A DNA stretch of 64,000 nucleotides from Desulfatiglandales bacterium. GTDB lineage: Bacteria; Desulfobacterota; DSM-4660; Desulfatiglandales; Desulfatiglandaceae. Below the pieces are notes generated by a model, which worked only from the letters and a program-made list of their open reading frames with translations, was not told where the DNA came from and searched no databases. Positions 1 to 64,000 of the stretch are shown here, in pieces. Position 1 is the first letter of the stretch; each line of letters starts with the position of its first letter. A program made the position numbers and the translations under genes. The DNA is taken from NCBI GenBank assembly GCA_963666345.1, contig OY762721.1:96001-160000 (forward strand), in the 5' to 3' direction.

Positions 1-1
1 A

Positions 2-1564
2 GAAGAAAACACCTTTTCAAAGGCACCCTACTTTACCGAATATGTTCGCAAATATCTTGAGGAAAGATATGGCCGTGATTTCCTCTACAGAGAAGGGCTT
101 AAGGTCTATACTACCCTTGATCTTTCAATGCAGAGGGCCGCAAAAAAGGCCTTAGGAAAAGGACTCCTTGAACTCGATAAAAGAGAAGGTTACAGGGGCC
201 CTCTGAAAAGCCTTTCTATTGAGGAAATCGACGATTATGATGACTGGAGCCATGATGCGGAATCAGGATCCATAGTAAAAGCGCTGGTAGTGAAAGTCGA
301 TGATGCGGCAAATGAAGTAGTTCTGAAATTGGATGACAAGCTGGCTCATCTGGGCCTTGCGAATATGAAATGGGCTAGAAAACCTGACAAGGACATTCCT
401 TACTATGCCGGCAAGGTAAGAATGCCGTCTGCGGTCTTGGACAAAGGAGACCTTGTCCTGGTAAGGATCTTAGAGAAAGGAGCCGGCCCTTTTGCATGGG
501 AGGTCGCACTCGAGCAGTTGCCTGAAATACAGGGTGCACTTTTCTGCGTGGACCCTGAAACCTGTGAAGTAAAGGCGATGGTTGGGGGAAGGGATTTCTA
601 CGAAAGTCAATTCAACAGGGCAGTTCAGTCAAGAAGACAACCCGGTTCGGCTTTTAAGCCATTTATATACTCGGCTGCCCTTGACTGGGGGATGACTCCG
701 GCTACTGTAATACTGGATTCCGCTTTTATAGCGGAACAGGCCGGAAAAGATGAACTCTGGAAGCCCAAGAATTATAAGGAAAAATTTTTCGGACCGACCC
801 TTCTCAGAACCGGCATCATAAAATCAAGGAATGTCATCACGGTAAAGATACTTAAAAAGATCGGGGTCCAATACGCGGTTAAATACGCCAAGGCCATGGG
901 AATAGGGTCGGATTTGAGCCCCAATCTTTCACTCGCCCTTGGTTCTTCCGGGATTTCGCTCATGGAATTGACAAGGGCCTACTCCGTATTCGCAAACGGT
1001 GGTAAGCTGGGCCGGCCTACCTTTATAAGAAGGGTCCTCGACAGAAGCGGCCAGGTTATCGAAGAAAAGCAACCTGAAATTAAAGAGGTTATTTCCGAAG
1101 AAACCGCGGCGGTCATGACCGAGTTATTAAAAGGTGTGATAAGAGAAGGCACAGGCTGGAGGATAAAGGCGTTAAAACGACCTGCGGCAGGTAAAACAGG
1201 CACCACTAACAACCTTTTGGATGCCTGGTTTATGGGTTTTACGCCTGATCTCGTCACCGGCGTCTGGGTGGGATATGATGACCTGAAACCGATGGGAAAG
1301 GGAGAAACCGGATCAAGAGCTGCAAGTCCTATTTGGCTCTATTTCATGGAAAAGGCCCATGAGGGGCGACCTATAAGGGACTTCAAAGTGCCAAAAGGGG
1401 TTGTCTTTGCCAAAATAGATTCAAAGACGGGACTGCTGGCAGCCCCGCACTCGAAAAAGGCTATATTTCAAGCCTTCAGACAGGGCAAAGAACCGAAAGA
1501 ACATTCACCTGAGCCCTATTCTCCAAAGTCCGGTCAATTTCTGCAATACGACATGGGAAATTAA
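2..1564 (+). CDS. mrcA: Penicillin-binding protein 1A (class A PBP), 5' end outside window
   Basis: Frame is open from position 2 (APYFTEYVRKYLEERYG...GLKVYTTLD). Transpeptidase motifs RQPGSAFKP (SxxK), KSRN (SxN) and GKTGT (KTG) are present. Confidence 0.92.
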   Translation, partial: EENTFSKAPYFTEYVRKYLEERYGRDFLYREGLKVYTTLDLSMQRAAKKALGKGLLELDKREGYRGPLKSLSIEEIDDYDDWSHDAESGSIVKALVVKVDDAANEVVLKLDDKLAHLGLANMKWARKPDKDIPYYAGKVRMPSAVLDKGDLVLVRILEKGAGPFAWEVALEQLPEIQGALFCVDPETCEVKAMVGGRDFYESQFNRAVQSRRQPGSAFKPFIYSAALDWGMTPATVILDSAFIAEQAGKDELWKPKNYKEKFFGPTLLRTGIIKSRNVITVKILKKIGVQYAVKYAKAMGIGSDLSPNLSLALGSSGISLMELTRAYSVFANGGKLGRPTFIRRVLDRSGQVIEEKQPEIKEVISEETAAVMTELLKGVIREGTGWRIKALKRPAAGKTGTTNNLLDAWFMGFTPDLVTGVWVGYDDLKPMGKGETGSRAASPIWLYFMEKAHEGRPIRDFKVPKGVVFAKIDSKTGLLAAPHSKKAIFQAFRQGKEPKEHSPEPYSPKSGQFLQYDMGN

Positions 1565-1635
1565 AAGTAAAGGATCCCGGCCCACAGGACCGGGTACTCA
1601 TTTAACCCTGAACTGGACCGGACTTGCATGCCGGA

Positions 1636-2952
1636 TTACTTCAGAGACTCCAGATCCTTAATGGCCTTGTGGACGATGCGGAAAAGATCTTCCACGTCCG
1701 CTTTTTCCAGGCATGAAAAGGCTACCCTCAAATCCGTGCTTCCAAGTGAAATAAGTCCCACTCCATATTTGTCAAGGAGGTGCTGCCTGAGGGGTTCCGC
1801 CTCAACGGTTTTCAGCTTAAGGCACATGAAATAGCCCGAATTAAAGGGATAGGGGTCCCATGCCTCTTTAAATATAGGCGCTGAAAGCACCCGTTTTACC
1901 TCTTGGGCGCGGTCACGCATTATGGCAAATTTCTCCGCCTTCTCCTGTTGGTATGTATTTGATTTAAGTGAGTTGAGTATTATCTCCTGGCTCAGGTGAG
2001 ATGCGTTTGATATTGATCCTCTCACAGCCCCTGCGGTTTTTCTCTCCAGCGCGTCATAGAATTCCGATGGCTCGCCATTCATAACGCAACCATAGGTTAT
2101 AAAACCCACTCTTAAACCCCAGACGTAATTTTCTTTTGTCGCGCCGTCCAATTTTATCGCAAGTAGCCTCTTATTCCTTCCGCACAATGTCGCGAAGATT
2201 GATTCTTTAAGTGTCTCCTTCTCAAAAAACAACCCAAAATAGGCATCATCGGTTAATGCAATTACATTGGTTCCATTTTCAGCTGTATCGTTCAGTATAT
2301 CCGCTATCTTTTCTGCCTCTTCAGGAGTTACGGTGTAGCCGGTGGGATTGTTGGGAAAATTAAGAAGCACTATTATCTTTTTTCTTTGAGAAGCTTCTTT
2401 TTCGATACAATCCTTAAATGCCTGCAGATTAAACCTCCCGTTTTCATCAAATAGCTTGTAGTTGACGATTTGTGCGTCTCTTCTCACTGAAAATATGAGG
2501 TTGTAGTTACCCCAGTTTTTGTCCGGGAGGATAATTGCGTCTTCAGGGTCGATCCACATGTCTGCTGTAACGCTGAGCGCATGTGTAATGGCATTTGTTA
2601 CTATTGGCAGGCTTAAATCCTTTTTTGCAACGGAAGGGTTTTTGACTTTAAGCTCATCCCTCCATGCACTGCGAAGGGCCATGAGGCCGAAAGACGGCGC
2701 ATAGGTAAGAGCCTGGTCAGGAGAGAGGTCTTTTATCATGCTCATAACCGAGGGAAGATACATGGTATGTCCATGCTCGGTTGCCATACCTATGGTTGCG
2801 TTATATTTATAAGCCTTTTCCTTGGCTTCCGCACCCTGAGACAGTATGCCCTTTGGGAAAAAAAGGTTTTTCCCCACCTTTGAAAGCATTTCATAAACAT
2901 GCTTGTTTCCATTTGCAATCTGGTTGTTTAGGCCTTCGGCGATTGGATTCAT
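1636..2952 (-). CDS. PLP-dependent aminotransferase class I/II
   Basis: Motifs NFPNNPTG, DDAY and the PLP-Lys region ATKENYVWGLRVG. Start moved to the ATG at 2952 (MNPIAE), which has a GGAGG RBS. Confidence 0.88.
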   Translation of the reverse strand: MNPIAEGLNNQIANGNKHVYEMLSKVGKNLFFPKGILSQGAEAKEKAYKYNATIGMATEHGHTMYLPSVMSMIKDLSPDQALTYAPSFGLMALRSAWRDELKVKNPSVAKKDLSLPIVTNAITHALSVTADMWIDPEDAIILPDKNWGNYNLIFSVRRDAQIVNYKLFDENGRFNLQAFKDCIEKEASQRKKIIVLLNFPNNPTGYTVTPEEAEKIADILNDTAENGTNVIALTDDAYFGLFFEKETLKESIFATLCGRNKRLLAIKLDGATKENYVWGLRVGFITYGCVMNGEPSEFYDALERKTAGAVRGSISNASHLSQEIILNSLKSNTYQQEKAEKFAIMRDRAQEVKRVLSAPIFKEAWDPYPFNSGYFMCLKLKTVEAEPLRQHLLDKYGVGLISLGSTDLRVAFSCLEKADVEDLFRIVHKAIKDLESLK

Positions 2953-3417
2953 TTTTGACCTCCTATGAGTTCTGATTTGCCGTTCTTTGTAGAATTTGTC
3001 AAGCAGAAAACCGGGCAGCAGCTGGACAGATGTAATGCACGATAAAAATCTTCTAATCAGTTCCATTAAATTCAAAAAAATTACAGTATAAAAAATCTCT
3101 GCGCCCTTGATAAAACTCCTGAATGGGCAGAAGGTTAACAGCACCCGAATCCACCAGTTGATTGAGGCGTCGTCAAGGATGTCTCGGGATTTTGACTTGG
3201 CCATAGACACCTGTAAGATTTCATATGCAAGACGCCGTGTATCGACGACCTAGGCATATGATCTATACGCCTGGGTGGAAGGAGCAAGCGAAGGAAATTC
3301 AGCACTTCAGTTTAACTCACGGCCATGACTAAATTAAATGGGAGAGGGTGTCTTTTCGGTGGCTAAGTTTAATACTATTGGGATTGACACAATTGAGAAT
3401 AAGAGATAAAAAATAAT

Positions 3418-3434
3418 AAGACCGGTCGGTATAT
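3418..3434 (+). promoter_or_regulatory. Putative TetR autoregulatory operator
   Basis: Imperfect palindrome ACCGgtCGGT (3421-3430) between TTGACA (3384-3389) and the TetR start codon. Confidence 0.5.
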
Positions 3435-3455
3435 AAAGGGAGCGCAGGAGTCACC

Positions 3456-4085
3456 ATGGCAGGAAAAGGACTAAGAACAAGGCGAAACATAACTGAACAA
3501 GCACTTCAGCTATTTTCCTTAAAAGGTTATTATAACACATCTATAAGAGACATATTAGAGGCTGCATCCATTACAAAAGGTGGCCTGTACGGACACTTTT
3601 CAAGCAAAGAGGACATCTGGTACGCAGTGTATGATGAAGCGGTCAGGACATGGCGGGACAGGATATTTTCAGGCACCAGGGATTTGTCCGATCCTCTTGA
3701 AAGGATAGAAAAGGTCATCGAAAACCACCTCATAAAGTATCTTGCGGCAGATGTGTTCATAGGAGGATGCTTTTTTGTTAATATGCTGGTTGAAATCTCA
3801 GGTCAATCTGAAAAAATGAGCAGGCACATACTTAAGGGGTTTGTAAGGTTTTCAAGATTGATCAGACTATGGTTCGAAGAGGCTGATCAGAAAAAGATGG
3901 TAAAGGATGGTTTGAATTTCAGAGATATAGCAAATTTTATAATTATCTGCATGAATGGAGCCGCAACTATTTATTCATCGAGCAGGGATCTCGGGATATT
4001 GAATCAGACTCTTGTTCAGCTCAGATTTTATATCGGACAGCTTAGAATCGACAACGGCAAAATCCTTACTGTTCCGAATATCTGA
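3456..4085 (+). CDS. TetR/AcrR family transcriptional regulator
   Basis: N-terminal HTH: GYYNTSIRDILEAASITKGGLYGHFSSKE. Confidence 0.93.
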   Translation: MAGKGLRTRRNITEQALQLFSLKGYYNTSIRDILEAASITKGGLYGHFSSKEDIWYAVYDEAVRTWRDRIFSGTRDLSDPLERIEKVIENHLIKYLAADVFIGGCFFVNMLVEISGQSEKMSRHILKGFVRFSRLIRLWFEEADQKKMVKDGLNFRDIANFIIICMNGAATIYSSSRDLGILNQTLVQLRFYIGQLRIDNGKILTVPNI

Positions 4086-4222
4086 GACACCACATATCTT
4101 ATCCTGATCACCGGAAGAAAACATTTTGAATTCTATTCTTTTTCGTAAAATATTTGCATATTTTTAATGATATATATATGTTCATTTTAAATTTTAAATA
4201 TTTTCATGAAAGGAGCATATAA

Positions 4223-5410
4223 ATGAGTGACGTTGTAATCGTGAGTGCATGCAGGACCGCTATAGGAAATTTTTCAGGTTCATTGAATTCCATACCGGCA
4301 ACTGAGCTTGGAGCGATGGTAATAAACGAATCCCTTTCAAGGGCAGGTATCGAAAAAGATGTCGTCGATGAGGTAATCATGGGTTGCGTGCTCCCCCACG
4401 GACTCGGCCAGAACCCTGCTAGGCAGGCGATGGTAAAGGCAGGACTCCCATGGGGGGTGGGGGCTACGACCATAAACAAGGTCTGTGGCTCCGGACTTAA
4501 GGCGGTGATGATGGCTTCCCAGGCCATTCAGTGCGGTGATGCAGATGTAATTGTTGCAGGAGGCATGGAAAACATGAATCTGTGTCCATATATGCTTCCC
4601 AAGGCAAGGACAGGCTATAGGATGAATAACGGCCAGGTTGTCGACGGGATGGTAACCGATGGACTCTGGGACCATGTAAATGACTTTCATATGGGCATGA
4701 GCGCCGAGCTGGTTTCGGAAAAATATGGTATTTCAAGAGAAGACATGGACAGCTTTGCATTTAATTCATACAAAAAGGCCTTGAAGGCACTGGAGCAGGG
4801 TAAGTTTAAGGAAGAAATCCTTCCTGTGCGGATACCTGTGAGAAAAGGTGACCCTAAGATGTTCGACACCGATGAGATCCCACTCAAAAATGTCGATACC
4901 AGTCTTGAGGCGCTTTCCAAGCTGAGACCCGCTTTTAAAAAAGGAGGCAAGGTGACCGCCGCCAATTCATCAAAGATAAGCGACGGGTCCTCCGCCCTTG
5001 TGGTAATGTCTCGAAGCAGGGCAAAAGAGCTCGGATGCACGCCTCTTGTCAGCGTAGGGGCTCAGGGGGCGGCAGGAGTAGATATGAAATATGTGCTCAT
5101 AGCGCCCATATACTCGATACCCAGTGTGCTTCAAAAGGATGGGCTAAAGGCATCTGATGTGGATCTGCATGAGATAAATGAGGCATTCAGCGCATCTTCT
5201 GAGGCGATAAACAGGGAACTCGGGCTTGACCCTGATAAGGTAAACGTTAAAGGCGGTGCAGTGGCCCTCGGACATCCTATAGGGGCAAGCGGCGCCAGGG
5301 TTCTTACAACCCTAATATATGCCATGAAGGAAAGAGGGGCGGAGATTGGTCAGGCATCTTTGTGTCTTGGCGGAGGTGAGGCTGTAACACTTGTGGTCTA
5401 TAATGAATGA
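4223..5410 (+). CDS. atoB: Acetyl-CoA C-acetyltransferase (thiolase)
   Basis: Motifs NKVCGSG, NEAF, GHPIGASG and SLCLGGG. Confidence 0.92.
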   Translation: MSDVVIVSACRTAIGNFSGSLNSIPATELGAMVINESLSRAGIEKDVVDEVIMGCVLPHGLGQNPARQAMVKAGLPWGVGATTINKVCGSGLKAVMMASQAIQCGDADVIVAGGMENMNLCPYMLPKARTGYRMNNGQVVDGMVTDGLWDHVNDFHMGMSAELVSEKYGISREDMDSFAFNSYKKALKALEQGKFKEEILPVRIPVRKGDPKMFDTDEIPLKNVDTSLEALSKLRPAFKKGGKVTAANSSKISDGSSALVVMSRSRAKELGCTPLVSVGAQGAAGVDMKYVLIAPIYSIPSVLQKDGLKASDVDLHEINEAFSASSEAINRELGLDPDKVNVKGGAVALGHPIGASGARVLTTLIYAMKERGAEIGQASLCLGGGEAVTLVVYNE

Positions 5411-5455
5411 TGAGGTTTGAGTGAAAACCGATTAGATCAAAGAGGAGGCTGAGAG

Positions 5456-6739
5456 ATGGCGGAAGCAGTGATAGTGTCGGTGGTGAGGACGCCTGTTGGT
5501 GTATTTGGAGGCACGCTGAAGACCACGCCTGTGGTTGAGCTTGGTGGTCTGGTGTTGAAGGAGGCGTTAAAGAGGGTGGGGCTGAGGCCTTATGCGACCG
5601 ATGAACTGAGGAGTTACGAGCCTGACGCCTTAAAGGGCAGGGGCATGATAGAGCTTGAAAAGGGCTCATATGATTATGATGATTCTTTTGTACCTGTTGA
5701 GGTGGACGAGGTCATCATGGGCAACGTGGTGGGAGCCGGTCAGGGACAGAACGTTGCCCGTCAGGCCATGATAAGGGCGGGTATAAGCAAGGAGACCTCC
5801 GCCTTTACGGTTAACAAGGTATGTGCTTCCGGGATGAAGGCTGTGGCGCTTGGCTGTCAGGCGATCCGTCATGGTGAGGCTGATGTGGTTCTTGCGGGAG
5901 GCATGGAGAATATGTCTCTTATTCCTTATGCGCTTCCGTCCGCCAGATGGGGAGCCAGGATGAACAATTCCGAGCTTGTGGATCTTATGGTAATGGACGG
6001 GCTCTTTGAGATATTTTACGGATATCACATGGGGATCACGGCCGAGAACATTGCCGAGGCCTATTCGATAAGCAGGCGGGAGCAGGACGAGCTGGGACTT
6101 ATGAGTCATCAGAGGGCGAGAAAGGCGATAACCGGTGGGCTGTTTAAAGATGAGATAGTGCCTGTGGTGATTCCTCAGAGGAAGGGTGATCCTATAGTAT
6201 TTGATACTGATGAACGGCCCATGGACACGAGTATTGAGAAGATGGGCAGGCTCAGGCCGGCCTTTAAGAAAGAGGGCACGGTTACCGCGGGAAACGCGTC
6301 GGGGATAAACGATGCTGCTGCGGCCCTTCTTCTTATGAGTGAGGATAAGGCAAAGGAGCTGGGATTGAAGCCACTTGTAAAGGTGCGTGCGGCTGCAAGT
6401 GCCGCCATAGATCCCGCCTATATGGGGCTTGGTCCGATCCCGGCTGTAAGGAAGGTGCTTGCCTCGGAGGGTTTGACGATAGGGGATTTCGGGGTGGTGG
6501 AGTTAAACGAGGCGTTTGCCTCTCAGGCCATAGCGTGCATGAGGGAGCTTGGTTTGAGTGAAGGCAACACCAATGTATTGGGAAGCGGCATATCGATCGG
6601 TCACCCGATAGGCTGCAGCGGGGCAAGGCTGCTTGTTACGCTTACGTCCCTTATGTTGAGTGGGGGCCATGGTCTTGGTCTTGCCTCTTTGTGCATAGGT
6701 GGAGGCCAGGGCATGGCGACCGTGCTTGAGGCTGTTTGA
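5456..6739 (+). CDS. Second thiolase, with an N-terminal insertion
   Basis: Motifs [20 protein letters not shown] and SLCIGGGQG. An extra segment of about 35 aa precedes VDEVIMG. Confidence 0.92.
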
Positions 6740-6772
6740 GGCAACTTTTTTTTAAGTCGGGGGGTAGTTGAG

Positions 6773-7561
6773 ATGTCCTATGAGACGGTGTTATTTGATA
6801 GGGACGGTGATATCGGGATAATAAGGTTTAACCGTCCCAAGGCCTTGAACGCGATAAATGTTGAGATGCTGGGTGATTTAAACGGTGTGCTTGACGAGGT
6901 TGAAGCTGACGGCACATTCAGGGTGCTTGTGCTGACAGGCGAGGGGGACAAGGCATTTGTCGCAGGGGCCGACATATCGCACATGGTGAATCTGGGCAGT
7001 CTTGAGGCAAGGCGTTTTTCCCGCCAGGGTCACAGGCTTATGGACAGGTTTGAGGCCCTTGCCATACCGGTGATTGCATGTGTGAACGGTTTTGCCCTTG
7101 GAGGCGGTACCGAGATAGCCATGGCCTGTGATTTTATATACGCATCAGAGGGTGCAAGGTTTGGTCAACCGGAGATTAATCTGGGAATCATACCGGGGTT
7201 TGGGGGCACGCAGAGGTTGAGCAGGCTGGTGGGAAAGAACATGGCCAAGGAGCTTTGCATGACCGGGGGGATAATAACGGCTATGGAGGCGGAGCGGATC
7301 GGGCTGGTAAACCGTGTGTTTCCCGCCGACAGGCTGTGGGAGGAGACGATGAAGACCGCAGTTGTTATATGCTCAAAGGGCCGTGTGTCCGTGCGTACGG
7401 TAAAAAGATGCATAGACAGGGGCCTTGATACCGATCTTGCAAGCGGTTGTTATATGGAGTCTGAGGGATTTGCCGTTGTCTTCGCATCTCACGATGCAAA
7501 GGAGGGCATGTCCGCTTTTCTTGAAAAACGAAAACCACAATTCAAAGGAAACCTGGCTTGA
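6773..7561 (+). CDS. crt: Enoyl-CoA hydratase (crotonase)
   Basis: Motifs AFVAGADI, NGFALGGGTE and GQPEINLGIIPGFGGTQRL. Confidence 0.92.
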   Translation: MSYETVLFDRDGDIGIIRFNRPKALNAINVEMLGDLNGVLDEVEADGTFRVLVLTGEGDKAFVAGADISHMVNLGSLEARRFSRQGHRLMDRFEALAIPVIACVNGFALGGGTEIAMACDFIYASEGARFGQPEINLGIIPGFGGTQRLSRLVGKNMAKELCMTGGIITAMEAERIGLVNRVFPADRLWEETMKTAVVICSKGRVSVRTVKRCIDRGLDTDLASGCYMESEGFAVVFASHDAKEGMSAFLEKRKPQFKGNLA

Positions 7562-7665
7562 GAAGTCATTTTTTTTGAAGAGTCGGCCTGATCCGGAATA
7601 GACTAACCGGCTTTTTGCCTTTGATTTTTCAAAATTCAGACTGGAAATCTGAAAGGGGGTGCCCG

Positions 7666-9351
7666 ATGGCGTCGACCTACAGCAAAAAAATCTTTGACGA
7701 CATTAACCAGGGGTACAAAAGATGGAAGAAAAAACTGAAGAAGGCATTTAAATCAAGGCCGCAGCGACTCGATCGGTTTTCCACTGTATCGGATTTTGAG
7801 ATCAAGAGTCTCTACACCCCTCTGGATAACCGTCAGCAGGATTTCATGAGGGATATAGGGCTTCCCGGTGAATACCCCTTTACCCGGGGGGTTCAACCTT
7901 CAATGTACAGAGGCCGCATCTGGACAATGAGGATGTTTGCCGGACTGGGAAACGCGAAGGACACAAACAGACGATTTCACGTCCTTGTCAATGGGGGGCA
8001 GACAGGCCTTTCCACCGCATTTGATATGCCCACGCTGATGGGTTATGACACTGATTCACCCAGGGCAAGAGGTGAGTGCGGAAAATGCGGCGTGGCAATA
8101 GATACCCTCGTTGACATGGAAGACCTTTTCGAAGGTCTGCCCATAGATGCCATTACCACCTCCATGACGATCAATCCTCCTGCTTCGGTAATCTGGGCCA
8201 TGTATATTGCCATGGCTGAAAAAAGGGGAATTGACAGGAAAATGATCGGAGGTACCATCCAGAACGACATGCTCAAGGAATTCATTGCCCAGAAGACATT
8301 CATGTGCCCGCCCGAGCAATCCGTTAGAATTATTACGGACACGGTGGAATTTGGGACCAGACAGGTTCCCAGGTGGAATACCATAAGTATAAGCGGGTAT
8401 CATATAAGAGAGGCAGGTTCAACGGCGGTGCAGGAACTTGCCTTTACCTTGGCTGATGGAATCGCCTATACGGAGGCTGCATTAAAACGGGGACTTGATG
8501 TGGATGATTTTGCACCCAGATTTTCCTTTTTCTTCAACTCCCATATAGATTTTTTTGAGGAGGTTGCAAAATTTCGTGCCGCCAGGCGCATGTGGGCGAA
8601 GATAATGAAGGAAAGATTCAAGGCCAAAGACCCCAGGTCTTGGTGGCTGAGGTTCCATACGCAGACTGCGGGGTGTTCGCTTACGGCGCAGCAGCCATAC
8701 AACAATGTAGTGAGGACTGCCCTTGAGGCCCTTGCCGCGGTAATGGGCGGAACTCAGTCTCTTCATACCAATTCCCTTGACGAGGTCCTTGCGATACCTA
8801 CGGAAGAGGCCGCCATGATAGCCCTCAGGACACAGCAGGTAATTGCGGAAGAATCGGGGGTGGCAAATACCATAGACCCACTGGGAGGTTCTTATTTTGT
8901 GGAGAGGCTGACAAATGAGATGGAAGACGAGGCTTTCGAGATAATCAAAAAGATAGATGACATGGGCGGGATGCTTTCGGCCATTGACCGGAATTATCCC
9001 CAGCAGGAGATCGCCGATGCCGCATATCAATATCAGAGGCAGATAGACAGCAAGGAAAAGTGCGTTGTAGGTGTTAATAAGTACGTTACAGATGATGAAT
9101 TGCTTGTGGATTTTATGGAAATCGATGAAGAGATAGAGAGACTTCAACTGGAAAAGACAAACAGGGTAAAAAACGAAAGAAACCAGGGCAGAACAACCGA
9201 GTGTCTGAATTCTTTAAAAGAGGCCTGTGTTGAAAACAGCAATGTTATGGAGCCGCTTATTGAGGCGGTAAAGTCATATGCCACCCTTCAGGAAGTGTGT
9301 GACGTCTACCGGGAGGTGTTCGGAGAATACAGGGACCCCGGGATATACTGA
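7666..9351 (+). CDS. icmA: AdoCbl-dependent acyl-CoA mutase large subunit, isobutyryl-CoA mutase type
   Basis: Motifs PGEYPFTRG, WTMRMFAG (Phe at the MCM Tyr89 position), QNDMLKEFIAQ (Gln at the MCM Arg207 position) and SISGYHIREAG. Confidence 0.85.
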   Translation: MASTYSKKIFDDINQGYKRWKKKLKKAFKSRPQRLDRFSTVSDFEIKSLYTPLDNRQQDFMRDIGLPGEYPFTRGVQPSMYRGRIWTMRMFAGLGNAKDTNRRFHVLVNGGQTGLSTAFDMPTLMGYDTDSPRARGECGKCGVAIDTLVDMEDLFEGLPIDAITTSMTINPPASVIWAMYIAMAEKRGIDRKMIGGTIQNDMLKEFIAQKTFMCPPEQSVRIITDTVEFGTRQVPRWNTISISGYHIREAGSTAVQELAFTLADGIAYTEAALKRGLDVDDFAPRFSFFFNSHIDFFEEVAKFRAARRMWAKIMKERFKAKDPRSWWLRFHTQTAGCSLTAQQPYNNVVRTALEALAAVMGGTQSLHTNSLDEVLAIPTEEAAMIALRTQQVIAEESGVANTIDPLGGSYFVERLTNEMEDEAFEIIKKIDDMGGMLSAIDRNYPQQEIADAAYQYQRQIDSKEKCVVGVNKYVTDDELLVDFMEIDEEIERLQLEKTNRVKNERNQGRTTECLNSLKEACVENSNVMEPLIEAVKSYATLQEVCDVYREVFGEYRDPGIY

Positions 9352-9426
9352 TGAGTTTTCAAAGTGGTTTCAGCCAGGGCGGATGATTTTTAGGAAATCT
9401 GATGAAAATCTAATGAGGCAATCTAC

Positions 9427-9831
9427 ATGAAACGCAAGAGAAAAATAAGAATAATGGTTGCAAAACCTGGCCTTGACGGGCATGACAGAGGGGCCAGGAT
9501 TATCGCAAGGGCCTACCGCGATGCCGGTTTTGAAGTGGTCTATACCGGACTTCATCAGACACCTGAAGAGATAGTTGAGGCTGCTATCCAGGAAGACGTG
9601 GACATGATAGGGCTGTCCAGTCTGGCAGGCGCGCACAACTATCTGTTTCCCAGGGTTGTTGAACTGTTAAGGGAAAAACAGGCCGATGATATTGTAGTGT
9701 GCGGAGGAGGAATAATCCCGGATGAAGATATAAAAACACTTGAAAGAGGCGGCATAAGAAAGGTGTTCACCCCGGGCTCGTCTCTGGATGAAATTGTCAA
9801 ATGGGTCGAAGATAACGTTGACCCGAGGTAA
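9427..9831 (+). CDS. icmB: Cobalamin-binding small subunit of the acyl-CoA mutase
   Basis: [10 protein letters not shown] (DxHxxG), GLSSL and GGGIIP. Confidence 0.9.
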
Positions 9832-9838
9832 GAAAAAA

Positions 9839-10807
9839 ATGAAATCGTTGATAGAAAAGATCCTTGCAGGTGACGTGAGAACTGTTGCACGTTTGATAAG
9901 AGATATAGACGACGGCATTCCTGATGTAAGGGAAGTTTTGAAGGAACTCTACCCTTTTACAGGCAAGGCCTATGTCGTTGGAATAACAGGTGCTCCGGGT
10001 GTGGGTAAAAGCACCTTGGTGGACCAGATGGTCGCGCACCTGCGGAAAAGGAAAAAAACCGTGGGGGTCCTTGCAGTGGATCCCACCAGCCCTTTCAGCG
10101 GCGGGGCCATACTGGGAGACAGAATCAGGATGCAACGTCACAGCATGGACCAGGGGGTGTTTATTAGATCCCTTGCCACAAGGGGACATTTCGGTGGGCT
10201 GACTCAGTCCACCCGCAGTGCCATAGATGTGCTCGATGCGATGGGAAAGGACTATGTCCTTGTTGAAACGGTGGGTGTCGGACAGGATGAAGTGGATGTA
10301 ATGAAAAGCGTTCATACAACGGTAATAATGGCAATACCGGGGATGGGAGATGACATACAGGCAATCAAAGCGGGAATCCTGGAGGTAGGTGACATATTTG
10401 TTGTAAACAAGGCCGACAGGGATGGAGTCGATAGGACCGTGAATGACTTGAAACAGATGATAGAAATGGATCAGAGAAGGGGAAGGGAAGGGGGATGGAA
10501 GCCACCGGTTATCAAGGCTCAGGCGGTTTTTGATAAAGGTGTGGAAACTCTGCTTGAACAAATAGACAATCATCAGTCGCATCTGAAGGAAACCGATGGG
10601 GTGATAAACTTCAGGAGAAGGAAAAAGATAATAAGAGAGGAACTTGAGGATATGGTAAAAGGCAGGATCTTTGAAGAGGTCAGCCGGCACCTTATAGAAA
10701 CAGGCGCGTTTGAAGATGCAATAGAATCGGTAATTAACGGGGAAATAGATCCTTATTCAGCCTGTGACAACCTTGTATTACCTGCCCTGCGGATTGAAAC
10801 GGAATAA
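9839..10807 (+). CDS. meaB: MeaB/ArgK G-protein chaperone of the mutase
   Basis: GITGAPGVGKST, DPTSPFSGGAILGDRIRM, ETVGVGQ and NKAD. Confidence 0.93.
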   Translation: MKSLIEKILAGDVRTVARLIRDIDDGIPDVREVLKELYPFTGKAYVVGITGAPGVGKSTLVDQMVAHLRKRKKTVGVLAVDPTSPFSGGAILGDRIRMQRHSMDQGVFIRSLATRGHFGGLTQSTRSAIDVLDAMGKDYVLVETVGVGQDEVDVMKSVHTTVIMAIPGMGDDIQAIKAGILEVGDIFVVNKADRDGVDRTVNDLKQMIEMDQRRGREGGWKPPVIKAQAVFDKGVETLLEQIDNHQSHLKETDGVINFRRRKKIIREELEDMVKGRIFEEVSRHLIETGAFEDAIESVINGEIDPYSACDNLVLPALRIETE

Positions 10808-10925
10808 AGGACGGTTTATCCATGAAAGGGGGGTTGTGTTTCCCGTTAGTCAGCTTTTCTATCATGAAAATCTTCGTGAAAACGACTTTTGTTTGAAATC
10901 CTTAAGAGGAGAATATTTACTGTTA

Positions 10926-11171
10926 ATGGGAAGCGTCTTTTGGTGGATAAAACAGGCCTTATTGGTCATTGTAGGTAGCTTTTTTCTCATATTTGGAATT
11001 CAGTTGCTGACTGCTTCATACCGATTTAATGACCCTTTCAGTTTTATTATGACTTTTTTTGCCTCAAATTTCATAATACTTATAAGCGCGACTTTGGTCA
11101 TAGGTTTTATTTGTCGTATTATAAAGGCTTACCGTGAGCGAAGTAAAAAAACAGGAGGTCCCGATGGCTAG
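10926..11171 (+). CDS. Small membrane protein of unknown function (two TM helices)
   Basis: Two hydrophobic stretches in an 81-aa ORF (MGSVFWWIKQ...). Its stop overlaps the next start. Confidence 0.55.
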   Translation: MGSVFWWIKQALLVIVGSFFLIFGIQLLTASYRFNDPFSFIMTFFASNFIILISATLVIGFICRIIKAYRERSKKTGGPDG

Positions 11172-11715
11172 AAGAAAAAGCCCTCAGCCCCTGGGCAAAA
11201 GGCTGATGACCCTCAGAAAAGAAAAAAAAATGACCCTGAAGAGTATGGCTAATGAAACCGGGCTCGCTCCCAAGTATATATCCGGGATTGAAAAAGGTGA
11301 GGTAATGCCGCCAGTTTCAGCAATCCTTCAACTTTCAAGGGCACTGGAAATCGATTCCGCCATACTCCTGAAGGAGGAGAGACAAAAGGCGGAAAAAAAA
11401 TCTGCAGATGATTACGCCAAAAGGACAGAGGCATATACCTATGAAAATCTTACGCCGGAGGCACGGCACAAACATCTTAAGGCATTCAGGGTATTTATTG
11501 ACCCTATGTCGGAACATAAGACAGGGGCCAGATATCAGCATATAGGTGAGGAATTTCAATATGTACTTAAAGGAAAGGTAGAGGTGCTTGTTGGAGAGAA
11601 TAAGAACATCCTGGGTCCCGGGGATTGTCTGCACTTTAATTCTTCCATCGTGCATAAGCTGAAAAACATAAGCAAAAAAAGAGCAGAACTGCTGGTGGTT
11701 CTCTACACACCTTGA
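11164..11715 (+). CDS. XRE-family HTH regulator with C-terminal cupin
   Basis: HTH_3-like LRKEKKMTLKSMANETGLAPKYISGIEKG; cupin HIGEEFQYVLKG...PGDCLHFNSSIVH. Confidence 0.9.
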   Translation: MARRKSPQPLGKRLMTLRKEKKMTLKSMANETGLAPKYISGIEKGEVMPPVSAILQLSRALEIDSAILLKEERQKAEKKSADDYAKRTEAYTYENLTPEARHKHLKAFRVFIDPMSEHKTGARYQHIGEEFQYVLKGKVEVLVGENKNILGPGDCLHFNSSIVHKLKNISKKRAELLVVLYTP

Positions 11716-11811
11716 TAAAAAATGGCTTTTGCTCAAATATGCAAAATCTGGTTTTTCATGTCGGGATCTTATACTGTTTACCGGTTTTCGACGAACCTTT
11801 GAGGTGAATAA

Positions 11812-12954
11812 ATGGCCTATCAGCTCAATGAAGAACAGAAAATGATTCGGTCCATGGTAAGGGATTTTGCCAGGGAGATCGTACTGCCTACGGCGTCGGA
11901 AAGGGACAGGACATGTGAATTTCCCTGGGAAAATCTTAAGAAAATGGGCGGACTGGGCCTTATGGGAATGAGCGTTCCGACCGAATATAACGGGGCCGGT
12001 GCGGATACGGTGAGTTACTCGGCTGCGCTTCAGGAAATAGCCTACGCGTGCGCCTCTACTGCAGTTGTAATGTCAGTGCATAATTCCGTTGCCTGCGGAC
12101 CCATCTATCTTTTCGGGTCCGACTATCTAAAGGAGAGATATCTCAAAGCACTGGCAAGCGGTGAGAAGATAGGTTCTTTCGCATTGACGGAACCCGGCGC
12201 GGGCTCTGACCCTGCAAGCCAGAGAACAAAGGCGGTTAAGAAAGGAGATTCCTACATCTTAAACGGAACAAAGGTATTTATCACGACCGGCAAGAATTCC
12301 GATATCACGGTCGTAACCGCCTACACTGACAGAGGCAAAAGACACCGAGGCATAAGCGCCTTTGTGGTTGAAAAGGGTACCCCCGGTTTTTCTGTCGGCA
12401 AAGAGGAAGACAAGATGGGACTAAGGGCCTCAGACACTGTAGAACTTATTCTTGAAGACTGCATTGTGCCTGAGTCAAATCTCCTGGGTAATGAAGGAGA
12501 CGGATTTGTAATATCCATGGCGTCTCTGGACGGCGGAAGAATCGGAATCGCCTCTCAATCGGTTGGCATTGCCCAGGCCTGTATTGATACCTCTGTAAAC
12601 TATGCCAGAGAAAGGGTTCAGTTCAACAAGCCTATCTCACAGTTTCAGGGTCTTCGCTGGATGCTTGCAGACATGGCTACCCAGATAGAGGCAGCAAGGC
12701 TTCTCACATTTAATGCTGCGGCAATGAGGGATCGTGAAGAAAATTATTCGGCTGCCGCCTCCATGGCCAAACTTTTTGCCTCTGAAATGGCCAACAAGGT
12801 CGCTTACCAGGCCTTGCAGATACATGGCGGGTATGGTTATATTAAAGATTTTCCGGTTGAAAGACACTACAGAGACGTAAGGGTCCTTACTATCTATGAA
12901 GGAACATCTGAAATCCAGAGGAAGGTAATCGCGAATCATGTAATAGGAAGGTAA
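11812..12954 (+). CDS. Short-chain acyl-CoA (butyryl-CoA-type) dehydrogenase
   Basis: FALTEPGAGSD, GGRIGIASQ, QIHGGYGY and IYEGTSE (catalytic Glu). Confidence 0.92.
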   Translation: MAYQLNEEQKMIRSMVRDFAREIVLPTASERDRTCEFPWENLKKMGGLGLMGMSVPTEYNGAGADTVSYSAALQEIAYACASTAVVMSVHNSVACGPIYLFGSDYLKERYLKALASGEKIGSFALTEPGAGSDPASQRTKAVKKGDSYILNGTKVFITTGKNSDITVVTAYTDRGKRHRGISAFVVEKGTPGFSVGKEEDKMGLRASDTVELILEDCIVPESNLLGNEGDGFVISMASLDGGRIGIASQSVGIAQACIDTSVNYARERVQFNKPISQFQGLRWMLADMATQIEAARLLTFNAAAMRDREENYSAAASMAKLFASEMANKVAYQALQIHGGYGYIKDFPVERHYRDVRVLTIYEGTSEIQRKVIANHVIGR

Positions 12955-12972
12955 AGAGTTCGCCTCAATGTT

Positions 12973-13190
12973 TCAAGGCCTCGTAAAAGCCTGTTTATCC
13001 AGCTTTGCGGCAGCCTATTGGTAACGAAGTAGGAGACTTCGGCGGCACTAATCATTATCAGTAACTCGATTGGGAAACAAGGTCTCAGCTATCGCATCGA
13101 TATGATTTTGTTGGAAGTCCAACTGTTCCGCCTTGGCGGGAGAACTTTCCGCTTTGCTGTCTAAATTATCACTTTTTACAGGCGCATCAA
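12973..13190. repeat. Degenerate inverted-repeat (MITE/REP-like) intergenic element
   Basis: Imperfect complementary arms GGCCTCGTAAAAG and ACTTTTTACAGGC, plus an internal hairpin CCGCCTTGGCGG at 13128-13139. Confidence 0.35.
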
Positions 13191-13196
13191 TTTTTA

Positions 13197-14099
13197 ATGG
13201 ATAACCTATTTGATAGTTACCAAGATATTATTCCGGATTTCAAGAGGTTCAAGGAAATACTTTCAAGTCCGATTCCCACCCACCTCAGGATTAATTCAAT
13301 AAAATCTGACCCTCAAGAAACCTTGAATTCCCTCATGGATAAGTCTCTAGGCCTCGGGTTTAATGATAAACAATATCAAAATCTCGTTTACTGCAGGGAT
13401 CTTAATTCCCCGGGGAACCTTATTGAGTACTTTTTGGGTGCTGTTCATCCTCAGGCCTTTACCTCCTGCCTTGCTGCGATAGCACTTTGGCCTAAGAAGG
13501 ATTCCTATGTGCTTGACATGTGTGCCTCACCTGGCGGCAAGACTTCACATATGGCCGATCTGATGAAAAACAGCGGGATAATTGTAGCCAATGAGTTGTA
13601 TTCAAACAGGCGAGTTCCGCTCGGAAATACACTGGCAAGGCTCGGGGTCGTAAATACGGTAGTGACAGCGTACCAGGCCCAGGAATTTCCCCTGAAGCAC
13701 TCTTTCGATTTTATACTTGCAGATGTCCCATGCTCAGGTGAGGGAAGATTCAGGTTGAGCGACAAGACAAAGGCGCTCAGAAAACTCCGTAAACAATACG
13801 CGATTCAGGATTTGCAGAAAAAGATAATAGTAAGGGGCTTTGATCTTCTGAAAGAACACGGGGTAATGCTTTATTCGACCTGCACGTATAACCCTGATGA
13901 AAATGAATCCATAATCGATTTTCTCTTAAAAAGCAGAGACGCAGAAATTCTGCCTCTCAGTCTGGGTCCATATGAAGACCTGGGGCTTTTAGGGTGGAAC
14001 GGGAGACATTATGACAAACGTATCGGAAATACCCGCAGATTCTATCCTCACAGAATCGATTCTGTTGGATTCTTCATGGCCAAAATTGGCAGAAGATAA
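13197..14099 (+). CDS. RsmB/RsmF (NOL1/NOP2/Sun) RNA m5C methyltransferase, catalytic domain only
   Basis: LDMCASPGGKT, ADVPCSGEG and YSTCT; both catalytic Cys are present. Confidence 0.9.
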   Translation: MDNLFDSYQDIIPDFKRFKEILSSPIPTHLRINSIKSDPQETLNSLMDKSLGLGFNDKQYQNLVYCRDLNSPGNLIEYFLGAVHPQAFTSCLAAIALWPKKDSYVLDMCASPGGKTSHMADLMKNSGIIVANELYSNRRVPLGNTLARLGVVNTVVTAYQAQEFPLKHSFDFILADVPCSGEGRFRLSDKTKALRKLRKQYAIQDLQKKIIVRGFDLLKEHGVMLYSTCTYNPDENESIIDFLLKSRDAEILPLSLGPYEDLGLLGWNGRHYDKRIGNTRRFYPHRIDSVGFFMAKIGRR

Positions 14100-14553
14100 G
14101 GACAGGGATCAAATTTTCGGATATCTCGAAAAAAGATTCGGAATAGATAAGTCTTTTTTCAAAGGGTACATACTTTTAAAAAGAAAGCGCAGCTGGAACC
14201 TTTTGAAAAATGATAAAGCCCTTGTTTCAGCGTGCAGTTTAAAGGCAGGAAAGGTCGGAATTAGGGCATTCCGGAAGATAGGTGCATACATTAAACCCAC
14301 GACAAGGATGATACAGTTATTCGGATCATATGCCACAAAGGCCAAGATGTCTGTTGATATCACGGACCTCATAAGGCTTCAGAGAGGGGAGCCTCTGAAA
14401 ACGGATCTTAATCTTGAGATGGGCTATGTAATACTGACCCTGGGAAGAGGAAACGTCCTGGGGCTCGGATTTTTTTCGGATGGAATGATTAGGTCGCAAA
14501 TATCCAGAAGGGACCTTAGAGATTCAATTTTGAGGTCCCCGGTTAATCTGTAG
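14065..14553 (+). CDS. Putative stand-alone RsmF C-terminal/NIP7-PUA-like RNA-binding protein
   Basis: Basic ORF overlapping the methyltransferase stop, with YLEKRFGI, KPTTRMIQLFG and GYVIL...VLGLG. Start codon uncertain. Confidence 0.55.
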   Translation: MDSSWPKLAEDKDRDQIFGYLEKRFGIDKSFFKGYILLKRKRSWNLLKNDKALVSACSLKAGKVGIRAFRKIGAYIKPTTRMIQLFGSYATKAKMSVDITDLIRLQRGEPLKTDLNLEMGYVILTLGRGNVLGLGFFSDGMIRSQISRRDLRDSILRSPVNL

Positions 14554-14655
14554 GTTAGCCGGCACAATGTCCATAATGAAGCTTAGAATTTCGTGTGGAA
14601 CGCACGAATGATTGTCAAAAGCTATTTGTCATTAGTTTGTCATAGGAGGGAAAAG

Positions 14656-15858
14656 ATGTTAACGAAGTTACAGCTTGAAAGATACTCCGAGGTCCTGCTG
14701 TGGGGACTTAAAACTGCAAGACGAAAACGTTATAAAAAGGGTGATGTTGTTGCTTTAAGATACGACCTTGCCGCTTCAAGACTTGCGGAGACACTTCAGG
14801 CGAAACTTATCGAATCCGGTTTTAACCTGATAATGAGGCCGGGGCTGACTTCACTTATGGAACAAAACTTTTACGGAAAGGCGGATATTGGTCAACTCAG
14901 ATTCATTGCCCCGGGCGAAACAGAGCTTCATAAAAACCTGAACGGAAGCATTTTCCTGTTTGCACCTGATTCTTTGACCCATCTAAGCGGTATAGATCCG
15001 AGGAAGATCGGAAAGGCTGCGGTTTCAAGAAAGTTCCTGAGAGATATACTTCAGCGAAGAGAAGAGGAGGGCTCCTTTGGCTGGACCTTGTGCGCAATGC
15101 CTACCGATGAACTGGCAAGGCAGGCTCAGCTTACTCAAAGGCAGTACACGAACCAGATAGTAAAGGCCTGCTACCTTGACAGGGATGATCCTGTCAAGGC
15201 ATGGAAGGAAATCTTCAGATCTGCCAAGGTAATAAAAAAAAGGCTTAACAGTATGGAGGTCGAATATTACCACATAGAGTCAAAATACATAGACCTTAAG
15301 GTAAGACCCGGCAGACAACGAAAGTGGATAGGAATTTCAGGACACAATATTCCCAGTTTTGAGATATTTCTTTCACCTGACTGGCGAGGCACAGAGGGTG
15401 TATATTACGCCAATCAGCCCTCTTTCAGAAGCGGAAACTACGTGGAGGGTGTAAGGCTTACCTTTAAGAAAGGTTCGGTTACGGGTATATACGCAAAAAA
15501 GGGGAAAGAGTTTGTCGAAAAACAACTTTCAATGGACAAAGGGGCAAGGCGATTAGGGGAATTTTCTCTTACTGACAAACGGTTTTCAAGGATAAACAGG
15601 TTTATGGCAAACACACTTTATGATGAGAACTACGGAGGTCGCTATGGCAACTGTCACCTTGCCGTGGGTGCCTCATACTCTGATACCTATGATGGAGACC
15701 CTGCCGGACTTACCGAAGAAGAGAAAGAAAGACTCGGGTTTAATGATTCGGCACTTCACTGGGACCTTGTAAATACAGAAAACAAAAGGGTAACGGCACA
15801 CCTGAAAGGTGGAGAAAAAGACGTGATATATGAAAATGGGCTGTTTATTCTTAAATGA
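14656..15858 (+). CDS. M29 family aminopeptidase (AmpS/AmpT-like)
   Basis: NIPSFEIF, LGEFSL, TLYDEN, HLAVG and SALHWD; AGGAGG RBS before 14656. Confidence 0.88.
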   Translation: MLTKLQLERYSEVLLWGLKTARRKRYKKGDVVALRYDLAASRLAETLQAKLIESGFNLIMRPGLTSLMEQNFYGKADIGQLRFIAPGETELHKNLNGSIFLFAPDSLTHLSGIDPRKIGKAAVSRKFLRDILQRREEEGSFGWTLCAMPTDELARQAQLTQRQYTNQIVKACYLDRDDPVKAWKEIFRSAKVIKKRLNSMEVEYYHIESKYIDLKVRPGRQRKWIGISGHNIPSFEIFLSPDWRGTEGVYYANQPSFRSGNYVEGVRLTFKKGSVTGIYAKKGKEFVEKQLSMDKGARRLGEFSLTDKRFSRINRFMANTLYDENYGGRYGNCHLAVGASYSDTYDGDPAGLTEEEKERLGFNDSALHWDLVNTENKRVTAHLKGGEKDVIYENGLFILK

Positions 15859-15878
15859 CAGCATTGATCTATATCAAG

Positions 15879-16420
15879 AGACAAGCTGATCAGAAGTTGC
15901 CTTATGGAGGTAATAAACAACAGACATGATATTTCCTTTTTCAAGAAAAGAATGCCCGGCTCCGAGCTTTGGCGTCTTTATGATGATTTCCGCGACAATG
16001 CGGTTTTCCTTGATATTGAAACGAACGGGGGGTTCAGGGGATTCATGAGATAACGGTTATAGGACTATATGACGGACATGATGTCGACACCTTTGTAAAC
16101 GGAAAAAATCTCAACGATTTTGAGGCTGCTGTTGAAGGTTATGACATTACGATAACCTTTAACGGAAAATGCTTTGATATCCCTATCATTTCAAGCTGGT
16201 TCAGAGGTATCTCCCTGCCTTGGGTACATCTTGATCTAAGATTGCGGACTCAAAAAGATTGGAAAGGAATTCGGGATTTTTAGGGAAAACAGCATCCAGG
16301 GCCTTACCGGTTACGATGCTGTTTTGCTCTGGGATGCATATCAGCAGCGGGGTGATCAAGTCCTCCCTCGAAAGGTTGGTTGAATACAACAGGGCCGATA
16401 TTATGAATATGAAACCTTAA
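15879..16420 (+). pseudogene. Frameshifted YprB/RNase H-like (DnaQ superfamily) exonuclease remnant
   Basis: Successive frames read FLDIET | ITVIGLYDG...TFNGKCFDIP...HLDLR | GLKKIGKEFGI...GYDAVLLW | LVEYNRAD. At least three frameshifts, an internal deletion and no N-terminus. Confidence 0.8.
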
Positions 16421-16536
16421 ATGGGAAAAGGCTACAGGGAGTTGAGAAAAAAGGCGACTTCAGCTTTTTAGGGCCCCTTAGTTCTTATGGTCGTCGACCT
16501 GTGTGAGAAAACAACCTGACTTGAAAAGCCATCTTC

Positions 16537-17475
16537 TCAGTGCCCTATTATCGATTTAAGTCGCTCCAGGGGCTCTTTAATATCGCCTGAGGGGTGAGTG
16601 CAGTATGGAAAATCGATAAGCCCCTTATCACAGAGGATCCTCTTTAAGATTGATACAGGCTCAACATCGTATATTTCCATAACCTTTCTGAGAAAAAGGC
16701 CTGACTCCCACACCTGCTTTATATAATTCGGATAACCTTTTTCTTCACTGCTGATATGCAGAGAGGACAGGGTCACCTTCTGCCATTGGCCCGGAAAAAG
16801 ATTCGCACCCAGCGAAACAACGCCACTCATGCTGGGATAATTTAGAAAGCGGCCTTCATTTTCATCATAGATCCTGAAGTTTTTTCTCCCCCTGCATGCC
16901 TTTTGGTAGTTATGCACCCTGCCAAGAGAACCTGAATAAACCATACCTGCTATCTCACCTATGGAAGAAATTTCCTTTAATATAGAGGTCCTGATGTTCA
17001 ATCTTTTGAGCGGTCTGTCTGCTCCCCGGACAAATTCCGGGTTGTTATGAAGAATAATGGGTCTTCCTGCAATAGAGGATATTTCCTTGTAATAAACAGG
17101 AAGCCCTCGGTTGCTATGATAATAAAGAGGTGTATCTACCCAGAAAATCTTTCCCCTGTATTTTCTTTTTACGACAATACCATTTAGCTTTGAGTAGTTA
17201 TCCCTGGCAGCCTTTTCACTGTCGCCTGAAACCCAGAAAAAAACAGGGACCTTTTCGCGTATAACATCGAGGGTTTTGGCGAAAAGCTCTACTTTCTGCT
17301 GCGTGCCAAGATTAATACCTTCACCTGATTGAGGGCTTGCGATGAAGATGCCTTGGACATATGGAATTATACTGTCCAAAAGCCTGCCCAGCCCATGTCC
17401 GTCGATAGACCCGTCACTATTTAAAGGGGTCAAAAGATCGACGATAAGACCTCTAGGTGAATTTTGATATTCCAT
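16537..17475 (-). CDS. DapA/class I aldolase-like protein with degenerate active site
   Basis: LLTPL..DGSID, SGEG, TPLYY, ILHNNP and GVVSLGANLFP. The Schiff-base Lys position reads GMVYS. Confidence 0.75.
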   Translation of the reverse strand: MEYQNSPRGLIVDLLTPLNSDGSIDGHGLGRLLDSIIPYVQGIFIASPQSGEGINLGTQQKVELFAKTLDVIREKVPVFFWVSGDSEKAARDNYSKLNGIVVKRKYRGKIFWVDTPLYYHSNRGLPVYYKEISSIAGRPIILHNNPEFVRGADRPLKRLNIRTSILKEISSIGEIAGMVYSGSLGRVHNYQKACRGRKNFRIYDENEGRFLNYPSMSGVVSLGANLFPGQWQKVTLSSLHISSEEKGYPNYIKQVWESGLFLRKVMEIYDVEPVSILKRILCDKGLIDFPYCTHPSGDIKEPLERLKSIIGH

Positions 17476-18442
17476 TGAGTCTGAATTCCTCTCCGCCCAA
17501 AACGTCATGCAGGTGTACTACACCCCTGACCTTCATTTGTTTGTCAACAATGGCAAGAAGCGTAATCGAATAAAGTTCCATAAGACCCAGTGCCTCTGCA
17601 GTGGTCTGGTTTTCACCGATTGTTTTTGGCGCAGGAGACATCATCTCTTCCACCTTGAGATCATGGATCATTCCCTTTTTGGTCAGGAGGCATCTCCTGA
17701 GATCACCGTCTGTAATTATCCCCTTGAGCCTCTTTTCCGCATCAACGATAAACGTTGCTCCAATCCCTTTTGAATCGATCTCTCTGACCGCTTCATCTGC
17801 CATTGTACCTAACTGGACTTCAGGTATGTTGTCACCGGCGAGCATTACCTCTTTAACCTTCTTGCCCAGTCTTTCACCAAGGCTCCCACCAGGATGAAAT
17901 CGTCTGAAATCCTCCAAGTCAAAACTGCGGCGGTTTATGAGAACCACGGAAAGGGCGTCTCCCATCGCAAGGGCCGCAGTAGTGCTGGCCGTTGGTGCTA
18001 ATCCCATTGGACAAGCCTCTCTTTCTACTCCAACGTCTATGGTAATGTCCGATAATTGTGCCATTTGGCTGTCAGGCCTTCCTGTAAACGAGATAATCTT
18101 TATTCCCATCTCCTTCAGTATCGGAAGAATCGAATTTATTTCCGACGTCCGGCCGCTGTTGGAAAGTGCCAGCACAATGTCATCATGCGTTACCATCCCG
18201 AGGTCTCCATGGATTGCCTCTGCCGGATGTAAAAAAATCGAGGGTGTCCCTGTGCTGTTTAGCGTGGCCACAATTTTTCTGCCTATCAAACCTGATTTAC
18301 CCATTCCGGTAACTATGACTCTGCCCTTTGCCTTTAAAATGAGGTCTACCGCACTCTCAAATTCCCTGCCGATTCTTTCGACAAGGCCCATAATACTTTC
18401 GGCCTCGATTATCAGGACCTCTTTTGCCTGTTCAATTATCAT
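17453..18442 (-). CDS. kdsD: Arabinose-5-phosphate isomerase, KdsD/KpsF/GutQ family (SIS + 2 CBS)
   Basis: GMGKSG, HPAEAIHGDLG, EACPMGLAPTASTT and FHPGGSLG; CBS pair GIITDGDLRR. Confidence 0.93.
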   Translation of the reverse strand: MIIEQAKEVLIIEAESIMGLVERIGREFESAVDLILKAKGRVIVTGMGKSGLIGRKIVATLNSTGTPSIFLHPAEAIHGDLGMVTHDDIVLALSNSGRTSEINSILPILKEMGIKIISFTGRPDSQMAQLSDITIDVGVEREACPMGLAPTASTTAALAMGDALSVVLINRRSFDLEDFRRFHPGGSLGERLGKKVKEVMLAGDNIPEVQLGTMADEAVREIDSKGIGATFIVDAEKRLKGIITDGDLRRCLLTKKGMIHDLKVEEMMSPAPKTIGENQTTAEALGLMELYSITLLAIVDKQMKVRGVVHLHDVLGGEEFRLNGISKFT

Positions 18443-18668
18443 TTATAGAGTCCAATTCCTTACTGTTATATGATCATTTTGCCGAAGAACGTAAAAGGAC
18501 ATAAATATTAATTAAATAAATCTCTTTATCACTTTCCATGAGGCATCTCAAGGCAATAGTTTGGGAAAAAATCGGAATTGATTTTGACTGGCGCAAAAAA
18601 TATAATGGAAATAATATCGTTCTTTATGCCTGTTTATCATAAAACAAGATAATATTTTGGAGAACCGA

Positions 18669-19268
18669 ATGAACAAAACACCTAAAAAAAATATTGCGGT
18701 TGAAAATGGTGACACACTGTTGCTGGTTGATATGCAGAACGATTTTTTCCCGGGCGGTTCCCTTGCAGTGCCTGAGGCAGATGATATAGTGTCGCCCGCA
18801 AATCGTTATATCAAGATCTTCATTGAAAAGGGGCTGCCTGTCTTATTTTCAAGAGACTGGCACCCTGAAAATCACGTTTCATTTAAATATAAGGGGGGTC
18901 TGTGGCCCTCCCACTGTGTTGCTGGGACAAAAGGAGCTGGTTTTCATCCTCTATTGAACATTCCTGACAATGCAAAGGTAATATCAAAGGCCGTGGAAGA
19001 TAAGATGGATGCCTACTCGGGCTTTCAAGGTACCGATCTTGATAGCCATCTGATATCGGGTAATATTAAGCGCATTTTTATCGGTGGGCTTGCCACAGAG
19101 TACTGTGTGAAAAACAGTGTTCTTGACGCCCTGGGGCTTGGTTACAAGGTCTTTCTGCTTTGTGATGTAATACGCGCAGTGGATGTTGAGCCTGGAGATG
19201 GACAAAAGGCCGTAGAAGAAATGAAAGAAAACGGGGCTTTTACTATCACCCTGGAAACCATCAGGTAG
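18669..19268 (+). CDS. pncA: Nicotinamidase/pyrazinamidase
   Basis: DMQNDFFPGGSL, DWHPENH, WPSHC and GLATEYCV. Confidence 0.92.
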   Translation: MNKTPKKNIAVENGDTLLLVDMQNDFFPGGSLAVPEADDIVSPANRYIKIFIEKGLPVLFSRDWHPENHVSFKYKGGLWPSHCVAGTKGAGFHPLLNIPDNAKVISKAVEDKMDAYSGFQGTDLDSHLISGNIKRIFIGGLATEYCVKNSVLDALGLGYKVFLLCDVIRAVDVEPGDGQKAVEEMKENGAFTITLETIR

Positions 19269-19297
19269 CATTGCCATTTGGAAAATGGCAATGCTAC
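19265..19297 (+). terminator. Perfect 15-bp hairpin after pncA
   Basis: GTAGCATTGCCATTT-gga-AAATGGCAATGCTAC followed by AATTTTAT. Confidence 0.6.
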
Positions 19298-19360
19298 AAT
19301 TTTATATCAAGCAACAGGTTTTCTCATTGTCTAAAACATTTTGCCCAGAGGATATATTAA

Positions 19361-20134
19361 ATGTCTTTTACAAATATCAATGGCTTTAAGATATTCTATG
19401 AAATAGAGGGCAAGGGGGAACCTGTTTTTCTCCTGCACCATGGCTTCGGCTGTGCTGAGATGTGGAAAGATATTTACCCATGTCTTTCAGAAAAGGGGTA
19501 TCAGGTTGTCATGTACGACAGGAGGGGCTACGGAAAATCTGCTCGTGGCGATGATTTTACGGACTTTTACAGAAGCGATGAATTCAGAATACTCTCCATG
19601 GAAGAACTGGAGCATTTACGCGATTTTCTAGGCATAGAGTCTTTTCATATAGTTGGTCAGTGCGAGGGAGGGGTCGTGGGAGCAGATTATTCGGCAAGTT
19701 ATCCCGGGAGGGTAAAATCGTTGGTTACCGCCAGCACACAGTGCCACAGCCCAACGGACATGGTGGAGTTCAACAGGACTAAATTCGCCAAGCCTTTCGG
19801 AGAACTTGACTCGCATCTTATTGAAAAGTTTATGCATTGGCACGGCAGTCATAAGGCAGAAGAGAACTTCAACCTTTTTCGTACGTATGGCGGTGCATAT
19901 GGGAGACGTTATTTCGATCTAAGGCCTGTCCTGAAATCAGTCAAATGTCCCGCCTTGGTAATGTATCCTGACCGTAGCGCCCTTTTTGAGATTGAGCAGG
20001 CTGTAGATTTTTACAGGTCTTTACCCATGGGCGAGCTGGCAGTAATACCACAATGCGGCCATAATACCTATGAACAGAAGCCCGGAGAATATATAAGGAT
20101 ACTGCTTGATTTTCTGGGGTGCCACAGCAGTTGA
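19361..20134 (+). CDS. Alpha/beta hydrolase with Cys at the nucleophile elbow
   Basis: LLHHG, YDRRGYGKS, GQCEGG and CGHNTY. Confidence 0.85.
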   Translation: MSFTNINGFKIFYEIEGKGEPVFLLHHGFGCAEMWKDIYPCLSEKGYQVVMYDRRGYGKSARGDDFTDFYRSDEFRILSMEELEHLRDFLGIESFHIVGQCEGGVVGADYSASYPGRVKSLVTASTQCHSPTDMVEFNRTKFAKPFGELDSHLIEKFMHWHGSHKAEENFNLFRTYGGAYGRRYFDLRPVLKSVKCPALVMYPDRSALFEIEQAVDFYRSLPMGELAVIPQCGHNTYEQKPGEYIRILLDFLGCHSS

Positions 20135-20196
20135 AAACCGGTTCCTTTGTATAAACTGAACGGACGGTGTTGTTTGCCCCCGCATCAAAGACTGGA

Positions 20197-21030
20197 TCAA
20201 TAGTAAACAAACATTGGTAGAGTGCCGTCTTCCATCAATTTTGTAGTTCTGCGTCCGAAAAAGTAACTCGGTTTATCCATTTCTTCTCCTACAACTACAA
20301 GAGAGGGGCTGAATTCCTTTGCGGTTTCATACATCGCATTTTCAGGGTTCCCTGTGTGCCATATCTTTTCAGGATGAATGCCGTATGCCTTGAGGTATAT
20401 CTCTGCTCGATTCAAGAGGTATTCCCCGTCTTCCACTGAATCGGTAACCGTCAAAAGCTTCACCTTGTAGGTATCTGGAATATTAGGAGATATATGAGCC
20501 CATGCCCTCATCGCCCTTGTCGATGCGGCCTTTCCGCTGTACATTATAATAACGTTTCGATGAGGCTGAACCTTTTTGGGAACACCGATAATCGGACATA
20601 CAGGTTCCCTCATCAGCTTCCTTATCAGATTGTCGTCAGGCTTTTGCGTAGTTTCAAACTTAAAAAAGGTTCGCAGACCCAGAATTGTGAGGTCTGCAAT
20701 CTTGCATTCCTCCTTAAAGACCTCAAAAGGATTCCCTATCTTAAGGTATATTTCGCAGGGCACCTTTGACTCGGCACAGATTCTTTCGAACTGATCCATG
20801 AATTCCTTTGTCCGCGTAGAGGCGTGCTCCATTTTAGAATCTATGGATCTCTGGGCATAATAACTGCTTCCAACACCTGCGCCCACACCTGTTTTCCTAA
20901 TACCTGGTTTATCCAGAATCGCGATTCCTATAAGGATGCCTCCAAAGGTTTGAGCCCTCCGGCATGCCCAGTGGATAGCACTCAAAGAAAACTCCGTTCC
21001 GTCGAGACCAACTATAATTCTCTGTTTCAT
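20197..21030 (-). CDS. Tandem-domain universal stress protein
   Basis: RIIVGLDGTEFS at the N-terminus, a second USP-like domain, and a C-terminal FGRRTTKL...LPMFVY. Confidence 0.82.
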   Translation of the reverse strand: MKQRIIVGLDGTEFSLSAIHWACRRAQTFGGILIGIAILDKPGIRKTGVGAGVGSSYYAQRSIDSKMEHASTRTKEFMDQFERICAESKVPCEIYLKIGNPFEVFKEECKIADLTILGLRTFFKFETTQKPDDNLIRKLMREPVCPIIGVPKKVQPHRNVIIMYSGKAASTRAMRAWAHISPNIPDTYKVKLLTVTDSVEDGEYLLNRAEIYLKAYGIHPEKIWHTGNPENAMYETAKEFSPSLVVVGEEMDKPSYFFGRRTTKLMEDGTLPMFVYY

Positions 21031-21139
21031 AAAAAAATTACCTCGATTAGCTGATAAAAAGGCAAACAAAAAAAAACGACATACAGGTTACTGGTTTTTC
21101 AAAAGGGCGTTATTGAATAAATATTATCTCTATTAAGAA

Positions 21140-21167
21140 ATGATAGGATTTTTTTAAAATTTGTCAA
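21140..21167 (-). promoter_or_regulatory. Putative sigma70 promoter of the USP gene
   Basis: TTGACA-16 nt-TATCAT on the minus strand. Confidence 0.45.
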
Positions 21168-21192
21168 GGCAAGGATGAAGCCGGGTGGATGT

Positions 21193-21264
21193 GTCTAAAT
21201 AAGATTAGACGTTATATTGTTATTAGACAGTAAGTATTAGACGGTAAAGATCAGGTAATTAGAC
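21193..21264. repeat. ATTAGAC direct-repeat array with one inverted copy; putative operator
   Basis: ATTAGAC at 21204, 21222, 21236 and 21258; GTCTAA at 21193. Confidence 0.75.
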
Positions 21265-21365
21265 AATTTAAAATCTTCCACAATACTCTCCATTAAAATA
21301 AGCATTAAAATCTAAATGCTTGAATTTAAAACATATGAACTGTTTATTTATACTGCATTTTATGC

Positions 21366-21393
21366 TTGACAAACTGTTTTCATTGTGTAAGAT
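21366..21393 (+). promoter_or_regulatory. Putative sigma70 promoter of the cyclase gene
   Basis: TTGACA-16 nt-TAAGAT. Confidence 0.45.
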
Positions 21394-21445
21394 GGCTGTG
21401 TAATTTCATCAAACCTGCTTTTTAACCCAAAGAGGCTTATAAGCG

Positions 21446-23029
21446 ATGGAACAGGGAAAAGGGGATGAAACCAGCCTTATCACCAGCAAGGAAATTCTTT
21501 TTAAGACAGGTATTTCCAGGGCTACACTCAACAATTATATCAAGATGGGAATTATTCCAAAGCCGATCGTGGGCAGGCCTTCCGAAGATCTAAGGGGTGT
21601 CAAAAAGATCGGGTTTTTTCCCAGGGAAGTAGTGGATAGAATAACTCTGGTAAAGGGTCTAAAAAGGGAGGGCCATTCCATGGAGGACATAGCGAGGAGG
21701 TTTAGAGGCGAGACCTCCAGAAAAACGATATCTTTTCAAAAAAAGACAAACAGGACTGAATGGGCACGATCAAAAGGCCGTTACCTTGAAATTGACAACG
21801 TAAAATCAAGAATTGACTCCTCGGACCTTAGCCTGACTGTTGAAAATATCAGTTCTCCCGCTTATCTTATAAACCCGAATTTCGAGATAGAATGGGCAAA
21901 CAGGGAGGCTCAAGAACAGATATTCCACCAGGATCTTTCCAGTATCGCGGAACTTGAATCCAGGAATATATTCAAATTACTCTTCAACTGGGAATTTCAT
22001 GATTCAGTAAAAAACTGGCAGGATATAATTGGCTTGCATCTATCATATGCAGTTTCACGATTCGAAAAAAGAGAAATAGGAGACCTTTATGAAGGAATCA
22101 CCGAAGGCGAAACAAGGTGTCTTGAAAAATTGTATGAAAATCAAACTCCCACTGAAGGCAGAGGTATAAATCACAGTAAAATTGATTTCAAATGGAGAGA
22201 CGAATCAGTCACCGGATTTGAGATATATACCTCTTTTTTCCGTGAGGGATTGTTTTTTGTTTACGTGCCAAAGGAAAAGGAAGATCGAGGAATACTTGAG
22301 CTTCTGTCAAGAAGGGAGAAGGTGATAAATGAACTTCTGAGCCTGAGGATGCCTTCCCTTGTCTCTCTTTGCGTGCTTGTGGCGGATCTCCAGGACTCTG
22401 TAAAGATAAGCGCGGAGCTTCCGCCGGCCGAATATTTTCAGCTGATCAACGGCCTGTGGAGGTCACTGGTAGGTTCTTTTGATATGTTTCACGGTATTTG
22501 CGGAAAACATGCCGGTGACGGAATGCTCTACTATTTCATTAAGAGACCTGGCACGAATTATATAATGGATGCAATAACCTGTGCGGTACAGCTCAGGGAG
22601 AGGACCAAAAGATTCAGTAATGAATGGAAAATAAGAAAAGGATGGCTTCAGGATCTATATTTAAACATCGGAATAAATGAGGGTAAAGAATTTTTCGGTG
22701 CGATTGAATCCTCCGCAAATATTGAATTTACTGCCCTGGGCGATTCCATAAACTCGACTGCAAGGATTTCCGATCTGGCCAGATACGGGTCTATATTAAC
22801 TACTAAAAATCTTATTAATAAAATCTCACCTGAAGATCTTGATTGCGTTTACTACGGCGTAAAGAGAAAAGACAAAGATAGAGATGTTTTTATAGAAAAC
22901 TATTTTTCAAGGGTCAGTGACGTTCTGAAGAATTATGACCTCAACCATTCAAAATTTAATGATATCTCCACTCTTCCAATAACAGAGATAATAGATATAG
23001 TGAAGAGAAAAAAAACCGGCCGGTCATAA
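21446..23029 (+). CDS. MerR/Xis-like winged HTH fused to a class III adenylate cyclase
   Basis: N-terminal ITSKEILFKTGISRATLNNYIKMGIIPKP. Cyclase motifs VADLQDS, KHAGDG, IGINEG and FTALGDSINSTAR. Confidence 0.85.
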   Translation: MEQGKGDETSLITSKEILFKTGISRATLNNYIKMGIIPKPIVGRPSEDLRGVKKIGFFPREVVDRITLVKGLKREGHSMEDIARRFRGETSRKTISFQKKTNRTEWARSKGRYLEIDNVKSRIDSSDLSLTVENISSPAYLINPNFEIEWANREAQEQIFHQDLSSIAELESRNIFKLLFNWEFHDSVKNWQDIIGLHLSYAVSRFEKREIGDLYEGITEGETRCLEKLYENQTPTEGRGINHSKIDFKWRDESVTGFEIYTSFFREGLFFVYVPKEKEDRGILELLSRREKVINELLSLRMPSLVSLCVLVADLQDSVKISAELPPAEYFQLINGLWRSLVGSFDMFHGICGKHAGDGMLYYFIKRPGTNYIMDAITCAVQLRERTKRFSNEWKIRKGWLQDLYLNIGINEGKEFFGAIESSANIEFTALGDSINSTARISDLARYGSILTTKNLINKISPEDLDCVYYGVKRKDKDRDVFIENYFSRVSDVLKNYDLNHSKFNDISTLPITEIIDIVKRKKTGRS

Positions 23030-23091
23030 TAAAACCCCGGAGTTACTGCCCGATCACCATTTATATTCAAGGCCGTTGCAAGCTTATCTGT

Positions 23092-23195
23092 TTTCCATCC
23101 GGAAAGCACCCTTTTGCCGATATCCGCATCAATGTGAGGCTTTTTGTACGGCACACCACATGCATTTCTAATAACAATTAATCGATTTTCTTAAC
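23092..23195. repeat. Partial copy of an intergenic MITE-like element
   Basis: Shares TTTCCATCCGGAAA...TCAAT...GATTTTCT with 29177-29319. Confidence 0.5.
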
Positions 23196-23382
23196 TCAAA
23201 TCACACACCATGCGGGTGACGCAAAACCGCCGGGTTTCCTCTATTTGTATAAAAAAACCAGGACTTCAGGCACTCAAGGTCTTTTAAGGATTGATAAGGT
23301 TGATATTCTGCCCTTTTTCTGGCATAGATTTGTATCTGTTGCGGAAAATTTCACCTTGCTTTTCAGCTGAGGTTATAAAGTC

Positions 23383-24537
23383 ATGAAGATAATACGCTCT
23401 AGTTTTGAACAGGGTCCCATAAGGCCTCCAAATGAGGCAAGAAGCCTGCTTATTAGGCTAACCAGAAACTGTCCATGGAACCGGTGTCTGTTCTGCCCGG
23501 TGTATAAAAATAAGAAATTTTCCCTGAGAACCGTAAAAGAGATAAAAGAGGATATAATCAATGTTCGGGAAATCTCTGACCATATAAAGGAAATCTCTTG
23601 GAATCTCGGCAAAAAGGGACATGTTGACGACAAGGTTGTGAAAAAGGTGCTTGCCGAATATGGGGATGGTTACCGAAGCATAGCATTGTGGTTGTATTAT
23701 GATACAGGGGCCTGTTTTCTTCAGGACGCCGACAACCTCGTTATGAGCACTAGTGATCTGGTGGATGTCCTAATGTTTTTGAGAAAAAAAATTCCGGAAA
23801 TCACAAGAGTTACGACATATTCAAGATCACGCACCATTGTTAGAAAATCCCTTGAATCTTTGTCAAAAATTCACACTGCAGGACTGGACAGGGTACATGT
23901 CGGACTTGAAAGCGGCTACGATCCGGTGCTTAAGTTGGTCAAAAAGGGAGTCAGCGCACAGCAGCACATAGACGCGGGTAGAAAAACAGTTGAATCCGGA
24001 ATGGAGCTTTCCGAATATGTCATGCCTGGTCTTGGTGGGCAGGAGATGTGGCGTGAACATGCAATCGAGACCGCCCGGGTACTCAATCAAATCAACCCTC
24101 ATTTCATTCGTATTCGAAGCCTGAGGGTGCCCAAGAGGGTACCCCTTTATGAAAAACTGCTTGAGGGCAGTTTCCATATGCAAAGCGATGATATGATTGC
24201 TGAAGAGATAAAGATATTCATCGAGACACTTGAAGGCATTAACAGTATCCTGACAAGTGATCATATCATGAATCTGCTGGAGGAGGTCTCGGGTAAATTT
24301 CCAGAAGAAAAAGAAAAAATGATCGAGGCCGTAAGAAGATATCAGGGACTTACAGATGAAGACAGACTCATATACAGGGTAGGACGCAGAGGAGGAGCTT
24401 ACAGATCAACAGACGATCTGAGCGATGATCCTGCAACCTACGGTAAAATAAGATGCCTTATTGCAGATATAATGGATGAACAGGGGGCTCAGGGCGCCGA
24501 ACAATTCATATCCGACATGGTGGACCGCTACATATAA
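23383..24537 (+). CDS. Radical SAM protein of unknown function
   Basis: RPPNEA..., CPWNRCLFC cluster motif, FLQDAD and HVGLESG. Confidence 0.85.
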   Translation: MKIIRSSFEQGPIRPPNEARSLLIRLTRNCPWNRCLFCPVYKNKKFSLRTVKEIKEDIINVREISDHIKEISWNLGKKGHVDDKVVKKVLAEYGDGYRSIALWLYYDTGACFLQDADNLVMSTSDLVDVLMFLRKKIPEITRVTTYSRSRTIVRKSLESLSKIHTAGLDRVHVGLESGYDPVLKLVKKGVSAQQHIDAGRKTVESGMELSEYVMPGLGGQEMWREHAIETARVLNQINPHFIRIRSLRVPKRVPLYEKLLEGSFHMQSDDMIAEEIKIFIETLEGINSILTSDHIMNLLEEVSGKFPEEKEKMIEAVRRYQGLTDEDRLIYRVGRRGGAYRSTDDLSDDPATYGKIRCLIADIMDEQGAQGAEQFISDMVDRYI

Positions 24538-24566
24538 CCTAGATAAGGGAACTGGACGCAGTAAAA

Positions 24567-25232
24567 ATGAAATATTATCCTGTATATTTAGATATTAAGG
24601 GAAAAAACGCTTTGGTAATAGGCGGAGGTGCGGTCGCTCTTCGTAAGGTTGAAACACTGCTTGAATGTGGCGCGGTAGTTAACATCGTGAGCAGGGAACT
24701 TAACGATGAACTTGAGGGTCTTGTGGGAGATGGGCGGTTGTTTCATAAGGGAGAAATTTTCAGGGATGAACAACTGGAAGGGATGTTTATTGTAATAGCG
24801 GCCACTGACGACAGCGAACTGAATCACAGAATAAGCCGGATGGCCGAAAAGAGAGGCCTTCTCATAAATGCGGTGGACCAGCCTGCTGACTGCAATTTTA
24901 TCGTTCCTTCATTAGTCAAACGTGGAGACCTGTTGATTGCCATATCTACCTCAGGGCAAAGTCCTGCTCTTGCCAGAAGACTTCGAAAGGAGCTTGAAGC
25001 ACAGTTTGCCTGTGAATATGAACTATATCTGGTGCTTATGGGCCGTCTGAGGGAATTAGTCCGTCAAAGTGATCTCTGCCTGAACGAAAGGTCTGATCTG
25101 TTTAAATATCTAACCGAATCGAATCTTTTTGACCTCGTATGCAGAAAGGACAGTAAGGAGATTAAGTCCATGTTGCGGGGGGTTGTTCCGGAAGATATCG
25201 ACCCTGACCATATTGTAGATGAAATTATGTGA
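24567..25232 (+). CDS. sirC: Precorrin-2 dehydrogenase / sirohydrochlorin ferrochelatase (SirC/CysG N-terminal type)
   Basis: YYPVYL, IGGGAVALRK, NAVDQPADCNF and STSGQSPALAR. Confidence 0.9.
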   Translation: MKYYPVYLDIKGKNALVIGGGAVALRKVETLLECGAVVNIVSRELNDELEGLVGDGRLFHKGEIFRDEQLEGMFIVIAATDDSELNHRISRMAEKRGLLINAVDQPADCNFIVPSLVKRGDLLIAISTSGQSPALARRLRKELEAQFACEYELYLVLMGRLRELVRQSDLCLNERSDLFKYLTESNLFDLVCRKDSKEIKSMLRGVVPEDIDPDHIVDEIM

Positions 25233-25246
25233 GGCCTGTGAATAGA

Positions 25247-26077
25247 ATGATTTTTTTGTGGTTCAATCTTGCGCTCATACTTGAACTCTGTGCTACAGGG
25301 GGCTTTGTCGTATATATTTTAAAACAACGTAAAGACATATTCAGATATTCCTATCTGATACTGATTGCCGGTTTCGTCTGTCATACCGTCTTTCTTATAT
25401 ATCAATATCTCCAGATTGGACCTATCCCGGGGGAAAATCTTAAATCCTCATTTTCTTTTTTTTCGTGGAGCATAATTTTTGCCTATCTGATATTTCAGCT
25501 GAGATTCAGGTTAATGGTACTGGGTTCATTTGTTGCACCCTTTGCCGCCTGTCTAATGATTATTTCATCGACAATGCCCTGGGCAGAGGGGCCCTCAGTC
25601 CCCGTCTTTAAAGGACTCTGGCTTCTTCTGCATGTAGGGACGATATTTATGGGCAACGGACTTTTTGCCATAGCCTTTTTGGCCTCAATCATGTACCTGT
25701 TGCAGGAACACTTCATAAAGAACAAAAAACTGGGTCCATTTTATAGCCGTCTGCCTTCTCTTGCTAGCCTAGACAGCATAAACCACTACTCACTTATCTA
25801 TGGATTTCCTTTTCTTACAGCCGGCATGATCACCGGGTCGGTCTATGCCCAGTATATCCTTGGAGCCTACTGGCAGTGGGATCCCAAAGAGGTATGGTCT
25901 CTTATAACATGGCTTTTCTACGCTGCATTGCTTCACGAGAGGATAGCCGCTGGCTGGCGGGGCAGAAGGGCTGCTCTGATGTCGATAGCATGTTTCTGCA
26001 TACTAATATTTACCTTTTTGGGTGTCAGCCTCTGGCTTGGAGGTTACCACAGCTTTGACGCCCAAGTGCTTAGATAA
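25247..26077 (+). CDS. ccsA: CcsA/HemX-family cytochrome c biogenesis membrane protein
   Basis: Multi-TM protein with the WWD motif WQWDPKEVWSLITW and conserved His residues. Confidence 0.85.
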   Translation: MIFLWFNLALILELCATGGFVVYILKQRKDIFRYSYLILIAGFVCHTVFLIYQYLQIGPIPGENLKSSFSFFSWSIIFAYLIFQLRFRLMVLGSFVAPFAACLMIISSTMPWAEGPSVPVFKGLWLLLHVGTIFMGNGLFAIAFLASIMYLLQEHFIKNKKLGPFYSRLPSLASLDSINHYSLIYGFPFLTAGMITGSVYAQYILGAYWQWDPKEVWSLITWLFYAALLHERIAAGWRGRRAALMSIACFCILIFTFLGVSLWLGGYHSFDAQVLR

Positions 26078-26080
26078 AAA

Positions 26081-27382
26081 ATGACTCAGATATTAGATAT
26101 TGGAATGAACCATGAAACAGCTCCCGTAGAGCTCAGGGAATGCCTGTCTTCAAGAGAAGACCACGTTGAAACAGCCATATCCGCGATAAGGTCCTGCCCC
26201 AGCATCACAGAGGGGCTGTTCCTTTCCACCTGTAACAGGGTCGAAATTTTGGTGATTACGGAAGATCCCCATAAGGCAAGGCAGGACATCATGGAGATCT
26301 TTCTTTCACTTGGAGAGATCCCCGAAGAATCGCTTGTAAAAAGCCTCTATACCTTAAAGGGAAAGGAGGCGGTGGAGCATATTTTCATGGTCGCCTCAAG
26401 CCTGGATTCAATGGTAGTAGGGGAACCTCAAATACTCGGCCAGTTAAAGAGAGCCTATGCTGAGAGCGTAAGTAAGAAGACATCCGGAGTAATACTTAAC
26501 AGACTGATGCATAAGGCCTTTCATGTCGCCAAAAGGGTAAGGACAGAGACCGGCATATGCGAGGCGGCGGTGTCGATAAGTTATGCTGCGGTTGAACTTG
26601 CGAGAAAAATATTTTATGACCTTGAAGGGAAAAAGGCCCTTCTTGTTGGTGCGGGAGAGATGGCCGAACTGGCGGCAAAGCATTTGATCGGGCTTGGAAT
26701 AAACTCAATGTTCGTCGCAAACAGGACTTTTGAACGGGCCGTGGAGGTTGCGTCCAGACTTTATGCCAAACCGGTATCTTTCGATGAAATACCTCAGCAG
26801 CTTGAAGAGGCGGACATCGTGATAACATCCACGGGGGCAACCGACTATGTGATTAGGCATGAGCATGTGAAGGCGTGCCTTAAAAAGAGGAAAAATCGGC
26901 TGCTCTTTTTCATTGATATCGCAGTTCCAAGGGATGTTGAACCAAGGGTAAACGACTTGAACAATGTCTACCTATACGATATCGACGACCTCAAGGGGAT
27001 TATCAGTCATAATGTCGCGCAGAGAGGACATGAAGCGGTAAAGGCGGAAAGGATAGTCATTGAGGAAACACTCAGGTTCGAAAAATGGCTCAAGACCCTG
27101 GCCGTCGTTCCCACTATTGTAACCCTCAGAGAAAAGGTGGAAGACATTATTCAATGCGAAATAAAAAAAAGCAATTCGGCACTGAACGATTTAACCCCGC
27201 TTCAGATGGAGGCCGTAAAGGTGCTCACAAGATCGATCGGTGAGAAGGTCTTAAACGACCCGATACTATTTTTAAAGGGTAAGGCAGGAAGGCTGGCTCT
27301 GCATTCATATCTGGATATAACTCGGAAGCTTTTTAACCTTGATACCGACGGACAAAGAGAGAACAATAAAAAGGTAAGGTAG
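26081..27382 (+). CDS. hemA: Glutamyl-tRNA reductase
   Basis: HETAPVELRE, STCNRVE, DSMVVGEPQILGQ, GAGEM and DIAVPRD. Confidence 0.96.
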   Translation: MTQILDIGMNHETAPVELRECLSSREDHVETAISAIRSCPSITEGLFLSTCNRVEILVITEDPHKARQDIMEIFLSLGEIPEESLVKSLYTLKGKEAVEHIFMVASSLDSMVVGEPQILGQLKRAYAESVSKKTSGVILNRLMHKAFHVAKRVRTETGICEAAVSISYAAVELARKIFYDLEGKKALLVGAGEMAELAAKHLIGLGINSMFVANRTFERAVEVASRLYAKPVSFDEIPQQLEEADIVITSTGATDYVIRHEHVKACLKKRKNRLLFFIDIAVPRDVEPRVNDLNNVYLYDIDDLKGIISHNVAQRGHEAVKAERIVIEETLRFEKWLKTLAVVPTIVTLREKVEDIIQCEIKKSNSALNDLTPLQMEAVKVLTRSIGEKVLNDPILFLKGKAGRLALHSYLDITRKLFNLDTDGQRENNKKVR

Positions 27383-27403
27383 CAGGTTATGGAGGAGGGT
27401 GCC

Positions 27404-27769
27404 ATGGACATTAAGGAAATGTTTATTGAAATAAAAAAAAGCCCTTATTACAAAAGGATGGGTATGATCGCAAGTCATCTGGGTGTTGTAAGAGAGACGT
27501 CCCTTGATGGTGCAAAAGTTTCAGCTGTCGAGGTGAGCTTTGATAAAGAAAAGATAAGGGAAGTAAAAAGAAAAATCTTGGACATAGAAGGCATACTTGA
27601 AGTATTAATTCAGACTTATGAAGGCAGACTTTGCGTCGGAGATGAGATAATGGCGGTTGTAATCGGCGGGGATACAAGGGAAAACGTATTTCCGGCGCTT
27701 ATCAGCGCAGTTGATCTGCTGAAAAAAGAAGCATCAAAGAAGAGAGAAATTATTAGTTCGGGGGGTTGA
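27404..27769 (+). CDS. moaE: Molybdopterin synthase catalytic subunit MoaE-like (short form)
   Basis: GMIASHLGVVR, GRLCVGDEIM and GDTRENVF; directly upstream of moaC. Confidence 0.75.
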   Translation: MDIKEMFIEIKKSPYYKRMGMIASHLGVVRETSLDGAKVSAVEVSFDKEKIREVKRKILDIEGILEVLIQTYEGRLCVGDEIMAVVIGGDTRENVFPALISAVDLLKKEASKKREIISSGG

Positions 27770-27773
27770 AGAT

Positions 27774-28208
27774 ATGGGGATGGTTGATGTAGGGGATAAA
27801 CCTGTTATAAGGCGCTTGGCAGAGGCATCAGGAAGGATACATCTTTCTCCTGAAACTATCATGAAGATCAAGCAAGGTGCAATACTCAAGGGAGACCCCC
27901 TTGTAATAGCGGAGGTGGGAGGAATGAATGCCGCAAAACAGACCCATCTCCTCATACCCCATTGTCACCAGATAGCCCTTGATAAGGTAGAGTTGTCATT
28001 CGATATATCAAGCCAGTGGATAGAGGCCAGTTGCATTGCTTCCGCTCAGGCGCGCACAGGAGTTGAGATGGAGGCCCTAGTCGGAGTGACCACTGCTCTC
28101 AACGTGATATGGGATATGGTAAAATACCTTGAAAAGGATAAAGATGGACAGTATCCGGGTACAAGGATGGATGCAATAAGGGTTATAAGAAAGGAAAAAG
28201 GTCTATAG
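27774..28208 (+). CDS. moaC: Cyclic pyranopterin monophosphate synthase
   Basis: MVDVGDK, KGD, LIPHCH, TGVEMEAL and WDMVK. Confidence 0.95.
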   Translation: MGMVDVGDKPVIRRLAEASGRIHLSPETIMKIKQGAILKGDPLVIAEVGGMNAAKQTHLLIPHCHQIALDKVELSFDISSQWIEASCIASAQARTGVEMEALVGVTTALNVIWDMVKYLEKDKDGQYPGTRMDAIRVIRKEKGL

Positions 28209-28220
28209 GGGGCGTTTTAA

Positions 28221-29135
28221 TTGAAAATGCACGACAGAAGACAAAGGGGCCTGAGCATCGGTTTTGTAGGTGCGGGAAGAGTAGGCACCGCAATGGCGGT
28301 AAGTCTTTACAGGGCCGGTTACAGAGTGGTCGGAATTTCTGACATTTCAAGAAAAAATGCGGATAGATTTCTCAGTCATGCGACTGAGTGCAGGTATTTT
28401 GGAAGTGCTCAAGAGCTGGCGGAAAGTGTGGAGCTGATTTTTATTACCACCTCTGATGATGCGATTTTTGAGGCAGCCTCTTCAATAGTGTGGCGCAAAG
28501 GCCAGATTGCGGTACACTGTAGTGGCGCTGCATCGCTTGACCTGCTTGAAAAACCTTATTCAGATGGGGCTCTTACAGGTTCTTTTCATCCCTGCCAGGC
28601 GTTTGCAGGGATAAACGAGGCAATATCCAATCTCCCAGGCTCTACTATTGCCATAGAGGCCCAAATGCCGCTTATTGAAATTCTAAAGGAAATGGCAGAC
28701 TCAATCGAGTGCGGTCACATTGTTCTAGGACCGGGTGACAAGGCCCTGTATCACGCTGCCGCCGTTTTTGCCAGCAATTACTATGTAACATTATTAAAGG
28801 TTGCGGCCGATCTCTTTGAAACATTTGGGGTGAGATCTTCTCGAACCATAGAGATCCTTATGCCGCTTATTGAGGGAAATCTGAAAAATATCAAGGAAAT
28901 AGGTTTACCTCGATGTCTTACGGGACCGATCTCTAGGGGTGATATCGGTACTATCAGAAAACATCTTGAATGCCTTGAGAATAAAACTCCGCAGTTTTCA
29001 AGGCTATACGCGGAGCTTGCCTTGCAGACTCTCCCGGTTGCAAAAGAGAAAGGGACCCTGAAAGAGCCTGAAAGCAAGACATTTGAAGGCATATTGCGAA
29101 AAGTCAGGGAACAGAGCGGAACCGCAAAACAATGA
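28221..29135 (+). CDS. Rossmann-like + DUF2520 oxidoreductase (PanG-like)
   Basis: GAGRVG, HCSGA, SFHP, YHAAAVFASNY and LTGPISRGD. Confidence 0.85.
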   Translation: MKMHDRRQRGLSIGFVGAGRVGTAMAVSLYRAGYRVVGISDISRKNADRFLSHATECRYFGSAQELAESVELIFITTSDDAIFEAASSIVWRKGQIAVHCSGAASLDLLEKPYSDGALTGSFHPCQAFAGINEAISNLPGSTIAIEAQMPLIEILKEMADSIECGHIVLGPGDKALYHAAAVFASNYYVTLLKVAADLFETFGVRSSRTIEILMPLIEGNLKNIKEIGLPRCLTGPISRGDIGTIRKHLECLENKTPQFSRLYAELALQTLPVAKEKGTLKEPESKTFEGILRKVREQSGTAKQ

Positions 29136-29176
29136 TATTTTCAATGAATTGAAATAGTTCTCACAATGTTTTAAGT

Positions 29177-29319
29177 AGTTTCCATCCGGAAATGGCTGTT
29201 TTTCAAAATCTCGGGGTCAATTTACGGAATCACTTATTCGGCGTACTTAGTGCGCCTCCACGTAATACCCTGATTTTCTAAATCTTGTAAAAAATAGCTC
29301 ATTTCTGGTGTGGCAAACT
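29177..29319. repeat. MITE-like element with imperfect terminal inverted repeats
   Basis: Left arm AGTTTCCATCCGGAAATGGCTGTTTTT; right arm AAAAATAGCTCATTTCTGGTGTGGCAAACT; central GGCGTACTTAGTGCGCC. Confidence 0.6.
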
Positions 29320-29385
29320 GCCAGTGCCCTTGATTTACTTCCTTGAGGGGCACAAACTAAATGTCACTTTTTAGGAGGTCAAAAG

Positions 29386-30465
29386 ATGAAAATTAAGTTT
29401 GTTATCGGGATGTTCGCTGTTTCTACCTTGCTTCTACTGACCCTTACCAGCTTACCGGTCGAGGCGGGGACTGAGAAGATCGTATGGACCGCACAGTCAA
29501 GTTATCCTGCAGGCCTTCCGCAACTCTTTGCTCCTGCTGCCAGTTTCGCGGAAAAGATCAAAAAATTGACCGACGGACGCCTGACCGTGAGGATGAATCC
29601 GGGTGGGGCCATTGTTCCTTCAAAGAAGGTTCTTGACGCAGTTAGTGCAGGGACCCTTGATATGGGATGTACCTGGGCTGGCTGGTGGATAGGTAAATTT
29701 CCCGCCTCCGTTCTTTTCGGTAACTCTTTCCCGAACGGACTCCAGATGAGAGAGATGCTGAGCTGGATCTATTCGGGTGGAGGTCTTGAACTTTGGAACG
29801 AGATGTATGAAGGTCATGGACTGGTGGTATTGCCTCCTTACGGAATGCTCGGGTCTGAAAACTTCTGCTGGTCCAGAAAACCTATCAACGGCCTTGAGGA
29901 TTTTAAGGGACTTAAGTTCAGGACCGTAGGGATATGGGGAAAATGTCTGGAGCGTCTCGGCGCAAGGGTTGTAAGTCTTGCCGGAGGGGAGGTCTATCCG
30001 TCACTTGAAAGGGGAGTCATAGATGCCTGTGAGTTCGGTACTCCGGCCATTGACAAAAAAATTGGCTTTCATGAAATATGCAAATATCTCAAACTACCAG
30101 GCATACATGAACCCTGCGCCCCCCTTGAAACTCTGGTCAACGAAAAGTCTTGGAACAAGCTTCCTGATGATCTCAAATATAAGGTCGAGGTGGCCTTGAA
30201 AGTCTCCTGTTTTGAGGCCGTCAACAAGATTATGAAAGAGGACGCGGAGGCAATGGCCTTTTTCAGGAATTATAAGGGGCTTGAGATCAGCAAGCTTTCC
30301 CCTGAGATCATAAAAGAAATAGTGAAGATCGGAGATGAAGAGCTTGATAAATTTGCTAATAAAGATGCATTTTTTGCAAAAGTCCTTGAATCTCAAAGAT
30401 CTTTTAGGAAACTCGTAGAACCCTATGCAGAACTGGTCAGGCTTCCCTATCCTTATGCTGAATAA
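29386..30465 (+). CDS. dctP: TRAP transporter substrate-binding protein DctP (TakP-like)
   Basis: Signal peptide, GLKFRTVG and GGEVYPSLERGVIDACE. Confidence 0.9.
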   Translation: MKIKFVIGMFAVSTLLLLTLTSLPVEAGTEKIVWTAQSSYPAGLPQLFAPAASFAEKIKKLTDGRLTVRMNPGGAIVPSKKVLDAVSAGTLDMGCTWAGWWIGKFPASVLFGNSFPNGLQMREMLSWIYSGGGLELWNEMYEGHGLVVLPPYGMLGSENFCWSRKPINGLEDFKGLKFRTVGIWGKCLERLGARVVSLAGGEVYPSLERGVIDACEFGTPAIDKKIGFHEICKYLKLPGIHEPCAPLETLVNEKSWNKLPDDLKYKVEVALKVSCFEAVNKIMKEDAEAMAFFRNYKGLEISKLSPEIIKEIVKIGDEELDKFANKDAFFAKVLESQRSFRKLVEPYAELVRLPYPYAE

Positions 30466-30527
30466 TGTTAGAGGGGGGTATGAGCCCCTCACTGCCCCCC
30501 TGCAAATTGATTCAAACGGGTCTTGAC

Positions 30528-31082
30528 ATGAAAGATGTGGCCGTGGACAAACAAAATGGGGCAAAGGGGTTCTGTTCATCCTTCGCCCGGTACCTTGACA
30601 AGACAAGCGAGATAGCAGGTAAAGGGTCTTCCTGGCTCATACCTTTATTGATCCTGGAGTTGATGTATGACACCGTGGCCAGATATCTTTTTAATGCACC
30701 CACTTTCTGGTCCTATGACATCTCATACATGCTTTACGGAACGGTTTTCATGGGAGGGGCTGCCTACACTCTTCTGCTGGATGAGCACGTTCGAATAGAA
30801 CTTATATATGAAAAGGTGTCGCCAAGAAAAAGGGCTATTATCGATATCATCGGATATCTCCTCTTTTTCTTTCCCCCCATCATGGCTCTCTTGTATTTCG
30901 GCACCGAGTTTGCCTTCAAATCATGGAAGATGCTTGAGGGTTCAGGCGAAAGCATGTGGTCTCCGGGCATATATCCCTTTAAGACCGTTATACCGATAAC
31001 GGCACTTATGCTTCTTTTACAGGGAATAGTTCAGTTCTTCCGTGCCTTGGTCTCCCTTTCAGAAAAGGGGGAAGCGGGTTGA
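30528..31082 (+). CDS. dctQ: TRAP small permease DctQ
   Basis: Four TM helices, ARYLFNAPT and EHVRIE; start uncertain. Confidence 0.88.
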   Translation: MKDVAVDKQNGAKGFCSSFARYLDKTSEIAGKGSSWLIPLLILELMYDTVARYLFNAPTFWSYDISYMLYGTVFMGGAAYTLLLDEHVRIELIYEKVSPRKRAIIDIIGYLLFFFPPIMALLYFGTEFAFKSWKMLEGSGESMWSPGIYPFKTVIPITALMLLLQGIVQFFRALVSLSEKGEAG

Positions 31083-32407
31083 TAGCAAATACCGAAATAC
31101 TTCTCATAATACTGTTTGCAGGCCTTATTGCCGGGCTGTTGATCGGGTTTCCCGTACCCTTTGTCATGCTGGGTATATCACTGATCGTAGGGGTGCTCGG
31201 AGTGGGGCACGGGTTTTTCAACATGATGATTCTCCGGGTATTCGAGACAATGGAGAATTATATCCTGGTTGCCATAATTTTGTTCGTATACATGGGGATA
31301 ATGCTTGAGCGCTCAGGCGCCGCCGAGCGTCTATTTTCTTCCACCCATATTCTACTCGGCAGACTGCGCGGAGGTCTGGCACTGACCGTGGTCGCTGTCT
31401 GTACTATTATGGCGGCCGCAACAGGCATAATGGGCGCACCGGTAATTGTTATGGGACTTTTTGCGCTTCCCGAAATGTTAAAAAAAGGCTATGACAAGGC
31501 CTTGAGTTCGGGGACCATCTGTGCGGGAGGCACACTCGGAATTTTGATTCCACCCAGCGTAATGCTTGTGGTTTACGGCCCTATGGCAGGGGTTTCCGTT
31601 GGAAAACTTTTTATGGCCGCTATAATCCCCGGTTTGATACTGTCAATACTTTACGCGACCTATATAATCGCCAGATGCGCCTTAAACCCTGAACTGGGCC
31701 CAGCTCTTCCTGTTGAGCAGAGAGACTTCAGCGCGGGCAAAAAATTTATAATGGCTGCTACATCAATGGCGCCAACGCTCCTGCTTATATTTGCGGTTCT
31801 CGGCACCATATTTTTTGGTGTTGCCGCACCTACCGAGGCCGCGGCAGTTGGAGCGTTTGCGAGCGTAATACTTGCACTTTTCTACAGACGTCTCAACTGG
31901 GATAGTTTCAAGGAATCGATCTATCAGACCTTAAGGGTATCAAGTATGATCATGTTGATTGTTGCGGCTGCCTTTGTTTTTACCGGGACCTTCATGCTTG
32001 TCGGCGGAGGCAGCCTTGTTAAGGAAATCCTCCTTGGCCTGCCTGTCGGCAAATGGGGTATCCTTTCCATAATGATGGCTGCCTTCTTCTTTTTCGGTTT
32101 GTTTATGGAATGGGTTGGAATCGTTCCCATACTGGTTCCTATTTTTACACCTGTCATTTCGGAACTCGGATTTGATCCGCTATGGGCCGCAATGCTTTTC
32201 TGCGTAACAATGCAGACCTCATTCCTCACCCCTCCGATGGCTCCGGCCCTATTTTATCTCAAGGGCGTTGCTCCCAAAGGAGTGGATTTCGGAAGGCATA
32301 TCGTGGGAGGTACTCTACCATACATAGGTCTGCAGCTACTGGGTGTTGCGCTGGTAGCGCTTTTTCCTCAATTAACGCTGTGGCTCCCGGGCCTCATGAT
32401 AAGATAA
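31079..32407 (+). CDS. dctM: TRAP large permease DctM
   Basis: GTLGILIPPS, PTEAAAVG and SFLTPP. Confidence 0.92.
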   Translation: MIANTEILLIILFAGLIAGLLIGFPVPFVMLGISLIVGVLGVGHGFFNMMILRVFETMENYILVAIILFVYMGIMLERSGAAERLFSSTHILLGRLRGGLALTVVAVCTIMAAATGIMGAPVIVMGLFALPEMLKKGYDKALSSGTICAGGTLGILIPPSVMLVVYGPMAGVSVGKLFMAAIIPGLILSILYATYIIARCALNPELGPALPVEQRDFSAGKKFIMAATSMAPTLLLIFAVLGTIFFGVAAPTEAAAVGAFASVILALFYRRLNWDSFKESIYQTLRVSSMIMLIVAAAFVFTGTFMLVGGGSLVKEILLGLPVGKWGILSIMMAAFFFFGLFMEWVGIVPILVPIFTPVISELGFDPLWAAMLFCVTMQTSFLTPPMAPALFYLKGVAPKGVDFGRHIVGGTLPYIGLQLLGVALVALFPQLTLWLPGLMIR

Positions 32408-32630
32408 CTTATTGCAACTGAGCGGTTGCCATCCCAGAGCTAAGGGTTATAGGATTGACTGCTAAGGAATTTTGAAACAAGGCCTGTGGTTATGAATCAT
32501 AGGATACTGTTTAATGATATGATTGGATGAGAGTATGAAAAAAACACAACCATTGATTATATCGGGAGGCCTTGATTGTCTGCCCTTTTACAGGGAAAAC
32601 AAAAACACAAAACCGATAAGCGGGGGAAAA

Positions 32631-33299
32631 ATGAAAAAGATCCTTGTTCTTGCTGTTTTTATTTTCTTTTCTTTTTCCGTTTCAGCATCGTTCGCCCAGA
32701 GGGCCTTTGTAACCGATTCCTTCAAGATAACCCTACGAAAAGGGCCTGGAAACGACAATAAGATCATTGCATTGCTGCCTTCAGGGCAACAGATTGATAT
32801 AATTGAAAAAAAAGGTGACTGGACCCATGTGAGGCTTCCCGGACCGGATGGAAAGGAGGGTTGGGTCGTAAGCGGATATGTAATAGATCGGCTGCCGTGG
32901 GAAAAAAAGTCCAAGGAGCTTGAGAAAGAGAATGAAAAGTTAAAGAAAAAATTAAACAATATAGAGCAACAGTGGGAAAATTCGTCTGAAAAAGAAAAAA
33001 GGCTGAGCCAGGAATTAATCGCCAACAGGGGGGCACTTGAAAAGATAAAAGATAATTACAGGAAACTGAAAAACGATTCATCGGAATTTCTAAAACTAAA
33101 GGCGGAACACGAAAAGAGCCTGAAGATTCTAAGTGAAACCGAAAACAGACTTGACGCCCTTTTAAAGGAAACGGAAGGCCTTAGATCTTCCCAGAAAAAC
33201 AGATGGTTTGCCACCGGCGCACTTGTTCTGCTTTGCGGGCTTCTTATAGGAGCCCTTGTGGGTCGTCAGCAAAAAAAGAGAAAATCAACCTATTACTGA
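32631..33299 (+). CDS. SH3-domain coiled-coil membrane-anchored protein (YgiM/TIGR04211-like)
   Basis: Signal peptide, LRKGPG...EGWV SH3b-like domain, coiled coil, and C-terminal TM WFATGALVLLCGLLIG. Confidence 0.85.
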   Translation: MKKILVLAVFIFFSFSVSASFAQRAFVTDSFKITLRKGPGNDNKIIALLPSGQQIDIIEKKGDWTHVRLPGPDGKEGWVVSGYVIDRLPWEKKSKELEKENEKLKKKLNNIEQQWENSSEKEKRLSQELIANRGALEKIKDNYRKLKNDSSEFLKLKAEHEKSLKILSETENRLDALLKETEGLRSSQKNRWFATGALVLLCGLLIGALVGRQQKKRKSTYY

Positions 33300-33452
33300 T
33301 GAATGAGGAGATCGGGTAATAATTTAAGGCCCAAGGCCATGGACTGCGAGACCTTTTGACAGACATCCCGTTGGTCTTTTTACTTACGTTCATATCCTGC
33401 CTAATCATACACCCCCATTATATCTTGAGTATCAAAATGGTTTTGATTTATA

Positions 33453-34631
33453 GTGCAGCGCAAATGCAGGAGGATTGTAGATTTGCATCTTGAAACTACC
33501 ATGAAACAGTCCGTGGTTCGGAGGACCGCCAGGAAATTTGCTGAATCAAGGCTCGCAAATGCAGCCATAGAGATGGACAATACAGGTGTCTTTCCCCTGA
33601 ATCTGGCCCATGAGATGGGCCGACTCAAATACTTCGGCCTGGAGATACCGCATGAGTTTGGTGGGGCCGGACTCGACACCCTGAGCAGCGCAATAGTTAT
33701 AGAAGAGATTTCAAGGACAAACGCGGCGATGGGCCTCTGCGTTGCGGTTCATAACGGTGTGGCGGCAACCCCCGTTCACATTTACGGAAACGAAGACCAG
33801 AAGAGGTCATTTTTGCCGGCACTTGCAACCGGAAATAAGATCGGGACCTTCTGCCTTACCGAGCCTAATTCAGGCTCTGATGCATCATCTCTTGAGACAA
33901 GGGCATACAGGCGAGGAAACGGTTATGTGATAAACGGTAACAAGGTGTTCGTAACCAACGGAGGCATATCCGGGATAAATCTCATATTTGCCAGGCTTGA
34001 AATCGCGGGGAAAAGGGACAGCTTCTCTGTCTTTATCGTGGAATCCGATAGAAAGGGCGTTGAAAAGGGCCCGGTTGAGGAAATGATGGGAATGAGAGGG
34101 AATCCGGTATGCTCCATATCTCTTTATGATTGTTACATCCCGGAAGAAAATCTGCTTGGTGAAGAAGGTCAGGGTCTCAGGATTGCCCTTTCAACACTTA
34201 ACGGAGGCCGCATTGGAATAGCTGCTCAGGCCTTGGGCATAGGCCAGGGGGCTCTTGACATGTCTCTCAAATATGCCAAAGAAAGATATCAGTTCGGCAG
34301 ACCTTTATCAGATTTCGGGGCTGTAAAAGCTAAGCTTTCGGACATGGCTACCCGGCTTGAGGCATCAAGGCTTCTCACATACCGTGCCTGTGATCTCAGA
34401 GAAAAGGGACTTGATCACTCAAGACAGTCGGCTATGGCAAAACTCTATTCCAGTGAAAGCGCCGTGGAGGCCACTCGAACGGGGATTCAAATACATGGCG
34501 GCTATGGTTATACCAAGGCCTATCCGATCGAGCGATTGTACAGGGACGCGAAGGTTTGCGAGATATATGAAGGTACTTCAGAGGTCCAAAGGATGGTAAT
34601 CTCAAGGAGTGTCATAAAGGGTGAGAAATAA
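33453..34631 (+). CDS. Acyl-CoA dehydrogenase
   Basis: FCLTEPNSGSD, GGRIGIAAQ, IHGGYGY and IYEGTSE. The true start may be the TTG at 33483, after AGGAGG. Confidence 0.9.
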   Translation: MQRKCRRIVDLHLETTMKQSVVRRTARKFAESRLANAAIEMDNTGVFPLNLAHEMGRLKYFGLEIPHEFGGAGLDTLSSAIVIEEISRTNAAMGLCVAVHNGVAATPVHIYGNEDQKRSFLPALATGNKIGTFCLTEPNSGSDASSLETRAYRRGNGYVINGNKVFVTNGGISGINLIFARLEIAGKRDSFSVFIVESDRKGVEKGPVEEMMGMRGNPVCSISLYDCYIPEENLLGEEGQGLRIALSTLNGGRIGIAAQALGIGQGALDMSLKYAKERYQFGRPLSDFGAVKAKLSDMATRLEASRLLTYRACDLREKGLDHSRQSAMAKLYSSESAVEATRTGIQIHGGYGYTKAYPIERLYRDAKVCEIYEGTSEVQRMVISRSVIKGEK

Positions 34632-34646
34632 AGACAGAGACCTATA

Positions 34647-35456
34647 ATGAATATAGTGGTTTTTATAAAACAGGTGCCTGATGTACCTGCCATCAAAATC
34701 GATCATCAACGTATGACTATCATAAGAGAGGGAGTGGACAGTATCATAAATCCGCTCGACTATGTTGCCCTTCTGTGCGCAAAAGAACTTAAGCAGAGGG
34801 AAGGGGGGCATATGACGGTCGTAACAATGGGGCCTCCACAGAGTGAAGAGGCCCTCCGGGAATCCTTGGCCGCCGGGGCCGATCGCGCTATCCTGCTTAC
34901 AGACTCATACTTTGCAGGGGCGGACACGCTGGCAACTTCTCATGTGCTTGCAAGTGCTGTCAGACGCATGGAACAGTTCCCGGATCTGATATTGTGCGGC
35001 ATGCAGACTGTTGACAGTGATACCGGTCATGTTGGCCCTCAAATCGCTGAAGAACTTGATTTGCCTCAGGTCTGCGGCGTAACCGAAATCCTGAGTGAAG
35101 GCGAACACCTGCTGGTAAAACGTCTCGGTGACGGGTTCCTGGATACCGTTAAGGTTTCCATTCCCGCTCTTCTTACAATTAACAGCGGTTTTCAAGAAAC
35201 CGAGCATCTCTCCCTGGGAGAAGTTGACAAGGCCTTTTCAGAAAAACAGATCGTCTGCTGGTCAAGACAAGACCTTGGTCTGTCCAGAGACGACGTAGGC
35301 TTTAAAGGCTCCGCAACACAGGTCTGGAGACTGCAAAAACCTCCTGCGAGCAAAAAGGCAGAGATAATAACCGGAAGCCCTCAGATCCTTACCGATGCTT
35401 TTGTAAAGAAGCTGGAGGAGTTAAGCCTTGTTGATGAGGAGGACACCGGTGAATAA
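34647..35456 (+). CDS. etfB: Electron transfer flavoprotein beta subunit
   Basis: KQVPD, TMGPPQ, FAGADTLATS and DSDTGHVGP. Confidence 0.92.
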   Translation: MNIVVFIKQVPDVPAIKIDHQRMTIIREGVDSIINPLDYVALLCAKELKQREGGHMTVVTMGPPQSEEALRESLAAGADRAILLTDSYFAGADTLATSHVLASAVRRMEQFPDLILCGMQTVDSDTGHVGPQIAEELDLPQVCGVTEILSEGEHLLVKRLGDGFLDTVKVSIPALLTINSGFQETEHLSLGEVDKAFSEKQIVCWSRQDLGLSRDDVGFKGSATQVWRLQKPPASKKAEIITGSPQILTDAFVKKLEELSLVDEEDTGE

Positions 35457-36444
35457 TAATGCAGGCAAGGTCTGGGTTTTTGGGGACTACAGAAACTATT
35501 TCCAAAATCGGGTGACGCTTCAACTCATAGCAAAGGGGAAAGAACTTGCTGAAACCATCGGAACCGAGCTCTCGGTGGTTTTATTGGGTGAGTCACCTAA
35601 CCAGTATGCGATGGAATATGTGGCACATGGGGCTGACATCATTATTATGGGCGAAAGCCGGGATCTAAAAGAATATCATGTGGAAACCTTTACAGAGGTT
35701 GTGAGCGCTTGGGTAAGGTCATATAAGCCGGATATATTTATTGCCGGCGCCACCTCATTTGGAAGGGAATTCTTCCCCCGCCTTGCCAAGAGACTCAAAA
35801 CAGGTCTCAGCGCTGACTGTGTCTGCCTTGACATCGACCCTGATACAGGCCTGCTGATCCAGACCACTCCGGCTTGGGGCGGGGAGCTTCTGGCAGAAGT
35901 GGTAACGCCGTTTTCAAGACCTCAGATGGCAACCGTTCACCCCGGGATATTCAAAGAGAGGTGCCATGATAAAAGTCGTATCGGAAGGATAATATATCCT
36001 GATATAGGCCACATACCACAGCCGAGAGAAAGGGTCTTAAGGAGCAAACGGTATCAAACCAGAGACATCGACCTTGAAAATGCGAGGGTTGTCGTGGCAG
36101 GGGGAAGGGGTATATGTTCAAAGGAAAATCTTGATCATCTTTTTGAGCTTGCCGGACTTCTTGAAGGGGAGGTGGGTGTTACCAGGCCGGTAGTGCTGGC
36201 AGGGTGGGCAGATGAGGAAAGACTTCTCGGCCAGACAGGAAAAAGCGTCAAGCCGAAGCTTTTCATATCGTGCGGGACATCCGGTGCGCTGCAATTCACG
36301 ACAGGCATAAGGGGATCCGAGACACTTATCGCCATTAACCGGGATCCCAACGCGCCCATTTTTAAGATTGCAGATCTCGGCCTGGTGGGAGACGCCACAG
36401 TCCTTCTGCCATTTATTCTGGAGAAACTGAAAAAACGTCTTTAA
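35449..36444 (+). CDS. etfA: Electron transfer flavoprotein alpha subunit
   Basis: TGLSADC, RPQMATV, VAGGRG, GQTGKSVKP and AINRDPNAPIF. Confidence 0.92.
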   Translation: MNNNAGKVWVFGDYRNYFQNRVTLQLIAKGKELAETIGTELSVVLLGESPNQYAMEYVAHGADIIIMGESRDLKEYHVETFTEVVSAWVRSYKPDIFIAGATSFGREFFPRLAKRLKTGLSADCVCLDIDPDTGLLIQTTPAWGGELLAEVVTPFSRPQMATVHPGIFKERCHDKSRIGRIIYPDIGHIPQPRERVLRSKRYQTRDIDLENARVVVAGGRGICSKENLDHLFELAGLLEGEVGVTRPVVLAGWADEERLLGQTGKSVKPKLFISCGTSGALQFTTGIRGSETLIAINRDPNAPIFKIADLGLVGDATVLLPFILEKLKKRL

Positions 36445-36456
36445 AGGAATGATTTA

Positions 36457-36915
36457 ATGTTGAACGTAAAAGAAAGCAGGGTAAGCGCCTATCACAATTA
36501 TCTGATAAATGGAATGCTTTCACCCTGTATGCTGATCGGTGAGCAGAACGGGGGTAACGGTTTTTATCTGCTTTTTGATTTTGTATCCCCCGGTGGCAGG
36601 ATGCCCCTTGTAAATGGCACGATTTACGGCCCGCAAAAAGATGTCCTTGCAAGGATCAAAGAAAATGAATTGATTGAAAATCCCGGAGCGTGCTCGTTCC
36701 ATTTCATTCAAGGCGACTTTGCCCTTTCAGCCCCTGACAACAAGGCTATCCTGGTGGCGAAAACCCATGAATTTACAAACGGGTATATGACCACAATCAA
36801 CGCAAGGCTTTATGATGAAAAAGGGATTCTCAGGGTAGAGCCCCTGGGTAACAGTATTCAGGTCCATGGCGAAGCAAATACCGCCCTTACCAGATCGATT
36901 CCCCTACACACATAG
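36457..36915 (+). CDS. Hypothetical protein
   Basis: 152-aa ORF tightly packed between etfA and the cinA-like gene, with an AAGGA RBS. No recognised motif. Confidence 0.65.
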   Translation: MLNVKESRVSAYHNYLINGMLSPCMLIGEQNGGNGFYLLFDFVSPGGRMPLVNGTIYGPQKDVLARIKENELIENPGACSFHFIQGDFALSAPDNKAILVAKTHEFTNGYMTTINARLYDEKGILRVEPLGNSIQVHGEANTALTRSIPLHT

Positions 36916-36929
36916 AAAGAATAATTTCC

Positions 36930-38207
36930 ATGGACAAAGACGATAAAACGAGTAGGGCGCATACGGCCGAGTTGACTCTTCCCACCTGTGAACTTGTGGC
37001 CATCGGAAGCGAAATACTTCTCGGGCAGATAAACGATACCAACACGGCCTATCTGGCAAAAGAACTGTCTCAGATTGGAATTACGGTAGAATATCGAACC
37101 GTGGTGGGGGATAGACTCGAACAGATAAGAGACGTGATCAAGGCAGCGGTTGACAGATGTGATCTGGTAATAACTACCGGAGGACTGGGACCGACCCTTG
37201 ACGATATAACCAGGGATGCGGTTGCAGCGGCAGGGGAAGTGCAGCTGGAATTCCGCGAAGAACTCATGGCGCAGATAAAAGAGATATTCTTAAGATATGG
37301 ATTTAAGATGTCGGAAAACAACCGACGCCAGGCCTTTGTTCCAAAGGGCAGTTATTCCGTTTCCAACCGGGCAGGAACCGCACCTGCCTTTATAACGGAG
37401 ATGCATGGCAAACCGGTAATATCGATTCCGGGGGTACCAAGGGAAATGAAGGTGTTGATGAAAGAAAAGATTATCCCATGGTTGAAGAAACGCTACCATC
37501 TCACCTCTCAGGCATTAACATATCAGATTCTCAAGGTTATAGGCATTGGGGAAAGCGTGGTTGACACTATTATAGGAGATCTCATAGTGCCAGGAAGCAA
37601 TCCCGAGGTAGGCCTGATGGCTTCACCGGGGGAGATTACCGTTCGTATCGCTGCAAAGGCCGAAGACCGGCAAAGTGCGGAAAAGGTTATAGGGCCGGTC
37701 CGGGAAGAGATGGTCCGGCGCCTGGGAAACAGCATATATACATATGATAACCGAACGATCCAGGAGGTGGTTGAATCACTTTTAGTCAAAGCGAACCTAC
37801 AAGTTGCATTGCTGGAGACATTTACAGGCGGTTTGATTGCAAGCGCGATGAGTTCGATACCCTCTCAAATGACAAGACGATGCATCATTTTTAACCGAAG
37901 AGACATGCTCGATCAAGATGAGGATGAAAATGTCTCTGGCGTTGATACCGAAAAGGCCCTTTATATGGCCTCCAAAATTTCAAAAGACTATTCTGCTGAT
38001 ATGGGTCTGGCGGTTCTGGGTTTTCCTAAAGAGGTGAAGGACCACATGGAGTTGGAGGGTTTTTCCGCCGCTGTCTTAGGGGACAGTTTTAAATGCCTTT
38101 CATGGAAGTCGGGAGGCGACCTTAAAAGGATTCAGAGACTTGGCACCCTCACAGGCCTTAACACACTGAGGCTTCTTCTGCTGGAGAAAGCCTGTTCCAA
38201 AGACTGA
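36930..38207 (+). CDS. cinA: CinA-family protein (MoCF-like N-domain, degenerate PncC C-domain)
   Basis: IGSEILLGQINDTN, TTGGLGPTLDDIT, GTAP, PGVPREM and GIGES. Confidence 0.87.
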   Translation: MDKDDKTSRAHTAELTLPTCELVAIGSEILLGQINDTNTAYLAKELSQIGITVEYRTVVGDRLEQIRDVIKAAVDRCDLVITTGGLGPTLDDITRDAVAAAGEVQLEFREELMAQIKEIFLRYGFKMSENNRRQAFVPKGSYSVSNRAGTAPAFITEMHGKPVISIPGVPREMKVLMKEKIIPWLKKRYHLTSQALTYQILKVIGIGESVVDTIIGDLIVPGSNPEVGLMASPGEITVRIAAKAEDRQSAEKVIGPVREEMVRRLGNSIYTYDNRTIQEVVESLLVKANLQVALLETFTGGLIASAMSSIPSQMTRRCIIFNRRDMLDQDEDENVSGVDTEKALYMASKISKDYSADMGLAVLGFPKEVKDHMELEGFSAAVLGDSFKCLSWKSGGDLKRIQRLGTLTGLNTLRLLLLEKACSKD

Positions 38208-38234
38208 ACGAGCTTTTACAGGGGGAGCTTGCCT

Positions 38235-39770
38235 TTAAAAGAATATTAATGTGTCTATGATGAAGACAGGGACCAGGAAGATCAAAGAATACTTTATCAT
38301 ATAACCGAAGAAGCTTGGCATCGGGGTGCCGGACTCTTCAGCAATCGAACGTACCATAAAATTGGGTGCGTTTCCTATATATGTAACGGCACCGAAGAAG
38401 ACCGCGCCTGCAGAGATCGCCTTCAGAAAAATGGCGTTTTCACTCATCAGTAAAGGGACCGAATGGGTTTCAGCAATCCCCGGATAAAAACTGCCCAGGG
38501 CGGTATTGAAAAAAGTAAGATATGTGGGGGCATTATCAAGAAAGCTTGAAAGCCCGCCCGTGATCCAGAAATAATGGATAGGCTCCTTGACCGTGGCAAT
38601 AAGGAAGGCCATTTCACCCTTTAAGCCGGCCTTGAGTATCAAAAGACAGGGTGTCATGGTTATAAAAATACCTATGAACAGGTAGGCAACCTCCTGAATC
38701 GGAAACCATGTAAACTCGTTGTCTTCGCGTATCTTCCTTTTTGTTGTGTACAAAGACAGAAGACCCATAATTATGAGAAGACCGTTACGGGCCCAGTCCT
38801 GAACAGGGATATTTATCCCCAGGGTGTTGACCGTTCCCCAATCCACCGTCCCACTCAGCAATACGGAACCGATTATTCCTGCGAGAAATAGAAAGTTTAA
38901 GGTTCCCTGGAGCCTGAGCGGTTCCTTCACTCCGTCTACATCTACCGCTGAAACACCCTCTTTCTTGAAATTATATAGATCCAGCGCAAAATATATCGCG
39001 AGAAGCAGAAAAACGGTCAACAACATGTGAGGCATTATATTGAAGGTCCAGAAAAAGGACACCCCGTGAAGAAAACCCAGAAACAGAGGGGGATCTCCAA
39101 GAGGGGTAAGGGAACCGCCTATATTTGCTACAAGAAAGATAAAAAAGACTATCATGAAGGTTTTGTTCTTTCTGTAATCATTGGCCCTCATGAAAGGCCT
39201 TATAAGAAGCATTGCCGCGCCAGTTGTGCCCATCCATGAAGCGAGCACTGTGCCTATAATAAGAATGATGGTATTAACTATCGGCGTGCCCCTGAGGCTT
39301 CCTTTTAAAAGGATGCCCCCGGAAACGGTGAAAAGTGCCCAAAGCAGGATTATAAAAGGCACATAGTCTACAAGTATTATATGCAGGATTTCGTGAAGAG
39401 CAGGATACCTGTATGCCATAAGAAACGGGACTGCAAGAACGGCCGCCCAAAGGGCGGATACCTTACCGAAATTATGATGCCAGAATTCGGGTGCGAAAAG
39501 CGGAAAAAGTGCTATGGATAAAAGCATGCATGCAAAGGGAATGCAGCTCCACAGCGGCAGAATCTCTCCCAGATTAATATGCGGTTTACCATGGGCGCTG
39601 TCATCAGGGCTTCCCTGGTGAGATTCGTTGTGGGAGTCGCCTGTTATTTCTGTTTGTTCGGCGCCAGCCGGATGATTCGCAGACAAGGCGACGGGAGGAG
39701 AGAATGAAAGGATCAGGGTCACGATTAGAAGAGAGAAAAATGCGTACATCCTCCATAATTTCATTCTCAC
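38235..39770 (-). CDS. IT-superfamily transporter (putative Na+/H+ antiporter or citrate transporter type)
   Basis: ANIGGSLTPLGDPPL, SSFLDNAPTY, TYIGNAPNFMV and MPSFFGY. Confidence 0.85.
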   Translation of the reverse strand: MRMKLWRMYAFFSLLIVTLILSFSPPVALSANHPAGAEQTEITGDSHNESHQGSPDDSAHGKPHINLGEILPLWSCIPFACMLLSIALFPLFAPEFWHHNFGKVSALWAAVLAVPFLMAYRYPALHEILHIILVDYVPFIILLWALFTVSGGILLKGSLRGTPIVNTIILIIGTVLASWMGTTGAAMLLIRPFMRANDYRKNKTFMIVFFIFLVANIGGSLTPLGDPPLFLGFLHGVSFFWTFNIMPHMLLTVFLLLAIYFALDLYNFKKEGVSAVDVDGVKEPLRLQGTLNFLFLAGIIGSVLLSGTVDWGTVNTLGINIPVQDWARNGLLIIMGLLSLYTTKRKIREDNEFTWFPIQEVAYLFIGIFITMTPCLLILKAGLKGEMAFLIATVKEPIHYFWITGGLSSFLDNAPTYLTFFNTALGSFYPGIAETHSVPLLMSENAIFLKAISAGAVFFGAVTYIGNAPNFMVRSIAEESGTPMPSFFGYMIKYSLIFLVPVFIIDTLIFF

Positions 39771-39901
39771 TTACCTCCTAAGTAGCTGACAACTCAGATC
39801 AAATTCAACAAAGGATCAGCAAAACCGGAATTGCTGAGGATCAGCTGTCAAATTTACCGGTCGAAGATGTTAATGTTAGTCACAGCGGTTGAGATGGAAC
39901 T

Positions 39902-40816
39902 CTAAAGCTTTAAAAGGGCTTCAAGAAACCCCATGTTTTCGCCTTTTCTTTTAACCGCAAGAAGCGGTATCGAACACTCCTTTATAAGATGCTCGGTAAC
40001 ACTGCCCAACAATACCCCTGCAGCAGCCTTTCTTCCTCTTGAACCTATTACGATAAGGTCAAAATCATCATGATCCAGTATCTCTTCTTCAATACCCTTG
40101 TGCTTCTTACCCTGAAGCCTGAAAAGAGGGATGGGCTTGATGCCTTTCATATCCAGAGATTTTACAAATTGCGCAAACGCATTCTCGGCGTGACCTTTCA
40201 TGATTTCGGCAAATTCTTCATATGATTTTCCCGTCTTATAATAGCCAAGCGGTACATCATAGATATGCAGGCAGTTTATTTCCTTGGTGTCTGAGGCAAG
40301 GGCGAATGCAATGGATACCTCCATGGCATCGCTTGCGTGTTCGGAAAAATCAATCGGCACAAGAATATGTTTGAAATCGGGGTCTATCGCTTCGGGAACC
40401 AGAAGCACGGAACAAGGTGCCTTTCTTGCAAGTTTAGTAAAAAACGACCCTTCACTGCTTTCCCCTGTCCTATGCATAAGTATCAGATCGGTCTCGTCTT
40501 CTTTGGCTCGGCGTAACAGATCTATAAGGGGATGGCCCTCAATCGCATCGAACTCCAGTCTTATGGAGGAGTTGCGCCGGAAGTTTTTTTCTACCAGTTC
40601 CTCAAGCTCGAGTCTTACTGAAAAATCGCATGTCGGGGCCAGTTCAGGATAGTCCCTGAGCAGATCATCAGGAATCTCTTCGCATTTGCTGTCAAGGTAT
40701 AGAAATACGATCTTTTCCGTATCAGCAAGGCGGCTTATCTTTTCCGCGAACCTAATTACAGTTGATTTTTTAGTACCGTAAGGAATTCCCACCAGCAAAC
40801 GCTTATAACGATACAT
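39902..40816 (-). CDS. Tandem-domain universal stress protein
   Basis: KAPCSVLLVP, ILVPIDFS and DLIVIGSRG...LLGSVTE. Confidence 0.9.
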   Translation of the reverse strand: MYRYKRLLVGIPYGTKKSTVIRFAEKISRLADTEKIVFLYLDSKCEEIPDDLLRDYPELAPTCDFSVRLELEELVEKNFRRNSSIRLEFDAIEGHPLIDLLRRAKEDETDLILMHRTGESSEGSFFTKLARKAPCSVLLVPEAIDPDFKHILVPIDFSEHASDAMEVSIAFALASDTKEINCLHIYDVPLGYYKTGKSYEEFAEIMKGHAENAFAQFVKSLDMKGIKPIPLFRLQGKKHKGIEEEILDHDDFDLIVIGSRGRKAAAGVLLGSVTEHLIKECSIPLLAVKRKGENMGFLEALLKL

Positions 40817-40873
40817 AAACTGCTCCTTTCCACATCTTTATCTGAAACCGGTATTATATGAGTGAAAAAAGGC

Positions 40874-40903
40874 TTCTAAAGTGAATTTTCATTCATTTTA
40901 GAA
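40874..40903. promoter_or_regulatory. Inverted repeat upstream of the USP gene
   Basis: TTCTAAAGTGAA-ttttca-TTCATTTTAGAA (11/12 match). Confidence 0.35.
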
Positions 40904-40984
40904 ACATAGGCCAGCCCCTTTATTGTGTCAAGAAAGAAATAAAAAGCTCACTTGAACGCAGCATACAGCTGCGCACCTTCATGC

Positions 40985-41191
40985 TCATGAAAAGGGACTT
41001 GAGGTTGAACAAGAACCTCCGGAAACCCCCTTTGTCGTAGAACCGCTCGAAGTTGAAAAACAGGACAAAACCCGCTCAGAGTCCAACTCTCCGCATTCCG
41101 GACATTTGACACAATTTTCATCACTGCTTCTTATACAGAGAAATTCAAACGTCTTACCGCATTTTTTACATTTGTATTCATATATAGGCAT
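40985..41191 (-). CDS. FmdB-family zinc-ribbon protein (possible Sec extension to 40979)
   Basis: MPIYEYKCKKCG...CPECG with a Ser/Gly-rich tail. Confidence 0.88.
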   Translation of the reverse strand: MPIYEYKCKKCGKTFEFLCIRSSDENCVKCPECGELDSERVLSCFSTSSGSTTKGVSGGSCSTSSPFS

Positions 41192-41321
41192 TGTTTTCCC
41201 CCTAAGCCTCTCCCATATTTAATTTTGCGGGAATAAATTTAATATGTAAATCTGTACAGTTTTCTGAAAAGGATAATACATGTATAAAGATAATCAAACA
41301 AGGGGTCAAACAAATTCCAGG

Positions 41322-42596
41322 CTAACCCTTCAAAAGGCGGGGCAGAAACAGGCTGAGACCCGGCCAGTAAGTTATCACGATAAGGGCTGCAATAAGTAGA
41401 ATCAGGAAGGGTATTGTCGCCCTGTACAGCTGAAGCACAGGCCTTTGGAATCTTGAACTTGCGATAAAGAGATTCAGCCCCACAGGAGGTGTATTATATC
41501 CTATACCCAAATTCGCCAGAAACAGTACCCCGAGATGGACCGGATCTATGCCGAAACGACTGGCAACTGGAACTATCAGGGGTACGACAACCAGTATGGC
41601 ACTGAAGATGTCCATCATGCATCCAACCAGGATAAGAAAAACATTCAAGACAAGGAGAAAACCTATCTTTGTGGTTACAACACCTTCCATTAACTTCAAT
41701 ATCTTCATCGGGATAAAGGCGTCCACCATGTAATTGGTAAGGCCTAAAGCCGCTCCCAGTATTATCAAAATTCCGCCCGTCATCTTGGTGCTTTCCTTCA
41801 TTATTCGCGGAAGATCCCTTGAAAAGGATATTTCACGAAAAATGAGCAGCTTTATGAAAAGCACATATACTACCGTCAGGGCGGCCGCCTCGGTGGCAGT
41901 GCAGAAGCCTGTGTATATACCTGCAATTATTAGAAGGGGAATAGGCGTTTCCCATGCCGAACCTTTCAGAGAACTGGAAAACTCCCTCACAGAGAAACTG
42001 GGCCTTTCGATTTTCCATCTTCTACCCATATAAACGGAAAACATGCAGAGGACCCCTATCATAAGTGTCCCTGGCAAAAGACCGGCGACAAACAGATCCT
42101 TTATGCTCGTGCCTGAAACAAAACCGTATAAAATTACGGGCAGACTTGGTGGAAAATGCAGCCCGAGGCTGCCGGAGGAGGTCATAAGGCCCAGGGAAAA
42201 GTCCTCACTGTAGCCTTCTGAAATCAGAGAGGGGAACAGCAGGCCTCCAAGCGCTATTATGGTTACTCCGGTTGCCCCTGTTATAGCCGTAAAAAAGGCA
42301 CAGGAAACAAGTGCAACGATTCCGAACCCACCGGGTATCCAACCAAAGAGACTCTTTGAAAACCTGACCAGTCGCTTTGAGGTACCCCCCTCGGATAAAA
42401 GATAGCCTGCGAATGTAAAAAGAGGAACCGCCAGGAGGACAGGGGAGTTTGCAAGACGGCAGAGCTCAATCGGGATAGCGGCAAAATCGATATTGCTGGT
42501 GGTGAGACCCAGCATCGTTGCTGCCAGGATAGCTATGAAAAGCGGCAGCCCGAAAAGAGTCAGGGCTATGAGAATTAAGGCAGAAGCAGTGATCAT
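41322..42596 (-). CDS. dctM: TRAP (TPAT) large permease DctM
   Basis: LAVPLF, SGSLGLHFPPSLP, TATEAA and TPPVGLNLF. Confidence 0.9.
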   Translation of the reverse strand: MITASALILIALTLFGLPLFIAILAATMLGLTTSNIDFAAIPIELCRLANSPVLLAVPLFTFAGYLLSEGGTSKRLVRFSKSLFGWIPGGFGIVALVSCAFFTAITGATGVTIIALGGLLFPSLISEGYSEDFSLGLMTSSGSLGLHFPPSLPVILYGFVSGTSIKDLFVAGLLPGTLMIGVLCMFSVYMGRRWKIERPSFSVREFSSSLKGSAWETPIPLLIIAGIYTGFCTATEAAALTVVYVLFIKLLIFREISFSRDLPRIMKESTKMTGGILIILGAALGLTNYMVDAFIPMKILKLMEGVVTTKIGFLLVLNVFLILVGCMMDIFSAILVVVPLIVPVASRFGIDPVHLGVLFLANLGIGYNTPPVGLNLFIASSRFQRPVLQLYRATIPFLILLIAALIVITYWPGLSLFLPRLLKG

Positions 42597-43159
42597 CGCC
42601 TGATTTCCTTCGTAAGTTCTATGGCGCTATTTGCGCCCATAATGACAAAACGGAAAAGGATTGAGCCGAACCCTACAGGAAGTATTATCTGCCCTATCCA
42701 TGAAGGAATATTTAAAAACAGCTCCCCTCCAAATTCCATTTCAAGAAATATGTAACCTATGCAAACCTTCAGCATTACGACGCAAATAACTATACAGAAA
42801 AGGCTTATAACCATTTCCCTAAAGGAATTCCATTTACCTTTTTTGGATGCGGAAAAAAGATCTATCTTTATATGCCCGTTATCGGAGGTAAGGAGTGAGG
42901 CTCCGACAAAGGAAAGCCATAGCACAAGAAGCCTCACAAGTGTGTCTGACCATTCCATATTGCCCATTAGGATGTTTGCCCATTTTATATGCAGGTGTGT
43001 GTAGATGGCACGGAGCATAATCCGGCAAAAGGTGAAGAAAACCATCATCCCCAGCATTACGTAAACAAGCCACCCCTCAATAGATTGAAACAGCCTGTCG
43101 GCAGCCCGGAGCCTTCTGGTTATTTCATTTACTGTCAGCCCATCTATCTCACTGGTCAC
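42593..43159 (-). CDS. dctQ: TRAP (TPAT) small permease DctQ
   Basis: LVLWLSFVGASL...HIKID, four TM helices; start set to the GTG overlapping the dctP stop. Confidence 0.85.
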   Translation of the reverse strand: MTSEIDGLTVNEITRRLRAADRLFQSIEGWLVYVMLGMMVFFTFCRIMLRAIYTHLHIKWANILMGNMEWSDTLVRLLVLWLSFVGASLLTSDNGHIKIDLFSASKKGKWNSFREMVISLFCIVICVVMLKVCIGYIFLEMEFGGELFLNIPSWIGQIILPVGFGSILFRFVIMGANSAIELTKEIRR

Positions 43160-44198
43160 AATAGCCGGAGGCCTCTGTTCTAGGTCGATCAAGTATATTA
43201 TAAACGCGTTCAAGAAGACTTTTCGGGAAAAACCTTTCTGAAAGATCCGACGCCACCATTTTATGTAGATCAAAAAACCTCTGAAGCTCTTTGCCTTTCG
43301 GTTTAGGTGTGACAATAAAGTCTTTTTGCTTGATCAATTCGATGATCTCCCTTGTCTGAGTCCTAAGCTCCGAGGTGAGTCGAGCCATGGCAGAATCGAA
43401 TCCCTGTTTAAGCATAGGCTTAAGCTCTTCAGGCAGTCGGCTGAAGAATCTGGAGGATAGAAGCACCGCACCGGTCGAATGGGATAGTGGGAGGGCCATC
43501 ATAAATTTCATCTGGCAATGCCACTGAAGGGCGATTGCACCCAGTGGAGGGGCATAAACCGTGTCCACCATGCCTCTGTTTATTGCCGTGGTTACGTCGG
43601 TGATTGCCAGAAAAATGGGATTTATGCCCATCGAGTTGAAGGTCGCCTTTGCTACCGGATCATTTGACCATGCCCATACCTTACGTTTAGAAAGGTCTTC
43701 GACCCTGTCAATCCTTTTTTTGGAAAAGAGGTGCACGTCCCCGACCTCCGCCCATGAAAGGAGTTCAAATCCTTTTTCTCGAAATTGCTTTTCAAAAAAA
43801 GGGCGCAAGGCCTTTTGCAATCGGTCGATTTCCTCGTCACTCCTGGTAAGAAACGGCAGGTCAAGCACTCTGACCAACGGCAAAACTCTTCCGAATCCTA
43901 CTCCCGAAAACGCGGCACAGTTCAATTGACCGATTCTGATTTTTTTGAGGACATCAAGTTCATCTCCTGCTATGCCTCCGGCGTATATCCTGAATCCCAG
44001 TCTGTTGTCGCTCTTTGACCTTAAGTCCTTGTCAAGCAATTTCATATGTCTGATCCAGGTCGACCCATCAGGAGCTACGGTTGCAAACTTTATGAGATAT
44101 TGGGGGTTGGCCTCTGATTTCTCAGGGAACAACAAATAAAGAAAAACCGTCATTAATATTAGGATTGAACCGAATGATATTGTTCCTTTTCTGATCAA
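43149..44198 (-). CDS. dctP: TRAP (TPAT) substrate-binding protein (TatP_T/DctP-like)
   Basis: IKFATVAPDGSTW and GGIAGDE; KVWAW replaces the carboxylate-binding Arg motif. TTG start after AGGAGG. Confidence 0.87.
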   Translation of the reverse strand: MIRKGTISFGSILILMTVFLYLLFPEKSEANPQYLIKFATVAPDGSTWIRHMKLLDKDLRSKSDNRLGFRIYAGGIAGDELDVLKKIRIGQLNCAAFSGVGFGRVLPLVRVLDLPFLTRSDEEIDRLQKALRPFFEKQFREKGFELLSWAEVGDVHLFSKKRIDRVEDLSKRKVWAWSNDPVAKATFNSMGINPIFLAITDVTTAINRGMVDTVYAPPLGAIALQWHCQMKFMMALPLSHSTGAVLLSSRFFSRLPEELKPMLKQGFDSAMARLTSELRTQTREIIELIKQKDFIVTPKPKGKELQRFFDLHKMVASDLSERFFPKSLLERVYNILDRPRTEASGYCDQ

Positions 44199-44208
44199 GA
44201 CATTCCTC

Positions 44209-45087
44209 CTAATAAAAAAGCTCATCCGTTATTTGTCTAAGCCTCAAAATCCTCTTCTGTATCATCGCGTTTAGGATGCAGGCATCTTTTATCTCTGACG
44301 GGTCTTTTTGTGTTACCTCGTCAATCAGATTTAAAAACAGCGTCTTATCCTGGATTCTTACTGCGTAGTACCTGGCATAGTAATAGTGAGCGAGAAAAAA
44401 TTTTCTATGGCTCTGTGAAAGAGCCTCTTCAAAGTAGGACTTCGCTCGGTCAGGGTCGCCTCCCAGAAGAGGGGGTTTTGCGGCAAACATTGTGCCGGCA
44501 ATGATCCTCGGGGTTGAATGGAAATGGGACGGGTCAATATCCAAAACCTTCTTAAGGAGCAATTCGGCCACAGGGATTTGAACCAGTGCCCTTGGATTGT
44601 CAAGATTTAGGTTTACCCAGCAATTCCACGCTAGAGAGGTCCAGAAAATGGTGTCCAACTCGTCCCCTGAGAGATATCTGGATTTTCTTTTTATTTCAGA
44701 TAATATGATGTCATCCTTATCAGAGAAAACACCAGGGCCAAAGAGTGCCGTCAGACCATAATTCCTTGCCCTGACATAGATAGAGGAAATCCTGGAACAT
44801 TCCTTTTCCTCGTCGCAAAAGAGCATTCCGTAGCCGGTAAAGCCCATGCATAGGCCCTTTAAGACATCTCTGTTACCGGGATCTTGTTTTAAAATACCCT
44901 CGAGCAGCTTCAGGTTTGAAGGAAGTGACTGCCTTGCAAGTTCAAGGTCGCATTCCTCAAAAAAGGACCCTGTTATATTATGGATAAGGGATGAAGAAGA
45001 TCTGATGGCAAGTCTAGTACACCCCCCATGGATAATGGCGATTAGGAAAATGGGAAGCATTGCTTTGGATATTAGCTTACTACGCAT
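44209..45087 (-). CDS. TatT-family TPR-like lipoprotein of a TPAT system
   Basis: Lipobox-like HGGC, DLELARQSLPSNLKLLE, YVRARNYG and PPLLGGDPDRAKSYFEEA. Confidence 0.85.
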   Translation of the reverse strand: MRSKLISKAMLPIFLIAIIHGGCTRLAIRSSSSLIHNITGSFFEECDLELARQSLPSNLKLLEGILKQDPGNRDVLKGLCMGFTGYGMLFCDEEKECSRISSIYVRARNYGLTALFGPGVFSDKDDIILSEIKRKSRYLSGDELDTIFWTSLAWNCWVNLNLDNPRALVQIPVAELLLKKVLDIDPSHFHSTPRIIAGTMFAAKPPLLGGDPDRAKSYFEEALSQSHRKFFLAHYYYARYYAVRIQDKTLFLNLIDEVTQKDPSEIKDACILNAMIQKRILRLRQITDELFY

Positions 45088-45275
45088 TTATTGCCTCCTG
45101 ATCTACGCCTGCCTGGGTGAGGTATCAGCCCCGGGCTTGTTCAACCCGGGAAAGATGACTCAAGGACTCTATCGGTTCGCACCGGTGCAATTAAAAATGG
45201 CCTCCTTTTTTTTAGAACCATTTAAGACCAACCGATAAGTGGACGGGACGAAACCATCAGCAGAACACAGTGAAT

Positions 45276-46502
45276 CTAGTAGCCTATGAAGGGGTCGTAT
45301 TTTTCAGGCCTTTTTTCCAGCAGTTTTTTCGCCAGAAACTGGGCACCGGCTCCGTTTTCCATATCCGCCACCTGCCTGTAATAATCACAGGCCCTATCCC
45401 TTTTACCTTCAAAATCAAATGACATGCCTATCTTTATGATAGGCCATGCGATCATCAAAGGATCGTTTTCAGGGTCGCTCTCATCCAGGATTGAATATAG
45501 TTTGGCTCTGGCCTTCCGGTAGGAACCGGAGAAGAGATCCTCTATCGACTCCAGGTAAAGTGCACGTTTCAGCCATGGTAATGATTTATACCGTGCAGTC
45601 TCCTCTTTGCCTCTGTCCCGGAAATAAGAGACGACCTCTCGGTAGCCTTTCCTTTCCCCGATACGCAACAGCGTGACTCCTTTAAGGACCTGATATCTGA
45701 GGTTTTCAGGATATCTGTCCGAAAGAAAATTGGCAAGCACAAGAGCCTTTTGCAGGTCTTCTTCGAGAAAAAGATAGATGTGGAGCAATACGCTTTTTGC
45801 CTCTGTTCTGCAATAGCGCGCCTTGGCGGCGGCGATATTTAGTTCCTTTAACCCCTCTTCTTTTCCGCCCTTCCTTATAAGCAGGTATGAAATAAACTTT
45901 AATACACCTGAAAGCCTTGCAGTGTAATAATCAAACATACCTAACCCCAGAAGGACATCGCTGTCTGAAGGATCCATGGACCGGCAGGTCTTTAAGGCCT
46001 CAACCGCGTCTAGGGCAAGGAAAAAGGCGGAAATCCATTTACCCTTCATCAATTCAAGGCGGCCTTTGAAACCGAGGGCGCCTCCCAGGTAGAGGTAATC
46101 ATGCTTGTCGCCGCCGCTTACCTCTATTCGAGATTTTGCTATATCGATTGTCTTGCCTATGCGTTTTTCATATTCTGCCGAGTTTTGCTTTGTCCAGAAA
46201 CCGTTTGCCATACGGGACCAACTGACCATGGACAAGTAGAAATAGCCGATCGGACTTTCGGGGAGGACCTCTATCGTATTTCTAAAGACAGCATCCGCCT
46301 TAACGAATTCCATATTGTAAAGGCCGTCGATCCCAATTTGTATATCTTCCCTTTCAGATAATCTATCGGGCCGATCGTTGCCTTCCGAGGCCATGCTGCG
46401 TTGCATCAAAAAGAAAATTATGGTGAATGATATAAGAAAAGTTAGTATAAACGTCCAAGGCACATGGGAAACCTGAATGCTCGAAGAATAGTTCGGCCTC
46501 AT
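45276..46502 (-). CDS. Exported TPR-repeat protein
   Basis: N-terminal hydrophobic segment and TPR-like helices (DVLLGLGMFDYY). Start uncertain. Confidence 0.7.
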   Translation of the reverse strand: MRPNYSSSIQVSHVPWTFILTFLISFTIIFFLMQRSMASEGNDRPDRLSEREDIQIGIDGLYNMEFVKADAVFRNTIEVLPESPIGYFYLSMVSWSRMANGFWTKQNSAEYEKRIGKTIDIAKSRIEVSGGDKHDYLYLGGALGFKGRLELMKGKWISAFFLALDAVEALKTCRSMDPSDSDVLLGLGMFDYYTARLSGVLKFISYLLIRKGGKEEGLKELNIAAAKARYCRTEAKSVLLHIYLFLEEDLQKALVLANFLSDRYPENLRYQVLKGVTLLRIGERKGYREVVSYFRDRGKEETARYKSLPWLKRALYLESIEDLFSGSYRKARAKLYSILDESDPENDPLMIAWPIIKIGMSFDFEGKRDRACDYYRQVADMENGAGAQFLAKKLLEKRPEKYDPFIGY

Positions 46503-46867
46503 CGTTTGCTTTTTATCAATCCTTGGAATATCTGGCCTTATCCCCGGCACAGGGAACCTCCTGGAAAATTTTATCAAAAACCAGATAAGTTGATTTTCTA
46601 AATTTTTTACTTAATTTATAACGCTACAAAAAGGGCCGGTTTTAGGCAAGAAAGAATTCGAGCCCATACGAATAGATGTTTGAGTAAAAAGCTAACTCGA
46701 AGAATTTGTTGCTATTTTATCAAAATATGTTATGCTGTTTGATTATTGTTGTTTCTAACTTTCCTTTTGTACGAGGTTCTGATTTATCTTTTTTGTTTTT
46801 AGATAATATATGGAAAAATTTTGTTTGTATAGAATATTGCATATAAACAACCGGGGGACAGTAAAAC

Positions 46868-47761
46868 ATGAAAATATTGATAGTTGGCGGAACAGGGATG
46901 CTGGGAAGTGACTGCATGGAAATATTCAGTAGAGACTGTGAAGTTATCGCTCCAACCAGCAGTGAGATGGATATAATAAGCTGGGACGGGGTAATAGAAA
47001 CACTTCAGGATCTTACACCTGAAGTCGTTTTGAACTGCGCGGGATTTAATGATGTAGATGCATGCGAAACAGAGGATTTCAAGGTAAAGAAGCTGAATGT
47101 GGAAGGACCCAGGAACCTTGCCCAATGCTCAGCCAGATTTGAGTGCAGGCTTGTGCATATCTCCAGCGATTATGTTTTTGATGGTCAGAAGATGCTTCCA
47201 CAACCATATTTTGAAGATGACTTTACTAATCCTGTTTCAGCATATGGCAAAAGCAAGAGAGACAGTGAAGTAGCAGTAAGAGACAACTCTCCCAATTATA
47301 TGTTGGTGCGAACCTCGTGGCTTTACGGAAAAAACGGGAAAAACTTCATAAAGTCTATAGTTTCAAAAGCCGTCAATGAAAAAAACAACGTCTTAAAGGT
47401 CGTCAATGATCAGTTCGGGGCACCTACCTGGACCTATCGTCTGGCTCTACAGATAAAGGAAATGTTGCTGCGTGACTGCAGGGGCACATACCATGCCACA
47501 TCGGAAGGCTTTTGCAGTTTCTATGACTATGCCAAGCATATCCTTGATAAACTGAATATTAAGGCAGTTGTCGAACCATGCAAGATGAAAGACCTGGACA
47601 GGCCAGCAGCAAGACCTGCAAACTGCATCCTAGAAAACCGGCGGCTAAAAAAACGTGGGATAAATATGCTTCCCGACTGGAAGGAAGATCTTGATGAATT
47701 TTTGAAAAAGTGGGGAGAAAATATCATAAAAGAAGCGGAATCTCAAAAATACCGAAAATAA
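46868..47761 (+). CDS. rfbD: dTDP-4-dehydrorhamnose reductase
   Basis: GGTGMLG, SSDYVFDG, YGKSK, RTSWLYG, DQFGAPT and PAARP. Confidence 0.92.
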   Translation: MKILIVGGTGMLGSDCMEIFSRDCEVIAPTSSEMDIISWDGVIETLQDLTPEVVLNCAGFNDVDACETEDFKVKKLNVEGPRNLAQCSARFECRLVHISSDYVFDGQKMLPQPYFEDDFTNPVSAYGKSKRDSEVAVRDNSPNYMLVRTSWLYGKNGKNFIKSIVSKAVNEKNNVLKVVNDQFGAPTWTYRLALQIKEMLLRDCRGTYHATSEGFCSFYDYAKHILDKLNIKAVVEPCKMKDLDRPAARPANCILENRRLKKRGINMLPDWKEDLDEFLKKWGENIIKEAESQKYRK

Positions 47762-47776
47762 TTCAAGAGCAAGGGC

Positions 47777-48190
47777 ATGCGCATACTATTAATAATAATA
47801 GCCCTAGCCTATGTAATAAGCCCCTATGACCTGGTCCCCGATTTTTTTCTCGGCCCCGGATGGATTGACGACCTGCTATTGGTGGCAGGTCTTTGGTGGT
47901 ATATAGGCAGATTAAAAAAAACCGTTCGCTTCAAAACGGAGAATCAAGACTCATCCCACAGCTCTTTTGAAGCTGGGGTTGGTTACCGCGCTTCCCCCAC
48001 CCTCTCTCCGTATGAGATCCTGGGTGTTGATAAAAACGCCACACAGGAGCAGATAAAAATCGCATACAGGAGCCTAGCAGAGAAGTATCATCCGGACAAG
48101 GTCAACCACCTGGGGGATGAGTTCAAGGATCTTGCCGAGATACGCTTTAAGGAAATACAGAATGCCTATCAGGAACTCAAGATCAGATAG
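47777..48190 (+). CDS. DUF1232 (YkvA) + DnaJ J-domain protein
   Basis: [24 protein letters not shown]...YHPDK. Confidence 0.88.
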
Positions 48191-50099
48191 AGCGACCTAG
48201 GACAGCCCCTTCATAGATGGCGGCCTTCGCGCTCCTCGGCTTAAGGCAGTCTCCTATCTGATGGATTTCAATTCCCAGCCCTGAAACCTTGTCATACAGC
48301 CTACTGTCCGGTTTGCTGCCAGCTGCAAAAACAACCACGTCAGCTTCGATAAATACCTCATTCTTACTCCTGTCAACGGCAATCACACCATCTTCTTCAA
48401 ACCTTAAGGGCGAATAACCGGTCAGCAGGGCAGCCCCATACTCCTTTATCTTTCTTAAAAGGACCTTCTTGGTCATGCTTTCAAGCCCCCTGCCGATGTT
48501 CGGGAGCATTTCAATTACTGAAACCGTACTTCCATGTTCACAGAGATGAAGGGCCACTTCACAGCCGGTGGCGCCCCCGCCTATTATGACGCTTTTCCTG
48601 GCAGGAGGACTGTCTCCATTCAATATTTCGTTAAATGTTGCGACATGAATTCTGTCGAGGCCTTCGACGCTTGGAATATAGGGGACCGACCCGGTGGCCA
48701 GGATCAGCGCATCGGGATCGAAATCTCTTATTACGTTCTCATCGACCTCTTGTCCAAAATGACAGGTCACTTCATATCTGTTTATCTGAGTCTTTTGAAA
48801 TCTGATCAGGTTCAGGAGTTCTTTCTTATATGTGGTGGCACTGCCTATTATAAGCTGTCCACCCAATTTTGACTGTCTTTCAAACAGATGGACTTCATGG
48901 CCCCGGCTTGCTGCAACCCAGGCGACATTAAGGCCCCCCGGCCCCCCACCTACGACCATGATCTTCTTGGAAACGGCAGCCGGTCTTATTGTCATTTCCT
49001 GCTCTCTTCCCAGACTGGGATTCACAAGGCATTCAACGCGACCCTTGCGAAAGATTGACTCCATACAGGTGTTGCAGGCAATGCACATCCTGATGTCGCC
49101 AAAGCGTCCCGCTTTCGCCTTTACAGGCAGCTCGGGGTCGGCAAGCAGGCCCCTTCCGATACAGACGAGATCAGCTTTCCCTTTCGCTATTATATCCTCG
49201 GCAACAATGGGATCATTGATCCTGCCGACCGCCATCACAGGTGTGCCCAATGCCCTCCTTATCCTCTCAGCCGAATCTGCCAGACAGGCCTTTTTCATAA
49301 ACATGGGCTGGCTTATCCACTCAGGTGTAGCGTCGTTTCCGGCCGAAACCTGAACTATATCAACCCCTTCATCCACTAGGATCTTTAGGATTTCTATGCT
49401 CTGCTCGACATCAAGGCCGTTTTCAACGAATTCCTGGGCACTTATCTTGAAGGAAAGCGGAAAATCAGCACCCAGACGCCTTTTTATTTCTATCACTATC
49501 TCCTTTGCAAAACGGGTTCGCCCGGCAATGTCTCCCCCGTATTCATCCTCCCTGATATTGGAAAAACCTGAAAGAAACTGGTTTACAAGATACCCGTGAG
49601 CCCCATGTATCTCTACCAGTTCAAAGCCGGCATCACGCGCCCTAACAGCTGCCTTTCCAAACTTTTTGACAAGATCTTTAATCTTTTCTATGGACAGCGG
49701 CTCAACCGCTCCTCTGATGGAGGGACAGCGAAGAGGGGAGGGCGCCAGAGGTTTTTGTTTGATTACCCTGGAGGAAGTCTGCCTGCCCCCGTGATGAATC
49801 TGAATGCCGGGCACGCAGCCTTCTAACCTCATAGCCTGTGCTATTTTTGACAAGCCTTCCATGAATCGGTCGTCATCAATCCTTGCCTGATGGGGTGATA
49901 CCACACCCTCTGGAGAAACAGAGCATGCCTCTACAATGACCATTGCAGGTCCGCCTGCCGCCCTGCGTCTGTAATGCTCTATGGTGCGTTCGGTAACAGT
50001 TCCGCCGTCCTCAATGAGAAATGAGGCAAGGCCCGGCATAACTATCCTGTTTTTCAGTTTGCAACCTTTTATGTCATACTCTGAAAAAAGATGTCTCAT
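48183..50099 (-). CDS. NADH:flavin oxidoreductase (FadH/BaiCD-like) with 4Fe-4S and FAD domains
   Basis: HGAHGYL, REDEYGG, CIACNTC...C, GGGPGG and GGGATG. Confidence 0.9.
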
Positions 50100-50369
50100 G
50101 ATTAGAAATACCCTGTTTTTATTGTTGGCAAAAAAATATAAAAATGTGAACAATCTTTGTCAATAAAAAAGGTATTCCTCATATGAAATCTAATTTTCGA
50201 TAAATATAAGATAATTGATAATAAAATAGTGATAAATCTAAATGAAACTTTGCTTTAGTATAGGTAGGAAAACAATCAATCAGGGCAGGTTCTATACGCT
50301 GAAGGCGTATGGAGCGACTTGTCTTAGACAGTTTGGCAGGGGTGATGAACAACCGATCTGATCTGGTAA

Positions 50370-51080
50370 TCAAATGCCGAGATAGGCCTCTCTTATTTCA
50401 GGAGAGTCTTTTATCTTTTCAGGCTTTCCCTCCGCCTTTATAATTCCTTCATGCATTATATACACGTAATCGGCCGCGTTCAGAGACGCATCCGCATTCT
50501 GCTCTACAAGAAGTACTGTCAGACCCATTTCCTCTTTCATCTTTGAGATAGTCTCAAAGACCAGGCCTACCAGAAGAGGCGCAAGCCCCTGGCTCGGCTC
50601 ATCAAGCATTATCAGTTTGGGCCGGGTCATCAATGCCCGTCCGATAGTTACCATCTGTTGCTCACCACCACTAAGGAGCCCGGCCATCTGTTTGTGTCTT
50701 TCCTTTAGCCTGGGAAAAAGTCTGTAGACCAGCTCGATGGTCTCATTTTTAAAGTCCCCGGCTTTTTTCAGATATGCGCCCATCATGAGGTTTTCATATA
50801 CGGTCATGTTGGGGAAAAGATGTTTTCCCTCAGGCACAAGTGCCACGCCCATATCCACCTTTTTGTGTGTAGGCAGCTGGGTAACATCCGATCCGTCATA
50901 CAATATAAGCCCTTTCCATGGAGGCACAGCTCCGAAAACCGTGGACAGAAGGGTGCTTTTGCCTGCCCCGTTTGGACCCAGAAGCGATGTTATCGTGCCA
51001 GGTGCCACCTCCAGACTCGGTTTCCACAAAACCTGCATAGGGCCGTAGCCCGACTCCAGATCCTTTACTGAAAGCATCAA
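50370..51080 (-). CDS. livF: Branched-chain amino acid-type ABC ATPase
   Basis: GPNGAGKST, LSGGEQQM, DEPSQGLAP and VEQN. Confidence 0.92.
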   Translation of the reverse strand: MMLSVKDLESGYGPMQVLWKPSLEVAPGTITSLLGPNGAGKSTLLSTVFGAVPPWKGLILYDGSDVTQLPTHKKVDMGVALVPEGKHLFPNMTVYENLMMGAYLKKAGDFKNETIELVYRLFPRLKERHKQMAGLLSGGEQQMVTIGRALMTRPKLIMLDEPSQGLAPLLVGLVFETISKMKEEMGLTVLLVEQNADASLNAADYVYIMHEGIIKAEGKPEKIKDSPEIREAYLGI

Positions 51081-51820
51081 GATTCCTCCGCCTGGCGACC
51101 CAGATAGACTTCCACGACTCGTTTGTCTTCGAGCGCTTCTTTTGTGGGCGCATCGACCAGCTTGGCGCCCTGGTGAAGAACCACCACACGCTGGGCCATT
51201 CCTACCACCGCACGCATGATATGCTCCACCATGGCAACAATGGCGATTTTGTCTTCTTCCGCGATTCTCTTGAGAAATGCGACCATTTGATCGATATCAT
51301 TCGGATGCATGCCGGCCATTGCCTCGTCCATAAGCAGCAACTTGGGATGCATCGCAAGCGACCTGGCTATCTCCATCAGTTTCTTTTCAACCGGCGTAAG
51401 CAGGCCTGCCTCCTTGCCTCTGTGTTCCTGCAGCCCAACCCGTTCAATTATACTGTCTGCCAGTTCAAGGGAGCGGTCAACATTGAGGCTGGATGCCTGT
51501 GTTCCGAACATCGCTCCCACGGCCACATTTTCCCTCACGGTCGCAGAGGCAAAGGGGCGGGAGATCTGAAAGGTCCGCCCGATTCCAAGCGGCGCCCGTT
51601 TGTGTGTGGGCATCCTCGTGATGTCCTGATCTTCAAACAGGACATGGCCGTTTTCCGGGATGTAGACTCCGCTTATAACGTTAAACAGGGTGGTTTTGCC
51701 GCTGCCGTTCGGACCGACTATGCCCAAGAATTCTCCCGCTTCTATATCAAGGCTGACATCATTGACCGCAATCAATCCGCCGAAGCGTTTGGTGACATTC
51801 TGGAGTTTGAGAAGTGTCAT
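51077..51820 (-). CDS. livG: Branched-chain amino acid-type ABC ATPase
   Basis: FGGLIAV, GPNGSGKTT, RTFQ, VEH and VVEVYLG. Confidence 0.92.
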   Translation of the reverse strand: MTLLKLQNVTKRFGGLIAVNDVSLDIEAGEFLGIVGPNGSGKTTLFNVISGVYIPENGHVLFEDQDITRMPTHKRAPLGIGRTFQISRPFASATVRENVAVGAMFGTQASSLNVDRSLELADSIIERVGLQEHRGKEAGLLTPVEKKLMEIARSLAMHPKLLLMDEAMAGMHPNDIDQMVAFLKRIAEEDKIAIVAMVEHIMRAVVGMAQRVVVLHQGAKLVDAPTKEALEDKRVVEVYLGRQAEES

Positions 51821-51828
51821 GATTTCAC

Positions 51829-52827
51829 CTAAATAATATAATGGGCCAGAGCCTTATTCTTGATTCGATTTTTAAAGACCCCTATGACCCCCTCGGGAAA
51901 CATAACGATTATAAGGATGATTATGGGGGCAAAAACAAGCAATTGAAACCCGGGAATGAAAATAGACAGGTAGTATTTGGACACCCCGTATATAAGCCCT
52001 CCCATAACCGGACCGAGAAGAGTGCCCGCCCCCCCGAGCAGTACGATGATAATGGCTTCAATGGTATAGTGGATTTCAAAGACCTCAGGAGGAAATACAT
52101 AGGGAGTTTTCAATGCCCACGAAGAGGCCCCCAAGGCACCGGCAAAGCAGGCGCTTGTGATAAAGGCGATGATCTTGTATTTGGTAACATTGATCCCCAT
52201 TACCTTGGCCGCATCCTCATCCTCTCTCAGGGCGGTCAGCGCGTAACCGACCTTGTTTCGCATATAAATGAGGGTGACAAGTGCGGCCAGAGCTGCGATA
52301 ATCAACACAATTACGTCGGCCCAGAAGGTGGACAGGGCGCTTGCAGCCTCACGGCCGATGACTTGGTTAAGCTGGGCCATGAAGATGATCCCCTCTGATC
52401 CGTTCCAGATTCTTGCCCCTTCGATCAGAAAACGGAACCCTTCATTGACGCCTATGGTGGCAATGGCGAAATAGGCACCCCTTAGCCTGAGAGCGACCGC
52501 TCCAACTGCGATGGATAGAAGCGTGGCCATAACAAGGGCCAGCAGAAAGCCGAGAACGATAGTGCCCCCTCCAAGCTCCCAATTGATAAAGCGGGTAATG
52601 CCCAGTGCCATACCATAGGTGCCCACCCCGAGAAAGGCCACATACCCGAAATCGACATAGCCTGTCAGGCCCATAAATATGTTGAATGCCTGGCCAAGGC
52701 AGCAGTAAAAGAGGAGCATTGCCACCAGCTGCCACATGCCGGGAACCGTCCGACCGATAATAAACAAGATGCCATAGGCCGCAAAAACGGGTAATACCGG
52801 GATATATTTCGATATTTTTGAATTCAT
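51829..52827 (-). CDS. livM: ABC permease, LivM-like
   Basis: GLTGYVDFG, LRLRGAYFAIAT and LREDEDAA. Confidence 0.9.
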   Translation of the reverse strand: MNSKISKYIPVLPVFAAYGILFIIGRTVPGMWQLVAMLLFYCCLGQAFNIFMGLTGYVDFGYVAFLGVGTYGMALGITRFINWELGGGTIVLGFLLALVMATLLSIAVGAVALRLRGAYFAIATIGVNEGFRFLIEGARIWNGSEGIIFMAQLNQVIGREAASALSTFWADVIVLIIAALAALVTLIYMRNKVGYALTALREDEDAAKVMGINVTKYKIIAFITSACFAGALGASSWALKTPYVFPPEVFEIHYTIEAIIIVLLGGAGTLLGPVMGGLIYGVSKYYLSIFIPGFQLLVFAPIIILIIVMFPEGVIGVFKNRIKNKALAHYII

Positions 52828-53711
52828 TTTGCTTTCAGTAGTCCGGTTGGTTTAATCAGAAGTATGACCAGGAGTATTACAAATGATAGAAACCTGGTCA
52901 TGGCGAAAGGTTCCACACCCTCCATCGTTGCAAAGAGGGTATAGGAACCATTTTCAATAAGACCAAACACAAGCCCCCCGAAAAAGGCACCGTAGGGGGA
53001 TGACAATCCCCCAAGGACGGCTATGACAAACGCCTTGAGAGTGTATCCCCCTCCCATATACGGATTTATTCCCACAGGTATGAACATGGTCAGCAGGACA
53101 CCGCTGGCCACTGTCAAACCGATACCCATTGCAAAACTCATCGCATATGCGCCGTCTACGTTGACACCGCAGACCCTTGCCCCTTCGCTGTCTTCTACCA
53201 CGCTTCTAATAGCTGACCCCATGCGGGTTCTCTTGAACCAGAGAAACAAAAAAAGCGCAATTAGACCGCTTCCCACGGCAGCGTAGATTTTAGTCATCGG
53301 TAACACGGTTATTCCGATATCCATCTTTCCCACCACCCAGTTGTATCCCCTGAATTCTGAACCGAAAATGAGCTTGACTAATTCCTGAAGCAGGACGCCG
53401 ATTGAAAAAGTGGCCAAGAGCGTTGCAAGTTCTGGTCCTTTCAGAAGCCTTTTAACAGCGGTGTAATAAAAGAAAAACCCCAGCGCCATTCCAACGGCAA
53501 AGGCTATAGGTAGGGCGAGTATGGGATTTATTCCAAGGGCATTAAAGACCCAGAGAGTAGTGAAGGCGCCCACCATTATAAAGGCACCGTGACCTACATT
53601 TACGACCTTTAGTACACCGAAAATAAGGCTGAGGCCCATGGTGGCCATGCCGTAAACCGCACCCAGTACCAACCCCTGGATGAGATTACCCATTAGCTGT
53701 TCCCAGACCAT
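52824..53711 (-). CDS. livH: ABC permease, LivH-like
   Basis: GLSLIFGVLKVVNVGHG and KAFVIAVLGG. Confidence 0.9.
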   Translation of the reverse strand: MVWEQLMGNLIQGLVLGAVYGMATMGLSLIFGVLKVVNVGHGAFIMVGAFTTLWVFNALGINPILALPIAFAVGMALGFFFYYTAVKRLLKGPELATLLATFSIGVLLQELVKLIFGSEFRGYNWVVGKMDIGITVLPMTKIYAAVGSGLIALFLFLWFKRTRMGSAIRSVVEDSEGARVCGVNVDGAYAMSFAMGIGLTVASGVLLTMFIPVGINPYMGGGYTLKAFVIAVLGGLSSPYGAFFGGLVFGLIENGSYTLFATMEGVEPFAMTRFLSFVILLVILLIKPTGLLKAK

Positions 53712-53810
53712 TTACATTATCCCTTTTCTAAAAGAGCGGCAAATCCCGGACGCATATTCCTGCGGGCGGTTTCCACAGCCTAAGCCGGCCCACGCTCTTT
53801 ATCGGTTTAT

Positions 53811-53840
53811 GCCCTTTCCGGCAAATATACCGGGAAGGGC
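53811..53840 (-). terminator. Hairpin between the binding-protein and permease genes
   Basis: GCCCTTCCCGG-tatatttg-CCGGAAAGGGC on the minus strand. Confidence 0.5.
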
Positions 53841-53858
53841 GGTTGTCGGTTTGTTATT

Positions 53859-55139
53859 TCAAGGCACGGCCATTTTCCCCTCCACCTTTTCCGCAAAGGT
53901 CGGCATGGGGTAACAGAACTTTCCAGTCTGAGCGGATTCCGGCCACACTATCACACGCTTAGCCCTCTGCCACTGCACGTCAACCATGGAGTGGCCCACC
54001 TGCATTCCGGTATCATCCACATCCCATCCGCCGTAAAAGCTCATAAAGGTAAGATTCCCCAGGGCCTTGCGGACCTTGACCGGTTCAAGCGAGGCTGCAT
54101 TTTCCACCCCAAGTACATATGCCAGCACCTGTGCTCCTGCCTCGGCCGCATGATAGTCTGGTATGATATCTTTACCTGCTTCCTTTTTAAACAGGGCAAC
54201 AAATTCATCCTGGCTCGGCCCGATCCATTTCATAGCCAGCTCTTTGGCTCCTGCCTCTGAATATTTGACGCCATATTCCCAGTGAGAAGGTCCCATGACT
54301 CCTTCGGCCATTGTTGTAAGTGCATCGTAGAATGCGGGAAGGGTTGCCGCTGCTATCAGTGACAGGGCATTGGTATTTATGTCAAGATCAGCCATCTGGC
54401 GATTGAAAAGCTGACCGTCTTCAAAATGTCCGCCTCCCAGGATGAAATCGGGCGCTGCGGATTTCAGAGCGGAGAGCAGGGGAGTCAAATCTGTGACTCC
54501 CTTCGGATAAGTCCGCTTGAAAACAATATTGAACCCAAGCTCTTTGGCATGGGTTTCCGCACCCTGCATCACCATTTTGGCAAATTCGGAATCCTCATAG
54601 GCCAGAGCAACCTTTTTGGCGTCGGGGTCTATCTTCTTGATCATGTCAAGGGTTCCGCGATGATAGTTTGTGGCAGGGCCTATGGTCTGAACTATATACT
54701 GGAAGCCCTGACGAAAAATCTTGTTATTGGCACCCCCGTGATCCATGTAAAGCATCTTCAGGCTCTCGGTTACCGGTGCGCCCCTTAGGGTCAGTCCGGA
54801 GCTGTAGGGCGAAAAAACTACGTCAACCTTGTCCACGGTAATTAGGCGCCCGATCAGACTCGTGACCGATTCCTTGTTGGATTCGCAGTCATAATATTTG
54901 TATTCCAGAGGGAACCACTTTCCTTTTAATTTAACGCCACCGTAGGTATCGTTTACCCATTTGATGCAGGCCTTTATTCCTCCAACCGCCTGTTCTCCGG
55001 CCTTGGCGTACTTACCTGACAGACAAGCAGGATGGCCTATTACTATCGCGTCTCCCCCTTCTGCGGGAGGTACGATAGGAGCGGCCATTATCAGAAAAAA
55101 TAAGACTGCGATAAATACACTCGGGATTTTTTCCTTCAT
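53859..55139 (-). CDS. ABC substrate-binding protein (LivK/PBP1 type)
   Basis: Signal peptide, CLSGKYA, PYSSGLT and PDYHAA; GGAGG RBS before MKEKIP. Confidence 0.88.
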   Translation of the reverse strand: MKEKIPSVFIAVLFFLIMAAPIVPPAEGGDAIVIGHPACLSGKYAKAGEQAVGGIKACIKWVNDTYGGVKLKGKWFPLEYKYYDCESNKESVTSLIGRLITVDKVDVVFSPYSSGLTLRGAPVTESLKMLYMDHGGANNKIFRQGFQYIVQTIGPATNYHRGTLDMIKKIDPDAKKVALAYEDSEFAKMVMQGAETHAKELGFNIVFKRTYPKGVTDLTPLLSALKSAAPDFILGGGHFEDGQLFNRQMADLDINTNALSLIAAATLPAFYDALTTMAEGVMGPSHWEYGVKYSEAGAKELAMKWIGPSQDEFVALFKKEAGKDIIPDYHAAEAGAQVLAYVLGVENAASLEPVKVRKALGNLTFMSFYGGWDVDDTGMQVGHSMVDVQWQRAKRVIVWPESAQTGKFCYPMPTFAEKVEGKMAVP

Positions 55140-55776
55140 GGCATACCTCCGTTTTGTTTGGGATTTTAGGGTAAAGTTCTTCTGTACAACTCTCTTGCAT
55201 GTATAGGCAGACAGGCGCAAAGCCGGTTATGGATCATCGCTTTCATTGCCGATCAATCAGAAGAGACAGCTACACAAAGAACCATTGGATTAACAGTCCA
55301 AATTACCTAAGACGAAATCAATAAGGTTGGTGATTATATTTTTTTACTTAAAAAAAGGCATAAACAGCAACGTAGCAGGCACCGGAGAGCGGGATTTAAT
55401 GGTTGGGAGATCCTTCTGGAAGAAATAGTTGCCGTTTTTCACCCTGTAAAACTACAAAGGCCTTCAGGGTGGTAATTGATTGTTTAGTGGGAAATGAATT
55501 ACAAAAAGACCCGGCCTTAGAAAAATTCGATTAAATCTGCAGCCCTTTTGTGTCTTGTCGGTATTGTTCTTAAATAGGAGCATCTCGCAGGTTCATAATT
55601 GACAGGTATAGATACTTACCAAAAATAGTTTTTTACTGTCAAGGATAAATATTTTTTTAAGCTGATTTATTCCTCTTTGCCTGAACACCCTGTAACTTGC
55701 CTTTTAAGTCCCTGCATAGCAACCTTACCTCTTTCAAGAGTTAAAAGACAAGCCCTCTCTCCCGGATATTTTTTAA

Positions 55777-56955
55777 TCAAGGATAGCCAAGCAGATGTTT
55801 TGCCGTGGCAAGAGATCCCGGCCATACGATTTCAAAATTGCCGTCAATCCACTGACAAAGAAGAGGCGCCAACCGGTTCTGCTGAGACTTCCCGCCGTAT
55901 GAGACAAAACTGACAGGCCCCAGCGGGGTCATCATGTCTGTTTCATAAAGTGCTTCCCTGACGGCCTCGGTGCTCAAAATGTCCGACCTTTTTATCGCAT
56001 CGGCAATCACTAATATCCCTGAAAAGGCCTGTACACCATGATAGTCAGGTTCAAAAAAGAACCTTTTTTTGAAATTCATATAATAATTCATGGCCCCCTC
56101 GTAGGGTACCGAAGGCGTCCAAGGAACCGGTACAAAAATATGCTCTTCTTCGAGGCCGGTGCTTGCTATAAATTCGGAAGAACCGAATCCTTTCCGATTT
56201 CCTAGAAGCATCTTCAGGCTCACACCTGCAGCTCTTATTTGCCTTATTGCGGCAGTAGCTGAACCGGAACCGGAGATTATATAAAGCAAATCAGGTGATT
56301 TTGCCTCGATTTCAGAGAAAAGCCGTGGTAAACCGGTGATGTCCCCTTTAAAAGACCTTTTGATTGCTATGTAGATGTTTTCCCTCCTACAGAGGCTGAA
56401 AAATCTTCTACTCTCATATCGCCCATAAGATGTATCCTCATGAATCACTGCTGCTGATTTTATCCCGGCTTTTCTTTTGAGAAAACCTTTAAGGGAGTCG
56501 CCGTATTCGCTTGAAGGAGTGCACAACCTGAAAACATAACTTGAATCATTCTCGGTCAATTCGTCCGCCGAGGCGCTTGTAATAAGAAAAGGGACTTTAT
56601 TTTCCTGGCAGATTGCTGCGCTGATATTTGCAACAGAGCTGGAGCAGCATCCAGCAACCAAAAGCACCTTATCCCTTGTTATGAGCTTCTTAAGCGCCGG
56701 CCTTGCGATATCAGGGTCACTTCCCGTATCCTCTAGAATAGGGGATAACCTTCGGCCCTTTATACCGCCTTCCTTGTTTATCGTTTCGACTGCCATGAGA
56801 AAGGACTTCGCCTCCACATCCCCTATGTCTGAAAGTTTGCCTGAAAGGGGCAGCAAAAGGCCAATCCTGATGCCCTGAGCAGGTGCGGCTATCGGTAATG
56901 CAACCAAAAGAAGTAAAACGACAAGGCCGGTGAACAATATAAGCGCCCGTTTCAT
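55777..56955 (-). CDS. Second ABC substrate-binding protein (LivK/PBP1 type)
   Basis: IRIGLLLPLSG, INKEGGIKG, YVFR, PDYH and TPLGPVSF. Confidence 0.85.
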   Translation of the reverse strand: MKRALILFTGLVVLLLLVALPIAAPAQGIRIGLLLPLSGKLSDIGDVEAKSFLMAVETINKEGGIKGRRLSPILEDTGSDPDIARPALKKLITRDKVLLVAGCCSSSVANISAAICQENKVPFLITSASADELTENDSSYVFRLCTPSSEYGDSLKGFLKRKAGIKSAAVIHEDTSYGRYESRRFFSLCRRENIYIAIKRSFKGDITGLPRLFSEIEAKSPDLLYIISGSGSATAAIRQIRAAGVSLKMLLGNRKGFGSSEFIASTGLEEEHIFVPVPWTPSVPYEGAMNYYMNFKKRFFFEPDYHGVQAFSGILVIADAIKRSDILSTEAVREALYETDMMTPLGPVSFVSYGGKSQQNRLAPLLCQWIDGNFEIVWPGSLATAKHLLGYP

Positions 56956-57488
56956 CCTGATTTATATCTCCTGAAAATATAGATAATTCCGATAAGACAT
57001 AATACCCTTTTACCTCACGAAATAAAGGAAAAAGTAACTATCGGGCTGTCTATACTGTCTAAATAAACAGTTTAAAGCCCTGCATGAAACTCAAACGCCG
57101 CTTTCTCCAGGACCGGAATGATGAGGACAAAATAAGGGAGCAGGGCGCGTATTACCTTTCTTGCCTTTTACTCATTTTGTTCACCTTCCTGATCCATTAA
57201 GACAGCGGCATCCTTTGGTTCACTGAAAAAAAGAGGATTTTCAGGATGAAACAATCAGGCAAGGCTTTCCCGGGGCTGTGTAACGTAAAGTAAAATGGTA
57301 ACCGTGCCGTGCCTGGCGCAATAAGGTCTGAAAGTCGGCACACTCGGTTACCGCAAAGAAACAGGGGAGTAAAAATCAAAATCCGGCTTTTATGGCAGAG
57401 CTATTATAAGATTTACAACAGGTTGAAAGACCTGTTATTGTAAATCCCCTGTGAGACAGGCACAAAAAAGAAAAAAGGAAAGACAGAG

Positions 57489-58469
57489 ATGAAAATATCG
57501 GCACATATCAACATCAAACCGCTTAATATAGACCTGGACCGGATAGCAGTGGAATACGGCCCTTTTTCTATGAGCTTCAATTTCGAACTTGAGAAACTCA
57601 TACGATCCATAGGAGTAAACGGCATCATAAATACACCCTTACTTTTTGATGAGGCGGGAGAAAAATTAACAATAATATCTGGTTTCCGACGTATAAAAGC
57701 AGCAGAATCAATGGGAATGACTCATTTGGAATGCAGGGTGCTTACCCCGGATAATATAACCCCGCAGGAATGCCTGGCATTAAATTTCTTTGAAAACATC
57801 TCAACCAGACAGTTTAATGACATCGAAAAGGCCATGGCAATAAACAGGCTTTCAGCACATCTTAAAAATGATGAGGTAAAAGACGAATATCTTCCGCTCC
57901 TTGGCATTTCACCAAGCAAGAGGAATCTCGAACTTTACAAAAAAATTGATTCGGATCTTAGAGACGAAATAAGAATGCAACTGGCAAAGGGCAAGATACC
58001 TATCAAGGTTATCAGGGAAATGCTCGAAATGGACAATGAGACAAGGGAAGAACTCTTTAAGATCATAATTGGTTTCGGCCTTAACAATAACCAGCAGAGA
58101 AATCTTATTGATTTTACAAGAGATTTAGCATCCATAAAGGGCATCTCCCTCAGGGATGTAATAGGCCGGGTGGCAGGTGAAGACATCGGGTGTGAACATG
58201 CAAATCTGCCTCAAAGGGCAAGGTCGCTAATGAAAAAATTGAAGGGCCTGCGATATCCTAAACTGAGTGAGTCTGAGGCAAGATTTTCACGACAGATCAA
58301 AAGGCTGGAACTGCCGAAAGAGGTACGGATAGGTGCCTCCCCCTTTTTTGAAGAACCTTATTATCATCTCGAGATAATGTTTAAAGATGGTATTGAATTA
58401 ACAAGACAACTTAAGGTGATTTATGACGCCGAGGGGATAGAGAACCTCGGTGATCCCTGGTTAGAGTAA
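57489..58469 (+). CDS. ParB/Srx N-terminal domain protein with downstream helical/HTH region
   Basis: LIRSIGVNGIINTP, IISGFRRIKAA (GxRR box) and FENISTRQFNDIEKA. Confidence 0.8.
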   Translation: MKISAHINIKPLNIDLDRIAVEYGPFSMSFNFELEKLIRSIGVNGIINTPLLFDEAGEKLTIISGFRRIKAAESMGMTHLECRVLTPDNITPQECLALNFFENISTRQFNDIEKAMAINRLSAHLKNDEVKDEYLPLLGISPSKRNLELYKKIDSDLRDEIRMQLAKGKIPIKVIREMLEMDNETREELFKIIIGFGLNNNQQRNLIDFTRDLASIKGISLRDVIGRVAGEDIGCEHANLPQRARSLMKKLKGLRYPKLSESEARFSRQIKRLELPKEVRIGASPFFEEPYYHLEIMFKDGIELTRQLKVIYDAEGIENLGDPWLE

Positions 58470-58473
58470 TGAC

Positions 58474-59568
58474 ATGGCGAAAAAGGTAATAAAAAGGGTC
58501 CTTGTTGAAGACGGAACAAGACATCATGAAATGACCGGACGGATTCTCGGCCAGGTCGAGGGGCTGAACATCCTGGATATCGGCCGGGATGAGGCGACTT
58601 TCGATATGGAGCATGGCTGCAAAATGGGAAAAGACACCATGCATCTCCTTTCCTACAGGGGGGAGTTTTTAAAGCCTTGTCCAGGCACAAAAAATTACAT
58701 ATGCTGCGGTTATCAAATACTGAATGTAGCCACAAACTGTCCGATTGACTGCAGTTACTGCATCCTTCAGTCCTATTTTAACCAGCCCAACCTCAGGGTA
58801 TTTGTGAATCTGGAAGAGGAGCTTGAAGGGGTTTTAGCATTTATTGACAGCAACCCTCAAAAAATCTTCAGGGTTGGCACAGGGGAGTTCACAGACAGCC
58901 TTGCGATCGATTCCATTACTGGATGGAGCGACCTTCTCATCCCCTCATTCTCCAAAAGAAAGAACGCCGTTTTAGAGCTGAAGACCAAGACAACCGAGAT
59001 AAGGGACGTGCTTGATTCGCCGTTCAGGGACCGAATAATTATATCATGGTCCCTTAACAGTCCATTTATAACCTCAAGAGAAGAACACAGGGCCTCAGGT
59101 CTTAAGCAGCGGCTGAAGGCCGCACAAATATGCCAGCAGGACGGTTATGTGGTTGGATTTCATTTTGACCCTCTGATAGTCCATCCCGGATGGAAAAACG
59201 GATATCTGAGGACCATTGAGATGATGGAAAAATATCTGGATCCCGAGCGCATAATCTGGATAAGCCTCGGCTCTATGCGATACATACCATCACTTAAGGA
59301 GATAATAAGAAAGAGGCATCCCGGAACCTGCATACTTGATGGAGAATTCGTCCAGGGGCTTGATGGAAAGATGCGTTATTTCAAACCCATAAGGATGGAA
59401 TTATACAGATTCATGAGGGAAAATCTTGAAAAATGGCACCCCCGGCTGGGTCTCTATCTCTGCATGGAATCTGATGAGATATGGAGCAGAACCATGGGAT
59501 GGTCGCCGACAGATTCAGACGGACTTAAGGCTTTTCTTGACGGAAGAGTAATGGAAATTTTCGGATAG
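58474..59568 (+). CDS. Spore photoproduct lyase (SplB)-like radical SAM protein
   Basis: NCPIDCSYCILQSY, GTGEFTDSL, ELKTK, SWSLN, GFHFDP and YLCME. Confidence 0.85.
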   Translation: MAKKVIKRVLVEDGTRHHEMTGRILGQVEGLNILDIGRDEATFDMEHGCKMGKDTMHLLSYRGEFLKPCPGTKNYICCGYQILNVATNCPIDCSYCILQSYFNQPNLRVFVNLEEELEGVLAFIDSNPQKIFRVGTGEFTDSLAIDSITGWSDLLIPSFSKRKNAVLELKTKTTEIRDVLDSPFRDRIIISWSLNSPFITSREEHRASGLKQRLKAAQICQQDGYVVGFHFDPLIVHPGWKNGYLRTIEMMEKYLDPERIIWISLGSMRYIPSLKEIIRKRHPGTCILDGEFVQGLDGKMRYFKPIRMELYRFMRENLEKWHPRLGLYLCMESDEIWSRTMGWSPTDSDGLKAFLDGRVMEIFG

Positions 59569-59626
59569 AATTTAAGGACGGTCCGTGCTATTTGATGTTA
59601 ATCAAATAAATATTTGGGAGGTTGAT

Positions 59627-59854
59627 ATGACATTAAAGGAAAAAGTTCAGGATGCATTAGCTAAGATCAGGCCTTCTCTTCAGGCCGACGGAGGGGATGT
59701 GGAGTTAGTAGATATTGGAGATGACGGCGTGGTAAAGGTTCAGCTGACAGGTGCCTGTAAGGGGTGCCCAATGTCTCAGATGACCCTGAAAATGGGGATT
59801 GAGAAGATTCTTAAACAGAACATCCCTGAAGTAAAAAGCGTCGAGTCTGTATAG
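59627..59854 (+). CDS. NifU-C/NfuA-like Fe-S carrier
   Basis: IRPSLQADGGDVEL and GACKGCPMS. Confidence 0.92.
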   Translation: MTLKEKVQDALAKIRPSLQADGGDVELVDIGDDGVVKVQLTGACKGCPMSQMTLKMGIEKILKQNIPEVKSVESV

Positions 59855-59962
59855 CTCTGTTTTTTTTAAATCCTTGATAAGATACTTTTCCTTTCTTGCA
59901 TGTGCTCTTTTTTTATTTTGCTATTTAAAATATGCGTTTAATGTGAAAAAAAAGGGGGGATC

Positions 59963-60826
59963 ATGGAAATAAAAAAGGTAGGCGTTGTCGGTGCCGGTAC
60001 TATGGGAAGCGGAATTGCGCAGATCGCTGCACAGATAGGCTGCCAGGTTGTGATGAGGGATATAGAGTCTTCTTTTGTCGACCGGGGTATCGCAGGCATT
60101 GAGAAATTTTTATCAAAAGGCATTGAAAAGGGAAAGCTGGATAGTGTTGAAAAGGATAAGATACTTGGAAGAATAACAGGAACGACTGACATGTCGATGC
60201 TTGAGGATGTCGATCTGGCGATAGAAGTGGTCATTGAGGACCTGGCGCTCAAAAAAAAGGTATTCAAGGAGCTTGACGACCTTTGCAGATCAGAGGTGAT
60301 AATCGCATCCAATACTTCATCCATGTCCATTACCGAAATCGCTGCAGCCACCAAACGCCCTGATAAGGTATGTGGAATGCATTTTTTCAATCCCGTACCG
60401 CTCATGAAACTGGTTGAAATTATCCGGGGACATGAAACAAGCGATGAGACCGTTGATAGTGCAACCGGCCTTGCCCGAAAAATGGGCAAAATAACGGTTG
60501 AAGTAAAAAAGGATTCACCAGGTTTCATCGTAAACAGGATTATGATTCCCCACATGCTGGAAGCGATAAAGATAGTGGAAGAGGGTATCGCCACAATAGA
60601 GGATGTTGATACTGCGGTGAAAAACGGACTCAATTATCCGATGGGGCCCTTTGAGCTGATGGACCTTACAGGTATAGATATCGCATACTTTGTTACTGAA
60701 TATTTCTATAAGGAACTGAACAAGGAGTCCAAATGGGTTTCGCCTAATCTGCTCAAGACCATGATCAGGGCAGGAAAGCTGGGAAGGAAGACAGGCGGCG
60801 GATGGTATGATTTCGGAAACCGGTGA
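59963..60826 (+). CDS. hbd: 3-hydroxybutyryl-CoA dehydrogenase
   Basis: GAGTMGSGIA, SNTSS, GMHFFNP, PGFIVNR, PMGPF and GRKTG. Confidence 0.92.
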   Translation: MEIKKVGVVGAGTMGSGIAQIAAQIGCQVVMRDIESSFVDRGIAGIEKFLSKGIEKGKLDSVEKDKILGRITGTTDMSMLEDVDLAIEVVIEDLALKKKVFKELDDLCRSEVIIASNTSSMSITEIAAATKRPDKVCGMHFFNPVPLMKLVEIIRGHETSDETVDSATGLARKMGKITVEVKKDSPGFIVNRIMIPHMLEAIKIVEEGIATIEDVDTAVKNGLNYPMGPFELMDLTGIDIAYFVTEYFYKELNKESKWVSPNLLKTMIRAGKLGRKTGGGWYDFGNR

Positions 60827-60859
60827 GAGACTCTTTCCGCACAGCTCTAATGAGACAAA

Positions 60860-60897
60860 TAAAATGAGGCAGTTTCATATGAGACTGCCTCATTTTT
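60860..60897. terminator. Bidirectional intrinsic terminator
   Basis: AAAATGAGGCAGTTTCA-ta-TGAGACTGCCTCATTTT between convergent genes. Confidence 0.8.
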
Positions 60898-60927
60898 ATA
60901 TATGGAACCTTTTGATATAAAGGAAGG

Positions 60928-61017
60928 CTACTTGTTCTTATGGCGCATCTTTTTTTTGAGTTTTCGGTGTTTGTGCTTTGTGATTTTTTTCCTGCGCTTT
61001 TTTACTACGCTTCCCAT
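60928..61017 (-). CDS. 29-aa AURKAIP1/COX24-domain protein (bS22/mS38-like ribosomal protein)
   Basis: Translates as MGSVVKKRRKKITKHKHRKLKKKMRHKNK with a GGAGGT RBS. Too short for the ORF track. Confidence 0.9.
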   Translation of the reverse strand: MGSVVKKRRKKITKHKHRKLKKKMRHKNK

Positions 61018-61200
61018 TCAATATGACCTCCATGTATTTGTTAGCGATATCTCTAGCATTTCAGCAGAAGGAGTGTCAACAAGTATTTTGATCGGTAAGA
61101 AGAGGAAATGCCCTCCACGGGCGGCAAGGGCAGGCGATAAATCTGAGGTTTTCGTAGACAGGCATATTAGTTTACATAATATATCTTATCAGACGTTACC

Positions 61201-62085
61201 CTAATATCTCTTTCCGCTCTCTTTCTTTTTCCTTTTTCTTTCATACAGCTGTTTGTCGGAACTGTTAACCAGGTCTTCTGCGTTCATCTGTTTCGTGTGT
61301 TCAAAAAAACCGAATGTCGCACCAAGTCCGCACTCCTTTCCGATAGCGGCCTCAATCCTTTCACCAATGTTAAAACCAGCTTTCACGGTAGCACCTATAA
61401 GTATCACGGCGAATTCATCACCGCCGTACCTATAGCCGCTGTCCACCCCCTGTCTGATGTTGGCCTTTATTATCTCGCCTACCTTTTTTAACACCTCATC
61501 GCCCGCAAGATGCCCGTATGTGTCGTTGTAATTTTTGAAATTATCAAGATCAAGAAGTATTAACGACACCTTGTTTCGCTGTCTTGTAGCCCTTGTTATT
61601 TCTTCTGTAAGGCGCATGAAAAAATGCCGCTGGTTAAAAAGGCTGGTTAGGGAGTCGGTAACAGACAGCTCGCTCAATAGGCTCTTTGTGTTACGCTCCT
61701 TTATTGCCCTGATGAATTTAGCCTCCAGTTCCTCGATGCCGAAAGGCTTGTCAATGTAGTCTGTGGCTCCCGAGTTTATTACGTCCATATAACCGTATTC
61801 TGTTGAATATCCGGTCATGGCTATGCAAAGGATCTCCGGGAAATCCGTGGTGATTCGCCCTATTAACTCCAGCCCGTTCATCTCGGGCATCCTAATATCG
61901 GTAAGGACGAAGGTATAAAGATTTTCCTTTGCCTCGATCTCCTCAAGTGCCTTCTTTGCCGATCCGACCGATTCGGAGTTAAATCCAACCGATTTGAGCA
62001 TCTCAACAATCGGCTGCCTGATATCCTCTTCATCGTCAACCACAAGGATAGTTTCTTCGCTGTAATCTATGTTTATCTGTTCCAT
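61201..62085 (-). CDS. Response-regulator diguanylate cyclase (REC-GGDEF)
   Basis: VVDDE, TDIRMP and KPF in the receiver; DLDNFK, GHLAGD and RYGGDEF in the cyclase domain. Confidence 0.92.
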   Translation of the reverse strand: MEQINIDYSEETILVVDDEEDIRQPIVEMLKSVGFNSESVGSAKKALEEIEAKENLYTFVLTDIRMPEMNGLELIGRITTDFPEILCIAMTGYSTEYGYMDVINSGATDYIDKPFGIEELEAKFIRAIKERNTKSLLSELSVTDSLTSLFNQRHFFMRLTEEITRATRQRNKVSLILLDLDNFKNYNDTYGHLAGDEVLKKVGEIIKANIRQGVDSGYRYGGDEFAVILIGATVKAGFNIGERIEAAIGKECGLGATFGFFEHTKQMNAEDLVNSSDKQLYERKRKKKESGKRY

Positions 62086-62121
62086 TTGAAGAAATCCGTT
62101 CGCCCCTGAATTTATAAAGGT

Positions 62122-63438
62122 TCAGACGAGTTCCCCTCTGAGGGAATTTACAAAGGCACTTTTAATTTTTACCTTAACTAGTCTATTTATATTATTGTTA
62201 TTGCTATTAAAATTAACTATTTTATTGCTGGAGGTTCTCCCGCTCATCTGATCACCTCTTTTACTCTTTCCCTCTACGAGAACCGCCACTACCTTATCCT
62301 TAAGCTGGCTGTTTTTCTCGAGGGTGATCTGTTTCTGCAGACTTTGAAGGACTTCCAATCGTGAGCTTTTTTCAGCCTCGCTTACCTTTTTTCCCATTTT
62401 TTCAGCTAATGTACCTTTTCTATCAGAATATTTAAAGGAAAAAAGTCCGTCGAATCTGACCGATCTTACCAGATCCAAGGTGTCCTGGAAGTCATTGTCA
62501 TCTTCACCGGGGAATCCGACCATAACATCGCTTGTAATTGCAATAAAAGGGTTTACCTTTCTCAGTTTTTCTATGAGAAGCAGATAGTCTTCCCTTGTGT
62601 ATCGCCTTCTCATTTCGGAAAGCACCTTGTTTGAACCGGCCTGAAAAGGCAGGTGTATGTGAGGGCAGAGGTTTTCCAATTCACCGAAACATTTGATTAA
62701 TTCATCCGAAAGGTCCTTTGGATGGGACGTGGTAAAGCGCAACCGTAATAGACCTTTAACACCTGACAGCAGCTTAAGCAGTCTGGGGAAACCATAACTT
62801 TCCCCTTCATTCCAGCTGTATGAGTTCACGTTTTGACCAAGAAGGGTTATATCCCTCACATCTTGAGATACGAGGCCGACTGCCTCCTCAAGGATAGAGT
62901 CGGGTGACCTGGAAATTTCCCGTCCCCTCACATACGGCACGATACAATAGGAACAAAAATTATTACACCCTTCCATAATCGATATCTGACCGGATGTTCT
63001 TCCCTTGAAATAGGAGCTGGCGTCCGTTGGCGGAATTGGGGGCCGCCCTTTGGAATCCGTTGCCACTATAGGGTTCCCCCCCCTTTCAAGCAATCTCAGG
63101 GACCCCTTGAATCTATCTATCTGCCTTGGACCCATAACAAGATCAAGCAGCGGAAATCGCTTGATGAGCCCAGCACCTTTTTCCTGCGCAAGGCAGCCGA
63201 TAACAGCCATTTTTATTTCCGGCCTCTTTTTCTTGATCGCGCTCATCCTGCCGAGCATGCTGTAGGCCTTTTGTTCCGGTTTGGCTCTTACCGTGCAGGT
63301 ATTGACAATTAACAAATCGGCCGACTGGGGCTCTTTCAGCTGCACGTACCCCTCACTAACGAGGGTCCTGGCGATCAGATCCGAGTCGTATTCATTCATC
63401 TGACAGCCCATGGTATTGATAAAGAATGTCTTTTTCAA
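62122..63438 (-). CDS. miaB: tRNA methylthiotransferase MiaB
   Basis: GCQMNEYDS, NTCTVR, GCNNFCSYC, RFTTSHP and C-terminal TRAM domain. Start likely the TTG at 63438. Confidence 0.95.
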   Translation of the reverse strand: MKKTFFINTMGCQMNEYDSDLIARTLVSEGYVQLKEPQSADLLIVNTCTVRAKPEQKAYSMLGRMSAIKKKRPEIKMAVIGCLAQEKGAGLIKRFPLLDLVMGPRQIDRFKGSLRLLERGGNPIVATDSKGRPPIPPTDASSYFKGRTSGQISIMEGCNNFCSYCIVPYVRGREISRSPDSILEEAVGLVSQDVRDITLLGQNVNSYSWNEGESYGFPRLLKLLSGVKGLLRLRFTTSHPKDLSDELIKCFGELENLCPHIHLPFQAGSNKVLSEMRRRYTREDYLLLIEKLRKVNPFIAITSDVMVGFPGEDDNDFQDTLDLVRSVRFDGLFSFKYSDRKGTLAEKMGKKVSEAEKSSRLEVLQSLQKQITLEKNSQLKDKVVAVLVEGKSKRGDQMSGRTSSNKIVNFNSNNNNINRLVKVKIKSAFVNSLRGELV

Positions 63439-63451
63439 AAATGAGTTCCCT

Positions 63452-63673
63452 TCATCCTGATATTTCCTCAATTAAAAGCCCCTCTTCCTTGCTGAGGCTT
63501 TCAACCAGGTCTGATAAAAGTGCTTCTCCACCCCGGCTTATGATTATTTCAATTTTAGCATAATAGGGATCAAGAGTGCTTACCTGGGCGAGTCCGTCAT
63601 ACGATTCGATCGTATATCTTAGATAGCTTATATCACGCCTATTCACTCGAAAAATGCGCCTACTGCTTTCCAT
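63452..63673 (-). CDS. DUF4911-like small protein
   Basis: RRDISYLRYTIESYDGLAQVSTLD; lies directly upstream of miaB. Confidence 0.75.
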   Translation of the reverse strand: MESSRRIFRVNRRDISYLRYTIESYDGLAQVSTLDPYYAKIEIIISRGGEALLSDLVESLSKEEGLLIEEISG

Positions 63674-64000
63674 CTTCACACTTCTTGTTAAAGGTGGCCC
63701 CGCCCCACATCAATTTATTCCTGAGTATCTCGTAATAACTCTGGTCGGGCGGCCTTAGAAGTTTTATCTCTTTGTCCGATTTGCACATCACAACCGTGTC
63801 ACCCAATTTGAGATCAAAGCCAACCTGCCCGTCAAATGTAAGGATCACGGCATCCTCGCTTTCGGCAACTATCCCCACACTTATGGAGGCCGTATCCGGA
63901 ACGATTATCGGTCGGTTGGTAAGGGTGAAGGGACAGATAGGCGTCAAGACAAAGCTGTCTACCGTGGGATAAACAATAGGTCCTCCTGCGGAAAGATTAT
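63660..64000 (-). CDS. nadK: NAD kinase, C-terminal part (5' end outside window)
   Basis: NLSAGGPIV, LTPICPFTLTNRP, FDGQ and YYEILRNKLMWG. Confidence 0.92.
   Translation of the reverse strand, partial: NLSAGGPIVYPTVDSFVLTPICPFTLTNRPIIVPDTASISVGIVAESEDAVILTFDGQVGFDLKLGDTVVMCKSDKEIKLLRPPDQSYYEILRNKLMWGGATFNKKCEDGKQ

Follow-up and report, generated by a model that had tools for sequence, protein, structure and literature searches.

A ParB-like protein gene adjoining a gene for an SPL-fold radical SAM enzyme in a Desulfatiglandales bacterium

Spore photoproduct lyase (SPL, SplB) has been proposed to flip its lesion out of DNA by means of a beta-hairpin. Structures of the Geobacillus thermodenitrificans enzyme are available (4FHC-4FHG, 4RH0 and 4K9R), and the roles of individual SPL residues, including the base-binding Arg193 and Glu268, have been described together with the strict conservation of Tyr98 (PMC3467042). 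Clostridial SPL has Ala in place of Cys140, and its hydrogen donor is instead a Cys at position Ser76 (PMC3467042). The accessible part of PMC8989533 names two radical SAM (rSAM) enzymes that act on DNA, SPL for repair and gp53 of phage M6 for modification. According to the same part of that source, gp53 is an SPL-like isomerase of a hypermodified thymidine in DNA that is phage-encoded, acts together with a PLP enzyme and has 13% identity to SPL, and no ParB-like partner is described for it there.

The ParB CTPase fold is widely reused, as reported in a ParB-fold survey (bioRxiv 10.1101/2025.10.10.680097) in which 17 of the 28 proteins tested bound no NTP and ligand specificity could not be predicted from sequence. 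In DpdA-DpdB (7-deazaguanine DNA modification) and DndB/SspE, systems in which ParB-fold NTPases operate with DNA-modifying enzymes, a ParB-superfamily protein that is encoded beside an enzyme acting on DNA bases is functionally required for that enzyme (PMC10164549). DpdB, a ParB-fold ATPase without which DpdA does not exchange DNA bases, has a DGQQR motif and hydrolyzes ATP, and no stable complex with DpdA was seen by SEC (PMC10164549). Some rSAM enzymes that insert sulfur have sacrificial auxiliary clusters, which Nfu-type carriers rebuild, with NfuA acting alongside LipA or MiaB (PMC9585516, accessible part).

Here we describe a locus in which genes for a ParB-like protein and an SPL-fold rSAM enzyme lie side by side. 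Among the papers listed by literature searches, none described this pair or the rSAM family; the word 'radical' does not occur in the main text of the ParB-fold survey, whose supplements may list the ParB-like family.

Layout of the locus and conservation of the gene pair

The window analyzed is a 64,000-nucleotide stretch of a Desulfatiglandales bacterium genome, and it contains three consecutive genes that an earlier note had proposed to form a functional module.

57489-58469, + strand: ParB-like protein gene, 326 aa, stop codon TAA (from the ORF, family models and fold)
58474-59568, + strand: SPL-fold radical SAM (rSAM) gene, 364 aa, ATG start (from the ORF, family models and fold)
59627-59854, + strand: gene for a stand-alone Nfu/NifU C-terminal domain, 75 aa, containing C-K-G-C (from Pfam NifU)

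ORFs and sequence agree with the description of this layout in the earlier note. Four bases, TGAC, separate the TAA of the ParB-like gene from the ATG of the rSAM gene, and the 58-bp gap to the Fe-S carrier gene holds when the Nfu ATG at 59627 is used. An alternative GTG start lies upstream at 59585; the ATG has a GGGAGG ribosome site just ahead of it and is the start used in relatives (75 aa). The quoted motifs SYCIL, GTGEFTDS, GFRR and EN are all present in the translations, as CSYCIL, GTGEFTDS, GFRR and FENIS, and parA is absent from the window as had been stated: no ParA-type ATPase family was matched among the 58 other non-overlapping window ORFs of at least 80 aa (Pfam, E ≤ 1e-5). No terminator-like site was found between 59568 and 59627, and the Nfu gene is probably co-transcribed with the upstream genes. 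Promoter and terminator counts across the scan were no higher than shuffles predict.

Genes of transport and acyl-CoA metabolism flank the locus, which is set among housekeeping genes. A defense or mobile-element reading was considered and rejected. At the locus the PADLOC models matched no Dnd, Dpd or Ssp system, the sole match being a weak one between the ParB domain and a methyltransferase model (E 3e-5). Among PHROGs, the ParB-like protein matched generic ParB-like families only and the rSAM protein matched nothing. The SPL-family relatives found in the plasmid collection (31 records) and phage collection (2 records) were all distant, with identities under 30%, and neither of the two phage matches (both ≤27% identity) was a close rSAM relative. 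Unlike DndB, DpdB and SspE, the locus therefore lacks a defense-model match, the DGQQR motif and a defense-island setting.

The earlier note had proposed that conservation of the gene pair across genomes would be a check on its reading, and this check was favorable across deep divergence. A ParB-like homologue is encoded upstream of the rSAM gene on the same strand at 67 of 80 related loci, and at 60 of the 69 loci whose upstream sequence extends for 1 kb or more. The ParB-like gene overlaps the rSAM gene or is no more than 27 nt away in 61 of the 67 paired loci, which suggests that translation of the pair is coupled. ParB-like adjacency changes only twice on a 79-row rSAM tree and covers both main clades, and Syntrophobacteraceae (43-47% identity) keep the pair though the remaining synteny is gone. 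The 80 loci are not independent because much of the sample shares wider synteny, a block with 3-hydroxyacyl-CoA dehydrogenase, RR-GGDEF, MiaB and NAD kinase genes being common to many of them. The adjacency of the two genes exceeds chance. No ParB-rSAM fusion was found, which is weak evidence; the fused forms seen were one GT2-rSAM protein and one rSAM-MnmE-like protein, both single sequences and possible gene-calling artifacts.

The third gene behaves differently from the pair. Its product scored 107.3 bits against Pfam NifU (PF01106) and 66 bits vs 269 against NfuA (TIGR03341/PRK11190), covering positions 101-177 of the 190-position profile. It falls far under the cut-offs of the NfuA and NifU equivalogs, and the A-type N-domain of NfuA is absent. 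Judged from its sequence, Nfu is a presumptive Fe-S cluster carrier and a lineage-specific accessory. It resembles NfuA in placing a CxxC Nfu domain beside an rSAM protein with extra invariant Cys residues, as with LipA or MiaB in the accessible part of PMC9585516; it differs in that the 75-aa Nfu domain stands alone, its linkage is lineage-specific and the auxiliary cluster is hypothetical here. The claim that Nfu is the module's own cluster supplier has to be modified: the gene is downstream at only 42 of 77 loci, its presence changes seven times on the rSAM tree, it moves together with syntenic genes of unrelated kinds, and it is not an integral part.

The SPL fold and rebuilt pocket of the rSAM protein

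The rSAM protein scored 102.7 bits against Pfam SPL (PF20903, cut-off 27) and matched SPL in the PDB at E 1e-17 by sequence and at 2e-33 with the family profile, with 22% identity. Its AF2 model (pLDDT 89.8) matched SPL structures in Foldseek (4FHC, 4FHE and 4RH0; TM 0.75-0.85 over ~342 columns), and the next rSAM structure reached E 2e-5 only. The likeness to SplB thus covers the whole-chain fold, the CX3CX2C motif, the SAM-contact residues and the placement of the hairpin. All three Cys residues of the cluster motif C89-x3-C93-x2-C96 are invariant (79/79 sequences), with Y95 as the aromatic residue before the third, and the SAM-contact residues D141, K172, S193 and R269 align with SPL D143, K174, S195 and R273. 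The beta-hairpin (292-302; strands 292-294 and 300-302 in the AF2 model) has invariant G295, D297, K299, R301 and Y302.

In contrast, the substrate pocket departs from that of SPL. The position of the donor Cys (Cys140 in Geobacillus, Cys141 in B. subtilis) is occupied by E138, which is Glu in 79/79 sequences. At the position of Tyr98, a residue of the radical relay (Tyr99 by B. subtilis numbering), the family has Ile (69), Phe (9) or Val (1) (n=79). Arg193 is replaced by S191 (Ser 49, Ala 29, Gly 1; n=79) and Glu268 by S264 (Ser in 79/79), while SPL Tyr339 falls outside the rSAM sequence alignment. Residues that are invariant additions relative to SPL include H230 and D232, within F-H230-F-D232-P, as well as W192 and four extra Cys residues (C69, C77, C78 and C330; 79/79), and the loop C69-P-G-T...C77-C78-G-Y is likewise invariant. 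The score against the SPL equivalog TIGR04070 (108.1 bits) is under its cut-off of 400. We conclude that the rSAM protein is an SPL-fold enzyme yet not SPL, in agreement with the earlier description of an SPL-like but non-canonical protein. Its hosts, as judged from relatives on the genome scan and tree, are Thermodesulfobacteriota, a phylum not known to form spores, which supports the earlier reading of a probable non-spore-former. Such hosts, and a dedicated ParB-like partner, are further differences from SplB.

It had also been claimed that the SPL Tyr and the donor Cys141 are both substituted. This was correct for the two positions, with Ile at Tyr98/99 and Glu at Cys140/141. However, the family may not lack a hydrogen-donor Cys, since C77 and C78 sit in the loop that carries the donor Cys of clostridial SPL, placing an rSAM Cys at or beside the clostridial donor position. 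In the family-profile alignment C78 falls opposite S76C of PDB 4RH0, though within a gapped stretch.

The ParB-like protein and its predicted complex with the rSAM protein

The AF2 model of the ParB-like protein (pLDDT 95) has three domains: a ParB/Srx-type N-domain (~12-125) with G65-F66-R67-R68 and E102-N103...R107, a helical, HTH-type middle domain (~127-200), and an alpha/beta C-terminal domain (~200-326) that is family-specific and includes R255, P257, F287 and E288. The top Foldseek matches were structures of ParB, Noc and KorB with CTP or CDP bound; they spanned the N-domain and HTH in 200-225 columns, with E between 2e-8 and 1e-5 and a probability of 1.0 for the best. The ParBc family search suggested in the earlier note gave a divided answer. 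NCBIfam models (noc, E 8e-11; parB_part, E 7e-9) and the fold match place the protein with ParB, and its PDB sequence matches were Noc and ParB, but the score against Pfam ParB_N (18.6 bits) is under the cut-off of 26.3. Pfam gave no ParB_C match, and the C-domain resembles only its own family (TM 0.35-0.41 vs ParB_C clusters). Unlike that of ParB, Noc and KorB, this C-domain has another fold and is predicted to bind an enzyme instead of, or besides, dimerizing.

An exhaustive search found 2868 homologues at E ≤ 1e-3 and 109 at E ≤ 1e-30; a word-indexed search that returned only 2 ParB-like proteins was misleading by comparison. The family keeps the Gx[RK]R P-motif, which includes the GxxR of Box II (G65 and R68 100%, R/K67 93%), the Ser...Gly of Box I (S40 and G45 99%) and the [DE]N...R of Box III (N103 97%, R107 98%), with R107 one residue off register relative to the Arg of ENLQR. 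Of 107 sequences, 85 have Tyr or Phe instead of the GERR Glu, so the loss of this Glu reported from the single protein extends across the family. Retention of the EN motif was only partly upheld: the Asn is conserved, but the family form is [DE]N, and the QPR box (P-motif 1) has lost its Arg as well, reading GP[YF] with Tyr or Phe in that place. The HTH region is poorly conserved.

In Caulobacter ParB, CTP binding is abolished by R103A, R104A, N136A, R139A, S74A and G79S, and also by replacement with Ala of R60, the equivalent of the QPR Arg; with E102A, which removes the GERR Glu, CTP is bound and the clamp closes but hydrolysis is absent (PMC8367383). Our mapping of residues onto the Caulobacter numbering follows motif spacing, not alignment. 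From the conserved motifs, the ParB-like protein would probably bind nucleotide. Because the equivalents of the Caulobacter CTP-binding residues are mostly kept and two of three hydrolysis-linked residues are lost, nucleotide is likely to be held without hydrolysis, by analogy with Caulobacter ParB. The naturally Glu-less GxRR of the family mimics the 'clamp-locked' E102A protein. The protein differs from DpdB in having G[YF]RR, in missing the hydrolysis residues, in the prediction of a direct complex and in having an rSAM protein as its partner.

Co-folding of the ParB-like and rSAM proteins, a check that the earlier note had recommended, gave an ipSAE of 0.84 compared with 0.29 for the best control, and so passed its controls. 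Of 157 solved complexes 116 attained that mark, as did 2 of 215 mismatched pairs, counts that are only roughly valid here because the analysis used its own alignments. Three co-folding runs agreed in at least 97% of contacts, with partner pLDDT of at least 83. In the co-fold model the interface is formed by residues 211-216, 255-262 and 285-290 of the ParB-like protein and by residues 284-296 and 303-306 of the rSAM protein, on the flanks of the beta-hairpin. On the ParB-like side it includes the best-conserved residues of the C-domain (R255 90%, P257 99%, F287 93%, E288 100%). The model supports binding of the ParB-like C-domain to the rSAM protein at its beta-hairpin. Interface positions match the main-clade consensus at 7 of 18 sites in the clade without the ParB-like gene and at 9 of 18 in a distant clade that has it, against backgrounds of 144/282 and 163/282, respectively; the interface is no more diverged in the former, and this comparison was uninformative.

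Explanations for the gene pair

The explanation that we favor, tentatively and at a little below even chances, is that the ParB-like and rSAM proteins are two subunits of one enzyme with Nfu as an optional helper. In the rSAM subunit the SAM cluster and the residues that bind SAM are retained, as are the phosphate-binding Arg and the protruding beta-hairpin. Its substrate pocket is rebuilt: Glu stands at Cys140, Tyr98 is gone, both Arg193 and Glu268 have become Ser, His230 and Asp232 are new and invariant, and the substrate loop is rich in Cys. We infer that it would perform radical chemistry on nucleic acid, most likely DNA, other than on spore photoproduct. In the cell, the ParB-like C-domain would grip the flanks of the rSAM hairpin while the HTH and N-domain would give DNA contact and probably nucleotide binding, and in this lineage Nfu may supply the rSAM protein with an Fe-S cluster or replenish it. 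The folds, the motif states, the conserved adjacency and the co-folding result are what the analysis shows; binding in the cell, DNA as substrate, nucleotide binding, the chemistry and the CTP-dependent clamp and sliding behavior proposed in the earlier note are inferred. The proposed enzyme shares with DpdA-DpdB and DndB/SspE the encoding of a ParB-superfamily protein beside its partner enzyme, and would share with gp53 of phage M6 (PMC8989533, accessible part) the use of an SPL-like rSAM protein on DNA for something other than repair. Several observations weigh against it. The QPR Arg is lost, R107 is off register and ParB_N scores under the Pfam cut-off; most proteins tested in the ParB-fold survey (17/28) bound no NTP; the HTH region is poorly conserved, and no conserved palindrome was seen upstream in 45 regions; no ParB-rSAM fusion was found, interface residues are no more diverged where the ParB-like gene is missing, and the loci are not independent.

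A more elaborate form of this two-subunit explanation is decidedly unlikely. A nucleotide-locked clamp of the ParB type would load onto DNA and carry the rSAM protein along it, the four extra Cys residues would hold a sacrificial auxiliary cluster resupplied by Nfu, and a chromosomal DNA modification of as yet undescribed kind would be installed or removed. Such a modification could be sulfur-containing or otherwise radical-derived, the hosts being anaerobic sulfate reducers and syntrophs, and its role would be one of housekeeping rather than defense.

The ParB-like neighbor is absent from 9 of the 69 testable loci. Eight of these nine belong to Desulfobulbales, where a gene for a generic GT2 glycosyltransferase overlaps the rSAM start; the rSAM protein therefore has no strict need of a ParB-like neighbor, and its substrate may not be DNA. 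These loci count against the two-subunit enzyme and raise the alternative, which we consider doubtful, that an auxiliary Fe-S cluster on C69/C77/C78/C330 serves modification of a protein, a glycan, or a lipid-linked or small-molecule/nucleotide substrate, while its ParB/Srx-fold partner would be an enzyme or adaptor that depends on nucleotide, comparable to SerK, SbnI or sulfiredoxin. The invariance of the four Cys residues in 79/79 sequences, the adjoining Nfu gene at 42/77 loci, the ability of Nfu-type carriers to rebuild sacrificial rSAM clusters (accessible part of PMC9585516), the coupling to GT2 in the sister clade (with one fusion) and the presence of Srx, SerK and SbnI among the weaker fold matches of the N-domain are all consistent with it. 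However, the top fold matches are DNA-binding ParB, Noc and KorB over the N-domain and HTH, not kinases, and the SPL hairpin and phosphate-binding Arg are retained.

Bacillus SplA is encoded upstream of splB. The ParB-like protein could likewise be a mere transcriptional regulator of the operon, similar to KorB or SplA, without any partnership with the rSAM protein. Its ParB-type HTH fold, its position as first gene of the operon and an imperfect palindrome that overlaps a promoter-like site at 57412-57441, upstream of the ParB-like gene, would fit such a role. We nevertheless consider it unlikely, as co-folding passes and its interface consists of the best-conserved residues of the C-domain, the genes overlap or nearly touch at 61/67 loci and the nucleotide-pocket residues are kept at 93-100%. 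Nor is any palindrome conserved among loci, no operator or parS-like motif being shared by the first 45 of the 55 upstream regions extracted, and the repeat search found no inverted repeat upstream of the pair. In lacking a ParA gene (58 ORFs) and a conserved parS-like site (45 regions), the locus differs from those of ParB, Noc and KorB.

That the rSAM protein is a genuine lyase of thymine dimers (spore photoproduct) like the clostridial enzyme, with C77 or C78 as donor and the ParB-like protein helping to find lesions, is very unlikely. The whole SPL fold is present, the hairpin has invariant R301-Y302, a Cys at the Ser76 position replaces Cys140 in clostridial SPL (PMC3467042), and the family profile aligns best with 4RH0, the C140A/S76C mutant, with C78 over S76C. 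On the other hand, the TIGR04070 score is 108 compared with a cut-off of 400, Arg193 is replaced by Ser or Ala and Glu268 by Ser, E138, H230 and D232 are invariant additions, and the hosts are anaerobes not known to sporulate. Incidental synteny of related genomes, with no functional link between the two genes, is barely tenable: many of the 80 loci do have the wider common block, but 23 loci have the ParB-like gene without Nfu, Syntrophobacteraceae keep the pair without the block, start and stop codons overlap, and co-folding passes.

If the two-subunit explanation is true, a large and conserved SPL-fold family of non-sporulating anaerobes with a rebuilt pocket and four extra invariant Cys residues would point to a third rSAM activity on DNA, and the docking of a radical enzyme by a ParB-fold protein through its own C-domain would be a new use of that fold. 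Because the two proteins are small and probably soluble, the pair is directly testable. The family motifs of the rSAM protein were matched by at least 585 species genomes.

A conserved ParB-like/radical SAM gene pair

The genes that an earlier note had proposed as a DNA-scanning module lie in tandem:

57489-58469, plus strand, ParB-like ORF (326 aa; stop codon TAA)
58474-59568, plus strand, radical SAM (rSAM) ORF of the spore photoproduct lyase (SPL) family (364 aa), beginning 4 bases past the ParB-like stop
59585/59627-59854, plus strand, Nfu-domain ORF with two candidate starts

The reported 4-bp spacing was borne out by the sequence, in which the TAA is followed by four bases and then the rSAM start, and the quoted motifs (CSYCIL, GTGEFTDS, GFRR and FENIS) were all found in the translations. 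Because a GGGAGG ribosome site precedes the ATG at 59627, and because Nfu relatives (74-75 aa) share this start Met, the rSAM-Nfu gap is 58 bp, as had been claimed.

A further 58 ORFs of 80 aa or more, none overlapping another, were scanned in the window. They are ordinary chromosomal genes, including those for acyl-CoA metabolism, methylmalonyl-CoA mutase, TRAP and branched-chain amino-acid transporters, haem and molybdopterin genes, MiaB and NAD kinase. For the 58, Pfam returned no ParA-type match, in agreement with the reported absence of parA, and no mobile or defence context was seen among them. At E <= 1e-5, Pfam gave no match for the ORFs at 21446-23029 (527 aa), 45276-46577 (433 aa), 36457-36915 (152 aa) and 10764-11171 (135 aa). 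Another radical SAM gene, unrelated to the first (384 aa; within 23383-27382), directly precedes sirohaem-synthase-like, cytochrome-c-assembly-like and glutamyl-tRNA reductase genes, and its product may act in haem or sirohaem synthesis.

A genome scan for the rSAM family motifs, with one genome per species, returned at least 585 loci, of which the best 80 were kept. Their hosts are Desulfobacteraceae, Desulfatiglandaceae, Syntrophobacteraceae, Desulfobulbaceae, Desulfocapsaceae and unclassified 'deltaproteobacteria'. A ParB-like ORF was detected upstream on the same strand (phmmer and family HMM) in 67 of these best 80, and in 60 of the 69 whose upstream sequence extends to 1 kb or more; in 4 of the 13 loci lacking it, the rSAM gene is at a contig edge. 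The two ORFs overlap or are at most 27 nt apart in 61 of the 67, and by ORF calls the gap is 106-240 nt in five. At one Syntrophobacteraceae locus (L075:3485-7011) they are separated by the insertion of a GGDEF-domain gene (383 aa). On a quick maximum-likelihood rSAM tree of 79 sequences (L011 and L065 were omitted as too short), ParB-like adjacency required just two changes and spanned both major clades.

Downstream of the trio, a block at 59963-63998 (3-hydroxyacyl-CoA dehydrogenase, response-regulator-GGDEF, MiaB and NAD kinase) is syntenic across 33-46 related loci of Desulfobacteraceae type. Since many loci have this wider block in common, they are not independent, and the counts of trio conservation partly reflect shared ancestry. 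In the Syntrophobacteraceae-type clade (43-47% identity), the pair persists and the block is gone. We conclude that the ParB-like/rSAM pair is real and conserved.

The Nfu protein matched NifU in Pfam (107.3 bits) and scored 56-66 with the NfuA/NifU models of NCBIfam, against cut-offs of 268-273. The module had been credited with its own cluster supplier. An Nfu gene does adjoin the pair in the window, but one is found downstream in only 43 of the 80 loci (in 42 of the 77 whose downstream flank reaches 600 nt), its distribution requires seven changes on the rSAM tree, and at 23 loci the ParB-like gene occurs without it. With at least 2.5 kb downstream (n = 62), 32 loci have Nfu, 20 of these also with the neighbouring 3-hydroxyacyl-CoA dehydrogenase. 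According to PMC9585516, carriers of the Nfu type restore the auxiliary cluster that lipoyl synthase sacrifices. The Nfu gene is plausibly a lineage-specific helper; it does not define the module.

The radical SAM enzyme and its relation to SPL

Among the candidates scored, 5123 are relatives of the rSAM protein at E <= 1e-3; the best, at 60-69% identity, carry the source names 'DNA photolyase' or 'spore photoproduct lyase'. By sequence its only solved relatives are the Geobacillus SPL structures (E about 1e-17 with the single sequence, 2e-33 with the family profile). The AlphaFold2 (AF2) model (pLDDT 89.8) was superimposed on SPL by Foldseek over about 342 columns (TM 0.75-0.85, 22% identity), the second-ranked structure being PFL-activating enzyme (E 2e-5). 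A superposition of this extent indicates that the protein, as modelled, is a full-length SPL-fold enzyme.

Residues were mapped by pairwise sequence alignment with SPL, with roles and Geobacillus numbering as described in PMC3467042. All three cluster Cys are kept, as are Y95 (SPL Tyr96), D141 (Asp143), K172 (Lys174), S193 (Ser195) and R269 (Arg273, which in SPL contacts SAM and phosphate). The beta-hairpin 292-302 is also retained, with invariant G295, D297, K299, R301 and Y302. Replaced residues are Cys140 (E138), Tyr98 (I97), Arg193 (S191), Glu268 (S264), Val232 (H230) and Ala234 (D232). In the 79-sequence alignment E138, H230, D232, W192, S264 and R269 are invariant, and position 97 is occupied by Ile (69 sequences), Phe (9) or Val (1).

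According to the earlier note, both the donor Cys and the Tyr after the third cluster Cys (Cys141 and Tyr99 in B. subtilis) appear substituted. This stood for those two positions, the second of which is never Tyr, but a donor Cys may be present after all. C69, C77, C78 and C330 are conserved in 79 of 79 sequences and C220 in 78. In the AF2 model, C69-P-G-T...C77-C78-G-Y lies between strands 66-68 and 81-83, which by topology would be the SPL loop whose Ser76, Lys77 and Ser79 hold the 3' thymine (PMC3467042). By the same account, Clostridium SPL has its H-donor Cys at the Ser76 position and Ala at position 140. The best alignment of the rSAM family profile was with the C140A/S76C mutant 4RH0, in which C78 falls on S76C; because of this match to the clostridial donor position, the donor is perhaps retained. 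Alternatively, C69, C77, C78 and C330 could be ligands of a second cluster.

The enzyme lies within the broad SPL Pfam family (PF20903, 102.7 bits), yet it scored 108 with the photo_TT_lyase model of NCBIfam against a cut-off of 400 and has three SPL functional residues changed. Because of this equivalog failure and these replacements, we do not class it as an SPL. Within the SPL fold it constitutes a new subfamily, in which the pocket is rebuilt and rich in Cys; its chemistry and substrate we can but infer.

The ParB-like partner and the predicted complex

The ParB-like protein scored 18.6 bits with ParB_N in Pfam, under the cut-off of 26.3, and matched the noc and parB models of NCBIfam below threshold. 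A word-indexed search returned itself and one relative at 89% identity, and an exhaustive search returned 2868 representatives at E <= 1e-3 (109 at E <= 1e-30), nearly all 320-335 aa and aligned end to end at just 25-39% identity. They form a distinct, fast-evolving family. With the AF2 model (pLDDT 95), the top Foldseek matches were CTP/CDP-bound ParB (7BNR, 6SDK, 7BNK), Noc (7NG0, 7NFU) and KorB (8QA9), at E 2e-8 to 1e-5 over 200-225 columns comprising the N-domain and HTH; sulfiredoxin, SerK and SbnI matched lower, over the N-domain only. Residues 200-326 form a separate alpha/beta domain, whose matches in the ESM Atlas are limited to unnamed clusters of like kind and, with weak scores (TM 0.35-0.41), to ParB_C-bearing clusters. 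The fold is that of ParB. The protein falls under the ParB_N cut-off and lacks a ParB_C domain, a ParA in the window and a conserved parS-like site upstream; we call it ParB-like.

Conservation of ParB motif residues over 107 members of the ParB-like family
Box I Ser: S40, 99%
Box I Gly: G45, 99%
GERR Gly: G65, 100%
GERR Glu: Tyr 53, Phe 32, Glu 1 of 107; Glu lost
GERR first Arg: R/K67, 93%
GERR second Arg: R68, 100%
ENLQR Glu: Asp 65, Glu 41 of 107; acidic residue retained
ENLQR Asn: N103, 97%
ENLQR Arg: R107, 98%; one residue later than in ParB
QPR box: G-P-[Y/F]; Arg lost

The loss of the GERR Glu, noticed earlier in this one protein, extends to the family, in which the EN motif is more broadly [DE]N; the HTH region of the family has few conserved positions. 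As reported in PMC8367383, Caulobacter ParB loses CTP binding with R60A, S74A, G79S, R103A, R104A, N136A or R139A, Q58A and E135A bind CTP without hydrolysis, and with E102A, which replaces the GERR Glu, CTP is bound and the clamp closes but there is neither hydrolysis nor re-opening; non-hydrolysing PadC has Phe at the Q58 position. When mapped by motif spacing rather than by alignment, five of the seven 'binding' residues are in register in the ParB-like family, a sixth is shifted by one and R60 is absent, as are two of the three hydrolysis-linked residues. This pattern fits a nucleotide binder without hydrolysis. According to a ParB-fold survey (bioRxiv 10.1101/2025.10.10.680097), 17 of 28 purified proteins bound no NTP, and NTP specificity was unpredictable from sequence or AlphaFold3. 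Any CTP-gated clamp behaviour is something that we infer for this protein.

Co-folding of the two proteins with two family alignments gave ipSAE interface scores of 0.84, 0.83 and 0.84, against 0.00, 0.00 and 0.29 for controls. Of 157 solved complexes 116 attained that mark, as did 2 of 215 mismatched pairs; these counts are rough here since our own alignments were used. At least 97% of contacts agreed among the three runs, with partner pLDDT of at least 83. The predicted interface comprises ParB-like residues 211-216, 255-262, 285-290, 322 and 324 and rSAM residues 279, 284-296, 303-306, 333 and 335. On the ParB-like side these are the best-conserved residues of the C-domain (R255 90%, P257 99%, F287 93%, E288 100%); on the rSAM side they are both hairpin flanks, with 297-302 (D297, K299, R301, Y302) outside the confident contacts. 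No ParB-SPL complex was among the Foldseek structure matches for either protein, and we know of none that the co-folding model could have memorised. The prediction supports binding between the two proteins, which probably form a physical complex.

Precedents and the case against DNA scanning

The nearest functional precedent for the pair is DpdB, a ParB-fold ATPase required for DpdA base exchange in DNA; the complex of our pair is predicted, whereas no stable DpdA-DpdB complex was seen (PMC10164549). We found no description of a ParB-like/SPL-like pair in the openly searchable literature, and the word 'radical' is absent from the main text of the ParB-fold survey.

Eight Desulfobulbales-type loci without the ParB-like gene form one well-supported clade, in which the stop of a generic GT2 glycosyltransferase gene overlaps the rSAM start in the ParB-like gene's place, with RNase G/E upstream and SSB downstream (rSAM orthologues at 43-46% identity):

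L066:5067-7089, GT2-rSAM
L068:5078-7086, GT2-rSAM
L072:5081-7086, GT2-rSAM
L073:2511-4498, GT2-rSAM
four more GT2-rSAM loci

A GT2-rSAM fusion is known from a single sequence (P0273, 681 aa). Given this sister clade, DNA should not be taken for granted as the substrate. Counting further against the DNA-scanning reading are the GT2-rSAM and rSAM-MnmE-like fusions (one sequence each), the locus L063, from which the ParB-like gene is absent altogether, the failure of a search for fused forms to find a ParB-rSAM fusion, the lack of a conserved palindrome upstream of the pair across the related loci examined, and the poorly conserved HTH.

An imperfect palindrome does lie 5' of the ParB-like gene at 57412-57441 (arms ACAACAGGT / ACCTGTTAT, 6-nt loop), overlapping the sole plus-strand promoter-like site upstream of that gene; it too is without conservation in the related loci examined. 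In the rSAM-MnmE-like fusion, a single metagenomic protein (P0272, 781 aa), an SPL-family domain is followed up with TrmE_N and MnmE-type GTPase domains on one chain, which may be a gene-calling read-through. Phage M6 encodes an SPL-like rSAM that modifies DNA, according to PMC8989533. Distant SPL-family proteins, at 27% and 22% identity over about 90% of the query, also occur in the phage records MT835514.1 and MT835770.1, respectively, both unannotated contigs.
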